From assembly GCA_030167865.1 (NCBI GenBank), contig JALAGF010006527.1:1-51909 (forward strand): DNA of 51,909 nucleotides. The letters are read 5' to 3'. The notes under the pieces were generated by a model. That model was not told where the DNA came from and ran no database searches. It saw only the letters and a list, made by a program, of their open reading frames with translations. The position numbers and the translations under genes are program-made. Below are positions 1-51,909 of this stretch, one piece after another. The first letter of the stretch is position 1; every line of letters begins with the position of its first letter. Source of the DNA: Craspedostauros australis. Taxonomy: Eukaryota.

Positions 1-1
1 A

Positions 2-2524
2 TTCGGTGAGATCGGGCGTGGCAGCATACGTGTGACCAAATACACGGACGTTGCCTCCTCGGGTGGAACCATCACACACCGCGCAGGCCTTCTTGCGATT
101 GTTCTCGTGGGCTTTCACGACATACACCCAGACCCAGTTGAACACAGCTGCGCCGGACGGAGGCTCCACTGGATCACCGAACATGCCTTGATGGTGGTAT
201 TGCTCCATCTGCTTGAACTCCGCAGCTTGCCACTCATCCCAATCATCGCCCAACAGCAACTTGCGCCGTGTGAGCTTGGGTGCAGCATCAACAGCTCGAG
301 CGTGCGGCGATATCAGCCAGATGACGTTCTGAACATGTCGAAGCTGGTCGAAGTAGAGCTGTGGAACACCTTGTTGGGAGAGAGCATTTCGCGCCTCATC
401 AAAAGCGAAGATGGCGACGATTGGATTCGTCTGACGCTGCCGCGCTTTCGAAACGATGCGGACGACATCATCACCACGCAACACGTCGTCGCCATCCAGG
501 GTAAGCAGATGTGCAGACCGAAGACGCGATCGCCACCGGGGAATGCGAGCGGCCGGAGTGCCAGGCTTGCATGTTTGCAGCTGCAGTTGCCCTCGAGCAT
601 CGTCGGGCACCAGCACCAACCCAGCACACGGATCGGACCCATTCACCTCAATGTCCTGTGCGAACGGAAAACCGAAAGGCTCACTCGTCATCTCCAGTGA
701 CTGCACAAAACGATGAGGTGTGGATGAGCACGTGGCAGCGGCTGCGTGTAACTCCGAATCACCACACGCAACGCAGGACTCAACGGGTGTACGCCCTGTA
801 TCCGCATCGCCACCCTTGAGTGCGCCGTCCTTCGTAGGGATCAGTGCTGCATCACCTCGAGGGTCACGGAATCCCAGTTCGAACAGGAGTTGTGGTCCTG
901 GAGGCCGATTGCTGGACGTGAAGTGAACCTCGTCGAAGACTATGTTGCCAGCTGTTTTGATGCGGCCAGAATCAAGGTTGTAGTATTTGTGGAGAGTCGG
1001 TGTCGCCGTGTGTCCCACGAAGATGCCATTGTACGTGTGAACGTCAAGCTTGGCAGGCGGATGCCCTGGCTTCCGGACAGTGACACGAGACCCAAACACA
1101 CGTAGGTGCCCGAGATCTGGCTTGACCCCATGCTGGAGCTCGTAGGGAGTCTTTGAGATGGACGCATGCCACAACCGGTTCTTCAGGTAGACCGAATGTA
1201 CGAGCGCAAGGGCCCAGAACTGCGGCTTGAGACCCACGGAATACAGTAGGGCCCTCGTCATGACGCCAAAAGTGCGGTTCAGCTGTTCCACCTTCCCATT
1301 CATCCAGGAGCAACCAGCACCAGTGGGCTCAAGATTGTACCCAGCATCACGGACAGCCACTTGGAAAGCTCCAGACCGAGCAAGTTCCCCGCCTGTATCG
1401 ACACGCACCGCGCGATGACCCGAACGTCGGCCAAAATCACCCAGAAGCTTGGAGAATATCTCAACCGGAGGTGACCGGTCCTTCGTTGGAAACACCCACG
1501 TATATCGCGTGTACGCATCCGTGATGAGGAGGTATGACGTGAAGCCTTCGAGGGATAGGACAACACGGCGATTGGCATCGCGGCCGCGTGGCTTTGCATC
1601 ACCGTACGCCTCGTTGGTGGCACGCATGAAACCGAAGTCTGCATGGAACCGAGCGCCCGGATGCGGTTCGACAGTGTCCACGTTGGGTCCGCGAGCGGCC
1701 TTCTGGCAGTGAGCGTGGCTGCACGTCGTGCAGTGTCGCAACGGGTGCGCGCTGGACCGTAGTTTGCCAGGGACGCCAGTGACATGCGCAGGCAACTTCT
1801 CCAACTGCGACATGCCGGGGTGTCCCAGGCGCAGGTGCCATAGCTCCGCTTGCAAGGCCGGCGATGAAGTCTGAATGGCGAATGCCATGGGTGACCGCGT
1901 GGAGTCGCCGTTGAAGAAGTACAACCCATTGGACTGAGTCATAGAGGCAGAGCAGTCACCGCTGGCACCATGGAACGTGAGCGTGGCGCCTTGCAGGTTG
2001 GATGCAAACGTGAAGCGCTGGAAGGCGTTGTCACTCTGTCGCACGATGGACTGTGGCGAGATGAGTGTCTCAGCCAGGTTGGGGCAAAGTGCAGTCCGGA
2101 CTGAGATAGTCGACCCTTCGCATGTGGGAACATCCAGGAAGCCTTCACCCGGGCACACCATGGACTCAGCGAGAGCATCAGCTGCCGCCAGCATGAGAGG
2201 TGAGGAGAAAGGCTGGTAATCCCTCAGGACTTCCTTGTACGGAGTCGCGCTCACATTGGCACCAATGTCGCATTGACCCACACCGCCATAAGGGTTCCAG
2301 GCCTGGATGCCGGAGCCGTCAGTGCGAGCGGCATGAACACGGCAGGCCCTGACCACAGCATATCCCATAAGCTTATGCAGCTGGATGGCGGAGGGAGCAG
2401 GAAGAGCAAGCATGGAAACCTCATCGTTGTGATGACCTGCTGGTTTCCCGCTGTTGCGATTGTTGAAAGATGGCCGTTCACCAGAGAGTTCGCCTACTCC
2501 TGGCCGGCAGACCAAAAATCCTGG
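2..2524 (-). CDS. pol: Copia Pol polyprotein (protease, GAG-pre-integrase, integrase, start of RT), partial; absent from the ORF track because it runs off the window
   Basis: Manual translation has no stop from 2524 to the window edge (~840 codons). PR-like CDIGAN (~2270); LWHLRLGHP...CTTC zinc-binding region; integrase FHADFGF / RVDTGGE / NGKVEQLNRT; PDLGHLRVFG...VFDE; RT N-terminus WQAAEFKQ...WVYVVK...KKACAVCDGS...TYA. Confidence 0.93.
2473..2521 (-). promoter_or_regulatory. Putative -1 programmed ribosomal frameshift signal at the gag/pol junction
   Basis: G_GAT_TTT heptamer at 2521-2515 in the gag frame, a 6-nt spacer, then stem-loop GCCG-GCCAG-GAGT[AGGCGA]ACTC-T-CTGGT-GAA-CGGC. The -1 (pol) frame opens just upstream, after TGA at 2527-2525. 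Confidence 0.8.
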
Positions 2525-4719
2525 TCAACGGATTCGAGCACTTCATCGGACACCACAAGGTTGGCGATGGACTCATGTGCATCCCCGCTGTAGCGCTGGA
2601 TGGCCCGAGCGTTGGCCGTGAAGGTCTGCTTGGTGAAGTGCCCGCGGAACTTGTCACGCATGGCGTCAGCATACTCCGAATGCGACGCAGCGTACTCGTT
2701 CATGTGCGCATGGCGCCCAAAAGTCTTGCACGTGTCCTTGGTGTGACCCATGTTGCAGCAGGCCTCACAGAAGGCACCAGGCACTGGCTTGTAAAAGGCG
2801 TGCTGGCGCCTCTCGGGACGTTGGCCTCGGCCACCACCGCCACCGCGTCCTTGACTGCGTGTGTTGACACGATGGGCGACACCTCGAGCAGGCTGTTGGG
2901 GAAGATCCGCAATTTCCTGCCCAAGTTGCTCCACGCACAGATTGATGGGAAGGTCCTTGGGCACGGCAACGCCACGGACGGCAGTATGGAAGTGCCCCAG
3001 TTCGTACCCATGGCCACGAAGCTCTTCAAGGAAGTGGCGCGTGAGCTCCAGTTGGGAGATGTGTCGGCGAAACACGAGGCCCTCCACAAGCTGGAAGCTG
3101 AGCAGCTGTTCAGCGTACGTCGCGACGGAACCTTGAAAGGCTGGAGCCTTGTGGACCTGCGACTGGACGGCATCATACGCGCCGGAGAGCAGTGTATGAA
3201 GGAAGACGTACGCGGAAAGCCGGTGCGGCATGATGCCGATGCTGCTGGTGTACTTCAGGCGAAGCGCGGCATGCTCCAGGTTGATGACACCATCGGCCTG
3301 CAGCTTCACCACCAGCTGGTCATTCATGGCAAAGACACGGTGACCGTGGGCATTGCGAGGAATGACGGAAGAGGACGGCTGGAACGAACTCAGCGGGCAA
3401 GAGTGCAAGTCCGCACGTGCAGCAGCAGCCTGGAACTGGCCATACCAGTTGAAGATCGCGGTGGGCGAGTCATCCTTGAGGGGCAGGCGCCACTTGTCCC
3501 AGGCCTGACCAACACCGTAGTCCAGACGCTCGAGAGCGGGCGGGACCTCGTAGGTACGGTGTCGCCGGAACGCAGGGCTGGCGTTGGCCACAGAGTAGTC
3601 AACTCCAGAGTCAGTGACGTAGTCGAAGTCCTCTGCCGGGAGACGAGGAGTCGTGAAANNNNNNNNNNNNNNNNNNNNNNNNNNNNNNNNNNNNNNNNNN
3701 NNNNNNNNGAAGACGTACGCGGAAAGCCGGTGCGGCATGATGCCGATGCTGCTGGTGTACTTCAGGCGAAGCGCGGCATGCTCCAGGTTGATGACACCAT
3801 CGGCCTGCAGCTTCACCACCAGCTGGTCATTCATGGCAAAGACACGGTGACCGTGGGCATTGCGAGGAATGACGGAAGAGGACGGCTGGAACGAACTCAG
3901 CGGGCAAGAGTGCAAGTCCGCACGTGCAGCAGCAGCCTGGAACTGGCCATACCAGTTGAAGATCGCNNNNNNNNNNNNNNNNNNNNNNNNNNNNNNNNNN
4001 NNNNNNNNNNNNNNNNNNNNNNNNNNNNNNNNNNNNNNNNNNNNNNNNNNNNNNNNNNNNNNNNNNNNNNNNNNNNNNNNNGGGCTGGCGTTGGCCACAG
4101 AGTAGTCAACTCCAGAGTCAGTGACGTAGTCGAAGTCCTCTGCCGGGAGACGAGGAGTCGTGAAATCGGCAGGTGGTAGAGTACGAGAGTCCACAGCAGG
4201 CGCAGTAGAAGGAGCACCATCGCCAGGAACACCACCATCGCCAGACCCACGAACATCGTCAGGCGGCGGCTCATCAGCGGGATCGCGAACCTTGGAAATG
4301 TCGACGACCGCATCGTCCGCACCAGGGCTGCGCTCGTCATGGCGCGAAGCGACGGAGGCCACCGACGAGGGCACGGAGCGGAAGGCGGAAGGGATCGGAT
4401 TCTCGAGGCGCATGAATGGACGGAACTCGCGCGCCGAGAGGCTGGTCGCCCAATGCTCGTCGTCTTCGCCAGTCTTCAGGTACCACGCGCGGAGCCGCCA
4501 CAAGTGTCGCACATGAAGCGGACTCTTGGCGGACCACGCGCAGAGGCACTCGTGGAAGCCATCATCAGGCGCGCAGAGGAGGTCGTAGAGTTCCTCATCC
4601 GAGCGCACCTGAAGATCGGTCATGGCATCTGGGAACCACTTCCACCCGAGGCGGAGAGAGATGGTTTGAGCGGTGGACACCGTCGCAGCGGGCGGAGCGT
4701 TGTCGCCAGCGGAAGCCAT
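2494..4719 (-). CDS. gag: Copia Gag (length inflated by a gap-associated duplication; alternative ATG at 4770)
   Basis: ORF downstream of the PBS with RG-rich segment and zinc knuckle CEACCNMGHTKDTC near the C-terminus; ends DQDFWSAGQE*. Confidence 0.85.
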   Translation of the reverse strand: MASAGDNAPPAATVSTAQTISLRLGWKWFPDAMTDLQVRSDEELYDLLCAPDDGFHECLCAWSAKSPLHVRHLWRLRAWYLKTGEDDEHWATSLSAREFRPFMRLENPIPSAFRSVPSSVASVASRHDERSPGADDAVVDISKVRDPADEPPPDDVRGSGDGGVPGDGAPSTAPAVDSRTLPPADFTTPRLPAEDFDYVTDSGVDYSVANASXXXXXXXXXXXXXXXXXXXXXXXXXXXXXXXXXXXXXXXAIFNWYGQFQAAAARADLHSCPLSSFQPSSSVIPRNAHGHRVFAMNDQLVVKLQADGVINLEHAALRLKYTSSIGIMPHRLSAYVFXXXXXXXXXXXXXXXXXFTTPRLPAEDFDYVTDSGVDYSVANASPAFRRHRTYEVPPALERLDYGVGQAWDKWRLPLKDDSPTAIFNWYGQFQAAAARADLHSCPLSSFQPSSSVIPRNAHGHRVFAMNDQLVVKLQADGVINLEHAALRLKYTSSIGIMPHRLSAYVFLHTLLSGAYDAVQSQVHKAPAFQGSVATYAEQLLSFQLVEGLVFRRHISQLELTRHFLEELRGHGYELGHFHTAVRGVAVPKDLPINLCVEQLGQEIADLPQQPARGVAHRVNTRSQGRGGGGGRGQRPERRQHAFYKPVPGAFCEACCNMGHTKDTCKTFGRHAHMNEYAASHSEYADAMRDKFRGHFTKQTFTANARAIQRYSGDAHESIANLVVSDEVLESVDQDFWSAGQE
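3202..4165. repeat. Direct duplication of ~457 bp around N gaps (3202-3658 = 3709-4165); probable assembly artefact
   Basis: Both readable parts of copy 2 match copy 1 at a constant 507-bp offset; the copies are separated by a 50-N gap. Confidence 0.85.
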
Positions 4720-4855
4720 GGTAGAGAGAGGAACGAAGTGCGGAGCGAAGAGAGGGTGACGAGAGGGCATACAGCTCGAAGCCAGGGAATGAAACGTCCT
4801 GAAACGAAGAGCACGAAGAGACGGAGAGGATGTAGTCACAAAAGCGTGAAACAAG

Positions 4856-4863
4856 CCATAACC
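4856..4863 (-). promoter_or_regulatory. Primer-binding site (GGTTATGG, copia-type, tRNA-iMet-derived primer)
   Basis: Minus strand reads ...ACTGACA|GGTTATGG immediately after the LTR's CA end. Confidence 0.75.
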
Positions 4864-4996
4864 TGTCAGTATCTGTACGGGAGGATGTGTGTGTGTGTGT
4901 GTGTGCTAATGATGGATTTATGGGAGGAGACTGTCTCCGTTGTCACTCTTCAGAGGCGGAGGCTGCGGACGTCTGTCCTGCGTACGTATGCCAACA
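4864..4996 (-). repeat. 5' LTR (133 bp) of the copia element
   Basis: Begins TGTTGGCATACGTAC and ends GTACAGATACTGACA (imperfect inverted termini), abuts the PBS, contains a (CA)n tract. The 3' LTR is outside the window. Confidence 0.8.
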
Positions 4997-6028
4997 ACCT
5001 CTTCATAAATCTGTGTGATATCCATTGGTAAGATGAACAGAATCGCTCACGAATGAAGTTGGCTCAGATCGAGAACAGCAGTTCGGGAGAACCATCGGCT
5101 GAGATGATGATGTGAGCCTGGACGTTGAGATGTGTTGTGACTCCGTTTGTAGTCGTCTGTTTCTTGCACACGAGGAGAGCGCATGAAGTGTGGATGACAT
5201 GCTCGAGCGAAATCTCAAGGAAGTCGGCGCGCTTTGGATACCACAGAGTACCATTCTCGTCTTCGTGTTGATCCTGATGTCGGACAACTCGTTCGATTAG
5301 ACTTTCTTGATGTTGACGTTATAATGACGTTAACTATGTCGCACGATTGAGACCACAAAGTTACGCGATCTTTCGGGCCAACGCAAAAGATCTTCGCTGA
5401 GGAACACGCCCCAACGACTCCACGGAAACACCTTGAGAATCCATCACAAGGAACCATCGACGTGCTCACCAAGCATACTCGCATCATAGTACGTGCTGCA
5501 ACCAACACCCACAACTGACACATGTCGCTCCGAAGCAGATCGCAATTGAGCGAGCATCACATTCACATGAAAACCTGAAGATGGGTTTTGAAGTGAACGA
5601 AAGAGCAGTATCACAAACATGCCACCTCTACAAACTCATCTTGTGTACTGGTGTCGTCGATGAGTGCGTTGGACAATACTTGAGCACGTAGCTCTTGGTG
5701 GGAAATCCCACGTGCATGAAGGGTACGAGCTAGTATGCTCATCCAGTATGCATGAAGGGAAATTGGACGTTGTTGAAAGAGTACGCTTGCCAAATGGCAC
5801 CTCCTTCCATCCTCGTGTACACCATGAGACAGAGCGAGAGAGCGAGAGGGCGGAAGACTGATCTCATAAAAAGCGAGCCAGTAACTTTGAGCAAGAGGAC
5901 AGCCGTCGTCAACGCAGCCGTCATCAACAACGCCGTCGCAAACAAACACCACATTCGCTCTGTTCAACGCAAGACAACAAGTCACAACGGCTTCTCGTAC
6001 CATAAGACGCAAGTTCCTTCGAAAGACC

Positions 6029-6721
6029 ATGCAGGGTTCCACGCAGTTGGAAACAGCGGCAGATTCCTCCGACGATCCCATCAAGACACCACGGGAGTAC
6101 ACATCGGATCTCGTGGTAGTCCTGGACTTGGACGAGTGTCTGATCCATACGACTACGGGATTTGCGATGAGCATGTCTTCATTCAAAAAGAACGTCGCTC
6201 GGCAGGCAGAAGAGGCCAACAGGGACGGCAAGCAAGAGGAAGAGAGCAAGCGTGCTGAAGTATTCGGAATCAACGGAGGCTATGTTGTGTATGAACGCCC
6301 ATTCGTGAGAGAGTTCCTTGAGGCTATCTCACAAGATTTTGAGACCCATCTCTACACCGCAGGGCCGCGATCTTATGTCACTGAGATCCTCAAGGAGTTG
6401 GACCCTGATGGCACCATCTTCACCAAGGCATGGACTCGCCAGTTTTGCGACGAGGTAGACGGAGCGTTCCTGAAGAACTTGGGCAAGCTGAAGTTCTCCA
6501 GGGGTAATCATGATCCCAAGCGCACCGTCTTCGTTGACAACAGCATTCAAAGTTTCCACGCCAATCCACAGAATGGTATCCTCATCCCAGACTTCCGCGG
6601 CGATCCCGACGACGATGAACTCCAAAAGGTGTTGGATCTGATTCGCGAGTTGGACCAGAATCATCCGGATGTGCGTCCCTTCTTGGATGAGCGTTTTGGT
6701 ATCAAGGCCAAGCTCGCATAA
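6029..6721 (+). CDS. FCP1/SCP-like (NIF domain) HAD phosphatase, copy 1, 230 aa
   Basis: VVLDLDECL (DxDx motif), ERPFVREFL, YTAG, LDP, KNL, VFVDN, NGILIPDF, DVRPFL. Confidence 0.9.
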   Translation: MQGSTQLETAADSSDDPIKTPREYTSDLVVVLDLDECLIHTTTGFAMSMSSFKKNVARQAEEANRDGKQEEESKRAEVFGINGGYVVYERPFVREFLEAISQDFETHLYTAGPRSYVTEILKELDPDGTIFTKAWTRQFCDEVDGAFLKNLGKLKFSRGNHDPKRTVFVDNSIQSFHANPQNGILIPDFRGDPDDDELQKVLDLIRELDQNHPDVRPFLDERFGIKAKLA

Positions 6722-7605
6722 ACAGTGCCATCATGCCAATAGTGCCCATCAACTGTTGACTTGGACAACTGCCACCGAGTCATTGTGACACTTCCATAGT
6801 AGAGTCTTGGGCGACCCCAAAAGCAAGTAGATGCAGCCGCATCAACACGATACGGTCTGCATGAACTAACTAAGTACGCTCGTACTACAAATAGTCTCTC
6901 TTCTGGTGGAGCAATCATTGGGCTGAAAGATCCGCCACATCAATCTAGACTGTTCGATGCTGGGGGATGGACGAAGCGCGCACAGACATCATTCGCTGTG
7001 ACCTCGATGCCTGCGGGTACTATGGCAGCGCTTGACTCTACGTACACAAGTGTATGGTAGAGTGGCATACGTGCTGCACCCAACACCCACAACTGACGCA
7101 TGTCGCTTCGAAGAAGATTGCAATTGAGCGAGCATCACATTCACATGAAAACCTGAAGATAGGGTTGAAGAGAACGAAAGACCAGTATCACGAAGATCCC
7201 ACTTCCACGCACATCTTTGTGTACCGGTGTCGTCGATGAGCGGGTTTGGAAATGCTTGAACATGTATCTCTTCGTGAGTAATCTCACGTGCATGAAGGGT
7301 ACGAGGTAGTGATGCTCATCCAGTGGGCATGAAAGGAAGTTGGAAGTTGCTGAAAGAGTACGGTTGTCAAATGGCAACTCCAGCCATCTTCGTGTACACC
7401 GCGAGACAGAGCGAGAGAGCCAGAGGGCGGGAGAATGATCTCATAAAAAGCGAGCCAGTGACTTTGAGCAAGAGGGCAGCCGTCGTCAACGCAGCCGTCA
7501 TCAACAACGCCGTCGCAAACAAACACCACATTCGCTCTGTTCAACGCAAGACACCGAGTCACAATGATTTCTCTTACCATTGGACGCAAGTTCCTTGGAA
7601 AGACC

Positions 7606-8514
7606 ATGCTGGGTTGGCCAGCGCATCTCCTTTTGGCTGCGACATGTAAGTCGGCCATTGCGTCAAATGGACCAGGCCTTGCGTTGAGTACATTCGCGTT
7701 CGCCTCGTCGCCGCTGCTATCTGGATCGCCGCCATGCTCGCGTTCGGTCCGTCATGGCCTTTGTCATCTTGATGCTCCCACGGCATTTGGTTTGCAAAGA
7801 GCAAACTCAGGGTCGGCTCAGTCGTCCACGCAGTTGAAAGCAGTGGCAGAATCCTCCGACGATCCCATCAAGACGCCACGGGAGTACACATCGGACCTCG
7901 TGGTAGTCTTGGACATGGACGAGTGCCTGGTCTCTTCAATGATCTACAGTAGCGCGTATGGCTTCATGGAGGAGATGCGAAAGCTGGGCGAACAGGACCA
8001 GAGAGACAAAGAGCAAGGGATAGAGCGCAAGACAGTTGAGAACTTCATCTCCAAAATTCCAGGTGTCGGTATCGCTGTTGTGCGTCTCCGTCCATTCGTG
8101 AGAGAGTTCCTTGAGGCTATCTCACAAGATTTTGAGACCCACCTCTACACCGCAGGAAAGCAGGCTTATGCCACTGAGGTCCAAACGAAATTGGACCCTG
8201 ACGGCACCATCTTCACCAAGGCATGGACTCGCCAGTTTTGCGACGAGGTAGACGGAGCGTTCCTGAAGAACTTGGGCAAGCTGAAGTTCTCCAGGGGCAA
8301 TCATGATCCCAAGCGCACCGTCTTCGTTGACAACAGCATTCATAGTTTCCGATCCAACCCGCAGAATGGCATCCTCGTCCCAGACTTCTACAGCGATCCT
8401 GACGACGGTGAGCTCCAAAAGGTGTTGGATCTGATTCGCGAGTTGGACCAGGATCATCCGGATGTGCGTCCCTTCTTGGATGAGCGCTTTGGTATCAAGG
8501 CCAAGCTCGCATAA
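7606..8514 (+). CDS. FCP1/SCP-like (NIF) phosphatase, copy 2, 302 aa, with a 70-aa N-terminal extension (possible in-frame intron 7646-7810)
   Basis: VVLDMDECL, LRPFVREFL, YTAG, VFVDN; ATG at 7606 is homologous to the ATGs of copies 1 and 3. Confidence 0.88.
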   Translation: MLGWPAHLLLAATCKSAIASNGPGLALSTFAFASSPLLSGSPPCSRSVRHGLCHLDAPTAFGLQRANSGSAQSSTQLKAVAESSDDPIKTPREYTSDLVVVLDMDECLVSSMIYSSAYGFMEEMRKLGEQDQRDKEQGIERKTVENFISKIPGVGIAVVRLRPFVREFLEAISQDFETHLYTAGKQAYATEVQTKLDPDGTIFTKAWTRQFCDEVDGAFLKNLGKLKFSRGNHDPKRTVFVDNSIHSFRSNPQNGILVPDFYSDPDDGELQKVLDLIRELDQDHPDVRPFLDERFGIKAKLA

Positions 8515-9708
8515 ACAGTGCCATCATGCCAACAGTGCCCATCAACTGTTGACTTGGACAACTGCCACCGAGTCATTGTGACACTTCTATCACGGAGTCT
8601 TGGGCGATCCCAAAACCAAGTAGATGCAGCCGCATCAACACAGAGTACCATCTGCATGACCTAACTAAGTACGCTCGTACTACAAATAGTCTCTCTTCTA
8701 GTGGAGCAACCAGTGGGCTGACAGATCCGCCACATCAATCTAGACTGTTCGATGCTGAGGGATGGACGAAGCACGCACAGACATCATTCGCGGTGACCAC
8801 GATGCCTGCGAGTACTCTGGCGGCGCCTGGCTCTTCGCTCACACGGGTCATATGGTAGAGTGGCATACGTGCTGCACCCAACACCCACAACTGACACATG
8901 TCGCTCCAAAGCAGATTGCAATTGAGCAAGCATCACATTCACATGAAAACCTGAAGATAGGGTTGAAGAGAATGGAAGAGCGGCATCACGAACATGCCAC
9001 CTCTACAAACTCATCTTGTGTACCGGTGTCGTCAATGAGCGTGTTTGGAAATACTTGAACACGTATCTCTTGGTGAGTAATCTCACGTGCATGAAGGGTA
9101 CGAACAAGTGATGCCCATCCAGTGGGCATGAAAGGAAGTTGGAAGTTGCTGAAAGAGTACGGTTGTCAAATGGCAACTCCAGCCATCTTCGTGTACTACG
9201 CAAACGAAGAAAGACGTTTTGCGTGTGTGTATTTACGCTACACGCCTCAACGAAACGAGAGTTGGCTGATCGTGTTTCTCCAAAAGCGAAAGATCGTCCA
9301 CACGATCTTGAGAGACACAACCAACAGCAACTCGCAACAAAATTGAATGATCGAACGAAACTCAAATGGACCACGGAGTACAAGACCACCGCGACACCGT
9401 GGAGGTTGCATGTGCTCACCTGCATCGCAGCCTACTCTCAACCCATGCTGATGCCTGCTTCCACCATGCTGATGCCCGCGTTCACCACGAGCATCAACAA
9501 GCAAACCGTGGAGGAAAAGCAACAACAAACCAAACGAGCATCGTATCATCATAAAATCAAAACTTCCATCTCTTTTCTTACCCGTCATCAACAACTCCAC
9601 CGCAAACAAACGCCACCGCAAACAAACACCACATTCGCTCTGTCCAAAGCAAGACAACAAGTCACAACAGCTTCTCTTACCACAAGACGCAAGCACCTTC
9701 GAACGATC

Positions 9709-10407
9709 ATGCAGGGTTCCACGCATTTGAAAACAGTGGCAGATTCCTCCGACGATCCCATCAAGACACCACGGGAGTACACATCGGACCTGGTGGTGGT
9801 CCTGGACTTGGACGAGTGTCTGATCCATACGGATTTTGCGATGAGCATGTCTTTCTACAAAAAGAACGTCGCTCGGCAGGCTGAAAAGGACAACAAGGAC
9901 GGCAAGCAAGAGGAAGAGCGTAAGCGTGCTGAAGTATTCGAAATCAGAATTCCACACGACGGAGGCTATACTGTGTATGAACGCCCATTCGTGAGAGAGT
10001 TCCTTGAGGCTATCTCACAAAATTTTGAGACCCATCTCTACACCGCAGGACCGCGATCTTATGTCACTGAGGTCCTCAAGGAGTTGGACCCTGATGGCAC
10101 CATCTTCACCAAGGCATGGACTCGCCAGTTTTGCGACGAGGGATACGGAGCGTTCCTGAAGAACTTGGGCAAGCTGAAGTTCTCCAGGGGTAATCATGAT
10201 CCCAAGCGCACCGTCTTCGTCGACAACAGCATTCATAGTTTCCGATCCAACCCGCAGAATGGCATCCTCGTCCCAGACTTCTACAGCGATCCTGACGACG
10301 GTGAGCTCCAAAAGGTGTTGGATCTGATTCGCGAGTTGGACCAGAATCATCTGGATGTGCGTCCCGTCTTGGATGAGCGCTTTGGTCTCAAGGCCAAGCT
10401 CGCATAA
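9709..10407 (+). CDS. FCP1/SCP-like (NIF) phosphatase, copy 3, 232 aa
   Basis: VVLDLDECL and the same downstream motifs; the MQGST start matches copy 1. The frame is also open upstream to 9139. Confidence 0.88.
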   Translation: MQGSTHLKTVADSSDDPIKTPREYTSDLVVVLDLDECLIHTDFAMSMSFYKKNVARQAEKDNKDGKQEEERKRAEVFEIRIPHDGGYTVYERPFVREFLEAISQNFETHLYTAGPRSYVTEVLKELDPDGTIFTKAWTRQFCDEGYGAFLKNLGKLKFSRGNHDPKRTVFVDNSIHSFRSNPQNGILVPDFYSDPDDGELQKVLDLIRELDQNHLDVRPVLDERFGLKAKLA

Positions 10408-11008
10408 ACAGTGTCATCATGCCAACAGGGCCCATCAACTGTTGACTTGGACAACTGCCACCGAGTCATTGTGACACTTCTATCGCGGAGTCTTGGTCGA
10501 CCCAAAAAGCAAGTAGATGCAGCCGCACCAACACGATACGGTCTGCATGAACTAACTAAGTACGCTCGTACTACGAATAGTCTCTCTTCTGGTGGAGCAA
10601 TCATTGGGCCGACAGATCCGCCACATCAATCTAGACTGTTCGATGCTGAGGGATGGACGAAGTGCGCACAGACATCATTCGCTGTGACCACGATGCCTGC
10701 GAGTACTCTGGCGGCGTCTGACTCCACATCCACAATTGTATGGTAGAGTGACATGGCGGCATTGCCCCTCGTGGCTCCGAACCCCGCACAATCCAAACCC
10801 CTGCGGTGCCGACATCGTAGCACAAGACATGGCAAAGCTCTGCTCCATCGAATGTTATCGCGAAACAGTGTTGATCTATGTTTCGGTTCTAAAATCCCTC
10901 CCTTGTACCCCAATTTGTTCATCGTTTGCTCGCATCCCCTGTTGCAGCAATGATCGAACATTTGGATCGCCATTCCTTGTGGCACGCTTCCCGTTGCCTC
11001 TCGCATAT

Positions 11009-12856
11009 TCATTTTTGCGATGCCGCCTCTTCGTCCTCATACAGATCTTCAATGACACGACGGATAAAATCGGCACGCGACACTGCCACGCGCATCACGA
11101 TGGAACCCACGGTCGTGACTGCTTCTCGTGGCAACGCTCGCAGCAGTTCGATGCTGTTCTCCTTCGTCATGGGATGGAAGGTGATCTTCTCCAGGACACG
11201 CTGCAGGCCGTCGTCGCCCAACGAACCGTACAGGTAGGCCGCCAACGGCGATTGTTTGATGTCGAAGGAGATCTCCGATCGACGCCCGTACGCCAAGATA
11301 CCGTAGACGATGGGATCGCAGCGATCGGATGCATCCTCGAGCAATGGGAATTGCGACGGCGGCAGCGACGCTGCTTTCGGATTGGGCGTGGCGTTGCTGG
11401 CGTTGCGGAACAAGGATTCGTACATGCTGTGCCTCATATTTCGCATCATGCTGGTCGTGCTGCCACTGCCGCGCCCGATGTTGCCACCAATACCATCCTC
11501 ATGCTCCGTCGACGCATTGTGCCGCGACGGCAGATCGCCCATGAAGAGGGAGATGGGTGCGTCTCCGCCGGTCAATTCTGCAAAGGCGGACAGCACGCTG
11601 ATCGCCAACAACTTGGCGCCCACGTAGATCTTCCCGATCCTGAGGTTGGTGCGACATTCCCGCAGTCGCAGTTCCAGCTCCTGCGTGGGCGGCACGCCTT
11701 GGAACGATGCGAAGACGACTTCCGGTTGGATGAAACCGAAGAAGCCGTTCATCTTGAAGATGGCGTTCTGAAATTGATGGACCGTGTAAATGTACTGGTT
11801 GCGCAACGACATGTTGGTTTCAGGCAGCAGGCTCCACGTGTTGTCGAGGAACCAATGGCGATCCGCCGTGCCGAAGTTGCCGACGTCCTCGTTGGAGAGC
11901 AGCACTGCGCGTTGCACGGCTCCGACGCATTGCTCGTCGGATAGATCCAGTTGGAACTTGGAACGCGCCGCGAGGAAATTGGCATGCAAGTTGTCCAACG
12001 GCGTCTTGCCATCCTGGGGCTTGCGGAATGGAATCGTGGCCTCGATGCAGCACGCGATCTGGGCCAGAATTTCCCAGCTGAGATGGTCCTGCAATTTGCG
12101 CACGGCGATGATGGCGCTGAGGAATTCGTTGAGACCGAGCTGCGTCGTGACTTCCTGGCCGGGGTGGTGGAAGCCGAAGATGGTCTCGACCAATGCCAAG
12201 GCTCGAGCGCCGTCGTCGTCGATGGTGCGTTCCTGGATGATGACGCCCTTCTTGCCGTTGGGCTGCAACGTGAAGACGCCCTGCAGGATGTCGGCCTGGA
12301 TCGGCGTGAGCGCACCATCGACGTGATAGTAGATGCAATCGTGAAAGAATGCCGACAGCACCGCGATGGGATCGTGGGTGAGGTTCTTGGAGATGTCGAA
12401 GACATGCTGCACGGAGTGGTAGTTGCGGCTGGAGCTGGACATGCTCTCGTGGATGAGGATGGCCATGGACTCGAGCTTGGGCCACGTGACGTCCGCGGCA
12501 TCCAAGTCCTCCAGGCAGGTCTTCATCTGCAGCATGAGACGCGACAGGTAGGTGCGGGGATAGAGCGATGCATCCTCCTTGTGTCGATGGTGGCTGTCCT
12601 GATCGGAAAGCGCAGCCGTGGAAGCGGCCGTGCTCGCGGCTGAGCCGTTGCTGATGAAGCTGCTTCGCTTGCCGCCGGCGTTTGCTTCGCTGGTGCCGGC
12701 CTTCGCTGCGTTGCCGTCATTGGTGTCGGCTGCGTCCGCTCCATGCGTCCCGAACATCTTCATCTTGTGAATGAAGACGGTGAGCGCGCTTGTCCGGCGG
12801 CTCTGACGTCGAGTGCCGAAGTCATCGACGGCGTCAATGTGGTCCCCGTTGATCAT
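11009..12856 (-). CDS. Conserved hypothetical protein, HD-superfamily metal-dependent hydrolase-like
   Basis: Single ~615-aa ORF with RNYHSVQH...FFHDCIYY...CIEATIPF...NEDVGNF...FLDNTWSLLPETN, giving H...HD...D metal-ligand spacing. First ATG at 12856; the track start is TTG. Confidence 0.75.
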   Translation of the reverse strand: MINGDHIDAVDDFGTRRQSRRTSALTVFIHKMKMFGTHGADAADTNDGNAAKAGTSEANAGGKRSSFISNGSAASTAASTAALSDQDSHHRHKEDASLYPRTYLSRLMLQMKTCLEDLDAADVTWPKLESMAILIHESMSSSSRNYHSVQHVFDISKNLTHDPIAVLSAFFHDCIYYHVDGALTPIQADILQGVFTLQPNGKKGVIIQERTIDDDGARALALVETIFGFHHPGQEVTTQLGLNEFLSAIIAVRKLQDHLSWEILAQIACCIEATIPFRKPQDGKTPLDNLHANFLAARSKFQLDLSDEQCVGAVQRAVLLSNEDVGNFGTADRHWFLDNTWSLLPETNMSLRNQYIYTVHQFQNAIFKMNGFFGFIQPEVVFASFQGVPPTQELELRLRECRTNLRIGKIYVGAKLLAISVLSAFAELTGGDAPISLFMGDLPSRHNASTEHEDGIGGNIGRGSGSTTSMMRNMRHSMYESLFRNASNATPNPKAASLPPSQFPLLEDASDRCDPIVYGILAYGRRSEISFDIKQSPLAAYLYGSLGDDGLQRVLEKITFHPMTKENSIELLRALPREAVTTVGSIVMRVAVSRADFIRRVIEDLYEDEEAASQK

Positions 12857-12985
12857 GATGGCCAAATGCGTTTGTCCTTTTGCGCCTGTGCTTGCTGTGA
12901 TGTTGAATAGAGTATGTATTGTATGTTGCTTGTTGAGTACGTGTCTGGTGCCACTGCTCTCTGTTGTTGCAATTGATCTTGTAAC

Positions 12986-13021
12986 AGTGTGAGTGTGAGT
13001 GTGAGTGTGAGTGTGAGTGTG
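12986..13021 (+). repeat. (AGTGTG)n microsatellite; (GATTGT)n nearby at ~13081-13102
   Basis: Directly visible hexamer tandem repeats upstream of the HD-domain gene. Confidence 0.9.
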
Positions 13022-14505
13022 GGAATGTGGAGTATGACTTGCGCAGATTGTTGGCGAAGTTGAAATGCGTCTTGTGTGGGGATTGTGATTGTGATTGTGA
13101 TTCTATTTGTGATTCTGTTTCGAAGCAGGATGACCTCTGTGGTGCGGTAGCTGGTGACGTGAAGTTTTGCAGAGGAACGTGGAACGGTGGCGAGTGACGC
13201 TGTCAACGTGTCGAAGTTGTTGTTGCCGGTACTGGCATTGCATGCAAATCGCCGCGGCAGCCCCAACAACATTTCTTTCGCTGTGCGTGTGTGTCGAGGT
13301 TACGTTTTGGCCTGGTTCAGCACCGTTTTCTCTCTCTCTGTTGCGTCCATGGTCATTTGTTTTGGCGCGCTTGGTTGCGAGTAGTGCGAACCTTTCGTCA
13401 TTCACGCAAGTGCACAGTACCTGGTTTGGTGACTGGCCTCGAATGAGCGAACACGCCAAACAATGTAACACTCGCACCAGATACATGTGTCATAGAGTAC
13501 ATACGAGCTGCTGAACAAAGATAGACATACACCGGTCAGCAAGAGCTGACCAGAGTGGACTCGAGAGTAGAATATGTCTAGTCTACGTCTTCCCGTTCTT
13601 CTTGCGGTTGGAATAGATAATAGCGTAATACCTATCTTCCGATACCGGGTTGGAGCTAATGACGCCAAACATGCTGTGAACCTCTCCACTTCTCGACATG
13701 GTGCTTTCACTTGTGTTCTCCCGATCCCATATCCCGTATCCTTGATGTCACTCCCCCACTTTGCCATAGTGACACTGGTATAATAGATCGTAAGTGTCTC
13801 AGCTCCGCCGTTTCGCTGTTATCGGGAATGGGGCTGCAATCTATTCTACGATGCTCGTGTTCGCAGTTCGATCCCTTTTCTTCGACGCATGAGCACCCGA
13901 ACCAGCAGTCTCTCTCCTCATTAAGAGTGTAGAGCAGACCAGAGCCAAGTACTCTGCTCTGTACACAATCCGGCAGCCTTGGTGGCGCGAGTGCGATGAC
14001 TGCATTCTGTTGGTTGTGCCAGTCTACACACGAAGCTAGAGGAAACACTCGTGTCTTTGTTGTGGCGCTTGATGCTCTAGGCCCTTCGCGATTGTTTCCA
14101 TTTCGAAACGTGTTTCGACGTGCACGTCAGTGCACCGCAACGAGCCAGGCACGGAGCAATTGAGTACCGCATGTTTGTGATCCCCTTTTCGTGAAATCTC
14201 CCCTTTTCGATTCGCATGATCCAATCCTTCGTTGAAATCGTTCTCCACCGATCACTTCGACCAACACATCCTCCTCCACCCAATTCCCAAAACCACTTCC
14301 GCAGCCGTGTTCTTCTTTCAAAACTCACCTCCATCCACGATGACGACAGCGGTAGCCGCAACAACAATGATGGCCGTGACAGCAACGACAATGATAACGA
14401 TAACACCTTCAACAGAGATCAGGTCAGAGTCCCACGAGTAGTACGCTCGCCACAACACATCCTCACGGGGACCTTCGCAAGTTGACCTGCAGCAAGCTGG
14501 ACGCC

Positions 14506-17500
14506 ATGACGTTCGATCTGAACATCGTTGCGGTGAAGCCCACGGCAGCGCAGACAAAGAAGGTGCCGATCAAGAAGAAGAAGAACAGCAAGTACGAACG
14601 GCGTCGCGCGAAGTCCAAGAAGTCCAAGAAGGCCAAGCAGGAACGTGATCGTGATCAACGCAGCAGGGGCAACAACGAGGAGGTCGGCCGAAGAAAGGAA
14701 TCGACCAAGCCACACGATGCGGCGATCACAAGAGATGAGGCCGCCCAAGAGGAGAGATCCGGTGTGGAGAATGCCAAGGCCGAAGATGTGGCCGAAGACG
14801 TTGTCTCTGAAACCAAACAACCCACTGAGACTGGTGGCAACAGTGTCCAAGCACAGCCATCATCGTTATCGTCGTCGTCGGGTACAGCAGACACACGAGC
14901 AAACACGGCCTCGGATGACCTGCCCATGCGACCTGCCGACGATGATTTCGACCTGGGCGCGCTCTTGGCATCGCAGCGTGACAATGAGATGAAGATTGAC
15001 GAATACAACGCGCAAAAGGCTGCAAGCAACAGCAACAACACCAGTGACGGCGCTACACGTATCACCACCGATGCTTCGCAAGTCATCGGTGACGCTGCGA
15101 TTGATGAGACCGCTGTTGTGAGCGACGGTGATGAGGAAAACGCCAACCACGCCTCTCCCTCCATTTCTACCAACAACGCAACATCAGTCGATGCGGAGCA
15201 GGATGCCACAGGCAACATCGAGGAGGACGAGAAGCATGCCGAATACATGGCCGAATTCCATGCACGCCCCTTGGAATTGGATCGCAGAGCCGGTGCACGT
15301 GCATCCGATGCGCAGGCCAGGTCGTACAACTCCAGTCATCTGTTCCAGAACGCCACGGAATGGTCGCACCTCGGTCTGCACAGCCGCCTCATCCAGACCT
15401 TGGAGTCGCAGCAGTTCCAACTCGAGCGCCCCACCAAGATCCAGATCCGGGCGATTCAGGAAATGACGTCCAAGAACAGCACCCGCAAGCAGGCCAACTT
15501 CTTGATCCATTCCGAAACGGGCTCCGGAAAGACGCTGGCGTACGCGTTGCCCATTCTGCAGATGCTCTCGCTGGCCACCGAGAAGCACAAATCGAACCGC
15601 AAGATGATCGGCACGCGATGTCTCATCCTGTGCCCCACACGCGAACTCGCATCGCAAACCAACCAGGTCCTGGAGATGGTGTGTCGCAAATCCTTCGGTT
15701 GGTTGGTCGTCGGCTGCCTGTCCGGTGGCGACACGCGCAAATCGGAAAAGGCGCGAATCCGCAAGGGCCTTGGCGTCATCGTCGCGACGCCGGGTCGGTT
15801 GCTGGACCATCTCAGCAAGACGGAGTCGTTGCTGCTTGGATTGAAGGGCAAGCTGCAGTGGCTGGTGCTGGACGAGGCGGATCGTTTGCTCGACATGGGC
15901 CTCGGTGATCAGGTGCGACAAATTGTGCAGAGGATACGCGCGAATCAAGGTCGCACCGATCAGCATCTGCGATCGGCCTTGGTCTCCGCCACGGTCACGG
16001 AATCCGTCCAAGCATTGGCGCAGGAGCGCATGCTGGGTGGTGACAAGGCATGGGTGTGGATCAAGGGTGGCAAGCATGCTGCAGCGGTGGGCCATGGCAA
16101 GAACGTGGCCGACAGCCAAGCCAACATGGAGAATGCCAAATCGGCCAGAGGAAATCAGGAGGGGGGCTCGAACGTTCAACAGCATCAACAATCATCCGAC
16201 ACCGTGTCCGAATCGCTACCGCGGCAACTGGCGCAGCTGCATCTGACGGTCAGCGCGAAGCTCCGGCTGGGTGCGTTGGTGGCTTTTCTCGTGCAACGCG
16301 TAGCGAACAAAGAACGCGTCGTCGTCTTCATGGACACCTGCGCCAGCGTCGACTATCACCACAAGCTCTTCGCCTCCATGGACTGCATCATGAGCAACGC
16401 GGAGGAAGACTCCGATCTCAACGACGACAAGCAAGCCGGTGTCTTCGGCTCCAAATCCACCATCTTTCGATTGCACGGCAGCGTTCAGCACTCGCAACGC
16501 CAGCAGGTGCTCAGCCGATTCGGCAAGACCAAGTCCGCCATCCTGCTGGCGACCGACGTCGCGGCACGAGGGTTGAACCTGAAGGACGTCGATTGGACGG
16601 TCCAGTACGACCCGCCATGCGAGATCGCCGACTACGTCCACCGATCTGGCCGCGTCGCTCGTGCGGGACGTGCGGGACATTCCCTCCTATTCCTGTTGCC
16701 GTCGGAACGCGGATTCCTCGACGCTCTCAAGCAACGGGGCATCTCAACGATGACTGCCTTGTCGCTGACGAATCTGCTCAACCAGGCCGCCAAGCAGTGC
16801 GGCGACTTGGCGGCCATCGGCAATGAGAACAGTGGCTGGTCATCCGGTGAGAAGCACAAGGATGCATCGGCTGTTGCATCAGCCACATCGGGGTCTAGCA
16901 TCGCCTCCAAAATGTCATCATCGACCGCCTCGTCATCACACGACAAGAAGAGGTCAAGCGGAAGCCGATCCGGCGAAGCATTCTGCGGTGAGTTGCAACG
17001 GCGGCTGGAGGATTGCGTCGCGCAGGACGATGCCCGCGTCAAGGCTGCGTACAGAGAGACCCCGAAGCGCAAGCGCACCGAGAACATGAAACGCGAAGGT
17101 TTGCTGGTGGAGATGGCCCGGGATGCCTACATTTCGCACATCCGTGCGTACCCCACCAAGGAGAAGGCCATCCGCCACATCTTTTCGGCCCGTGCGTTGC
17201 ATCTGGGGCACGTGGCTCGATCGTTCGCGCTGAAGGAACCACCCAAGTCGCTGGCCAGCCGGCAGAAGCAACGAGGAGGGGGCGGTAAAGACGGTGACGC
17301 CCATGCGTCATCGAAGCTCCAATTCCGCGAGGATGGTGACGATGATGGCGACGACGATGTGCCGACGAAGAGGAGATCGAGCAACAAGAAGCAGAAGAAG
17401 TCCGCGTCGACAAAGCAGCAACCGAAGAGAGAGGGCGGCAGCAGAAATCGGGACAGCAGCAAGCTCCAATCCGCGAAGCAGCTGCTTCTGGCGAATGCGG

Positions 17501-17535
17501 TCAAGCTCCAAAACAGTGCCATGGACATGCTCTAG
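14506..17535 (+). CDS. DBP7: DEAD-box RNA helicase DBP7/DDX31 (60S biogenesis); possible extra 5' exon 14340-14422
   Basis: Q motif PTKIQ, SETGSGKT, PTREL, GG..RKSEKARIRKG, TPGRLLDHL, LDEAD, SAT, TDVAARGL, HRSGRVAR, and C-terminal RAYPT...LHLGHVARSFALKEPP typical of Dbp7. Confidence 0.92.
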   Translation: MTFDLNIVAVKPTAAQTKKVPIKKKKNSKYERRRAKSKKSKKAKQERDRDQRSRGNNEEVGRRKESTKPHDAAITRDEAAQEERSGVENAKAEDVAEDVVSETKQPTETGGNSVQAQPSSLSSSSGTADTRANTASDDLPMRPADDDFDLGALLASQRDNEMKIDEYNAQKAASNSNNTSDGATRITTDASQVIGDAAIDETAVVSDGDEENANHASPSISTNNATSVDAEQDATGNIEEDEKHAEYMAEFHARPLELDRRAGARASDAQARSYNSSHLFQNATEWSHLGLHSRLIQTLESQQFQLERPTKIQIRAIQEMTSKNSTRKQANFLIHSETGSGKTLAYALPILQMLSLATEKHKSNRKMIGTRCLILCPTRELASQTNQVLEMVCRKSFGWLVVGCLSGGDTRKSEKARIRKGLGVIVATPGRLLDHLSKTESLLLGLKGKLQWLVLDEADRLLDMGLGDQVRQIVQRIRANQGRTDQHLRSALVSATVTESVQALAQERMLGGDKAWVWIKGGKHAAAVGHGKNVADSQANMENAKSARGNQEGGSNVQQHQQSSDTVSESLPRQLAQLHLTVSAKLRLGALVAFLVQRVANKERVVVFMDTCASVDYHHKLFASMDCIMSNAEEDSDLNDDKQAGVFGSKSTIFRLHGSVQHSQRQQVLSRFGKTKSAILLATDVAARGLNLKDVDWTVQYDPPCEIADYVHRSGRVARAGRAGHSLLFLLPSERGFLDALKQRGISTMTALSLTNLLNQAAKQCGDLAAIGNENSGWSSGEKHKDASAVASATSGSSIASKMSSSTASSSHDKKRSSGSRSGEAFCGELQRRLEDCVAQDDARVKAAYRETPKRKRTENMKREGLLVEMARDAYISHIRAYPTKEKAIRHIFSARALHLGHVARSFALKEPPKSLASRQKQRGGGGKDGDAHASSKLQFREDGDDDGDDDVPTKRRSSNKKQKKSASTKQQPKREGGSRNRDSSKLQSAKQLLLANAVKLQNSAMDML

Positions 17536-17907
17536 ACTATGAGCACAAGCGGAGTACTTACTCGTAGCATCAGTCTTGGGTTTTCTGTTATGTATTATAT
17601 TAAATGCTAACAGACTACGAGTGCGAGAGAGAGAGAAAGCAGTGTGTTCCCCCAACCCGCTATCCTCCCCAGATTTGACATACGCGTGCTTCTCACCTTT
17701 CACTAATCGCATTAATCGAAGATACTGGTCGGAGATTGCCTTCGGACAACACGCAACAAAAGATCAAGAGCTTCAACCAGTGCACGCCACAACAGAACAA
17801 TAGCCGCACGTCTGCAGCAGTTGCTCCTACGACTTGTGCACTTCGACAACACCACTCGCCCAACTTGGACTCAACTCAACTCAACAAAGTCCAACAATCC
17901 AACAACC

Positions 17908-20145
17908 ATGTTCCGCAAGGAGGGATCCAGCCATGGCAGCAAAGGCGGCAAGCCCAGCAAAAAGAAGCGGGCGGACGTGCCGCTGGGCAAGAAGGACAAG
18001 AAGCAGCTGCGCAACCGCGTGCAGGCCTACTTCGACAATGTCCTGCAGCTTCATGGCGAGGCCGACAAGGACGCCCTGCGCAGCATCCTCGATGCCTGCA
18101 TCCTGCAACCCACCAACTTATTGGCGCGCTGCATCCTGCTGGACCGCAAGGCCTGCAAGATGATGCTCTATCTGCGCGCGCCCAGCGACGATGCCTCCTG
18201 GCCCTACCAACGCACGTCCCAGTTCGTGTGGATGGCCATGGAAGAGAAGTCCAAGCTGCTGCAGGAGACGCCCACCGTGGCTCTGTGGTCGGTCGTCCTT
18301 GCCAGCCTGTCGTCGGTCGTGCCCATTGCGAACTACGCCGTCACGGTGCCGCGTCCCGTCTCCCAGTTCGTCTGTTCCGGCGCCGATTTGATGAAAGCGG
18401 GCATGCGATCTGTGCCGCAGGCAGCCAGCGCGGTGAGAGGGACTCTCGCCATGCCAACCATGCCAACCATCGTTCCCATCTGCGTGCAGAACAATCCCAT
18501 TCCATTCGCCGTCGGCGAACTGCAGAATGTGCAGGAATTCGGACCCGAAACGAAGGGCATCGGCGTGAAGATATGGCATGCCTACGGCGATGACCTTTGG
18601 CAGCAGCATCAATCGGCGGCGGCGACTGGGATGCCCGTCACAGGGATGGTGTCGAAGGAGACCGGCGTCATCAATCCATTAGGTGGCGGTCACTTTGATG
18701 ATGGCAACTACGGAAACGTTGGCTTCGTGGATGGCAAGATGGTATATCCCTTGCAGCGGCAGGAAGGCGACGGCGATGCAGAGGACGACGAGGCAAATCA
18801 GGAGAAATCAGAATCTGGTGTTCAAGATCAAGGGCAATCGGATCCATCCACCAAGGTCTGGGATGATGTCAAAGATGGTGCTGACAGCGCGGTATCTGCA
18901 ACTGATGAACCATCAACGCAAGCGCCACTACCACCACCAACAACAACACAAACTGAATCAAAGGCAAATACGGAGACAGCAGAAGACGGAGCAAAAACAA
19001 CAGAAACAGCAACAGCAGAAACTGACGCAGAGGAAGAACAAGATGAAGCACCAGCTGCGACACCGGAAGAAGTTCTGCACGCGGCAGTCTGCCAAGCGCT
19101 CGTGGCACTCAAGACGAGCGACCTCCCCATGAACGTCTCCACATTCTACTCGCGGCACGTCCTGCCCAACCGACCCGAAGGCACCACGATCCAGCTCAAG
19201 GCAACCAAGTACAAAAAGTTTGGAACCTACCTCAAGGAGCAGGTCGCCCGTGGACTGCTCAAGGTCGGACCGGACAAGGGCACGAAGGATCCCATGGGCA
19301 TGCTCCTCAGCGTGGAACGACAGCACCTGGATCTGCGCGGATTTTCCAAACGTGACGCGGTCGAATCAAAGTCCGCTGCATCCAACAACGACAAGAAGAT
19401 GCTCGTGCTCAATCTCTTCGTCGTGCCGAAGCGCTGGACGGCGCTGTTGCGCTTGGATGCCAATGACGTGCGTGCCGTCAACGCCACATGCGAGGAGCGC
19501 GAAGGCACGGGCATGCTGACGACATCCGAGGCCCGCAACGTGCTGGAGGCCTACATCGCGCGCGAGGGATTGGTCGATCCCATCCAGCCCGAACGGATTA
19601 TTCTCGATGGACCCCTCACGGACGTTTTGTTCAAACTCAACAAGACACAACGTCAAACCGGGCGGCATCCCTACCCCGAAACGATCTTGCGCAAAGACGC
19701 CGCCAAACTGTGGACCAGCGGATGCGGCAAGGCCTACGCGCTCGTCGCGATGCCAGACTCCAAGATCCTGCATCTCGCCAAGGGCACGCCGCCCAAGGTC
19801 GAGGTCAAATTAAAAAAGCGTCATTCGCGAAAGTTGGTGACGTACGTGCGCGGATTGGAGGAGTATCACATCGATGCGCACTTGTTTTCGAAGGACGTCG
19901 CGAAGCGGTTCGCGTGTTCGGCATTTGTCGCGACGGAGGCGGAACTCGCACGGTGCCCAGCGCTGAAGAAGGGTTGCGTCGAATTGCTGTTTCAGGGCAA
20001 TTTGGTGAAACAGCTGACGGCCTTGTTGACGGGGGACGAGAAAGCATCGAGCCACGGCGCCGTCAAGGATTCGCCGTACAATCTGCCCAAGGGTGTCATC
20101 GAGAGCTGTTGGCGCAAGGGGACGCGGAGGAAGAGGAAGAAGTGA
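17908..20145 (+). CDS. EIF2D: Eukaryotic translation initiation factor 2D (ligatin)
   Basis: MFRK start, K.K+QLR, PTVALW, PUA-like SGADLMKAG...GDDLW, IQLKATKYKKF, SWIB-like LEAYI..EGL...IILDGPL, SUI1-like KLVTYVRGLE...KRFACS...FQGN. Confidence 0.88.
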   Translation: MFRKEGSSHGSKGGKPSKKKRADVPLGKKDKKQLRNRVQAYFDNVLQLHGEADKDALRSILDACILQPTNLLARCILLDRKACKMMLYLRAPSDDASWPYQRTSQFVWMAMEEKSKLLQETPTVALWSVVLASLSSVVPIANYAVTVPRPVSQFVCSGADLMKAGMRSVPQAASAVRGTLAMPTMPTIVPICVQNNPIPFAVGELQNVQEFGPETKGIGVKIWHAYGDDLWQQHQSAAATGMPVTGMVSKETGVINPLGGGHFDDGNYGNVGFVDGKMVYPLQRQEGDGDAEDDEANQEKSESGVQDQGQSDPSTKVWDDVKDGADSAVSATDEPSTQAPLPPPTTTQTESKANTETAEDGAKTTETATAETDAEEEQDEAPAATPEEVLHAAVCQALVALKTSDLPMNVSTFYSRHVLPNRPEGTTIQLKATKYKKFGTYLKEQVARGLLKVGPDKGTKDPMGMLLSVERQHLDLRGFSKRDAVESKSAASNNDKKMLVLNLFVVPKRWTALLRLDANDVRAVNATCEEREGTGMLTTSEARNVLEAYIAREGLVDPIQPERIILDGPLTDVLFKLNKTQRQTGRHPYPETILRKDAAKLWTSGCGKAYALVAMPDSKILHLAKGTPPKVEVKLKKRHSRKLVTYVRGLEEYHIDAHLFSKDVAKRFACSAFVATEAELARCPALKKGCVELLFQGNLVKQLTALLTGDEKASSHGAVKDSPYNLPKGVIESCWRKGTRRKRKK

Positions 20146-22657
20146 GCAGTGGTGTGCACCAGTGCGTGTGTATTGCCACACTGCGACCCCATTCAGGGTT
20201 GGTTTCTCATTCGATACCTCATCTTGCCACGTGTTCTTGGCTTGGCCACTGAAATGAAGAACGCGGTGCGCAATCAATGTGCCCCAAGCAAACATGCATC
20301 GAGGAGCATAGCAGATCATGGCAGGGCACAGTACTCAACTCTGCTCTTCTCTGCTCTCGGGTTCATGCCTTTATGTCTTCAGATTTATAGAGCGAGAGTT
20401 GAGATTTATGATTCCTTGGTCCTGTCCTCTTGATACCCTCGGTATCTGCATCTTCATCTTCCGTTTGTGGCATGGACAGAAGCAGAGTACGAGGACTGTG
20501 TGTGAAACACAGGTCACACGAGTGTTTCCAACTCTGCGACTGGGTCAGGATGGGTGGAATTGTTGGTTGCTATCCATGCACAAGGCATCATGCCTGCCGG
20601 TTCCAGCCGGAGTGCGAGCAGAAGGAGACGGGAAGCTCTGCTGTGATCGCATGATTGCGCACGGGCTTGCCACGTGAGGCCAACTGTTAGGAAGCATGTG
20701 CTCATCCATGTCCCATCCACCATGCCGGATGCTGCATCTCCAACGGAGTAGACGACTGAGGATAGATAGCTTTACGACCTATGGACAGATTTACGCGAGA
20801 CTTCATCCCCTCTCTTCCATTCGTGACGATCTGTGCTTGAGGATGACATGAGGCAACAAAACTATCCATCGCCGGCAGAGGATACCCCCATCCTCATTGC
20901 GACGACGCAGAGTCTTCACGCATAGCCAGGCTGTTGCCTCACTCAACTTGGCAGTGTCGGTACAAACGACCAGTCGCTGATGCACATTTGTATTGACGAT
21001 AAGGAAGGCAAGAAGCACGTCCGGGCAGCCGCGGATAACCATCCATCAAGGTCATCTCGCGCGCCTCAATGGGTTGTCGCTGCGTCCTGCAATCCAGTCC
21101 AGTATGACGATCGATCCGATCGCAGCACCGATGAATGCAGGAGATCATCGGCGCCAATGTCAACAGGAATGGCCGTTTCATGCCAAAAGGATCAGTCTCT
21201 TTCGTTCATCCGCGCTGATCGATGGAATGACTTCGTAAGCTCGAATGATAGTTCATTTCACGAGCATTGGAGATGCATGAGCCGTGCATGAATTCCAGAA
21301 CCTCTGCCAAGCCTTGTTGCCGTTGCATGCGACGGCGCTTGAAGGCATCCAATCCTTCACGATCAAACTGTGCCATGCGGTGGAGTTGATCGTCGTCGGG
21401 CATGCGCAGGCACCAGTACCGATCCTTCCTCTCAGATTGTGATCACACCACGATTGTCTGGCGCTCTTGCTCATGCCATCCCGTCTCATCATTTCCGCCG
21501 CGGATGCCTGTCTGGGCGGCTCGGATGCGCGTTCATTCTTTTGTGTCGCGGGTTACGAGACGACGCTTTTTCGATACTGGTCAAGATGATGATGATGATA
21601 CTGGGCACCGTCCATTATTTTGCTGCTGATGCTGTTGCTAATGATGTTGATGTTGGCGACGTCTCCTCTCCCTTGCTTCTACCGAGTCGCCAGCGCTGTT
21701 TCTCCATCTCTCCCCTGTCTGTTCACTTCTTCGATGCGTGTCAACTTCCTCGCACCAGCTGGCACACCCAAACGGTTCGTTCATGCAGAAACCAAAATGG
21801 AGAACATTGCCAGAGAAAATGACACAGAGGAGAGACACGCATGTACTTTGTGCGAACTGGTGAGATGCGTGCTTACTGTTTGCGTCTGACCATCACCCGA
21901 TGTGCCATGCAATGTTGACTGGTATCACCGGAAAGTGCTGTGCGGAGTACCATGATTCCCAGGTTAGCGGTTGGTGATAATAATAGTCGTGTCGCTGTTG
22001 TCAAATCGTTAAGTGATGTTACTTATTAGATTTCTTCGCCGCATCAAGCGTATATAAGGTCCACGAACGCAATGTACACGAAGTTCTTCCATCATGGCTG
22101 GTCACCGGTAAACGTGTGTGAAGCGAAACAGCACAGGTGCGCGGCTTGCGACACACAGAATGCGCCAGTATCATCGCGGTGGCTGGTGGCGGTTGCTGAC
22201 TGGGCCCGAAGTCGCCTCTGTTGCGCACTGGTAAACGTGACCATGAGCAGACGTGGTCGGTCTTGTTTGGCACAGACCGATGCGAGGAACAGCGAAAATA
22301 GTGGAGAACGCACAGAGGTGCAGAGAAGCAGCGACAAGTGCGCACGCGTGATGGGGGAAATGCAGAGATGGTGACCACGAACACAGACACCAACACCAAC
22401 ACAGGGAATGGAGGAAGAGCATGACGGAACAGCGTGAGGGAAGAACAAAGGAAAAGAACGTCGATCCTGCGTACAGCCAAAACTGAGCAGAGAGGAAGAG
22501 CAACAGAGAGGTTTTTGATGCGCCAGCATCATCATCATCCGCTCATCCTTTCCTCACAAAACTAGCCAACTCACAAAAGCAAACAGCACATCATCCACAA
22601 TCTACTATCCACTATACCACTATACCACCACCACTCCTACTACCACATCATTAAAAC

Positions 22658-23368
22658 ATGCTTTGCACACAGTCCATGATGAACCCACCAGCTCTCGTCT
22701 TCCCAAGATTCGAGCCCATGCAATTTCCAGAAGAAGCTTCCGCAGCAACAACATCAGTTGATCAACCGCTGACCATGAGACAGCAGGTCGGCCAGAAGCG
22801 CCGCTTGGGCGACGCCATGCTCTTCGCCGCTCCATCCACACAGGCACCAAAGCAGCAGCAGCAACAACAGTCACCAGCCAAGAAGCTGAGACGAACCGTT
22901 GCCAAGAAGAGCGTCTCGTTCGCACCAGTTGTCATCGAATACAGTGACGCCGCATGCCAAAACAACAACTGCGACAACAGCAGCACGGACACAAAGACAA
23001 CAGCAACCACGCCATCCAGCACGTGGTACTCCACAATGGACCTGCACAGATGCCGACACGACGTCATCCGCACCGTCCAGATCTACAGCAAGCACAACGG
23101 CGACATCTCGCAGTACGAAGACATCTGCCTGCGCGGATTGGAGGGCCACCTCACGGCGCTCGTCTGCAAGGACTCGAAGAAGCGACGTCTGCGCCACCGC
23201 CACAACGTCCTGCAAGCGCAGCGACAGCTGTACATGATGTTCGATGTGAGCGCGGATGCGTCGGCCGAGATGCTCGGTCGTGTTTCTCACCAGAGTTCGG
23301 AACAGTCCCGACTCACCGCGCTCAAGAGGGGCTTCCTGGACACGCGCGGTTCGTCGATTTTGTTCTGA
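22658..23368 (+). CDS. Diatom-type hypothetical protein (KSVSF...WYS...CLRGLE family), 236 aa
   Basis: Intact ORF with the KKSVSF / WYS / ICLRGLE / VLQAQ / S..S...A..RG..D pattern that recurs in diatom hypothetical proteins. Confidence 0.8.
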   Translation: MLCTQSMMNPPALVFPRFEPMQFPEEASAATTSVDQPLTMRQQVGQKRRLGDAMLFAAPSTQAPKQQQQQQSPAKKLRRTVAKKSVSFAPVVIEYSDAACQNNNCDNSSTDTKTTATTPSSTWYSTMDLHRCRHDVIRTVQIYSKHNGDISQYEDICLRGLEGHLTALVCKDSKKRRLRHRHNVLQAQRQLYMMFDVSADASAEMLGRVSHQSSEQSRLTALKRGFLDTRGSSILF

Positions 23369-24064
23369 GCATCCGAGTTCTGGCGTGGATCGTGCAAACA
23401 GAGTATCCGGAGGCAGCATCGCGCCACGAACGATCCCAATCAACACGCGCGTGAACCCGTACCACACGAGTCGCATGGCAGCGTGAAAAGGAATGCACCA
23501 AACATGAGTTAACGATTAACACAGCGCAAAGCATTCCACCATACGATTAGAAACCAAACAGAAACACACGACCCTGTCTTCGCCATTCTCTGCATGATGA
23601 TGCCGATAGAAGCCTTGTGTAATAATAGAATGGAACAGCACGGAGCGACAAGACGTGCATCTCGACAAGTCAACACCAACAACCCTCTCACTCTCTAGTT
23701 TGCCAACGCGTAACATATCTTCAGTCACGTGTTTCTGAATCACTGTTGGTTCGAATGGATTAGTCCAGCGAGTCGTCAAACAAGAAGAACACGAACAGAA
23801 TCAAGAACCCACAAGAAACGTGACACACGACTCACTCGCCGCAGAATTACGTGCCAAAAAGAACACCTTGCGCTTCAATTCCTCCACGACATCACCGTTG
23901 TCATCATCATCATCATCATCATCGTCATCGCTGGTGGCGCCATTGTTCCCACACTCTGCAACAAGCACAGCAAGACACTCTCCAGAATTGCGACAATCGA
24001 CGCATTTGACGACGCTTCCGCAGTTCGGAACAAAGAGAGAAGCAGAGAAAAGACGAGAGCAACG

Positions 24065-26536
24065 ATGATGTTGAAAGACAGCAGGACTGTGGACAGTCTG
24101 ATTCGGGTCTTGACGAGGGCCTTCACCTTTCCGTCTTCCACGTCTTCTTCGGTCTCGTCCTCGCAATCAGCTCCTTCTTCGCCTTCGCAGAAGCCACCAT
24201 CCAACGAGCATGATGCATCAACGGTATCAACATCGCCCGTCCACACGGATCTGATCAGCACGTTGCGATTCCGCATGCTGACGGAGACATCGGGTTCGAT
24301 GGTCGTCTGGGGGCCGTTGCTCATCCTCGAGCAGCAACCCGACTCACCGTGGGCGACGGCGGCGGCCGCAGGTGGCACCACGCAGAGACTGTCGGGCTGG
24401 TCGACAAAGTCGTCGTCATCGCCGTCGCCCGCCGCCATCATGATGAAGAAGACCTTCCAGACCGTCTTTCAGAACTGCTCCATCCATTGGTCGTGGGAGG
24501 ATGCGATCGACGACGCGTCTGCCTCCATGTGCCTCTTGACGTTGCTCAGCACGTCTGGATACGTCGGTTTGATCGATCCGGGCACCGTCGCTGGCAAATC
24601 AACCGACGATGGATGCAAAGTGACGTTTCAAAAGTTCCAGCTCACCTTGGAACAGACCAACATGTCATCGGTCGTGAACAATCCATCAGGCAACAGCAAC
24701 AACACCAACAGCAAGCCTCAATCGCACATCAAGGCGTTCTGCAAGTTCGATGCGGTGCATGGCTTTGACCGCATTTGGCACAACCTCGTTCTCTCCACTT
24801 CATTGGAAGCGACAGACATGATACCATCGACATCATCCACATCGGCCATCAAATTCCGCTTCTGCGATCTGCAAGTCTCCTGCCCACTCATGGACATCGA
24901 CGGCGCGGCTGCTGCGCGCATGATGAAGCACGAGACCACGACGCAACAAGACTTGTTCCTCGCGAGATGGTTGTCGTGGCTGCACCGCGTCGCGACGCCC
25001 GACGGAACGATCCAATCGCCTTCTGCCAGCACGCTGCAAATTGACATGATCACAAAGAATGGCAGTGTCGAGGATTCCAAGCTCTACGTGCCGCTCTTTC
25101 CGCAGTACGGTACGGATCAAGACAGGAGCGACGCGGTCGGTACTGCGAACACGACGAACGAAAACAGCAACAACAGCAACTCCAACGCTGTCGACAGCGA
25201 ATCGAAATCCAATCCAAATACGACGGACAATGAGACACCGGCGTGCAGAGATCCGCTCAAATTGGAAGGAGGCGTGCAGACGCTGGGCGACGTCTTTCGC
25301 ATTTATCACAATGCATCGCAAGATGCTTTGTTCCAAGTCCCCGCCTTCAATCCCAATCTATCCAGCAACGACAGCAGCCGTCTGCAACGCTGGAGCTCAT
25401 CCTTCCGGCAGTCGGTATCCGATTCGTTGGCCATTACAGCGGGCTGCGTGGCGACCGGTGCCAGCTTCGTCACGCCCGTCGGCATGGCAGTGTCCGTGGC
25501 GACCGTGGCCCTCAAAGACACCTTGGTCGATGCGTCGCAAAAGGGCAAGGAGGCGCGTGGCGCAGACACCAAGCAAGGCTATAAGGTATGTCGAATCATG
25601 GTGTGGTGTGCTATGTTGTTTTGCGCAACATACTTGCAGGGTTCCACAAACCTCCATGCGGTACCAGACTCACCCATATCACTCGTCTCCACCACCCATT
25701 TCATTTGCACATCTCTCTTCTTGCCACACCATCAGCTCGGCGACATCTCCCGCGGCATCTCCACACGCGTGCAACAACAAAAGGAACGTTCCGAACGCAA
25801 AGCATCATGCCGCGATATCGGATCCGAAATCTTCGATGAGGCCGAACCCGACGAAGCCGCACGTATTGCACAAGAAGCCGAAGCGCTGCGCGAACAGGAC
25901 AAGGCGCTTGAAAAGGTGGAGGAAGAATCCTGGAAGGAACGCAGCAGCCGGTACGCCGGTGTCGTGGGATCCGGTGTCGGTGCGGCTGCGGGCATGGCGA
26001 TCGCTGGTCCCGTCGGGATCGTGGCCGGTTCGGTGCTGGGCGGCGTCGCAGGATCGAGGACCATGAAGCAGCAGCAAGAGGAGAAGGAAGATACCAATGA
26101 AGAGAAGAAGGAGGCACAGAGCAACATGAGCAAGGTCGGTATGGGTGTCGGCGCAGTGGCGGCCGCGGGCTTGGTGCTGGGTGCACCCCTCGCGTTGGCT
26201 GCTGGATCCATCGTTGCAGGATCCATGGCCGTATCCCAGCTGGCATCGTCCGATCCCAAGGCAACAAAAGAAGAAGCGCCACCCCAAATGGAGATGGAGG
26301 CGGCACCAGCAACACAAGCACCAGCAACACAAGCACCAGCAACGCAGGCACCAGCAACCCAGGCACCACCACCAAACAGCAACGACGACACCGAAATCAA
26401 GCCGAAAGCCAAACCTTATCGATTTGGTGACTTCACACGACGGATCGTGAGCAAAGGTAAAGAATCCGACGGCCGCGCATCCAACGGCGGATACAAATTC
26501 GGTGACTTCACGCGCGGTCTACTCAGCAAGAAGTAA
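24065..26536 (+). CDS. Hypothetical membrane-associated protein with glycine-zipper helices and Y(K/R)(F/L)GD repeats; intron 25586-25735
   Basis: Long ORF. AAG|GTATGT...CATCAG|CTC removes 150 nt of non-coding-looking sequence and joins GYK|LGDISRG. Three Gly/Ala-rich hydrophobic segments. Confidence 0.8.
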   Translation: MMLKDSRTVDSLIRVLTRAFTFPSSTSSSVSSSQSAPSSPSQKPPSNEHDASTVSTSPVHTDLISTLRFRMLTETSGSMVVWGPLLILEQQPDSPWATAAAAGGTTQRLSGWSTKSSSSPSPAAIMMKKTFQTVFQNCSIHWSWEDAIDDASASMCLLTLLSTSGYVGLIDPGTVAGKSTDDGCKVTFQKFQLTLEQTNMSSVVNNPSGNSNNTNSKPQSHIKAFCKFDAVHGFDRIWHNLVLSTSLEATDMIPSTSSTSAIKFRFCDLQVSCPLMDIDGAAAARMMKHETTTQQDLFLARWLSWLHRVATPDGTIQSPSASTLQIDMITKNGSVEDSKLYVPLFPQYGTDQDRSDAVGTANTTNENSNNSNSNAVDSESKSNPNTTDNETPACRDPLKLEGGVQTLGDVFRIYHNASQDALFQVPAFNPNLSSNDSSRLQRWSSSFRQSVSDSLAITAGCVATGASFVTPVGMAVSVATVALKDTLVDASQKGKEARGADTKQGYKVCRIMVWCAMLFCATYLQGSTNLHAVPDSPISLVSTTHFICTSLFLPHHQLGDISRGISTRVQQQKERSERKASCRDIGSEIFDEAEPDEAARIAQEAEALREQDKALEKVEEESWKERSSRYAGVVGSGVGAAAGMAIAGPVGIVAGSVLGGVAGSRTMKQQQEEKEDTNEEKKEAQSNMSKVGMGVGAVAAAGLVLGAPLALAAGSIVAGSMAVSQLASSDPKATKEEAPPQMEMEAAPATQAPATQAPATQAPATQAPPPNSNDDTEIKPKAKPYRFGDFTRRIVSKGKESDGRASNGGYKFGDFTRGLLSKK
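26303..26362 (+). repeat. 15-nt coding tandem repeat (APATQ x4)
   Basis: GCACCAGCAAC(A/G/C)CA(A/G) four times. Confidence 0.9.
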
Positions 26537-26574
26537 ATTCGCGTTGGTTTCCTATCATTTAAGTACAATGTCAA

Positions 26575-29150
26575 TTACTCCGCATCAACGGACTCGTCCG
26601 CACTTGGCATCAAGGCCTCCAAGGCCTTGTCCAGCGTGTTTGCAATCTGCCGCGCCGTCGGTCGCTCCTTGGGATGGAAGGAATAGCATTGGAGCATGAC
26701 GTCGCGGATGGCGATGACCTCGGCTTCTTGCGAGTTGACGATGTCCTCCGGGATGAATGGCAGGACCCCACGTTGCACCTTGTCGTTAATCTCCTCCTTC
26801 TCCGGCTTGCCACCGGGCTCGAGCTTGTTCCATGGCTGGTGGCCACAGATCAAACGGAAGAAGATATGTCCCATGGAGAAGATGTCCACCTTCTCCGTCA
26901 GATGCTGCTCGCTCCTCGCCTCCTCCGGCGATCTCCACTGCGGATTCGGGTACTGCGTTGGGAAGCCGCATGGTTCCTCCGACGTCGTGTTCCATCTGCG
27001 GATGATGCCAATGTTGAAATCGTTCAATTTGAGCGTGCCACCGACGCTGACGACGTTGGCCGGGTTGATGTCGAGATGCACGAAGGTTGGGTTTTCGTCG
27101 CCGTCAATGCCGTGCACATCAGCGAGTCCGTGCGCGATATCGCGCGCAATCTTGAGCCGTTCCAACGGTACCTTCTTGGCCTTGTCGGCCAACTGCCCCA
27201 CGCTGGCTCCATCAGCGAATTCAGTCATGACGGAGTGCCCGCAGAAACCAAAGATGTCAATCACGTGGTCCGATGATGTGAGGCGTTCCATGGCGACAGC
27301 GTCGACACGGTCATGCTCAAAGTGCGCATCCTCAAAGTTGTGCATGTACCTGTCACATGAATGAAAAACAGAAAAAGCAAACGTGTGAGTCTCACCACAA
27401 TGATCCATCCATTCATGCATGCATGCATTCAACAACAACAGCGCCCATTCCAAACTCACCTGAGAGTCTTGAGAACGACCGTATCCACATCTTCCTCGCC
27501 CAACAAATCCAACCGCCAGGCATTTCTCCAGAATCCCTTCGTTCCAAAGAGGCGGAATTCCTCGCCGCTGGATGCACCCATCGAATCCAGCTGGAGTTCG
27601 TGCATGCCGTTGCAGGAGGGGTGGAACGTCGTCTGCCATTCCTGCATCGGGACGCATTCTCCCTCCGAGTAGGGGCTGCGCATCTCCATCGTCGAGAGAC
27701 GTTCATCGTCGGAATCGAAGAATGGGTAATACTGCGTGTTGTCGGTGAAATCCGCGGGGTAGATCGTGATCTCGCGCGGGTCTGGCAGAGACTCGCCATT
27801 GGCATTGCTGAACGCAACGACGCGACGGCCATGCGACTTGCCGTGGGAGTACATGCCGGCATCGAAGGTATCGAAGGTTGACTGCTCCGGTGCTTCGAGC
27901 GATGGTGGCACCGCAACTGGGAGCGACCCGAGAATAACGGGGACAACCTTCGGTGCTGGCTTCTCCTTCTTCTTCTTGTCCTTTTTCTTATCCTTTGTCT
28001 TTTCCTTCTTCTTTTCTTTCTTCTCCTTCTTCTTGTGCTGCTGCTTCTCCTTCTCTGGCGCGGGCTTGGCGCCGTGATTGGCGCGATGTGTGCGGCTCTG
28101 CACGAGCATGCCACGCAATCCACTTTCGGAATGCATGAGGTTGTTGCGCTGCGGTTGAATGACGGGAGGGGCCATGGCGAGCTCCATCGCATCGGGGTAT
28201 AGCGCCTCCTTGGTGATGGTGGTGTTGGTGGAGATGAGCATGGTGGAGGAGGTGACGGCAGCGACGAAGAGCGTCCAGAGCATGAGCTGCAGTCCGCTGA
28301 GGCGCTTCTTGAACACGGTGGCGTTGGATAGCGATGACGCGGACGACGTGGCGGGAGATGGAAGCGGCGAGACCATGTGACGCGACCTGCGCTTGTTCCT
28401 GGATCGTTCCGAGCTGAAGTGGCTGGTGCCTTCGCCCCTGGAGCTCTCGGAGCTGTTGTCGGTGAATGGCGTCGACACGTGCAGATGCGGATCGTAGCCA
28501 GCGGACTTTTGCGAGGAGTAGTGCATGCGGTTGGATTGGAAGGAGCTGTGGAAGGCCTCGTCCGGATGGTAGGAATGCTTCATCCTGCGGCCTCGGGAGG
28601 AAGTCGAGGACAGGGACTTCATGCTGCCCGTGCTTCCATCGCGTCGTCGCACTCCCCTTCGCGGCTTTGGGGTTGTGAACTCCACGGACAGATCGCGGCT
28701 GTTGTCGTAGGGATGATACTGCTGCTGTTGCAACTGTTGCTGTTGCAATTGCTGCTGCGGATACTGCTGCTGCTCCTGCGGATGATGGGCAGCGTTGGCG
28801 AGCGAGAACAGATGGGTCTCCGAATGCTCATTCTCTCCCAAGTAGCCCTGCTGCAGATCGGAGAGCCCCCGGTCGCAGAAGGGCGATTGCCTCTGCCGCG
28901 AGGCTGCGTACGATGCGGAGGTCGCCGTGGAAACGCTCTCCTGAGGCGACATGACCATCATCGGCGGGTCGGGTCCGTGGTTGCTTCCGCTTCCGCTGCT
29001 GCTGCTGCTGTTGAGGTTGGAGACATGCTCGTCGTCATCGAGACACGCATCGCCTTCCGTGTTGTGGGGCGTGGTGGTGATGCCCGGAACCACGATCAAC
29101 GGGACTCTGCCGAGGCTCCATTGTCTGTCGTTGCGTTTTGGGTTCGCCAT
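26575..29150 (-). CDS. Type-II membrane protein kinase, PKDCC/VLK-like; exons 29150-27460 and 27349-26575
   Basis: Intron 27459-27350 (AG|GTGAGT...GACAG|G) joins two track ORFs in frame. Kinase motifs GTKGFWRNAW, VVLKTLR, AMERL, HLDINPAN, KLNDFN, WRSPEE, EKVDIFSMG, ERPTA. Hydrophobic LQLMLWTLFVAAV upstream of the kinase domain. Confidence 0.88.
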
Positions 29151-32057
29151 TGTCAACGTGCTCAATTGCTTTGCTATTGCTGTGTTTGCTATTGCTATTG
29201 CTCTACTGCCGATTTGTGAGCAATCGAATGGCTGATTCGATGGCTAATTCGATGGAGGAATGGATTGAACGATGCTGCGGCTGGTCTGCTGCTTGTCGCC
29301 AACCACTCTGAACAGAGAGGCGCGTGTGTCTCCTGAGCTGGAAACTGTGGGTTCTGATCGTTGGACCACTCAAATGGCGCGCAATTCTGCGACTCTGTCT
29401 TGAGCGCTTGAGAGTGGATGCAGAAGAGGAGTAAGAGTAAGAGCAAAGTAAAGCACTCTGTGTCTGTCTCTCTCTCTTTCTTCTTCTTTCTCTCTTGGTC
29501 TTGGTATCGCGGTCGGAAACAGCGTCAACGGTATGTGCTGTTCTTGTTGGTGGGTGTCCACTTTGGTCTCTTTCGATAATACTGTGATGACAGGGACGCT
29601 TTCGTTGACTTCACAAAGTATGGGCAGTGATGGCACGTTGGGTTGTTCGGAGCCTTCTCCACGATGGGGTTCGTCTCGCTCTGCTTGGAAGCGGGGCAAC
29701 TGCTTTTCTGCCTTTCCGTGTTGCGTTTCTTGCCTGGTCTTGTTTCGTGCCTCGTCGTTCGGCGGGTCGGTTGTGTTTGCTCTGAGGAATCCGAATAACG
29801 GCAACCAACCGAGAAATTGCGCAACAGACGCAAGTGCCAGCCATGCCGGCGCGTTGGCTTGCCATTCTTGGGGTCTGTCTGGCGCTATTTTCGTATTCAA
29901 CCGCAACAATACCATTGCATGTGCCGCCAACAAAAATTGTCCATACAGGCCGCAACCAAATAACGGAACGATCGACACAAACCAACCAAATTTGTGATGT
30001 CACGGTCACAACGAGCGCGCAAGCGCGTGTCACATAGGCAACCACGAATCAAGAGGTATCTTGTGCAACGGAAATTCCAAAAACCCAACAAAAATTGGTG
30101 GGATGGGTCCTCACATTTTCGGATGCACGAGTGCGTTACCACGATCGGTGAAGGGGTGTTGGCATCAACAAACACGGAGATGTGGAGTGCGTGTTGTCTG
30201 CCATTCGTTAGTCACAGCAAACGACGCTGGTGGCAGCAGGTGCAGAGCAGTCGTATCGGCACGTGTCCACGGCCATGTTCTCGTCTGTATGTCGGTATCT
30301 CGTTATGGTGCTATACGTATTATGTGTGAATCCTTTCGTGAATATGAGTGAGTGTCTCGTGAGGTTCCTTCTTCCGCCAAGACGTCCAGAACAAATGCGT
30401 GTGGATGTGATTCGTGCCTGATGCTCTGGTTCGTGATGCGGAGACGTTGGTCATTCGTAGTCGTACATACCCCGCAACTCGTAACGGAGCAGGTGATGGA
30501 GTTTCGCAAACACCTTCATCTCGGATGAGAGCAGAAGGCTGCTTCCGACACGCTCGGATCTCACATCTTGTTGGCATCTTGCTTCTGTCATCGTTGCATC
30601 TTCATTGCAGCGTGTGATTCTCCTTGTCACGAGTCGAAGTGCGCAGATTGCCACGTGGAGTGTGGACTGCAATGCTGCGGATGCCTTCGACACTATCGCT
30701 GCTGTATTCCAGGAGGGAGCCAGCGATGGAGCGTCGTATCCAACGAATACGATGATGATGATGCTGTGTGTACGTGGATTTGGGACAGACTTACTTCACG
30801 TTCGCAAATCCTCTCTCTCTCTCTGGACAAAAGTGTAGAGTAGTGTTGTGTTGTGTTGTGTTGCAGCTCGATTGGCCATCTGCCATGCCGCACAACAACA
30901 AAAGTGCCCGCCGACCCATGACGATGGCTCGCCTGCCGCTGCGCCCATGTCACGGCGGAAAAATCGAAACGGACTCCGCTGAATTTGTCTTCCGTAAGAA
31001 CTTCCCACGACAGTCGTCATACCGTTTTTGGTCGCGACATGGCGAAACGATGACGGTCCTGTTCAAATTGAGGAGGGCGTGCTTCAGCATTTGGCGGCGG
31101 CATCTTCCGTCGCCGCGTGATGCCTGCAGCCGGCCAATGCACATTGTGACTCTTTGTGACCAAGGCGTGTGCAAATACAAGCACTATACTATATCACATA
31201 TTCTATTATATAATCTACTATATACTACTAGTAGGTCGTACTCTATCACATTACCCATTGCATAACACAAACAAAATCAACCATCGCATTCTGTGCCAAG
31301 GAAGTCACATCACTCAGCTTTCTCCTGCGCTGAGGGAGGTTGGAGGGGGATGGGGTTGGTTGATCATGCAGAGTGAAGGCCCAAGCGCTAAAATCTTCAA
31401 GTCAGCGTTGGCGTTTGCCTTTGATGCTCTCATTAGGTTCCTAAAGTTGGCTTGTGCAATAGTGCTCTCCTCGAATTCTTGATGTCTCCACACGAGTATA
31501 GTACGCATGTAAGGTTCATCTTCCACTACACTACATTACATTACACTACATTCATGCTGTGCTTCTTTTCATCGACGTGATGAAACCTGTCACTCCACCA
31601 TCCTCAGCATCGCCAGCCATGGACCTCAGAGCTCATGTCGTGCTCGCATGAGACATGGTCCACACGTGTTGCCGCACTGTATCCCTGCATCACCATCGCC
31701 TTCATTGCTCTCTCGCGTTCCTCACCGCTGGGCTTATCACTGCCCGGAGAATGCGCATGCGTAGATCGTAACATTCCTCCACGCCAGCACAGCACAACAT
31801 TCATCACACAGAACGCATGCTGGATGCACACATGTCCAGCTAGCGCCTTGCATTCAGAGAGTCTGCGACATTTCTCACCATCTTCCATCGTATAATATCA
31901 CGTGCCGTAGATCTTCCAATCCGCGCCCAAACGAGTGCGCATCGGTAGCATTGGGTCTCGCTTGTGACGCGATGCTACACCGCATTGTGCCGGATTCAGG
32001 CAGACGGGTACACATACACATACACATATGTACTGCAGCTGTTCCAAATCGTTGACG

Positions 32058-32612
32058 TTACATGCGGTCCGCCATGGACTGTGTCTCTGGCACATTCAGC
32101 GCGCGCAGAATGAGCTTCATGTCGCCCTTCAATTCCGCCACCTCGCTGCGCAATGCCTGCACCTCCTGCAACGTCATCTCGGTGCGCTTGATCTGGCCCG
32201 TGTCACCGCGCGCCTTCATGCGCTTCTTGAGCTCGGCCACGATCTGCACCACGCGCTCGGTTTCGCAGCCGCTGCCGATGTAGATCGGCATGTTGCCCGT
32301 CAGACCGGACGAGACGCCGGTGCAGCAAAAGCAGTGGTGCTGGTCGACGCTGCCTAGCTCGCCGTAGGGGCGGCGAGTGTCGATGTTGCAGAAGGGCTGG
32401 CAGTTGATGTTGAGCACGGCCTCCTCCGATTCCAAAGTCATGGTCTTCTTGCCCATTAGGCCTGGGGCGAAGACCAAACAGTGGAATGGGCACGTGAGGC
32501 AGAGGCAGGTCTGGCAGCCGGAGTCGGTGACATCGTACTCCTGGACATCGAACTGGGTTTGCGGCATTGGTGTCGCATTGACAGGGTCGGCGAGGGTGTC
32601 AGAGTATCCCAT
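32058..32612 (-). CDS. Conserved hypothetical Cys-rich protein with C-terminal coiled coil, 184 aa
   Basis: GC3-rich ORF; YDVT..C..C, RRPYGELGSVD..CFCC, GC....V..IV.ELK.R...RGD motifs. Confidence 0.8.
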   Translation of the reverse strand: MGYSDTLADPVNATPMPQTQFDVQEYDVTDSGCQTCLCLTCPFHCLVFAPGLMGKKTMTLESEEAVLNINCQPFCNIDTRRPYGELGSVDQHHCFCCTGVSSGLTGNMPIYIGSGCETERVVQIVAELKKRMKARGDTGQIKRTEMTLQEVQALRSEVAELKGDMKLILRALNVPETQSMADRM

Positions 32613-33397
32613 GGTCAAGGTCAGCAATCGTCGTTGGATGGTGATCTGATGTTGCGCTTTGTGATGCTGTGAGTATTATGCGATGGTCGGGCTTGTGATG
32701 ATTCTGATGGCAGTGATGCGAGTAGCTCTCTGCCCGGAGCGTGCAGACTGACGTCCGTTGGTGGCTTGGATTGTTGCTTGGTTTGTGAACGATGGAGGAC
32801 GTGGCTGAATCTGTGGAACAGAATGTGAAGGTGTGGTTCTTCACCGGTTTCGAAACATGATCATTGGCAATGCGATGTGATGGGCCGTACTGAACAGAAT
32901 ATCACTGAAGACTCGTTAAAGCAATGTCGATTAACGCTAAGGATAATTCCACGACCCCAGTTCCGAAATAGCCTTTCGCGTGATGTCGAAGATTCCACCA
33001 AAGGAGAACCACTTCTGAACAAAACACGCGTGCGGTTGGAGGCCAGGCGGAGGCAAACCAGGAGCATGGTCTAACTCCCCGAGGAGAGATCAGTCCAGCA
33101 TGCTCCTGCGATTCTACATCCTCTAGTCGTATCCTCTGCAGAGACAGGGAGAGTGTGCGTTTGCGTCCCTGTCACTACGTTCATATAGTATAATATAATA
33201 TTGTATTGGGATAGCTTGAGTCGTTGGCGTGAGCATGTTCAGATCGTCTGTATCATCTGCAATGGCTTTTCCTATCCAATGGCATCTCCATCTCCATCTC
33301 AATCCATCCAACCTGACGACCCTGCCATTTCTGATTCGTGTTGCAAGATGAATACGCCAGCATAGCAGGGCACAACAACGCAGAGCACAATGCAAGC

Positions 33398-34405
33398 TTA
33401 CTCCAAAGCACCGGCCTCCAAGACGTTGATCATGCTGTACACCTTGCCCTCCGATTCCGTCTGCACCTTCTGAGCGAGGAACTTGACGGCATCTGCCGTA
33501 CCTTCGGCGTAGACCGTTCTTCCGGCGACATTGTGCTGCAACTGAAACTGCACGGACTTGTCGGCACTCGTCAAGGTGTACGTGTGGAAGGCATGTCCAT
33601 TGATGGCATCCGCGGGCACGCCGAACTCGACTGACTTGACATCATCCCGGATCATGGCGACATCGTCGTAGGTGTAGTCAGCGTTGTCGCTGAGCACCTT
33701 GAGAGAATCGATGACGGCCTTGGCCGTGCCGGATGTGTCGGCCTTGGTCTTTTGGTGGCTCTCCGTGACCTCCAGCTTGTATCCCGCAAAGGCGGCAGGG
33801 TACTTCGTGGCCAACTCCTCCAACGCGGCCTGCATGGCGACGATCTGCTTGCCCATGTTTGGCGCGATGACGGCGAAGTGCTTGGCCGATTCCATGTCCT
33901 GCAGCAGTTTCTCGCGGTCTCCGCCCGTCGTGCCCATGACGAACGGCACGTCGTTTTCGGCGTAGAACAAGGCGTTGGAATTGACGGCGGATGGATGCGT
34001 GTAATCGATGGCCAGCACGGATGCCGACTTCTTCTCCTTGAGGTCCGCGATGCGGGTCTTGATGTCATCCTTCTGGTTGGAGGGGATGAGGCGCACATCG
34101 GACGACTTGCCGGAGACGTCGTCACTGACGGTGATGGTGCATTCCGGGATGTCGGGTCCCGTCATGGCGATGGGCGACAGCTTCAACCCCTTGCGCAGGC
34201 AGGCCTCGGCAGCCGCGGTGGCCATGGGTCCTGGCATGCCGTTGACCATGATGAAGGCATCGACGGTGTCATCGGCGGCCATCGACAGACGGGAGACTGC
34301 CGTGGATGCCGATCGCTGCTGTTGCTGCGTTGTGATGGCGACATGCTGGAAGGCGCTCGCCGTGGAAAGCGAAAGCGCGATGATGAGGTTGCTCAGACGA
34401 AACAT
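33398..34405 (-). CDS. dapB: 4-hydroxy-tetrahydrodipicolinate reductase, plastid-targeted
   Basis: MVNGMPGPM, IDYTHP, PFVMGTTGG, APNMGKQ, ESHQKTKADTSGTA, GHAFHTY, HNVAGR..YAEG; signal peptide ending ASA|F followed by a Ser/Thr/Arg-rich transit peptide. Confidence 0.95.
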   Translation of the reverse strand: MFRLSNLIIALSLSTASAFQHVAITTQQQQRSASTAVSRLSMAADDTVDAFIMVNGMPGPMATAAAEACLRKGLKLSPIAMTGPDIPECTITVSDDVSGKSSDVRLIPSNQKDDIKTRIADLKEKKSASVLAIDYTHPSAVNSNALFYAENDVPFVMGTTGGDREKLLQDMESAKHFAVIAPNMGKQIVAMQAALEELATKYPAAFAGYKLEVTESHQKTKADTSGTAKAVIDSLKVLSDNADYTYDDVAMIRDDVKSVEFGVPADAINGHAFHTYTLTSADKSVQFQLQHNVAGRTVYAEGTADAVKFLAQKVQTESEGKVYSMINVLEAGALE

Positions 34406-35060
34406 GGTGGCTTTGATAGACGAATTTATGGATGGCTGTTGGTGTGCTTGCAGAATCCTTTTCTCGAATTGTGTTCTGCCGGTCAGGTTGCTGTGGGTGT
34501 TCTCATGGAGTGTGAGTGTCTGTGTGTGTGTCCGTGCTGGGATTGGTATCGGCATCAGCACCAACAGCGACAGGAGGACTGTGCTGTGTTTGGATACGTG
34601 AGCAGTGGCAGGAATGATCGCCGCGGCACATGCGCGTGATCGGGTTGTGGTTTGGCATTCTTCTTCTCGTGACGTTTTGTGTGGTTGGAGAAAGATGTCG
34701 GAATGATTCAGTCGACTCTATCAGAACAATCGGATCGGAGAACCGGGTTTGGAGAACACGAAACGTGTCCCGAATTCAATGTGACGAAAACAGCGTGGAC
34801 GAGGCACAACAATGGTGATGGATCGTGTCAGACAACACAAAACGATGGTGATGGATCTTGTGCCAGACAAGGCACACAGAAACCTCGCCCTCTCTCTCTC
34901 GCTCTCTCTCTTCGGAGTAGAGGCAGCAACTCCAACGAGTTCATCATCCAACAATGCTCACCGTGGAGCCGTGCATTCCAAACAACACGCTGTCGAACAT
35001 GGACAAGAGCAACCATCACCAAGGGGAAGGTGGAGACGCCACGGAAAAACGACAGCACAG

Positions 35061-35149
35061 CAAAACCTGAGTGTTCTGTGAGTCTCATCCGTGTGGTTGG
35101 TTCAGCAAACAAAACCTGAGTGCTCTGTGAGTCTAATCTGTGTGGTTGG
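35061..35149 (+). repeat. 40-bp imperfect tandem duplication (period 49); a similar ~30-bp duplication at 34808-34870
   Basis: CAAAACCTGAGTG(T/C)TCTGTGAGTCT(C/A)ATC(C/T)GTGTGGTTGG at 35061 and 35110. Confidence 0.85.
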
Positions 35150-35772
35150 CACTGACCAGGAACGCACAAAAAGATTCCAACAGACACAAAAGTTGAGGAG
35201 ACCAAGAACAACAAACTGTTGGTCTCATCATACGCACCCAGCATTCACTCTCTCGAGGCTTTCCTCGTTCCATAATCACAAACTCATCCAAGAGAGCACG
35301 GCCATCATCAGCATCATCATTTTCATCATAATCAACGACATCATCACAAACGACATCAACACACCCACACCACTCAACCATCAGAACCGGCCACGCCTTC
35401 TCCAACCTCCTCAGTACTCGTATTGATAGGTCAAGGAGTACCTCGGAGAGCAGCGGAGAAAGCACACACATAGATTCATCGCAGGTACCGAACAGCGCCG
35501 CTGCCACTGCCACTGCACACAACGCCACCACACGACACGACAGGACGAGGTGATTCGAAGGCAACCGAAGGATTCAAAGCTAAGCGGAGCTTGACTGGAG
35601 TCCTCACAAAGGCAGAACAAAACAAGACAAGGTGAGCAGAATCAAACATTGTTGTCGATATCGACGGCACCATCAACAACAACACTCACACTAACACCAG
35701 AACTCCACGGTTTCTTGTTGCTGTTGCCCTTTCGCCTCCAATCACTTTCGCTGAACGGTTGTCAACAGCAAG

Positions 35773-38700
35773 ATGAGCGACATTCGACAGCCGACGGAAA
35801 AGCACAAGGAGAATCTTACTCGCTTGAATCCAATCTTCAACACAATGGCTTTCTGGACCAACATGTCGAACTTGGAAGATGACTCCAAGGCACAAGCATA
35901 TCTGATGGACTGTGCCACCATGTCCATGCAAAAGGCCGGCATGACCGCCTTCAACGAGACCGACCTTCGGAATGCACATGTTAAGATTGTTTCGAAATGG
36001 GACGACTACCGCCGCAGCATTTTGAGGCAGGTGCGCAATGGCCACGAAGCTCCACGTCTGGACGAGGTGGTTACGAACGACATCGATTGGGGGCGCACCA
36101 ACTCGGTGGCAGAGTGGCTCACAGCCTTCCTTCGTGTCAATAAAGCAATCCCCCAGTGCGTCGTCTCCATTGCGCGTACATTCGAGGATGATAGCAAACT
36201 CGTCGATACCGCGAAGCCACGCCAATCAGTCCTCAAACTGTTATCGGAGGTCTTCAACAAGGATGACAATGGCTTTCGAGGTCTGCAATGCACCTCGAGA
36301 ATCACAACCGAATATCGTGATCTGGACAACACCTGGATACGCCACGGCAATCAAGTTACTGGCTACGCACACTACATCGGCAAGCCCAGCTTTCGACATG
36401 GAGGAAATCGCGACATGCTCCCGGAACGAGTCTTCATCAGGGCGCCAACCACACCAACAGGCACCCACAAGGACAATAACGTTCATGTGTACTACCAGGA
36501 GAGTGGTAGCGGCAAGACCGTGGAGCTCGCGGCGAGCGCATACACCAGAAACGCTCTGTTCACTATCATTCTCAACACTGACGATGTGAAACTTCTTGCT
36601 CCATCGAGTGGTCTCGACGTCAAGACAGACCGAATGAATAAATCTTGGATGAAGCTCACAAATCAAGTCAACTCATTCCTCATGCAAGACCGAAAAAGTT
36701 TCAACAGGCTTGTCGACTTCCTGGGACTGTTGGATCGTAAGATCGAAGAGCAGACTACACTGTTCATCGTCGTTGCGATTGACGAAGCAAGCAGGTCCCC
36801 AAACTTTGTCCGGGCCATCATTGAGAGCCACAAAGACTTTGGAAAGATGCTGGGGAAGTTCATCCAGTACAAATGTACTAAAGAGTTGATGGAGAAAGAC
36901 AAGCCCCTTCCACCAGGAGCAACACAATCCTCGTGGTATGGGAGAAAACAGAGCCTGTCCTTTCAGGAGTCCGAGAACATGCTGAAAATACTGGAGGAAG
37001 GCAAATACTCCCATCGCTTCAATCACATTGACATCGAAGTCCTATTCTCTGTCGCAGGCATCGGCGTCTCGCAAGTGATCGCAGGATCTGCACTTCCAAA
37101 CTTCATCCACTTGCAGCCCTCTGCGAAAACCAACCCCGGCCAAGTCTACGACACTCTTCGCTGCGAATTCGCGAGAGACGACACGAATACCATCATACCA
37201 AAGTACACAGAGCTTCGGCAGTTCCCTCTTCTCAAGGCCATCGTTGATTCCAACGCGCGGATGATCTCAATCTACATGCTCGAGTCAGCATATCAACAAG
37301 ACATCAACGAACGTGAGGGAAAGAAATCAAGTGAGAATGCATACGAGCAGAATGCTATCCTTTCCCGCACCTTCAACCGTTTCATGACAAGCAATGGCAT
37401 GGATTGTCTATTGTGCGAACCGCACCATGCACGGCTCGCGGCATCTCAGGCTTTGTCAGTTGTTCTTTTCCAACAGGATCAACCTTTCGGCCAACCGCTC
37501 AACGATGATCAACTGAAGAACATGGATTACGGGATCACCTTCCAACACTTCAGGAATGACGAGGGCGGTTCCGTCATGCGTCGGTTGGTCTTTGAGTATG
37601 GTTTGGTGACTGCGAAGCCATTCACAGGGGCAAATGGCCGCACGCCGCAGGCAAGTCCATTCGAGCTCAGTGATGCCATGCAGCTCCTGTGCCTTTGGCT
37701 GATCCAAGGCGGCCCAGCAGTTCCGGCGGAGAAATCGTTCCTGGGAACAACCTCAGCCAGCTTTGAAACCCTCACCGCGCTGCTGGTCGGGGCCGCCATC
37801 GCCGCGTCCTCCGTCGTCAAGAAGGATGAGGACGGGCGCGTCCTTGCTGCTCCCACCGAGGGTTACGATCATGGCACAGTTGTCCAGCAGGAAGCAGACA
37901 TCATTGCTGCTCTGAGCAAGGTCGGGATGAGGACAAAAGCATGCATGTCGGACAACAACCAGGTGTCCCACTACACATGCGAAACGACTTCAGGCGTGAA
38001 ACCTGTGGCAAAAAGCGCCGGCGATCTCTTTTGGTCTCTCAAGGATGCTCATCCGGCACTACTTTCCATAGACTTCGAGATTCCTCCGGTGTACTTCCAC
38101 AAGTCCACGCTGACTTTCGTGGAGGAAGAAGTGGACGTGGCGCGCATCGAGGCTGCTGCCGACGGAGCTGCGGAAGCTGAATTTCACAAACTGAACAAGG
38201 CTCACTTTGACCAAAACGGAACCTTACAAACAACTCCACTGGCGGACGTTGGTTCAAAGAAGATAAAAAAGGAGCTAGCATCCCATTATGCAATGTTCGT
38301 CGATGAGGACCTACTCCACATCCTCAGCGAGATCCGGAAGCTCGAAACACAATCCTCTGACATGCATGACTTCAACCCACGATTAATCAAGAGCGACGGG
38401 ACGACAAGATTTGTCAACTACGCCGGCATATTTGAAGGTGTGGACAAGATCTTCTACCTGCCACTCATCCACGTTGCGGACGACAGCAGCGAGCTCGCAG
38501 ACGCGTACGTCACCTTCCTTGCGGAGTCGCCGACCACCGAAGTAGGTGGTAAACGCTACAGCGTGCGATCGATCTGCATCCAATCCAGAGATCTCGCACA
38601 GGACACGCGTCCGAACAAGAAAGACTACCTGGAACGTGCCCTCGCAGTGGCGAGCCCGGCACTGGACCCTCTCTTTGGTAGAGACCGCGTATACACCGTT

Positions 38701-38952
38701 GCAGGTACACAAGGCACAGTTCCTTGGGATAATGAAGGAAGAAACTTTCCGTACATTCCTTTCGCGGTGGACAAGTCCAGTATCCTGAAGACTCCGATGG
38801 AAGCGTTGAGCAAGCGCCGTGGCCCAACCGCAAAACATGGCCAGCACGCTGTACTCTCGGTCGGACCAAGAAAAAAAACGAGTAAGACAGAGAAGGAACT
38901 CGGGTACATCGATCGCCTCAAGCAGGAGAAAGAGGACCAAGACGACGGCTAA
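35773..38952 (+). CDS. Large P-loop NTPase protein, Crinkler/RHS (CR)-effector-like, with possible C-terminal REase-fold domain, 1059 aa
   Basis: Intronless ORF; Walker A QESGSGKT, Walker B IVVAIDEA, sensor-like SVAGIG, NARM; C-terminal ADAYV...ICIQSRD. Confidence 0.65.
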   Translation: MSDIRQPTEKHKENLTRLNPIFNTMAFWTNMSNLEDDSKAQAYLMDCATMSMQKAGMTAFNETDLRNAHVKIVSKWDDYRRSILRQVRNGHEAPRLDEVVTNDIDWGRTNSVAEWLTAFLRVNKAIPQCVVSIARTFEDDSKLVDTAKPRQSVLKLLSEVFNKDDNGFRGLQCTSRITTEYRDLDNTWIRHGNQVTGYAHYIGKPSFRHGGNRDMLPERVFIRAPTTPTGTHKDNNVHVYYQESGSGKTVELAASAYTRNALFTIILNTDDVKLLAPSSGLDVKTDRMNKSWMKLTNQVNSFLMQDRKSFNRLVDFLGLLDRKIEEQTTLFIVVAIDEASRSPNFVRAIIESHKDFGKMLGKFIQYKCTKELMEKDKPLPPGATQSSWYGRKQSLSFQESENMLKILEEGKYSHRFNHIDIEVLFSVAGIGVSQVIAGSALPNFIHLQPSAKTNPGQVYDTLRCEFARDDTNTIIPKYTELRQFPLLKAIVDSNARMISIYMLESAYQQDINEREGKKSSENAYEQNAILSRTFNRFMTSNGMDCLLCEPHHARLAASQALSVVLFQQDQPFGQPLNDDQLKNMDYGITFQHFRNDEGGSVMRRLVFEYGLVTAKPFTGANGRTPQASPFELSDAMQLLCLWLIQGGPAVPAEKSFLGTTSASFETLTALLVGAAIAASSVVKKDEDGRVLAAPTEGYDHGTVVQQEADIIAALSKVGMRTKACMSDNNQVSHYTCETTSGVKPVAKSAGDLFWSLKDAHPALLSIDFEIPPVYFHKSTLTFVEEEVDVARIEAAADGAAEAEFHKLNKAHFDQNGTLQTTPLADVGSKKIKKELASHYAMFVDEDLLHILSEIRKLETQSSDMHDFNPRLIKSDGTTRFVNYAGIFEGVDKIFYLPLIHVADDSSELADAYVTFLAESPTTEVGGKRYSVRSICIQSRDLAQDTRPNKKDYLERALAVASPALDPLFGRDRVYTVAGTQGTVPWDNEGRNFPYIPFAVDKSSILKTPMEALSKRRGPTAKHGQHAVLSVGPRKKTSKTEKELGYIDRLKQEKEDQDDG

Positions 38953-39880
38953 ATGACCTCGATGGATGGCATCAGCGACGGGGGACCTGCGGGTATTGCG
39001 CTGAGGTGACAACCAGGCAGCCGGACCAAGATGGCAAGTGCCGCATGCCTCACGAAGGCGTCGTTCATTGCCGACACTAACCAAAGGAGCACACGGAAAA
39101 CGGGTCCGGTGTTTTCAATCCACACATACGCCCGTCCACCCACCCATGCATTCATCCTTCAGAACATCTCGTGGTTTTGATGATTTGCGCAACGACATTC
39201 ATATTGATGCCAATGCATGGCCCTTCGGAAAGAAAGGCTGCGTTGCAGTCTTACCAATATTACACGTAAAGAACATCACTAGTACCATGCGTACTCATAC
39301 ATGTAACACTACAAGTGCGGCCGCGAATGCTACGCAGTGGCATTTTGCGACTCTGCGCGGATGATCTTCACGTCATGGCATCGCGCCCGTTGTGCGCGAC
39401 GCAGTTCCAGCATCAGCGTCACCGCCATTGGAACATCATGTACGGCGCGCGACACAATGGGATCAACGTATGAGTGAAGGCAACGCAGAGCTCTTTTTCC
39501 TCAACATGACATGATGCGAGCGGTACGACAGTCTTGGCACCTGATGATTATGCTTGTGAGGATTGATGTTTCTTGCTCAATGTTCTGATGGACATGTTGT
39601 GTAGAAGTTCTCCATGTCGCTGCTCTGACAAGCACGAGTATGCTGAAATGGCGGAAGCAGAGGCGCCCCATTCGTACTCGTCCGAGCAGGTGAAATAGAT
39701 GTCGACATCGAAGACTCCGATGGCAGCAATGGATCTTCGTCGCAGTCAAACCGCAACGCACGACATGGACGCGCAATTATCCTCCGGGGTCAGATGCATG
39801 GCGTCAGACCCGGATCAGCGTGTCGACCAACCTTGGGTAGCATTGGTCAAGCATCTGAACACGCCTTCAGCCAAACCAAG

Positions 39881-39918
39881 TATTATATTATATTATATTA
39901 TATTATATTATATTATAT
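39881..39918 (+). repeat. (TATTA)n microsatellite
   Basis: Directly visible pentamer repeat. Confidence 0.95.
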
Positions 39919-41084
39919 GATCATACGATTCAGTATACTCTTGAGTAGCCTCCTTGGGTATCATGCATGAACAGCTGCATTGTTGAATAGTCGTAAGGTC
40001 CCATCTTCAGTTCCACGCACGGGCCGCTCCAACGAACGAGCGCAGAGGGGAACGCAGAATCAGTCTGGCGCGGACTCCCACAGAACTCCCACGCAGGAAT
40101 TTCCAGGAATACTGTAGAACCTCCAAGAAGTTTCTTTTGTCGCTGATGTGAATCCCGGTTCTGGTCGACCCATGTGACTCGAAGATCTTTGCAGATCGAC
40201 GAAAATGTTAGCACGGTACCTATGCTACCACGCGTCCTGGCTCGTAGATACAATACTACCTCCCAAGCAGAAAAAGTTGTATAAATAGTATTCTATATGG
40301 TTGATGAATGTATGCTTGTCTTGATTGTGGAATGATGTGCCACTGAAAGGTCCATTACGGAGTACTGGTAGAGTTCCACGAGGTGATCATTGAGGTTGCA
40401 CAGTGTCGAACAGCCAACAGCTCGAGACGAAGGAGGACGTTCTTTTCCATTTCTCTTTGTCCAAGCCAAGCCAAGCCAACCATCAACAACGATATGGAAC
40501 ACCATGCTCTCCTCTGCACATACTTGCCTCTTCTTTTCATAATGTTTATTTGTGAATACCGTGCTTGTATTCCAACACTCATCAAGATAGTAGTGGCATG
40601 GCTGTTGCTTGCTTGTCTGCTCGCAGTCACACCCAACGACGCAAACAAGGAAAGAAGAATTCGTTCACGTGGATTCAGTCCTGCGAGACGATGACTTGAG
40701 GTTTGACAGTGAATTTTCTCGCAAGATACCAAAACGAAGATCTCGATGACCGCTCCATGAAGTCCAAAGAAGAAAACACGGAACCGCGATGTCCGCCGCG
40801 TCTGGATCGCTTTGTTTCACCGGATCCATTTCCACTCACGGTGATTCTGCCAGGACTGGCTGCCGTGAGCGAACTCTCTCGTCATCGTCGTTGTTGTCGT
40901 CGTCATCATCGTCATCAGGATCACTCTGCTCGTGGCTCGTGCCCTGTTCCTCGTGGATTCATGGATCGTGTTCAGTGACCGTCACCCCCATCATAAAAAC
41001 GAACACCGACAACCAACAGCGACAGTAACAACCAACAGCAACCAGCAACCAGCAACAACTAACAGCCAGCAACAACCAACAACC

Positions 41085-43817
41085 ATGGACACGGCGAATG
41101 AACCAGCAGCCTTGGTTGAGGAACCATCGCCCAGCGATGCCAAGCCCGACAACAAGAACGATGGAAATGCCGACGCTGCGACGCAAGCACAGTCATCGGA
41201 CAAGAAGACCGTCCTGGTGTTGATGTCACCCTCCAGCGGCAACCGCCAACAGCTCACAAATCAAACTCGCGTCATGACCATGTTCGCGGCCCACGACATC
41301 GAACCCACAACGCTGGATGCCGCCGACCCTGCCAACAAGGACCGCCGCAGCGAGCTCTTTGCCATCAGCGGCATCCGTGCCAAGTACCCGCAGGTCTTTC
41401 TCGTCGAAGGCGACGCCACCACGTTCCTCGGTGACTACGATGCCATCGAGTACATGAATGACTCCGGCACGCTCGCAGCCTGCGTGGCACCGACAACTGT
41501 CGCGTCGTCCGAAGCTCCTGCGACTTCGGATGATCCTGTGACAGAGACTGCGCCAGAAGCAACGGAGCAAGCAGACATCAAGCCAGAAGAGGTCACTGCC
41601 CCCGTCAGCGATCCGCAATCAACCGAAGCTGCTTCAACCGAAGCTTCTCCAACTGAAGCTTCTCCAACTGAAGCTACTTCAACAGAGGACATCGAGACAA
41701 AGGCAGAAGACGTGCTTGCAGCTGAGCCTGAGGCGACTGACAAGGCTGCGGCTGAAGCTCCAGTCGAAACTCCAGACGAACCAGAGAAAGAGCCAGTTGC
41801 TGAGACTGAGGCTGCAGTCGAAACCAAGGCAGAACCATCAGATACCACAACAGCCGAGCCGGCCGCAACAGCTGAGGTCGAGTCAGGGCTGGAAACAGAA
41901 ATGGAGACTCCAGTTGAGACTGAACGAGCCGCATCGGTACCGGTTGAGACCGAGCCACAGACAGAAACGCCAGCGGAAGCAGAAAAGCCCGAGCCAGTCC
42001 AGTCTGAGCCACAAGCAGAGGAGCCAACGGAGACTGCCACTAACACCGAGCCCACGGCAGAGACTCCAGCTGCTGAGTCCGTGACAGAGACCAATGCGGA
42101 CACTGCAGAATCATCTGAGGTTGAACCTGAAGCACCAAAAGAGGCCGAGCCAGCCGCGGAGACTCTGGTGGAGACTTCGGTGGAAACCAACACAGCGGCA
42201 GTCAAGGCGACCGAACCTGAAGCAGAGACACCAACAGAGGATGCGGTCGCGCCAAAGCCTGAGCCGGCCGTGGACACTTCAGTTGCTGATGACTCGCCAG
42301 CCACAGCAGATATGGCAGAAGTCGAATCAGAGGCCAAACCAGCAACTATGCCCGAAGTGGTAGAGGAGACCGAGCCTGAGCCAGATGCAGCTGTGAAGAC
42401 TCCACCCACCGAGACTCCAGAGGAGACTCCAGAGGAGACTCCAGAGGAGACCAACGCGGAGCCAGCCGATCCTGCGCCTGACGCAGCAACAGACGAAGCG
42501 GTCACGCCCGTGCCAGAACCAGAAACACCAACGGCAGAAATTGAACCCGCGTCCGAACCAATCGTGGACGCTCCAGTTGAGGCCAACGACAGCACCCCAG
42601 AGCCAGTTGAAACCAAGGAAGAGGCATCGGCTGCGCCTGAAATCGAGCCAGAAGTGACCAACGAGGCGGAGACTCCAGTCAACGCCGAGTCAGAAGCACC
42701 AACGGCGGAAATTGAACCCGCTCAAGCTGAGGCTCAAGCTGAAACTGAGCCAGCGGTTGAAACACCTGCCGAAACGAAGGAAGAAGTGGCAAGTTCGACC
42801 GAGGCAGACTTAGAAGAAGCGGAAGAGACGCAGGTTGAGGAGCCAGTGAAGGAGGAAGAAAAGTCGGCAGTTGTGGCCGAAACCGAACCAGCAGCAGCAG
42901 CAGATGAACCTTCGGCTCAGGCTGAATCCGAGCCAAACATTGAGGGTCCAGTCCAAGTGGAAGAAGAGGAGAAGGAGGAGAAGGAAGCCACAGCTGCATC
43001 CGATCCCGAACCAGCGACAGAGGCAGCACCAGTCGAAGCCGAGACGGAAACAACAGCAGACACCACCAAGGAAGATGCCGCACCGGCAAAATCCGAGGCA
43101 GAAGCAGCCGAGGTCGAGCCAGACGCAGCTGACACGCCCGAGGTCAAGCCTGAACCTGAGCCCGAAGCTGAGCCAGAGACAGAGCCAGTTGTGACCGAAG
43201 CGCCAACACCAGCTCAGACCGAGACCGCGCAAGATGCAGCGGACAATGCTGAGACCGCAGCAGAAACGCCAAGCCTCGAGAAGGATGACTCGTGGGAAGT
43301 AGTCCCCGCCATGGAGGCGGACGTGACTGCCGACCCATCAACCACCACCACGACCGTGCCAACAGAGGCAGAAGGAGCAGCAGAAACAGATGCGGCACCA
43401 GCCGGTGAAAACAAGGAGACGAGCACACCTGCGGAACCAGAATCCAATGATGCCGCGCAGGAGCAGGCCACCGCAGCAGACGATGCCCAGGAAGACGTCA
43501 AGGCAGAGGTACCTGAAGAGCCCCAGGAGCCAAAGGTGGACGAAGCACTCAAGTCTCCCGCGGCAACTCCATCCCCACCAACAGAATCCGCGAACGGAAG
43601 CCGCATCGAAAGCGAACCACCGGTAGTCGAAGAGAAACCAAAGACGCGAGATCTATCTCTCCCATCCGAAGACGCCAACGACAACGACAAGCCCACGACC
43701 AGATCGTTGGATTTCTCGGAGGGCAGCACGAAGAAGACCGCAGATATTCCGCCAATGGCAATCGCAGTCGTTGCCGCCGCCATCGTCATTGGCATATACT
43801 TGCAAGCCAGAACCTAA
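41085..43817 (+). CDS. SH3BGR/glutaredoxin-like domain + long acidic E/A/P/T-rich disordered region + C-terminal transmembrane anchor, 910 aa
   Basis: VLVLMS...NQTRVMTMF...LDAADPANKDRRSELFAISG...YPQVF...FLGDYD..E..ND.G.L; C-terminal IAVVAAAIVIGIYL followed by QART*. Confidence 0.82.
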   Translation: MDTANEPAALVEEPSPSDAKPDNKNDGNADAATQAQSSDKKTVLVLMSPSSGNRQQLTNQTRVMTMFAAHDIEPTTLDAADPANKDRRSELFAISGIRAKYPQVFLVEGDATTFLGDYDAIEYMNDSGTLAACVAPTTVASSEAPATSDDPVTETAPEATEQADIKPEEVTAPVSDPQSTEAASTEASPTEASPTEATSTEDIETKAEDVLAAEPEATDKAAAEAPVETPDEPEKEPVAETEAAVETKAEPSDTTTAEPAATAEVESGLETEMETPVETERAASVPVETEPQTETPAEAEKPEPVQSEPQAEEPTETATNTEPTAETPAAESVTETNADTAESSEVEPEAPKEAEPAAETLVETSVETNTAAVKATEPEAETPTEDAVAPKPEPAVDTSVADDSPATADMAEVESEAKPATMPEVVEETEPEPDAAVKTPPTETPEETPEETPEETNAEPADPAPDAATDEAVTPVPEPETPTAEIEPASEPIVDAPVEANDSTPEPVETKEEASAAPEIEPEVTNEAETPVNAESEAPTAEIEPAQAEAQAETEPAVETPAETKEEVASSTEADLEEAEETQVEEPVKEEEKSAVVAETEPAAAADEPSAQAESEPNIEGPVQVEEEEKEEKEATAASDPEPATEAAPVEAETETTADTTKEDAAPAKSEAEAAEVEPDAADTPEVKPEPEPEAEPETEPVVTEAPTPAQTETAQDAADNAETAAETPSLEKDDSWEVVPAMEADVTADPSTTTTTVPTEAEGAAETDAAPAGENKETSTPAEPESNDAAQEQATAADDAQEDVKAEVPEEPQEPKVDEALKSPAATPSPPTESANGSRIESEPPVVEEKPKTRDLSLPSEDANDNDKPTTRSLDFSEGSTKKTADIPPMAIAVVAAAIVIGIYLQART

Positions 43818-45715
43818 TCATGACGCTGCTCGGCAGGCAAACCGTGGTATGCGACACGCATGGATATGCACACGGAAGACTACTCATACTCAAACCTTCT
43901 ATTTCATGGCGACAACAAGGCCAATCAATCGCACAACGCAGATCTCCTTCGATTAAATCGGAAGGCAGGCGAAGCAACACAGAAAGTACACAAAGACAGC
44001 ACCAACAGCAACGATAAAGACGAAGACAAGAGGACCGACAACAAACACAACAAAGCCAGCAGCAATCACGGCAAGTGGTGACACCAAAGGTTATGAAAAC
44101 TTGGAAATGGCCGCCGAACCACAACGAACGCGGAAGCAAATCAGGTCACAAACTCGGACAAGGATTCTCCCAAGAAGAACGAAGACGCCCGCCCCTACGA
44201 TCTAATGATACTAATACTGCACTCTGGCCGTGAGAAAGTTAGCAATACTACACTCTTGAGAGCATGCACAACAACGTTAAACTCCTATTATAAGAAGTAG
44301 AATACTATATTTCTTTACTCTCCTTTCTGGTCTATTCTACTCGACCGTCCCATCCCATCACTTCGTCCGGAACTAATCCGTTGTCTCTGCATGCTTCTGT
44401 ACAGCTTTCGCAATGGCATCAATGATGCGTGGTGTACGATGCACGAACACGATTGTTGACGGCAAAACAGAACACCAATCTTCCCTCCACTGCAACGAAG
44501 AGACTCGCGCAGCGTTCGTGTTGTTGGTTGATAGAATTCTCATCATGACGTCACAAAGCAGATTCGGAATTGCAGAAGGAACGTTAACCGTTAAATTGCA
44601 GTCAGAAAGTTGACGCCAAGACGACATCAGAGAAGATACCAATCGACACTCGGAGATTGCTGCAACACGGCAGCACGTTTCAATACAGGGTCGTTCAACG
44701 AAGACGGAAGTCAGCGAAGAAGACGCTGAAGTGCAAAGAGCCTGTCACGTTGGGGGGAGGCGAGATGCAACAGAACATTTCTGATGATCGCTTCCTCCTT
44801 TCCTCGCGTGTTCCTTCTTCCCATAAAATTCACCATCAAAACCCAGGCTTTGCCGAAACACAGACATCACCGCCTCGGACAACACCCAACAATGCCCATC
44901 ATCGCAACACCCTCACCACGTACAATCAACATGGCTGCTTCATCCGACGAAGACGATGTCTCCTGCTCCTCCGGCTTGACGAAGGGATCCAACACCAGCA
45001 ATGATGTGAGTTGCGCGCTCAAGAAGAATCGCGTTTGGAGAAACTGTTCTTTGTCGCAGGTTGATGCCATGCGATGCAATGCAAGCAAGGATGGGCAAAG
45101 ATTCTTTGCTTGTCTGCTTGCGGAGACGGGCCGCGGGCAGCACTGCGTAACAGAACGGAGCAGAGGATGATGATGGTGATAGATGCTGCGCCCAGGATGG
45201 ATCCATTGAGGAAAGGTTGTGCATCCACACACCAGGATCCACGACGGTCATTGATGATTGTTCGTTGCGAAACAAGAACTTCGAGGCGAGTCCAGTGACC
45301 TCCACTGCCGCCGTTCTCATCCCCATCGTCATCATTGCATTCATTACGACGAGACCGTCGCTCACACGCCTCCCTCTTCCTCCCTTTCGTCAATCGTCAT
45401 CGTCATTGTTACCACCACCATCAACAAACACAACGGCAACAACAAAATGCTGATGCCTTCTGCCTCATCGTCTGTTCCTTGAATGTTCTCTGTTCGTTTG
45501 CAATTCCTATCGTGGCTTTGTTTGTTCTTTTCGCGATTCTCATTGTTCTCGTCCACCACGTCGCACTTTTGTCAACACAAACAACATCATCTTGCACTAC
45601 GTCGCACTCAACCCATCAAACAATACATTGCGCTACAATGCCATATCACAATGTGCCAAACGTTTACATACCGCATCCTCTCTGTCAGCCATTCAACACT
45701 GCTCTGGAAAAGGTC

Positions 45716-46681
45716 ATGGTGTCCATGGACAAACGACACGAACGAACAAGCAATAGCAGCATCGAAGACGACGAGGATCATGATGGCGACGAGAATGGAG
45801 TTGCCGTGATCGACGTACATCAGGAAGACGACGATGCAACTACGACCAAGAGCAAGCTCTCCGAAGAGCTCGCCAAGGCCACCGGCGGTGAACGCAGCAT
45901 CGCATCTCGCCTGTACGACCAGGTGGCGTCTCGCTTGAACAAGACCAGCTTCATCCCCCAGATCCCCACCCTGGACATCTTCCGCTCCGGCCCCATCACC
46001 GCGGAACGATTGAAGAAGGCCCAGAAGGACCAGCTCTGTGTCCTCCACTATCTCTACGCCTTCCGCCGCGTCGAGACGAAGGAGATCGCCTCCTTCCTCA
46101 ACAACCCCAAGATCCACAAGGATGACGCGATGCAATCCATCGGAACGGTGTTCAAGCTCGACACTTTGACGCAAGTCGCCTTCCAGGCCTGGACCGGCCT
46201 CTTCTTCAATCTCAGCTGGTCTGGACGCCGCGACGTGCTCTCCGTCTTCCTCACGGAAATTTCCGACTCCAAGACCTACTGGGGTGTCAAGGAGGAGCGC
46301 AGCGAGTTGGGAGGCGCCATCTTCGATCCAATCTTCGTCAAGGCCAAGAACCAGCACTACACCGACCGTAAGCTGGAGCTGCAGAACACTGTCGAATCCA
46401 TGCGCTCCTCCCACGCCGCTCAAGGCGATGCGGAAGAAGTGGAGCTCAAGGCCGAAGAGGAAGAGCTCAAGGCCATGAAGAAGGACCTCCAGGAGGAGGT
46501 CTACCAACTGCGGGCCAAGAAGAGGAGCCTCAAGGTCATCCAGGCCGAGCTCAAGCGCAAGCGCAGCCGTGCCGAAGAGGCCAAGATCTCCCGTGTTACC
46601 ATGCAGCAGCAGGCGCAGCAGGAGTTCGACGACGTCGTCAAGGAGGAGCAGACGAACAAGAAGAAGCGCCGCCTTGAGTAA
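45716..46681 (+). CDS. Hypothetical protein with C-terminal coiled coil and basic NLS-like end; 5' exons uncertain (possibly from 44931)
   Basis: Strong GC3 coding bias over most of the ORF; ELKAEEEELKAMKKDLQEE coiled coil; terminal KKKRRLE. Confidence 0.7.
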   Translation: MVSMDKRHERTSNSSIEDDEDHDGDENGVAVIDVHQEDDDATTTKSKLSEELAKATGGERSIASRLYDQVASRLNKTSFIPQIPTLDIFRSGPITAERLKKAQKDQLCVLHYLYAFRRVETKEIASFLNNPKIHKDDAMQSIGTVFKLDTLTQVAFQAWTGLFFNLSWSGRRDVLSVFLTEISDSKTYWGVKEERSELGGAIFDPIFVKAKNQHYTDRKLELQNTVESMRSSHAAQGDAEEVELKAEEEELKAMKKDLQEEVYQLRAKKRSLKVIQAELKRKRSRAEEAKISRVTMQQQAQQEFDDVVKEEQTNKKKRRLE

Positions 46682-47259
46682 GTGAGTTGTTGTGGGACGG
46701 ATCCAATCCGTTTGTTCGTCCGCCATCCCGGCGGCTCGACTGCTGCTCTGTCCATTCACCACATTTGCCGCGATATTTCTTATGCCCATGCGTGAACGTG
46801 TCGTTGCATGCTTCTGGCACGTGGTATCTGGTGGCGGGAGAAGCAGGTGCAAACGGAGGGTGCCGTCGTGCACAGCAATATTGCAGCATACATAGAGGTG
46901 TGGATAGCGGCAGGCTGAAGGCCTGTCCATGACGGTGGTCGACGACGCACCCACCATCCGTGGATGGGTGCTGTTGTTGGTCAGCCTGCCAAGAATTGGC
47001 AAATCAATACATACACAATACATTCTGGGAAACGAGGAACGAATCAATGAATAGCATGGCACTTTTGTAGGTCGTCTGCTATAGAATAATAATGCTCTAC
47101 TCTAATGAAAATGCAAGTAGGAAACATGGCTGGGTGTTTGACGCGGCCTGCCTGTCCATCACCCTGCCACATCGGTGTTGGTGCAAGTGACGTGTTATTC
47201 TGATGTGGCATACAGGAGCATGTGTTTCACTGTCCATTGGCAAAAGCCTTTGCGCAAAG

Positions 47260-48069
47260 TCAGATTAGTTGGACTTGTCGATTGCGAGTGTGCTGGATCT
47301 GGTGTTGTTGTTGATGCTGTTGTTGCTGTTGCTGTTGCTGTTGTTGCTGTTGCTGTTGTTGCTGTTGATGCTGCTGCTGCTGTTGTTGATACGGTTGAGG
47401 ATTGTGTTGCAGATATGGGGGCTGCGGCTGCAGCTGTTGATGGATCTGCGTCTGCATCCGCGTCTGCGGCTGCATCTGTGGTTGTAGCTGGGGTTGTATC
47501 ATCATTTGTGGCTGCGCCTGCGATTGCATCTGATGCTGCGGCACTCCTGGTTGCACAGACATTGGAGCAGCCACACCTTGCGCATGCAACGGCTCCGCGT
47601 TGGCAATGACGTCCGACACAAGCTCGGCATGCGCCACCTCGATAGGATGATGCGGCCTGCGCATGTCCTCGCCACTGCCGCGATGCGGCACGTCCCCATT
47701 TTGCAGCGCCGATCTGCGCTCGAGGCTGAGGTATGATTCCGATGCGCGGTTCCATCGCATCCACAAAGTCTCATTGCGCTCGTTGAAGTCGCGGATGAAC
47801 TTGCCCAGCAGCCGCTTGCGGCGCCGCGTTTGGTTGGAGTGGCGCACGCCCCACAAGGCCAGCGGCAGCAGCAGCGGGCCCGCCATGAGGAGGACGCCGT
47901 CCGCGCGGCCGCTGCGGGCTGGTTTCAACGCATCGTTGAGCTGTTCGATGATGTCCGTGTACTCTGTCGCATTGAGGATGCCGTGCAGCGGGACATCGAA
48001 CGGATCTGGTTCGAACTTGAAATCGAAACCGCCTTGGATGGCGCGTTGCGGCACGACGATGCGTGCCAT
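47260..48069 (-). CDS. ERF4/GOLGA7-family-like protein with C-terminal polyQ
   Basis: RIVVPQR...F..DP....LHGIL...EY..IIEQLND, a short hydrophobic stretch, then L.KFI.DFNE...L.MRW; QP/polyQ tail. Confidence 0.7.
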   Translation of the reverse strand: MARIVVPQRAIQGGFDFKFEPDPFDVPLHGILNATEYTDIIEQLNDALKPARSGRADGVLLMAGPLLLPLALWGVRHSNQTRRRKRLLGKFIRDFNERNETLWMRWNRASESYLSLERRSALQNGDVPHRGSGEDMRRPHHPIEVAHAELVSDVIANAEPLHAQGVAAPMSVQPGVPQHQMQSQAQPQMMIQPQLQPQMQPQTRMQTQIHQQLQPQPPYLQHNPQPYQQQQQQHQQQQQQQQQQQQQQQQQHQQQHQIQHTRNRQVQLI

Positions 48070-48626
48070 TGGATTCAATTGAATTGGACTGAATTGAACT
48101 GAAGATATGTGATGTGATGGAATGAGATGAGATGAGACAAAATAGGATTCGTCCGAACATGCATCTAATGGTGTTGCATTGTGCTGTGTCGTTTGAGACG
48201 CCGCAAGGGCGGAAGATGGTGTTGTCTCCCTTCGCTGTTGTTGTTGTTGTTGTGTCAAGTTCCTTGCGTTGCGCCATTTTTGTTCACACGTCTCGCATGT
48301 TTAGTCACGTACATCATCCACACTCATGACTGCATCCAGATTCTATCGTGTTGGTGTTGCTGTCACCGCGCCACAAGAGACAGGAACAACTCAAGACACA
48401 CAATCAAATGCAACAGCGGCCCTTTGCTTCTGGCGAAACGGCGAGGTGTTACGATGGATCTTGGTGCTATTACACTTTTATTTCTGTGTCCTTTTCACAT
48501 CCCGAACATGTCTCGGCGGATGCATTGTGATTGGCAGGCCTGAGGCGCGATCGTGACACTGCGATGCTCTTGCCACATGGATGGTCCGAACTTCCGCGCG
48601 AAGACAAGGGGGAAGATTAGCATTTA

Positions 48627-49991
48627 CTATGAGCATGCGTTGTTGCCAATGCATTCTCCCGCATCGACGTTCAAGGAGTTGAAGGAACACGCGAATTGGC
48701 CGACGCAGGCTTCGTCTGCGATGCTTCCTGAGTTGCCAAGGCAAGCACTGTTGCCAATACAAGAGTCGTCTGCAATGGTTCCCCTATTGATGAGGCACGC
48801 CTGGATGCCAATGCAAGATGCGCTGCCAACATCGGCCTTGTTGGAAGAACACGCGTCACTCTCGATGCACGAACCCTCGCCAATGGCATTGGCATTCACA
48901 ATGCAAGCCTGATCGCCAGAGCAAGCGGAATCGTCGACCGCTCCTTTATTGCTCAGGCATGAGCGGACTCCGACGCATGAGTTCGCTCCCACAGTCCCTT
49001 CGTTCACTGTGCATGAATAATCACCAGAGCACGATCCTTCTCCAATGCTCGCGGAGTTTTCGGTGCATGATAAGTAGCCGTAGCACGCGCTGCTGGACAC
49101 ATTGCCAGTGTTACGATAGCACGCCAAGTAACCATTGCAGGATACTTCACCGATCTCACCAGTATTGAAAAAGCAAGCAGCCTCGCCGTTGCAAGACGAT
49201 GTGGGAACTGCCACTTCGATGCCGTGACATGCGATCTCGCCGTTGCAAGAGTAGGAAGCGATCTCGATGGTCGTTGCTGAGCTAGAGTCGAAGTAGCAGG
49301 CACCATCGCCGTTGCAAGAGTTTGGACACACCGTGACATTGGCGTCGTCGCTCCAACTGCAGGCAGGATTCTGGTCGTCTGCTGGTGCCTCGCAGCAGGT
49401 CGCGTTGGCAGCGGCGCAGCTGGCGATGACTTCGTCTGAGGTGCCAGTGAAGCATGGGTCAACTTCGTCCACGTCATCAGGTCGAGGTGGCTTCGATTCC
49501 TTGGATGCCTTGAGCTGGCGTCCATCAGATCCGCTTGTCTTGACAGTCTTCTGGCGGAGAGACACAAACAGCGACTCTCTTGCGGCACTTGCGGTGGCGT
49601 CCCCAGAGTCGTGTTTCGGACCAGCCGCGCCTGCGCTTCCTCTCAGGCGTCCTTGATCGACGTAGTGGTTGGTGTTGGGGGAGGAGACGGAACGTGGGCG
49701 TCGGTTGGTGTTTGGTGTGGTGTTTCGTGTCTCAGAAGCGATGTGATTGCTTTCGCTCCATGGTTTGCGGGCCAAGAACAAGTCAAGCTTATCCAGGGCT
49801 TGCTTTTGTGTATCCACAGCATGGTTTTTGCTCGTGGATGTGTGCTGCATCTTCTGGATGCGAGCGTTGCGGATGTCGGCGATGATATCCACGTTGGATG
49901 CAGTGTCCGCCTCGGATGATGCAGTAACATTGCCAAGGATGAGGCTCTGCGTGATAGCGAGAGCGAGGGTTTCTTTCTTCATGAATGGCAT
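48627..49991 (-). CDS. Secreted Cys-rich repeat protein (18-aa xCxGxxAC repeats), 454 aa
   Basis: N-terminal hydrophobic signal, basic pro-region with RLRG and RQL, then ~12 repeats such as IGEGSCSGDYSCTVNEGT. Confidence 0.82.
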   Translation of the reverse strand: MPFMKKETLALAITQSLILGNVTASSEADTASNVDIIADIRNARIQKMQHTSTSKNHAVDTQKQALDKLDLFLARKPWSESNHIASETRNTTPNTNRRPRSVSSPNTNHYVDQGRLRGSAGAAGPKHDSGDATASAARESLFVSLRQKTVKTSGSDGRQLKASKESKPPRPDDVDEVDPCFTGTSDEVIASCAAANATCCEAPADDQNPACSWSDDANVTVCPNSCNGDGACYFDSSSATTIEIASYSCNGEIACHGIEVAVPTSSCNGEAACFFNTGEIGEVSCNGYLACYRNTGNVSSSACYGYLSCTENSASIGEGSCSGDYSCTVNEGTVGANSCVGVRSCLSNKGAVDDSACSGDQACIVNANAIGEGSCIESDACSSNKADVGSASCIGIQACLINRGTIADDSCIGNSACLGNSGSIADEACVGQFACSFNSLNVDAGECIGNNACS

Positions 49992-51363
49992 GTTTGAATG
50001 GTTGTTGGAGTTGGATGAATCGATGTGTGTGGGTGGTAGTTTTGGTCTTACGTATTGTGTGCTTGTGCCTTAGTGTTGGTGTTGGTGTGAATAGAATAGT
50101 TGTTTGGAGATTGTGTCGAGTTGTATTTTATGAGACGGAAATTGGTCGTGGAGGTTTGATGTATCTCTGGTTGTTGATTTGCTTTTGAATGTCGACTGCT
50201 ACCACGTACGACTGCGAGCTATGTCAAGTATGCTTCCCCTTGCAGAGGACACTGTGCCAGACGAGTCACCTCTCTCTCTCTCTGGAGAGAGAATAGGTCA
50301 CCGGTTTCCATACTGGCACATTGAACAAACTTGTATCGATGTCAATCCCAGTGTGAGTGTATCATGCTCGAATACCATACGATCTCCACAGGTATGTTTT
50401 TGGGCGCGAAAATCAATGCTCGGGAGATTTCATACCGGCCACCTTCTCGTGGTTTTCTCTGCGGTGTTCCCGAAAATCTATTCGGCGGCAAGCTGCCGTT
50501 GTGGCAAGTTCCCTGCATCTTTCTCACTTGTTGCGTATCATTACTATGTATCTTGTCCTTGATGCCCTGGCTGAACTGCGTGCTTCACTTCGGGGCATTA
50601 GATTGTCGTTGACTCCTCTTTTCTCTATCACTATATTCGTTGATTAGTTTGATTTGATTCCCATCACTTGTGTTCACGCATTCCCTATTCCGAGCGTTGC
50701 GGATCGTATTGTTTCTGCATTCATGAATGGATTCGGGACCTTCTGCGCCAAAAGTGTCACCACTCGTCTCAGTGTGGACATCAACAACAATCGTTCGGGT
50801 GCCCTTTCATGCTGGTGCATCGGCGAGGTTTACATTCATCCCAGCGCTAGTTTGCTCTCCGTATCTTATGTCTAATATCCATAAAGAAATTCGTCCACGA
50901 TAAAAGTCCAAAATTGTCTCAGGAGACCAAGCGGATTCGAGGGGTGCCAAAATCGGTCTCCTCAGACCAAAATCAAGCAACGCGACGTTTTATCGCGATG
51001 GCATTTTCTTCGACCACCTCGACTAAAACTATTTGTTCGCGCTCACTTTTNNNNNNNNNNNNNNNNNNNNNNNNNNNNNNNNNNNNNNTCCTGGCATGCC
51101 CTCCTGTTTACTATGGCTCAATGCTTCTCCTGGATGCATTGAGCCACTTGCATCTCATCACAGTTCTTCGTATACATATGTTCATTGCATGCTTATCCAT
51201 GTCCTCCACGCTCTTCACAGGACATGATCGTTCCGCAGCGTTCTTCCTCTTGCATCACAATGANNNNNNNNNNNNNNNNNNNNNNNNNNNNNNNNNNNNN
51301 NNNNNNNNNNNNNNNNNNNNNNNNNNNNNNNNNNNNNNNNNNNNNNNNNNNNNNNNNNNNNNN

Positions 51364-51909
51364 CCATGGCTGTACTTTCCTTGTTGAGCTGCTGCGCGCG
51401 TTCGCGGTCGTTGTGGAGTTGTCTCCGAGCGCGTCCGCCGTCTCTGTAGTGCTGGCGAAGTCTCAGCAGGAGTCTGGGGTGAGGGTTTCGCTCGTTTCCT
51501 TCCTTGGCTCGATTGGATATCTTTGCTTGTTTGCACTGCTGATGGAGTCTTTCGCTTCCCTCCTTTCCTGTTCGGTTGCTTCGCACTCCACTCAGTGTAA
51601 TCCGCCTTGGTCTTCCTTGTCCATGATCTGTTGCTTCCGTGGAGCATTCGGAAACATGTGTTGCTTGCAATGATTCGTTCGTTTGCCTTCTTTCGTAGAT
51701 TTGACATTGAGATGCTGGTATGCACTCCATTTGCATCTCCCCATCTCTTGTGATTTGCAGTGGGAGGCACGCAGGCAAAAAAGTGACACTGCATGCACAT
51801 CCATTTCGTTACAACCCCACATACGACGCAGGGTTTCTTCACGTTTTCACAAAAGATGGGCTCATGGCTGCCCGTGCGGAGACGTCGTTCGAGCGCAGCC
51901 ATGGCGGGT
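51364..51909 (-). mobile_element. C-terminal fragment of a piggyBac-like DNA transposase (Cys-rich domain); continues past the right edge
   Basis: H.P....KKPCVVC...TKWMCMQC...C...CF..LH pattern resembles the piggyBac C-terminal cysteine-rich domain; flanked by N gaps. Confidence 0.55.

What the first reader, a model, noticed from the sequence alone, without database searches (positions are those of the whole stretch)
41085..43817. Candidate selective-autophagy receptor: tail anchor + ~750-aa acidic spacer + LIR + thioredoxin-fold head
Seen: the acidic disordered region is almost devoid of aromatic residues except one island, EKDDSWEVV (43284-43304); the protein ends in one TM helix with a 4-aa tail and starts with an SH3BGR-like domain lacking CxxC. 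Known: acidic-S-W-x-x-(L/I/V) is the Atg8-interacting motif, and organellophagy receptors (BNIP3/NIX, BCL2L13, TEX264) combine a membrane anchor, a long disordered linker and a LIR. Inference: an undescribed diatom ER-phagy, mitophagy or plastid-ER-phagy receptor or tether.
Basis: partly seen in the sequence, partly recalled or inferred. Interest (0 to 1): 0.75.

Follow-up and report, generated by a model that had tools for sequence, protein, structure and literature searches.

The report
Diatom tail-anchored SH3BGRL-like tether protein
A diatom membrane-anchored protein carries, on a long floppy acidic stalk, a domain shaped like the proteins that cap actin filament ends in animals and yeast, plus one good-looking ATG8-binding motif, so it is more likely a membrane-to-actin tether that may also be marked for autophagy than a proven autophagy receptor.

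Summary
The anatomy is real: a 910-aa single ORF with a cysteine-free glutaredoxin-fold head (41-134), a ~750-aa acidic disordered stalk whose only Trp sits in DSWEVV (matches the strict published cLIR; 0.8% of local shuffles), and a tail anchor with a 4-aa tail. Its model is closest to SH3BGRL3, Aip5 and SH3BGRL2, now shown to bind actin pointed ends (TPECs), though true glutaredoxins tie within 1 Z. The head defines a large diatom-expanded family (1,042 clusters), and 11 homologues share the same tail type. In them DSWEVV is not conserved in sequence or position and the head-to-anchor spacer is only 54-231 aa. Relaxed LIR motifs are enriched in those 11 (8 vs 2.0-2.5 expected; 6 of 11 proteins) but not in 175 other family members. 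Stricter LIR definitions are not significant. Best reading: a cytosol-facing membrane-actin tether with a plausible accessory LIR. A dedicated organellophagy receptor stays a minority option. No binding was shown here, to actin or to ATG8. New variant of a known kind; interest 0.5.

The parts
41085..43817 (+). Single open reading frame, 910 aa, tail-anchored SH3BGRL-like protein
   Evidence: ATG follows a CAA-rich leader in ACC-ATG-G context. One contig of run X1 (RNA status only a guess) is identical over 43632-44217 and spans TM and stop without a gap.
41205..41486 (+). Head, residues 41-134: glutaredoxin/thioredoxin-fold domain without CxxC, SH3BGRL/Aip5-like
   Evidence: AF2 model mean pLDDT 90.9. 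Top 8 VIA-align rows are all SH3BGRL or Aip5, Z 12.2-13.4; 1T1V Z 13.4, rmsd 1.9 over 91. Pfam SH3BGR 16.9 bits, below cut-off 21. 1,042 related clusters.
41487..43745 (+). Acidic E/A/T/P-rich disordered stalk, residues 135-887, net charge about -0.24 per residue, with short internal DNA repeats
   Evidence: composition, charge, tandem repeats. Disorder is inferred from composition, not predicted by a dedicated tool.
43284..43304 (+). LIR/AIM-like motif DDSWEVV (W737), the only Trp of the protein
   Evidence: matches cLIR and xLIR as defined in PMC5119064; p = 0.008 in local shuffles
43746..43802 (+). C-terminal transmembrane helix, residues 888-906
   Evidence: KD 2.36. Ranks above all 174 decoy TM-like segments against a profile of 11 homologue tails, 13.7 bits vs 9.6 for the next.
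43803..43814 (+). 4-residue tail QART, charge +1

Best explanation
A tail-anchored, cytosol-facing tether. The C-terminal helix inserts post-translationally into an organelle or endomembrane, ER-type or mitochondrial not resolved (inferred from anatomy). The acidic stalk holds the head far from the membrane (inferred). [quoted passage not shown] DSWEVV is a plausible accessory ATG8-binding site (about even odds of real binding in cells) that could route the protein or its membrane to autophagy, but it is not the conserved core of the family. Shown here: architecture, fold, family, shared tail, motif statistics.
For: Fold: the top 8 structural rows are SH3BGRL3, Aip5, SH3BGRL2 and SH3BGRL; the actin-bound SH3BGRL2 chain 8IAH_Z scores Z 11.8, rmsd 2.0 over 90. 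Like these, the family lacks the redox motif: CxxC/S in 3 of 381 domain copies. Several homologues pass the Pfam SH3BGR cut-off (P0010 80 bits, P0015 53, P0013 25). PMC12827327 shows SH3BGRL proteins cap actin pointed ends and proposes the same for Aip5. Aip5 is likewise a 1,233-aa protein with one CxxC-less Grx-like domain (PMC6737964). The family profile positions 5-40 align to residues 5-40 of 8IAH_Z (E 0.038). At or next to the paper's actin-contact residues (8-17, 39, 40, 46), S8 is 91%, D38 97%, G39 86% and R48 94% conserved. Some family members fuse the head to an actin-binding ADF/cofilin domain (P0164; P0020, listings). What the tail-anchored homologues share is head plus tail, often 2-4 heads in tandem (8 of 11), not the motif.
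Against: True glutaredoxin domains tie with SH3BGRL within 1 Z (12.1 vs 12.2-13.4), and identity to SH3BGRL/Aip5 is only 15-23%. The conserved S8/D38/R48/YPQ-F/GD positions are also general glutaredoxin-fold hallmarks (recalled), and most of loop 9-17, the main published actin contact, is variable in the family. The head is fused to many partners with no actin link: saccharopine-dehydrogenase-like, TIP41, TPPII, MFS, PLC-X, MSP+RING, BSD, Elp2-like WD40. That could mean a generic adaptor. The xLIR enrichment specific to the tail-anchored group favours giving autophagy more weight.
Confidence: 0.45

Rival explanations
1. One reading: a lineage-specific selective-autophagy receptor (ER, mitochondrion or plastid ER). 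The anchor fixes it to the cargo membrane, the disordered stalk bridges to the phagophore, and DSWEVV binds lipidated ATG8.
For: Strict cLIR match in an otherwise Trp-free acidic stalk, p = 0.008; 0 of 130 background Trp in cLIR context. xLIR motifs outside head and TM in the 11 tail-anchored homologues: 8 observed vs 1.95-2.46 expected, 0 of 500 shuffles; 6 of 11 proteins vs about 2 expected. In 175 other family members 33 vs 38.2. Examples: EEWQVV (P0010), EDWVDL (P0015), DTFVII (P0013), DGFEEV (P0157). ATG8 is encoded in the genome. For TEX264 only length and flexibility of the spacer matter (PMC6971691), so shifting motif position is tolerable. Algal cargo receptors are expected to be lineage-specific (PMC11449223).
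Against: DSWEVV itself is in 0 of 11 homologues; 5 of 11 have no xLIR, including two long proteins, P0178 and P0025 (the latter has a weaker acidic Tyr core). 3 of the 8 hits (ASYQEI, GSYDSI, PEFDPV) look like other motifs. Stricter definitions are not significant: cLIR 2 vs 0.48-0.62, p 0.09-0.14; my own acidic-LIR rule 4 vs 1.9-2.3, p 0.12-0.18. Five definitions were tried and only xLIR was clearly significant. Ordinary disordered regions of this genome also run above shuffles for xLIR: 10 vs 6.6 at the loose mask, 5 vs 1.7 at the strict mask. xLIR has low specificity by its authors' account. A LIR makes a substrate or adaptor as readily as a receptor.
Confidence: 0.2
2. The head is a generic, non-catalytic protein- or glutathione-binding module unrelated to actin. 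The protein is a membrane scaffold of another pathway (trafficking or organelle contact), and the Trp motif is incidental or binds a non-ATG8 partner.
For: Wide range of unrelated fusion partners. Glutaredoxins tie structurally. 4 of 11 tail-anchored homologues carry F-x-[DN]-x-F motifs instead (FENEF five times in P0010, three times in P0015; FEDDF in P0178) vs 5 of 175 other members. These resemble AP-2 ear-binding motifs (recalled, not tested) and point to membrane traffic. The query has none.
Against: SH3BGRL/Aip5 rank above all catalytic glutaredoxins, and both of those lineages bind actin. The motif statistics for the query and its group exceed shuffles.
Confidence: 0.35

Closest known systems
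SH3BGRL / SH3BGRL2 / SH3BGRL3 (TPECs; PDB 1T1V, 1U6T, 8IAH chain Z; Pfam PF04908)
   Same: Cysteine-motif-free glutaredoxin fold of about 95 aa, Z 11.8-13.4, rmsd about 2 A; muscle SH3BGR also has a Glu-rich C-terminal extension (PMC12827327).
   Different: Small soluble proteins without anchor. Only 19-23% identical. The query scores below the Pfam cut-off. The diatom group adds a 54-750-aa linker and a tail anchor, often with 2-4 heads.
Yeast Aip5 (PDB 6ABR, 6M4C)
   Same: Long protein with a single CxxC-less Grx-like domain that acts on actin; Z 12.4-12.8.
   Different: Domain is C-terminal and the protein is recruited by Spa2 and Bud6, with no membrane anchor reported in the passages read; 15-22% identity.
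Transmembrane organellophagy receptors TEX264, CCPG1 (PMC6971691); BNIP3/NIX, BCL2L13 (recalled)
   Same: Single membrane anchor, negligible lumenal part, LIR inside a long disordered cytosolic region.
   Different: No sequence or domain homology was found (no Pfam match). In those receptors the LIR is the conserved functional element (recalled); here head and tail are conserved and the motif is not.
Diatom proteins annotated 'SH3-binding, glutamic acid-rich protein', e.g. Nitzschia inconspicua KAG7341581.1 (P0013), Nitzschia sp. Nitz4 (P0015)
   Same: Same head family (up to 58% identity, P0157) and homologous tail.
   Different: Mostly 2-4 heads near the anchor with the long acidic region N-terminal. 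The query has one head and the acidic region between head and anchor. Automatic names only; no function found in the searches.

Membership tests
SH3BGRL/TPEC | Thioredoxin/glutaredoxin fold | tested here: met
SH3BGRL/TPEC | No CxxC/CxxS catalytic motif | tested here: met
   only Cys is C133; 3 of 381 family domains have the motif
SH3BGRL/TPEC | Pfam PF04908 above curated cut-off | tested here: inconclusive
   query 16.9 bits < 21; homologues with tandem heads pass, P0157 and P0178 do not match
SH3BGRL/TPEC | Conserved actin-contact surface (zone 1: residues 8-17, 39, 40, 46) | tested here: inconclusive
   register; S8, D38, G39, R48 conserved, loop 9-17 mostly variable; the paper's alignment figure was not visible
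SH3BGRL/TPEC | Binds and caps the F-actin pointed end | not testable with these tools
   needs biochemistry
Transmembrane selective-autophagy receptor | Membrane anchor with cytosolic disordered region | tested here: met
   (sequence-based)
Transmembrane selective-autophagy receptor | LIR/AIM consensus inside the disordered region | tested here: met
   cLIR and xLIR match
Transmembrane selective-autophagy receptor | LIR conserved among homologues | tested here: inconclusive
   not conserved in sequence or position; xLIR in 6 of 11, enriched; cLIR in 2 of 11, not significant
Transmembrane selective-autophagy receptor | LIR-dependent ATG8 binding | not tested
   no ATG8 complex prediction was obtained; needs pull-down
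Transmembrane selective-autophagy receptor | Required or sufficient for vacuolar delivery of an organelle | not testable with these tools
   needs cell biology
Catalytic glutaredoxin | CxxC/CxxS active site | tested here: not met

The most novel reading that the evidence does not exclude
A diatom family of tail-anchored, dual-function organelle receptors: SH3BGRL-type heads hold or nucleate actin filament ends on an organelle membrane, and a position-shifting LIR hands that membrane to ATG8. This would be both the first transmembrane organellophagy receptor in diatoms and the first membrane-anchored TPEC, coupling actin anchoring to selective autophagy in one chain.
Probability: 0.15. Interest if true: 0.8.

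Novelty: new variant of a known kind. Interest (0 to 1): 0.5.

Why it matters
Diatoms depend on actin for gliding and wall patterning, and the proteins that fix filament ends to membranes are, to my knowledge, not identified. A large diatom expansion of an actin-end-capping fold, with tail-anchored (18 of 194 after removing two doubtful cases) and CaaX-ended (5 of 194) members, gives direct candidates and a simple in vitro test. If the LIR works as well, it supplies one of the lineage-specific autophagy receptors that the algal review (PMC11449223) expects but does not name.

Tried and rejected
Complex prediction, head plus two copies of the genome's actin: no answer, ipSAE 0.17 and 0.23 against a mark of 0.34. 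The actin lacked its short first exon, no alignments were used and controls were not folded, so this is no evidence either way. No ATG8-peptide complex was obtained.

TAL-effector hits to the head profile are sums of many 1-5 bit repeats and were rejected as artefacts.

An upstream in-frame hydrophobic stretch (40869-41084) was rejected as a signal or TM: it has no Met, comes from simple GTC/ATC repeats, and homologues show no such segment.

Head trees do not fix orthology. FastTree paired the query with P0157 at support 0.69. A bootstrap IQ-TREE run timed out. A fast IQ-TREE run on 40 domains placed the query with P0010/P0015/P0093/P0025/P0172, with no support value printed for that node and low support on deeper nodes. 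'Homologue', not 'orthologue', is therefore used.

Organelle could not be called. TM GRAVY 1.75-2.6 with tail charge +1 to +2 argues against peroxisomes (mean +6.0) but lies between the ER (+0.2) and mitochondrial (+1.1) means of PMC5450235, which are mammalian rules.

Expression: no RNA holder listed. Run X1 covers only the 3' end. ESM Atlas gave no usable hit for residues 700-910. The metagenome scan gave 17 loci, none tail-anchored. Three look-ups in earlier scan findings returned nothing. An R-x-L-D-[LFI] motif near the anchor (twice in the query) was in only 1 of 11 homologues and was dropped.

Full report
Observation. The window holds one open frame at 41085-43817 (+) that gives 910 aa. 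Residues 41-134 form a folded head, 135-887 an E/A/T/P-rich acidic stalk, 888-906 a hydrophobic helix (KD 2.36) and 907-910 the tail QART. The stalk has two aromatic residues, W737 and F877. W737 sits in DDSWEVV at 43284-43304. The motif matches both the strict cLIR and the relaxed xLIR as defined in PMC5119064 (passages read). A cLIR match arose in 0.8% of 20,000 local shuffles of the query. In 65 long ORFs from 270 kb of the same genome, 0 of 130 Trp in disordered stretches were in cLIR context. The motif is about 150 aa from the anchor and 600 aa from the head. One contig of run X1 is identical over 43632-44217 and crosses TM and stop without a gap; whether it is RNA is a guess.

The head. 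Pfam SH3BGR matches below cut-off (16.9 vs 21 bits). The AlphaFold2 model is confident (pLDDT 90.9). Foldseek lists GLRX3, Aip5, SH3BGRL3 and chain Z of the spectrin-actin junction among its first rows. PMC12827327 (I read the abstract, introduction, the first three of ten text parts and most of the discussion; figures and supplements not seen) shows that human SH3BGRL proteins lack the redox motif, cap actin pointed ends and weakly nucleate. It names contacts A8-K17, I39, A/T40 and R46, and suggests the same mechanism for Aip5. Aip5 is a 1,233-aa protein with one CxxC-less Grx-like domain (PMC6737964, passages). The family profile aligns 5-40 to 5-40 of 8IAH_Z. Across 381 domain copies S8 (91%), Q20 (93%), D38 (97%), G39 (86%), R48 (94%), S55 (97%) and YPQ-F are conserved, loop 9-17 is mostly variable, and CxxC/S occurs in 3. 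This fits an SH3BGRL-like non-enzyme but does not single out actin.

The family. A profile search found 1,042 clusters at E <= 0.001, of which 150 were listed; searches added more. After dropping the query fragment and 9 near-duplicates or fragments, 194 proteins remained; 98 have two or more heads. Named members are diatoms: Nitzschia, Cylindrotheca, Seminavis, Entomoneis, Thalassiosira, Skeletonema, Coscinodiscus. Single-domain look-alikes in the Atlas are mostly oomycete. The window's own taxon is not given; 'diatom' is inferred from these relatives. The head is fused to ADF/cofilin, BSD, MSP+RING, saccharopine-dehydrogenase-like, TIP41, PLC-X, MFS, TPPII and Elp2-like WD40 domains. The own genome has at least two paralogous genes, a 4,339-codon frame with two heads and a 1,353-codon frame with one.

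Tail-anchored group. 20 of 194 proteins have a hydrophobic C-terminal segment and 5 end in a CaaX box. By eye I assigned 12 (query plus 11) to one tail type and 6 to other tails, and treated P0040 and P0165 as probable truncation artefacts (P0040 left out of all groups, P0165 kept among the 175 others). A profile of the 11 homologue tails ranks the query's tail above all 174 decoy TM-like segments, 13.7 vs 9.6 bits. Head trees are unstable but place the query beside tail-anchored members. In the 11, the last-head-to-anchor linker is 54-231 aa and the long acidic region, when present, is N-terminal, so the 750-aa spacer is peculiar to the query. Three of the 11 (P0023, P0093, P0157) look N-terminally incomplete.

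Is the LIR conserved? Not as a sequence or a position: 0 of 11 carry DSWEVV. As a motif class, xLIR outside heads and tail occurs 8 times vs 1.95-2.46 expected under local shuffles (0 of 500), in 6 of 11 proteins vs about 2. The 175 others give 33 vs 38.2 and the 6 other tails 0. A stricter disorder mask gave 5 vs 0.77, and 14 vs 14.3 for the others. Against this: three of the eight hits do not look like LIRs; cLIR gives 2 vs 0.48-0.62 (p 0.09-0.14); my own acidic rule gives 4 vs 1.9-2.3 (p 0.12-0.18); five definitions were tried; and ordinary disordered regions of the genome also exceed shuffles (10 vs 6.6 and 5 vs 1.7). The signal is suggestive, not decisive. ATG8 is encoded in the genome. 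The TEX264 precedent allows a free spacer (PMC6971691, passages). Four homologues carry F-x-[DN]-x-F motifs near the anchor, which I recall as AP-2 ear ligands; untested.

How it most likely works. The helix anchors the chain in an organelle or endomembrane with everything else in the cytosol. Tail charge and hydrophobicity do not separate ER from mitochondria (PMC5450235, passages). The stalk gives reach. The head, by fold and by the behaviour of its two closest characterised lineages, most likely grips actin pointed ends, and tandem heads in homologues would raise local concentration, which the TPEC paper says nucleation needs. The LIR-like motif may add ATG8-dependent turnover. I give this 0.45, a dedicated organellophagy receptor 0.2, and a generic non-actin adaptor 0.35. 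Architecture, fold, family and motif counts are shown; actin binding, ATG8 binding, localisation and function are inferred.

Novelty. Four full-text searches found no description of this family or of a diatom organellophagy receptor: diatom + ATG8 + selective autophagy receptor (17 papers, 16 listed, none on such a protein by listing), SH3BGR + diatom (1 unrelated), SH3-binding + glutamic acid-rich + diatom (0), and SH3BGR/stramenopile/oomycete/algae (top 10 listed, none with SH3BGR). The library lacks most subscription papers, and no supplements were read; diatom proteomics supplements could list these proteins. The algal autophagy review names LDSP and NBR1 and expects lineage-specific receptors (PMC11449223, passages). 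PMC7297954 and PMC11420354 were seen as passages only and carry no weight here. Database names such as 'SH3-binding, glutamic acid-rich protein' are automatic. I file it as a new variant of a known kind: an SH3BGRL/Aip5-like domain in a membrane-anchored architecture. It resembles TEX264-type receptors in layout, but membership is not established.

Verdict. Observation confirmed; interpretation partly supported and redirected toward a membrane-actin tether with a possible LIR. Interest 0.5; the dual actin-autophagy reading has probability about 0.15 and would deserve 0.8.

Noticed in passing
G000:C4667:11016-24032 (+) (L005-L007): 4,339-codon open frame, a paralogue: BSD-like repeats, two SH3BGRL-like heads, then about 2,900 acidic residues, no tail anchor. 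Its only two Trp after residue 1400 both sit in S-W-H-E-[LV] (DGSWHEL, DESWHEVV), each followed by basic residues; W-x-x-L/V cores that miss xLIR by the His.
   Followed up: partly
G000:C2943:6802-10860 (-) (L008): 1,353-codon paralogue with one divergent head and two IMP2_N domains (Pfam PF18590, 122 bits).
   Followed up: partly
P0010, P0015, P0093, P0178 (between last head and anchor): Repeated FENEF / FEDDF motifs (5, 3, 1, 1 copies) vs 5 of 175 other members; resemble AP-2 ear-binding F-x-[DN]-x-F motifs (recalled).
   Followed up: partly
P0049, P0106, P0110, P0137, P0145: Family members ending in a CaaX box, a second route to membrane attachment of the same head.
   Followed up: no
P0164, P0020, P0175 and relatives: N-terminal ADF/cofilin-type domain fused to 1-3 heads and an acidic tail (Pfam hit for P0164 and P0020; P0175 similar by eye).
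   Followed up: partly
P0007, P0008: Proteins of 2,740 and 2,990 aa with 9 and 7 tandem heads.
   Followed up: no
window 7468-8514 and 9112-10407 (+): Two adjacent NIF-family phosphatase frames, probably a tandem duplication.
   Followed up: no
window 14404-20145 (+); 26575-27702 (-); 33398-34717 (-): DEAD-box helicase with SPB4-like extension, eIF2D-like gene, a protein kinase and a dihydrodipicolinate reductase: ordinary neighbours, no autophagy or actin cluster.
   Followed up: no
window 35755-38952 (+); 23714-26536 (+): Frames of 1,065 and 940 codons without a Pfam match; the first has a Walker-A-like string near its N-terminal third (seen by eye).
   Followed up: no
window 47260-48300 (-); 48627-50069 (-): Weak ERF4/GOLGA7-like match followed by poly-Q; a Cys-rich DUF7640 repeat protein.
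   Followed up: no
L009 (G000:C5392): Single ATG8 gene found; a short first exon is separated from the rest by an intron of about 850 bases.
   Followed up: partly
G000:C1467 (L027, L030, L033): Three actin matches on one short contig in mixed orientation, plus further partial copies elsewhere.
   Followed up: no
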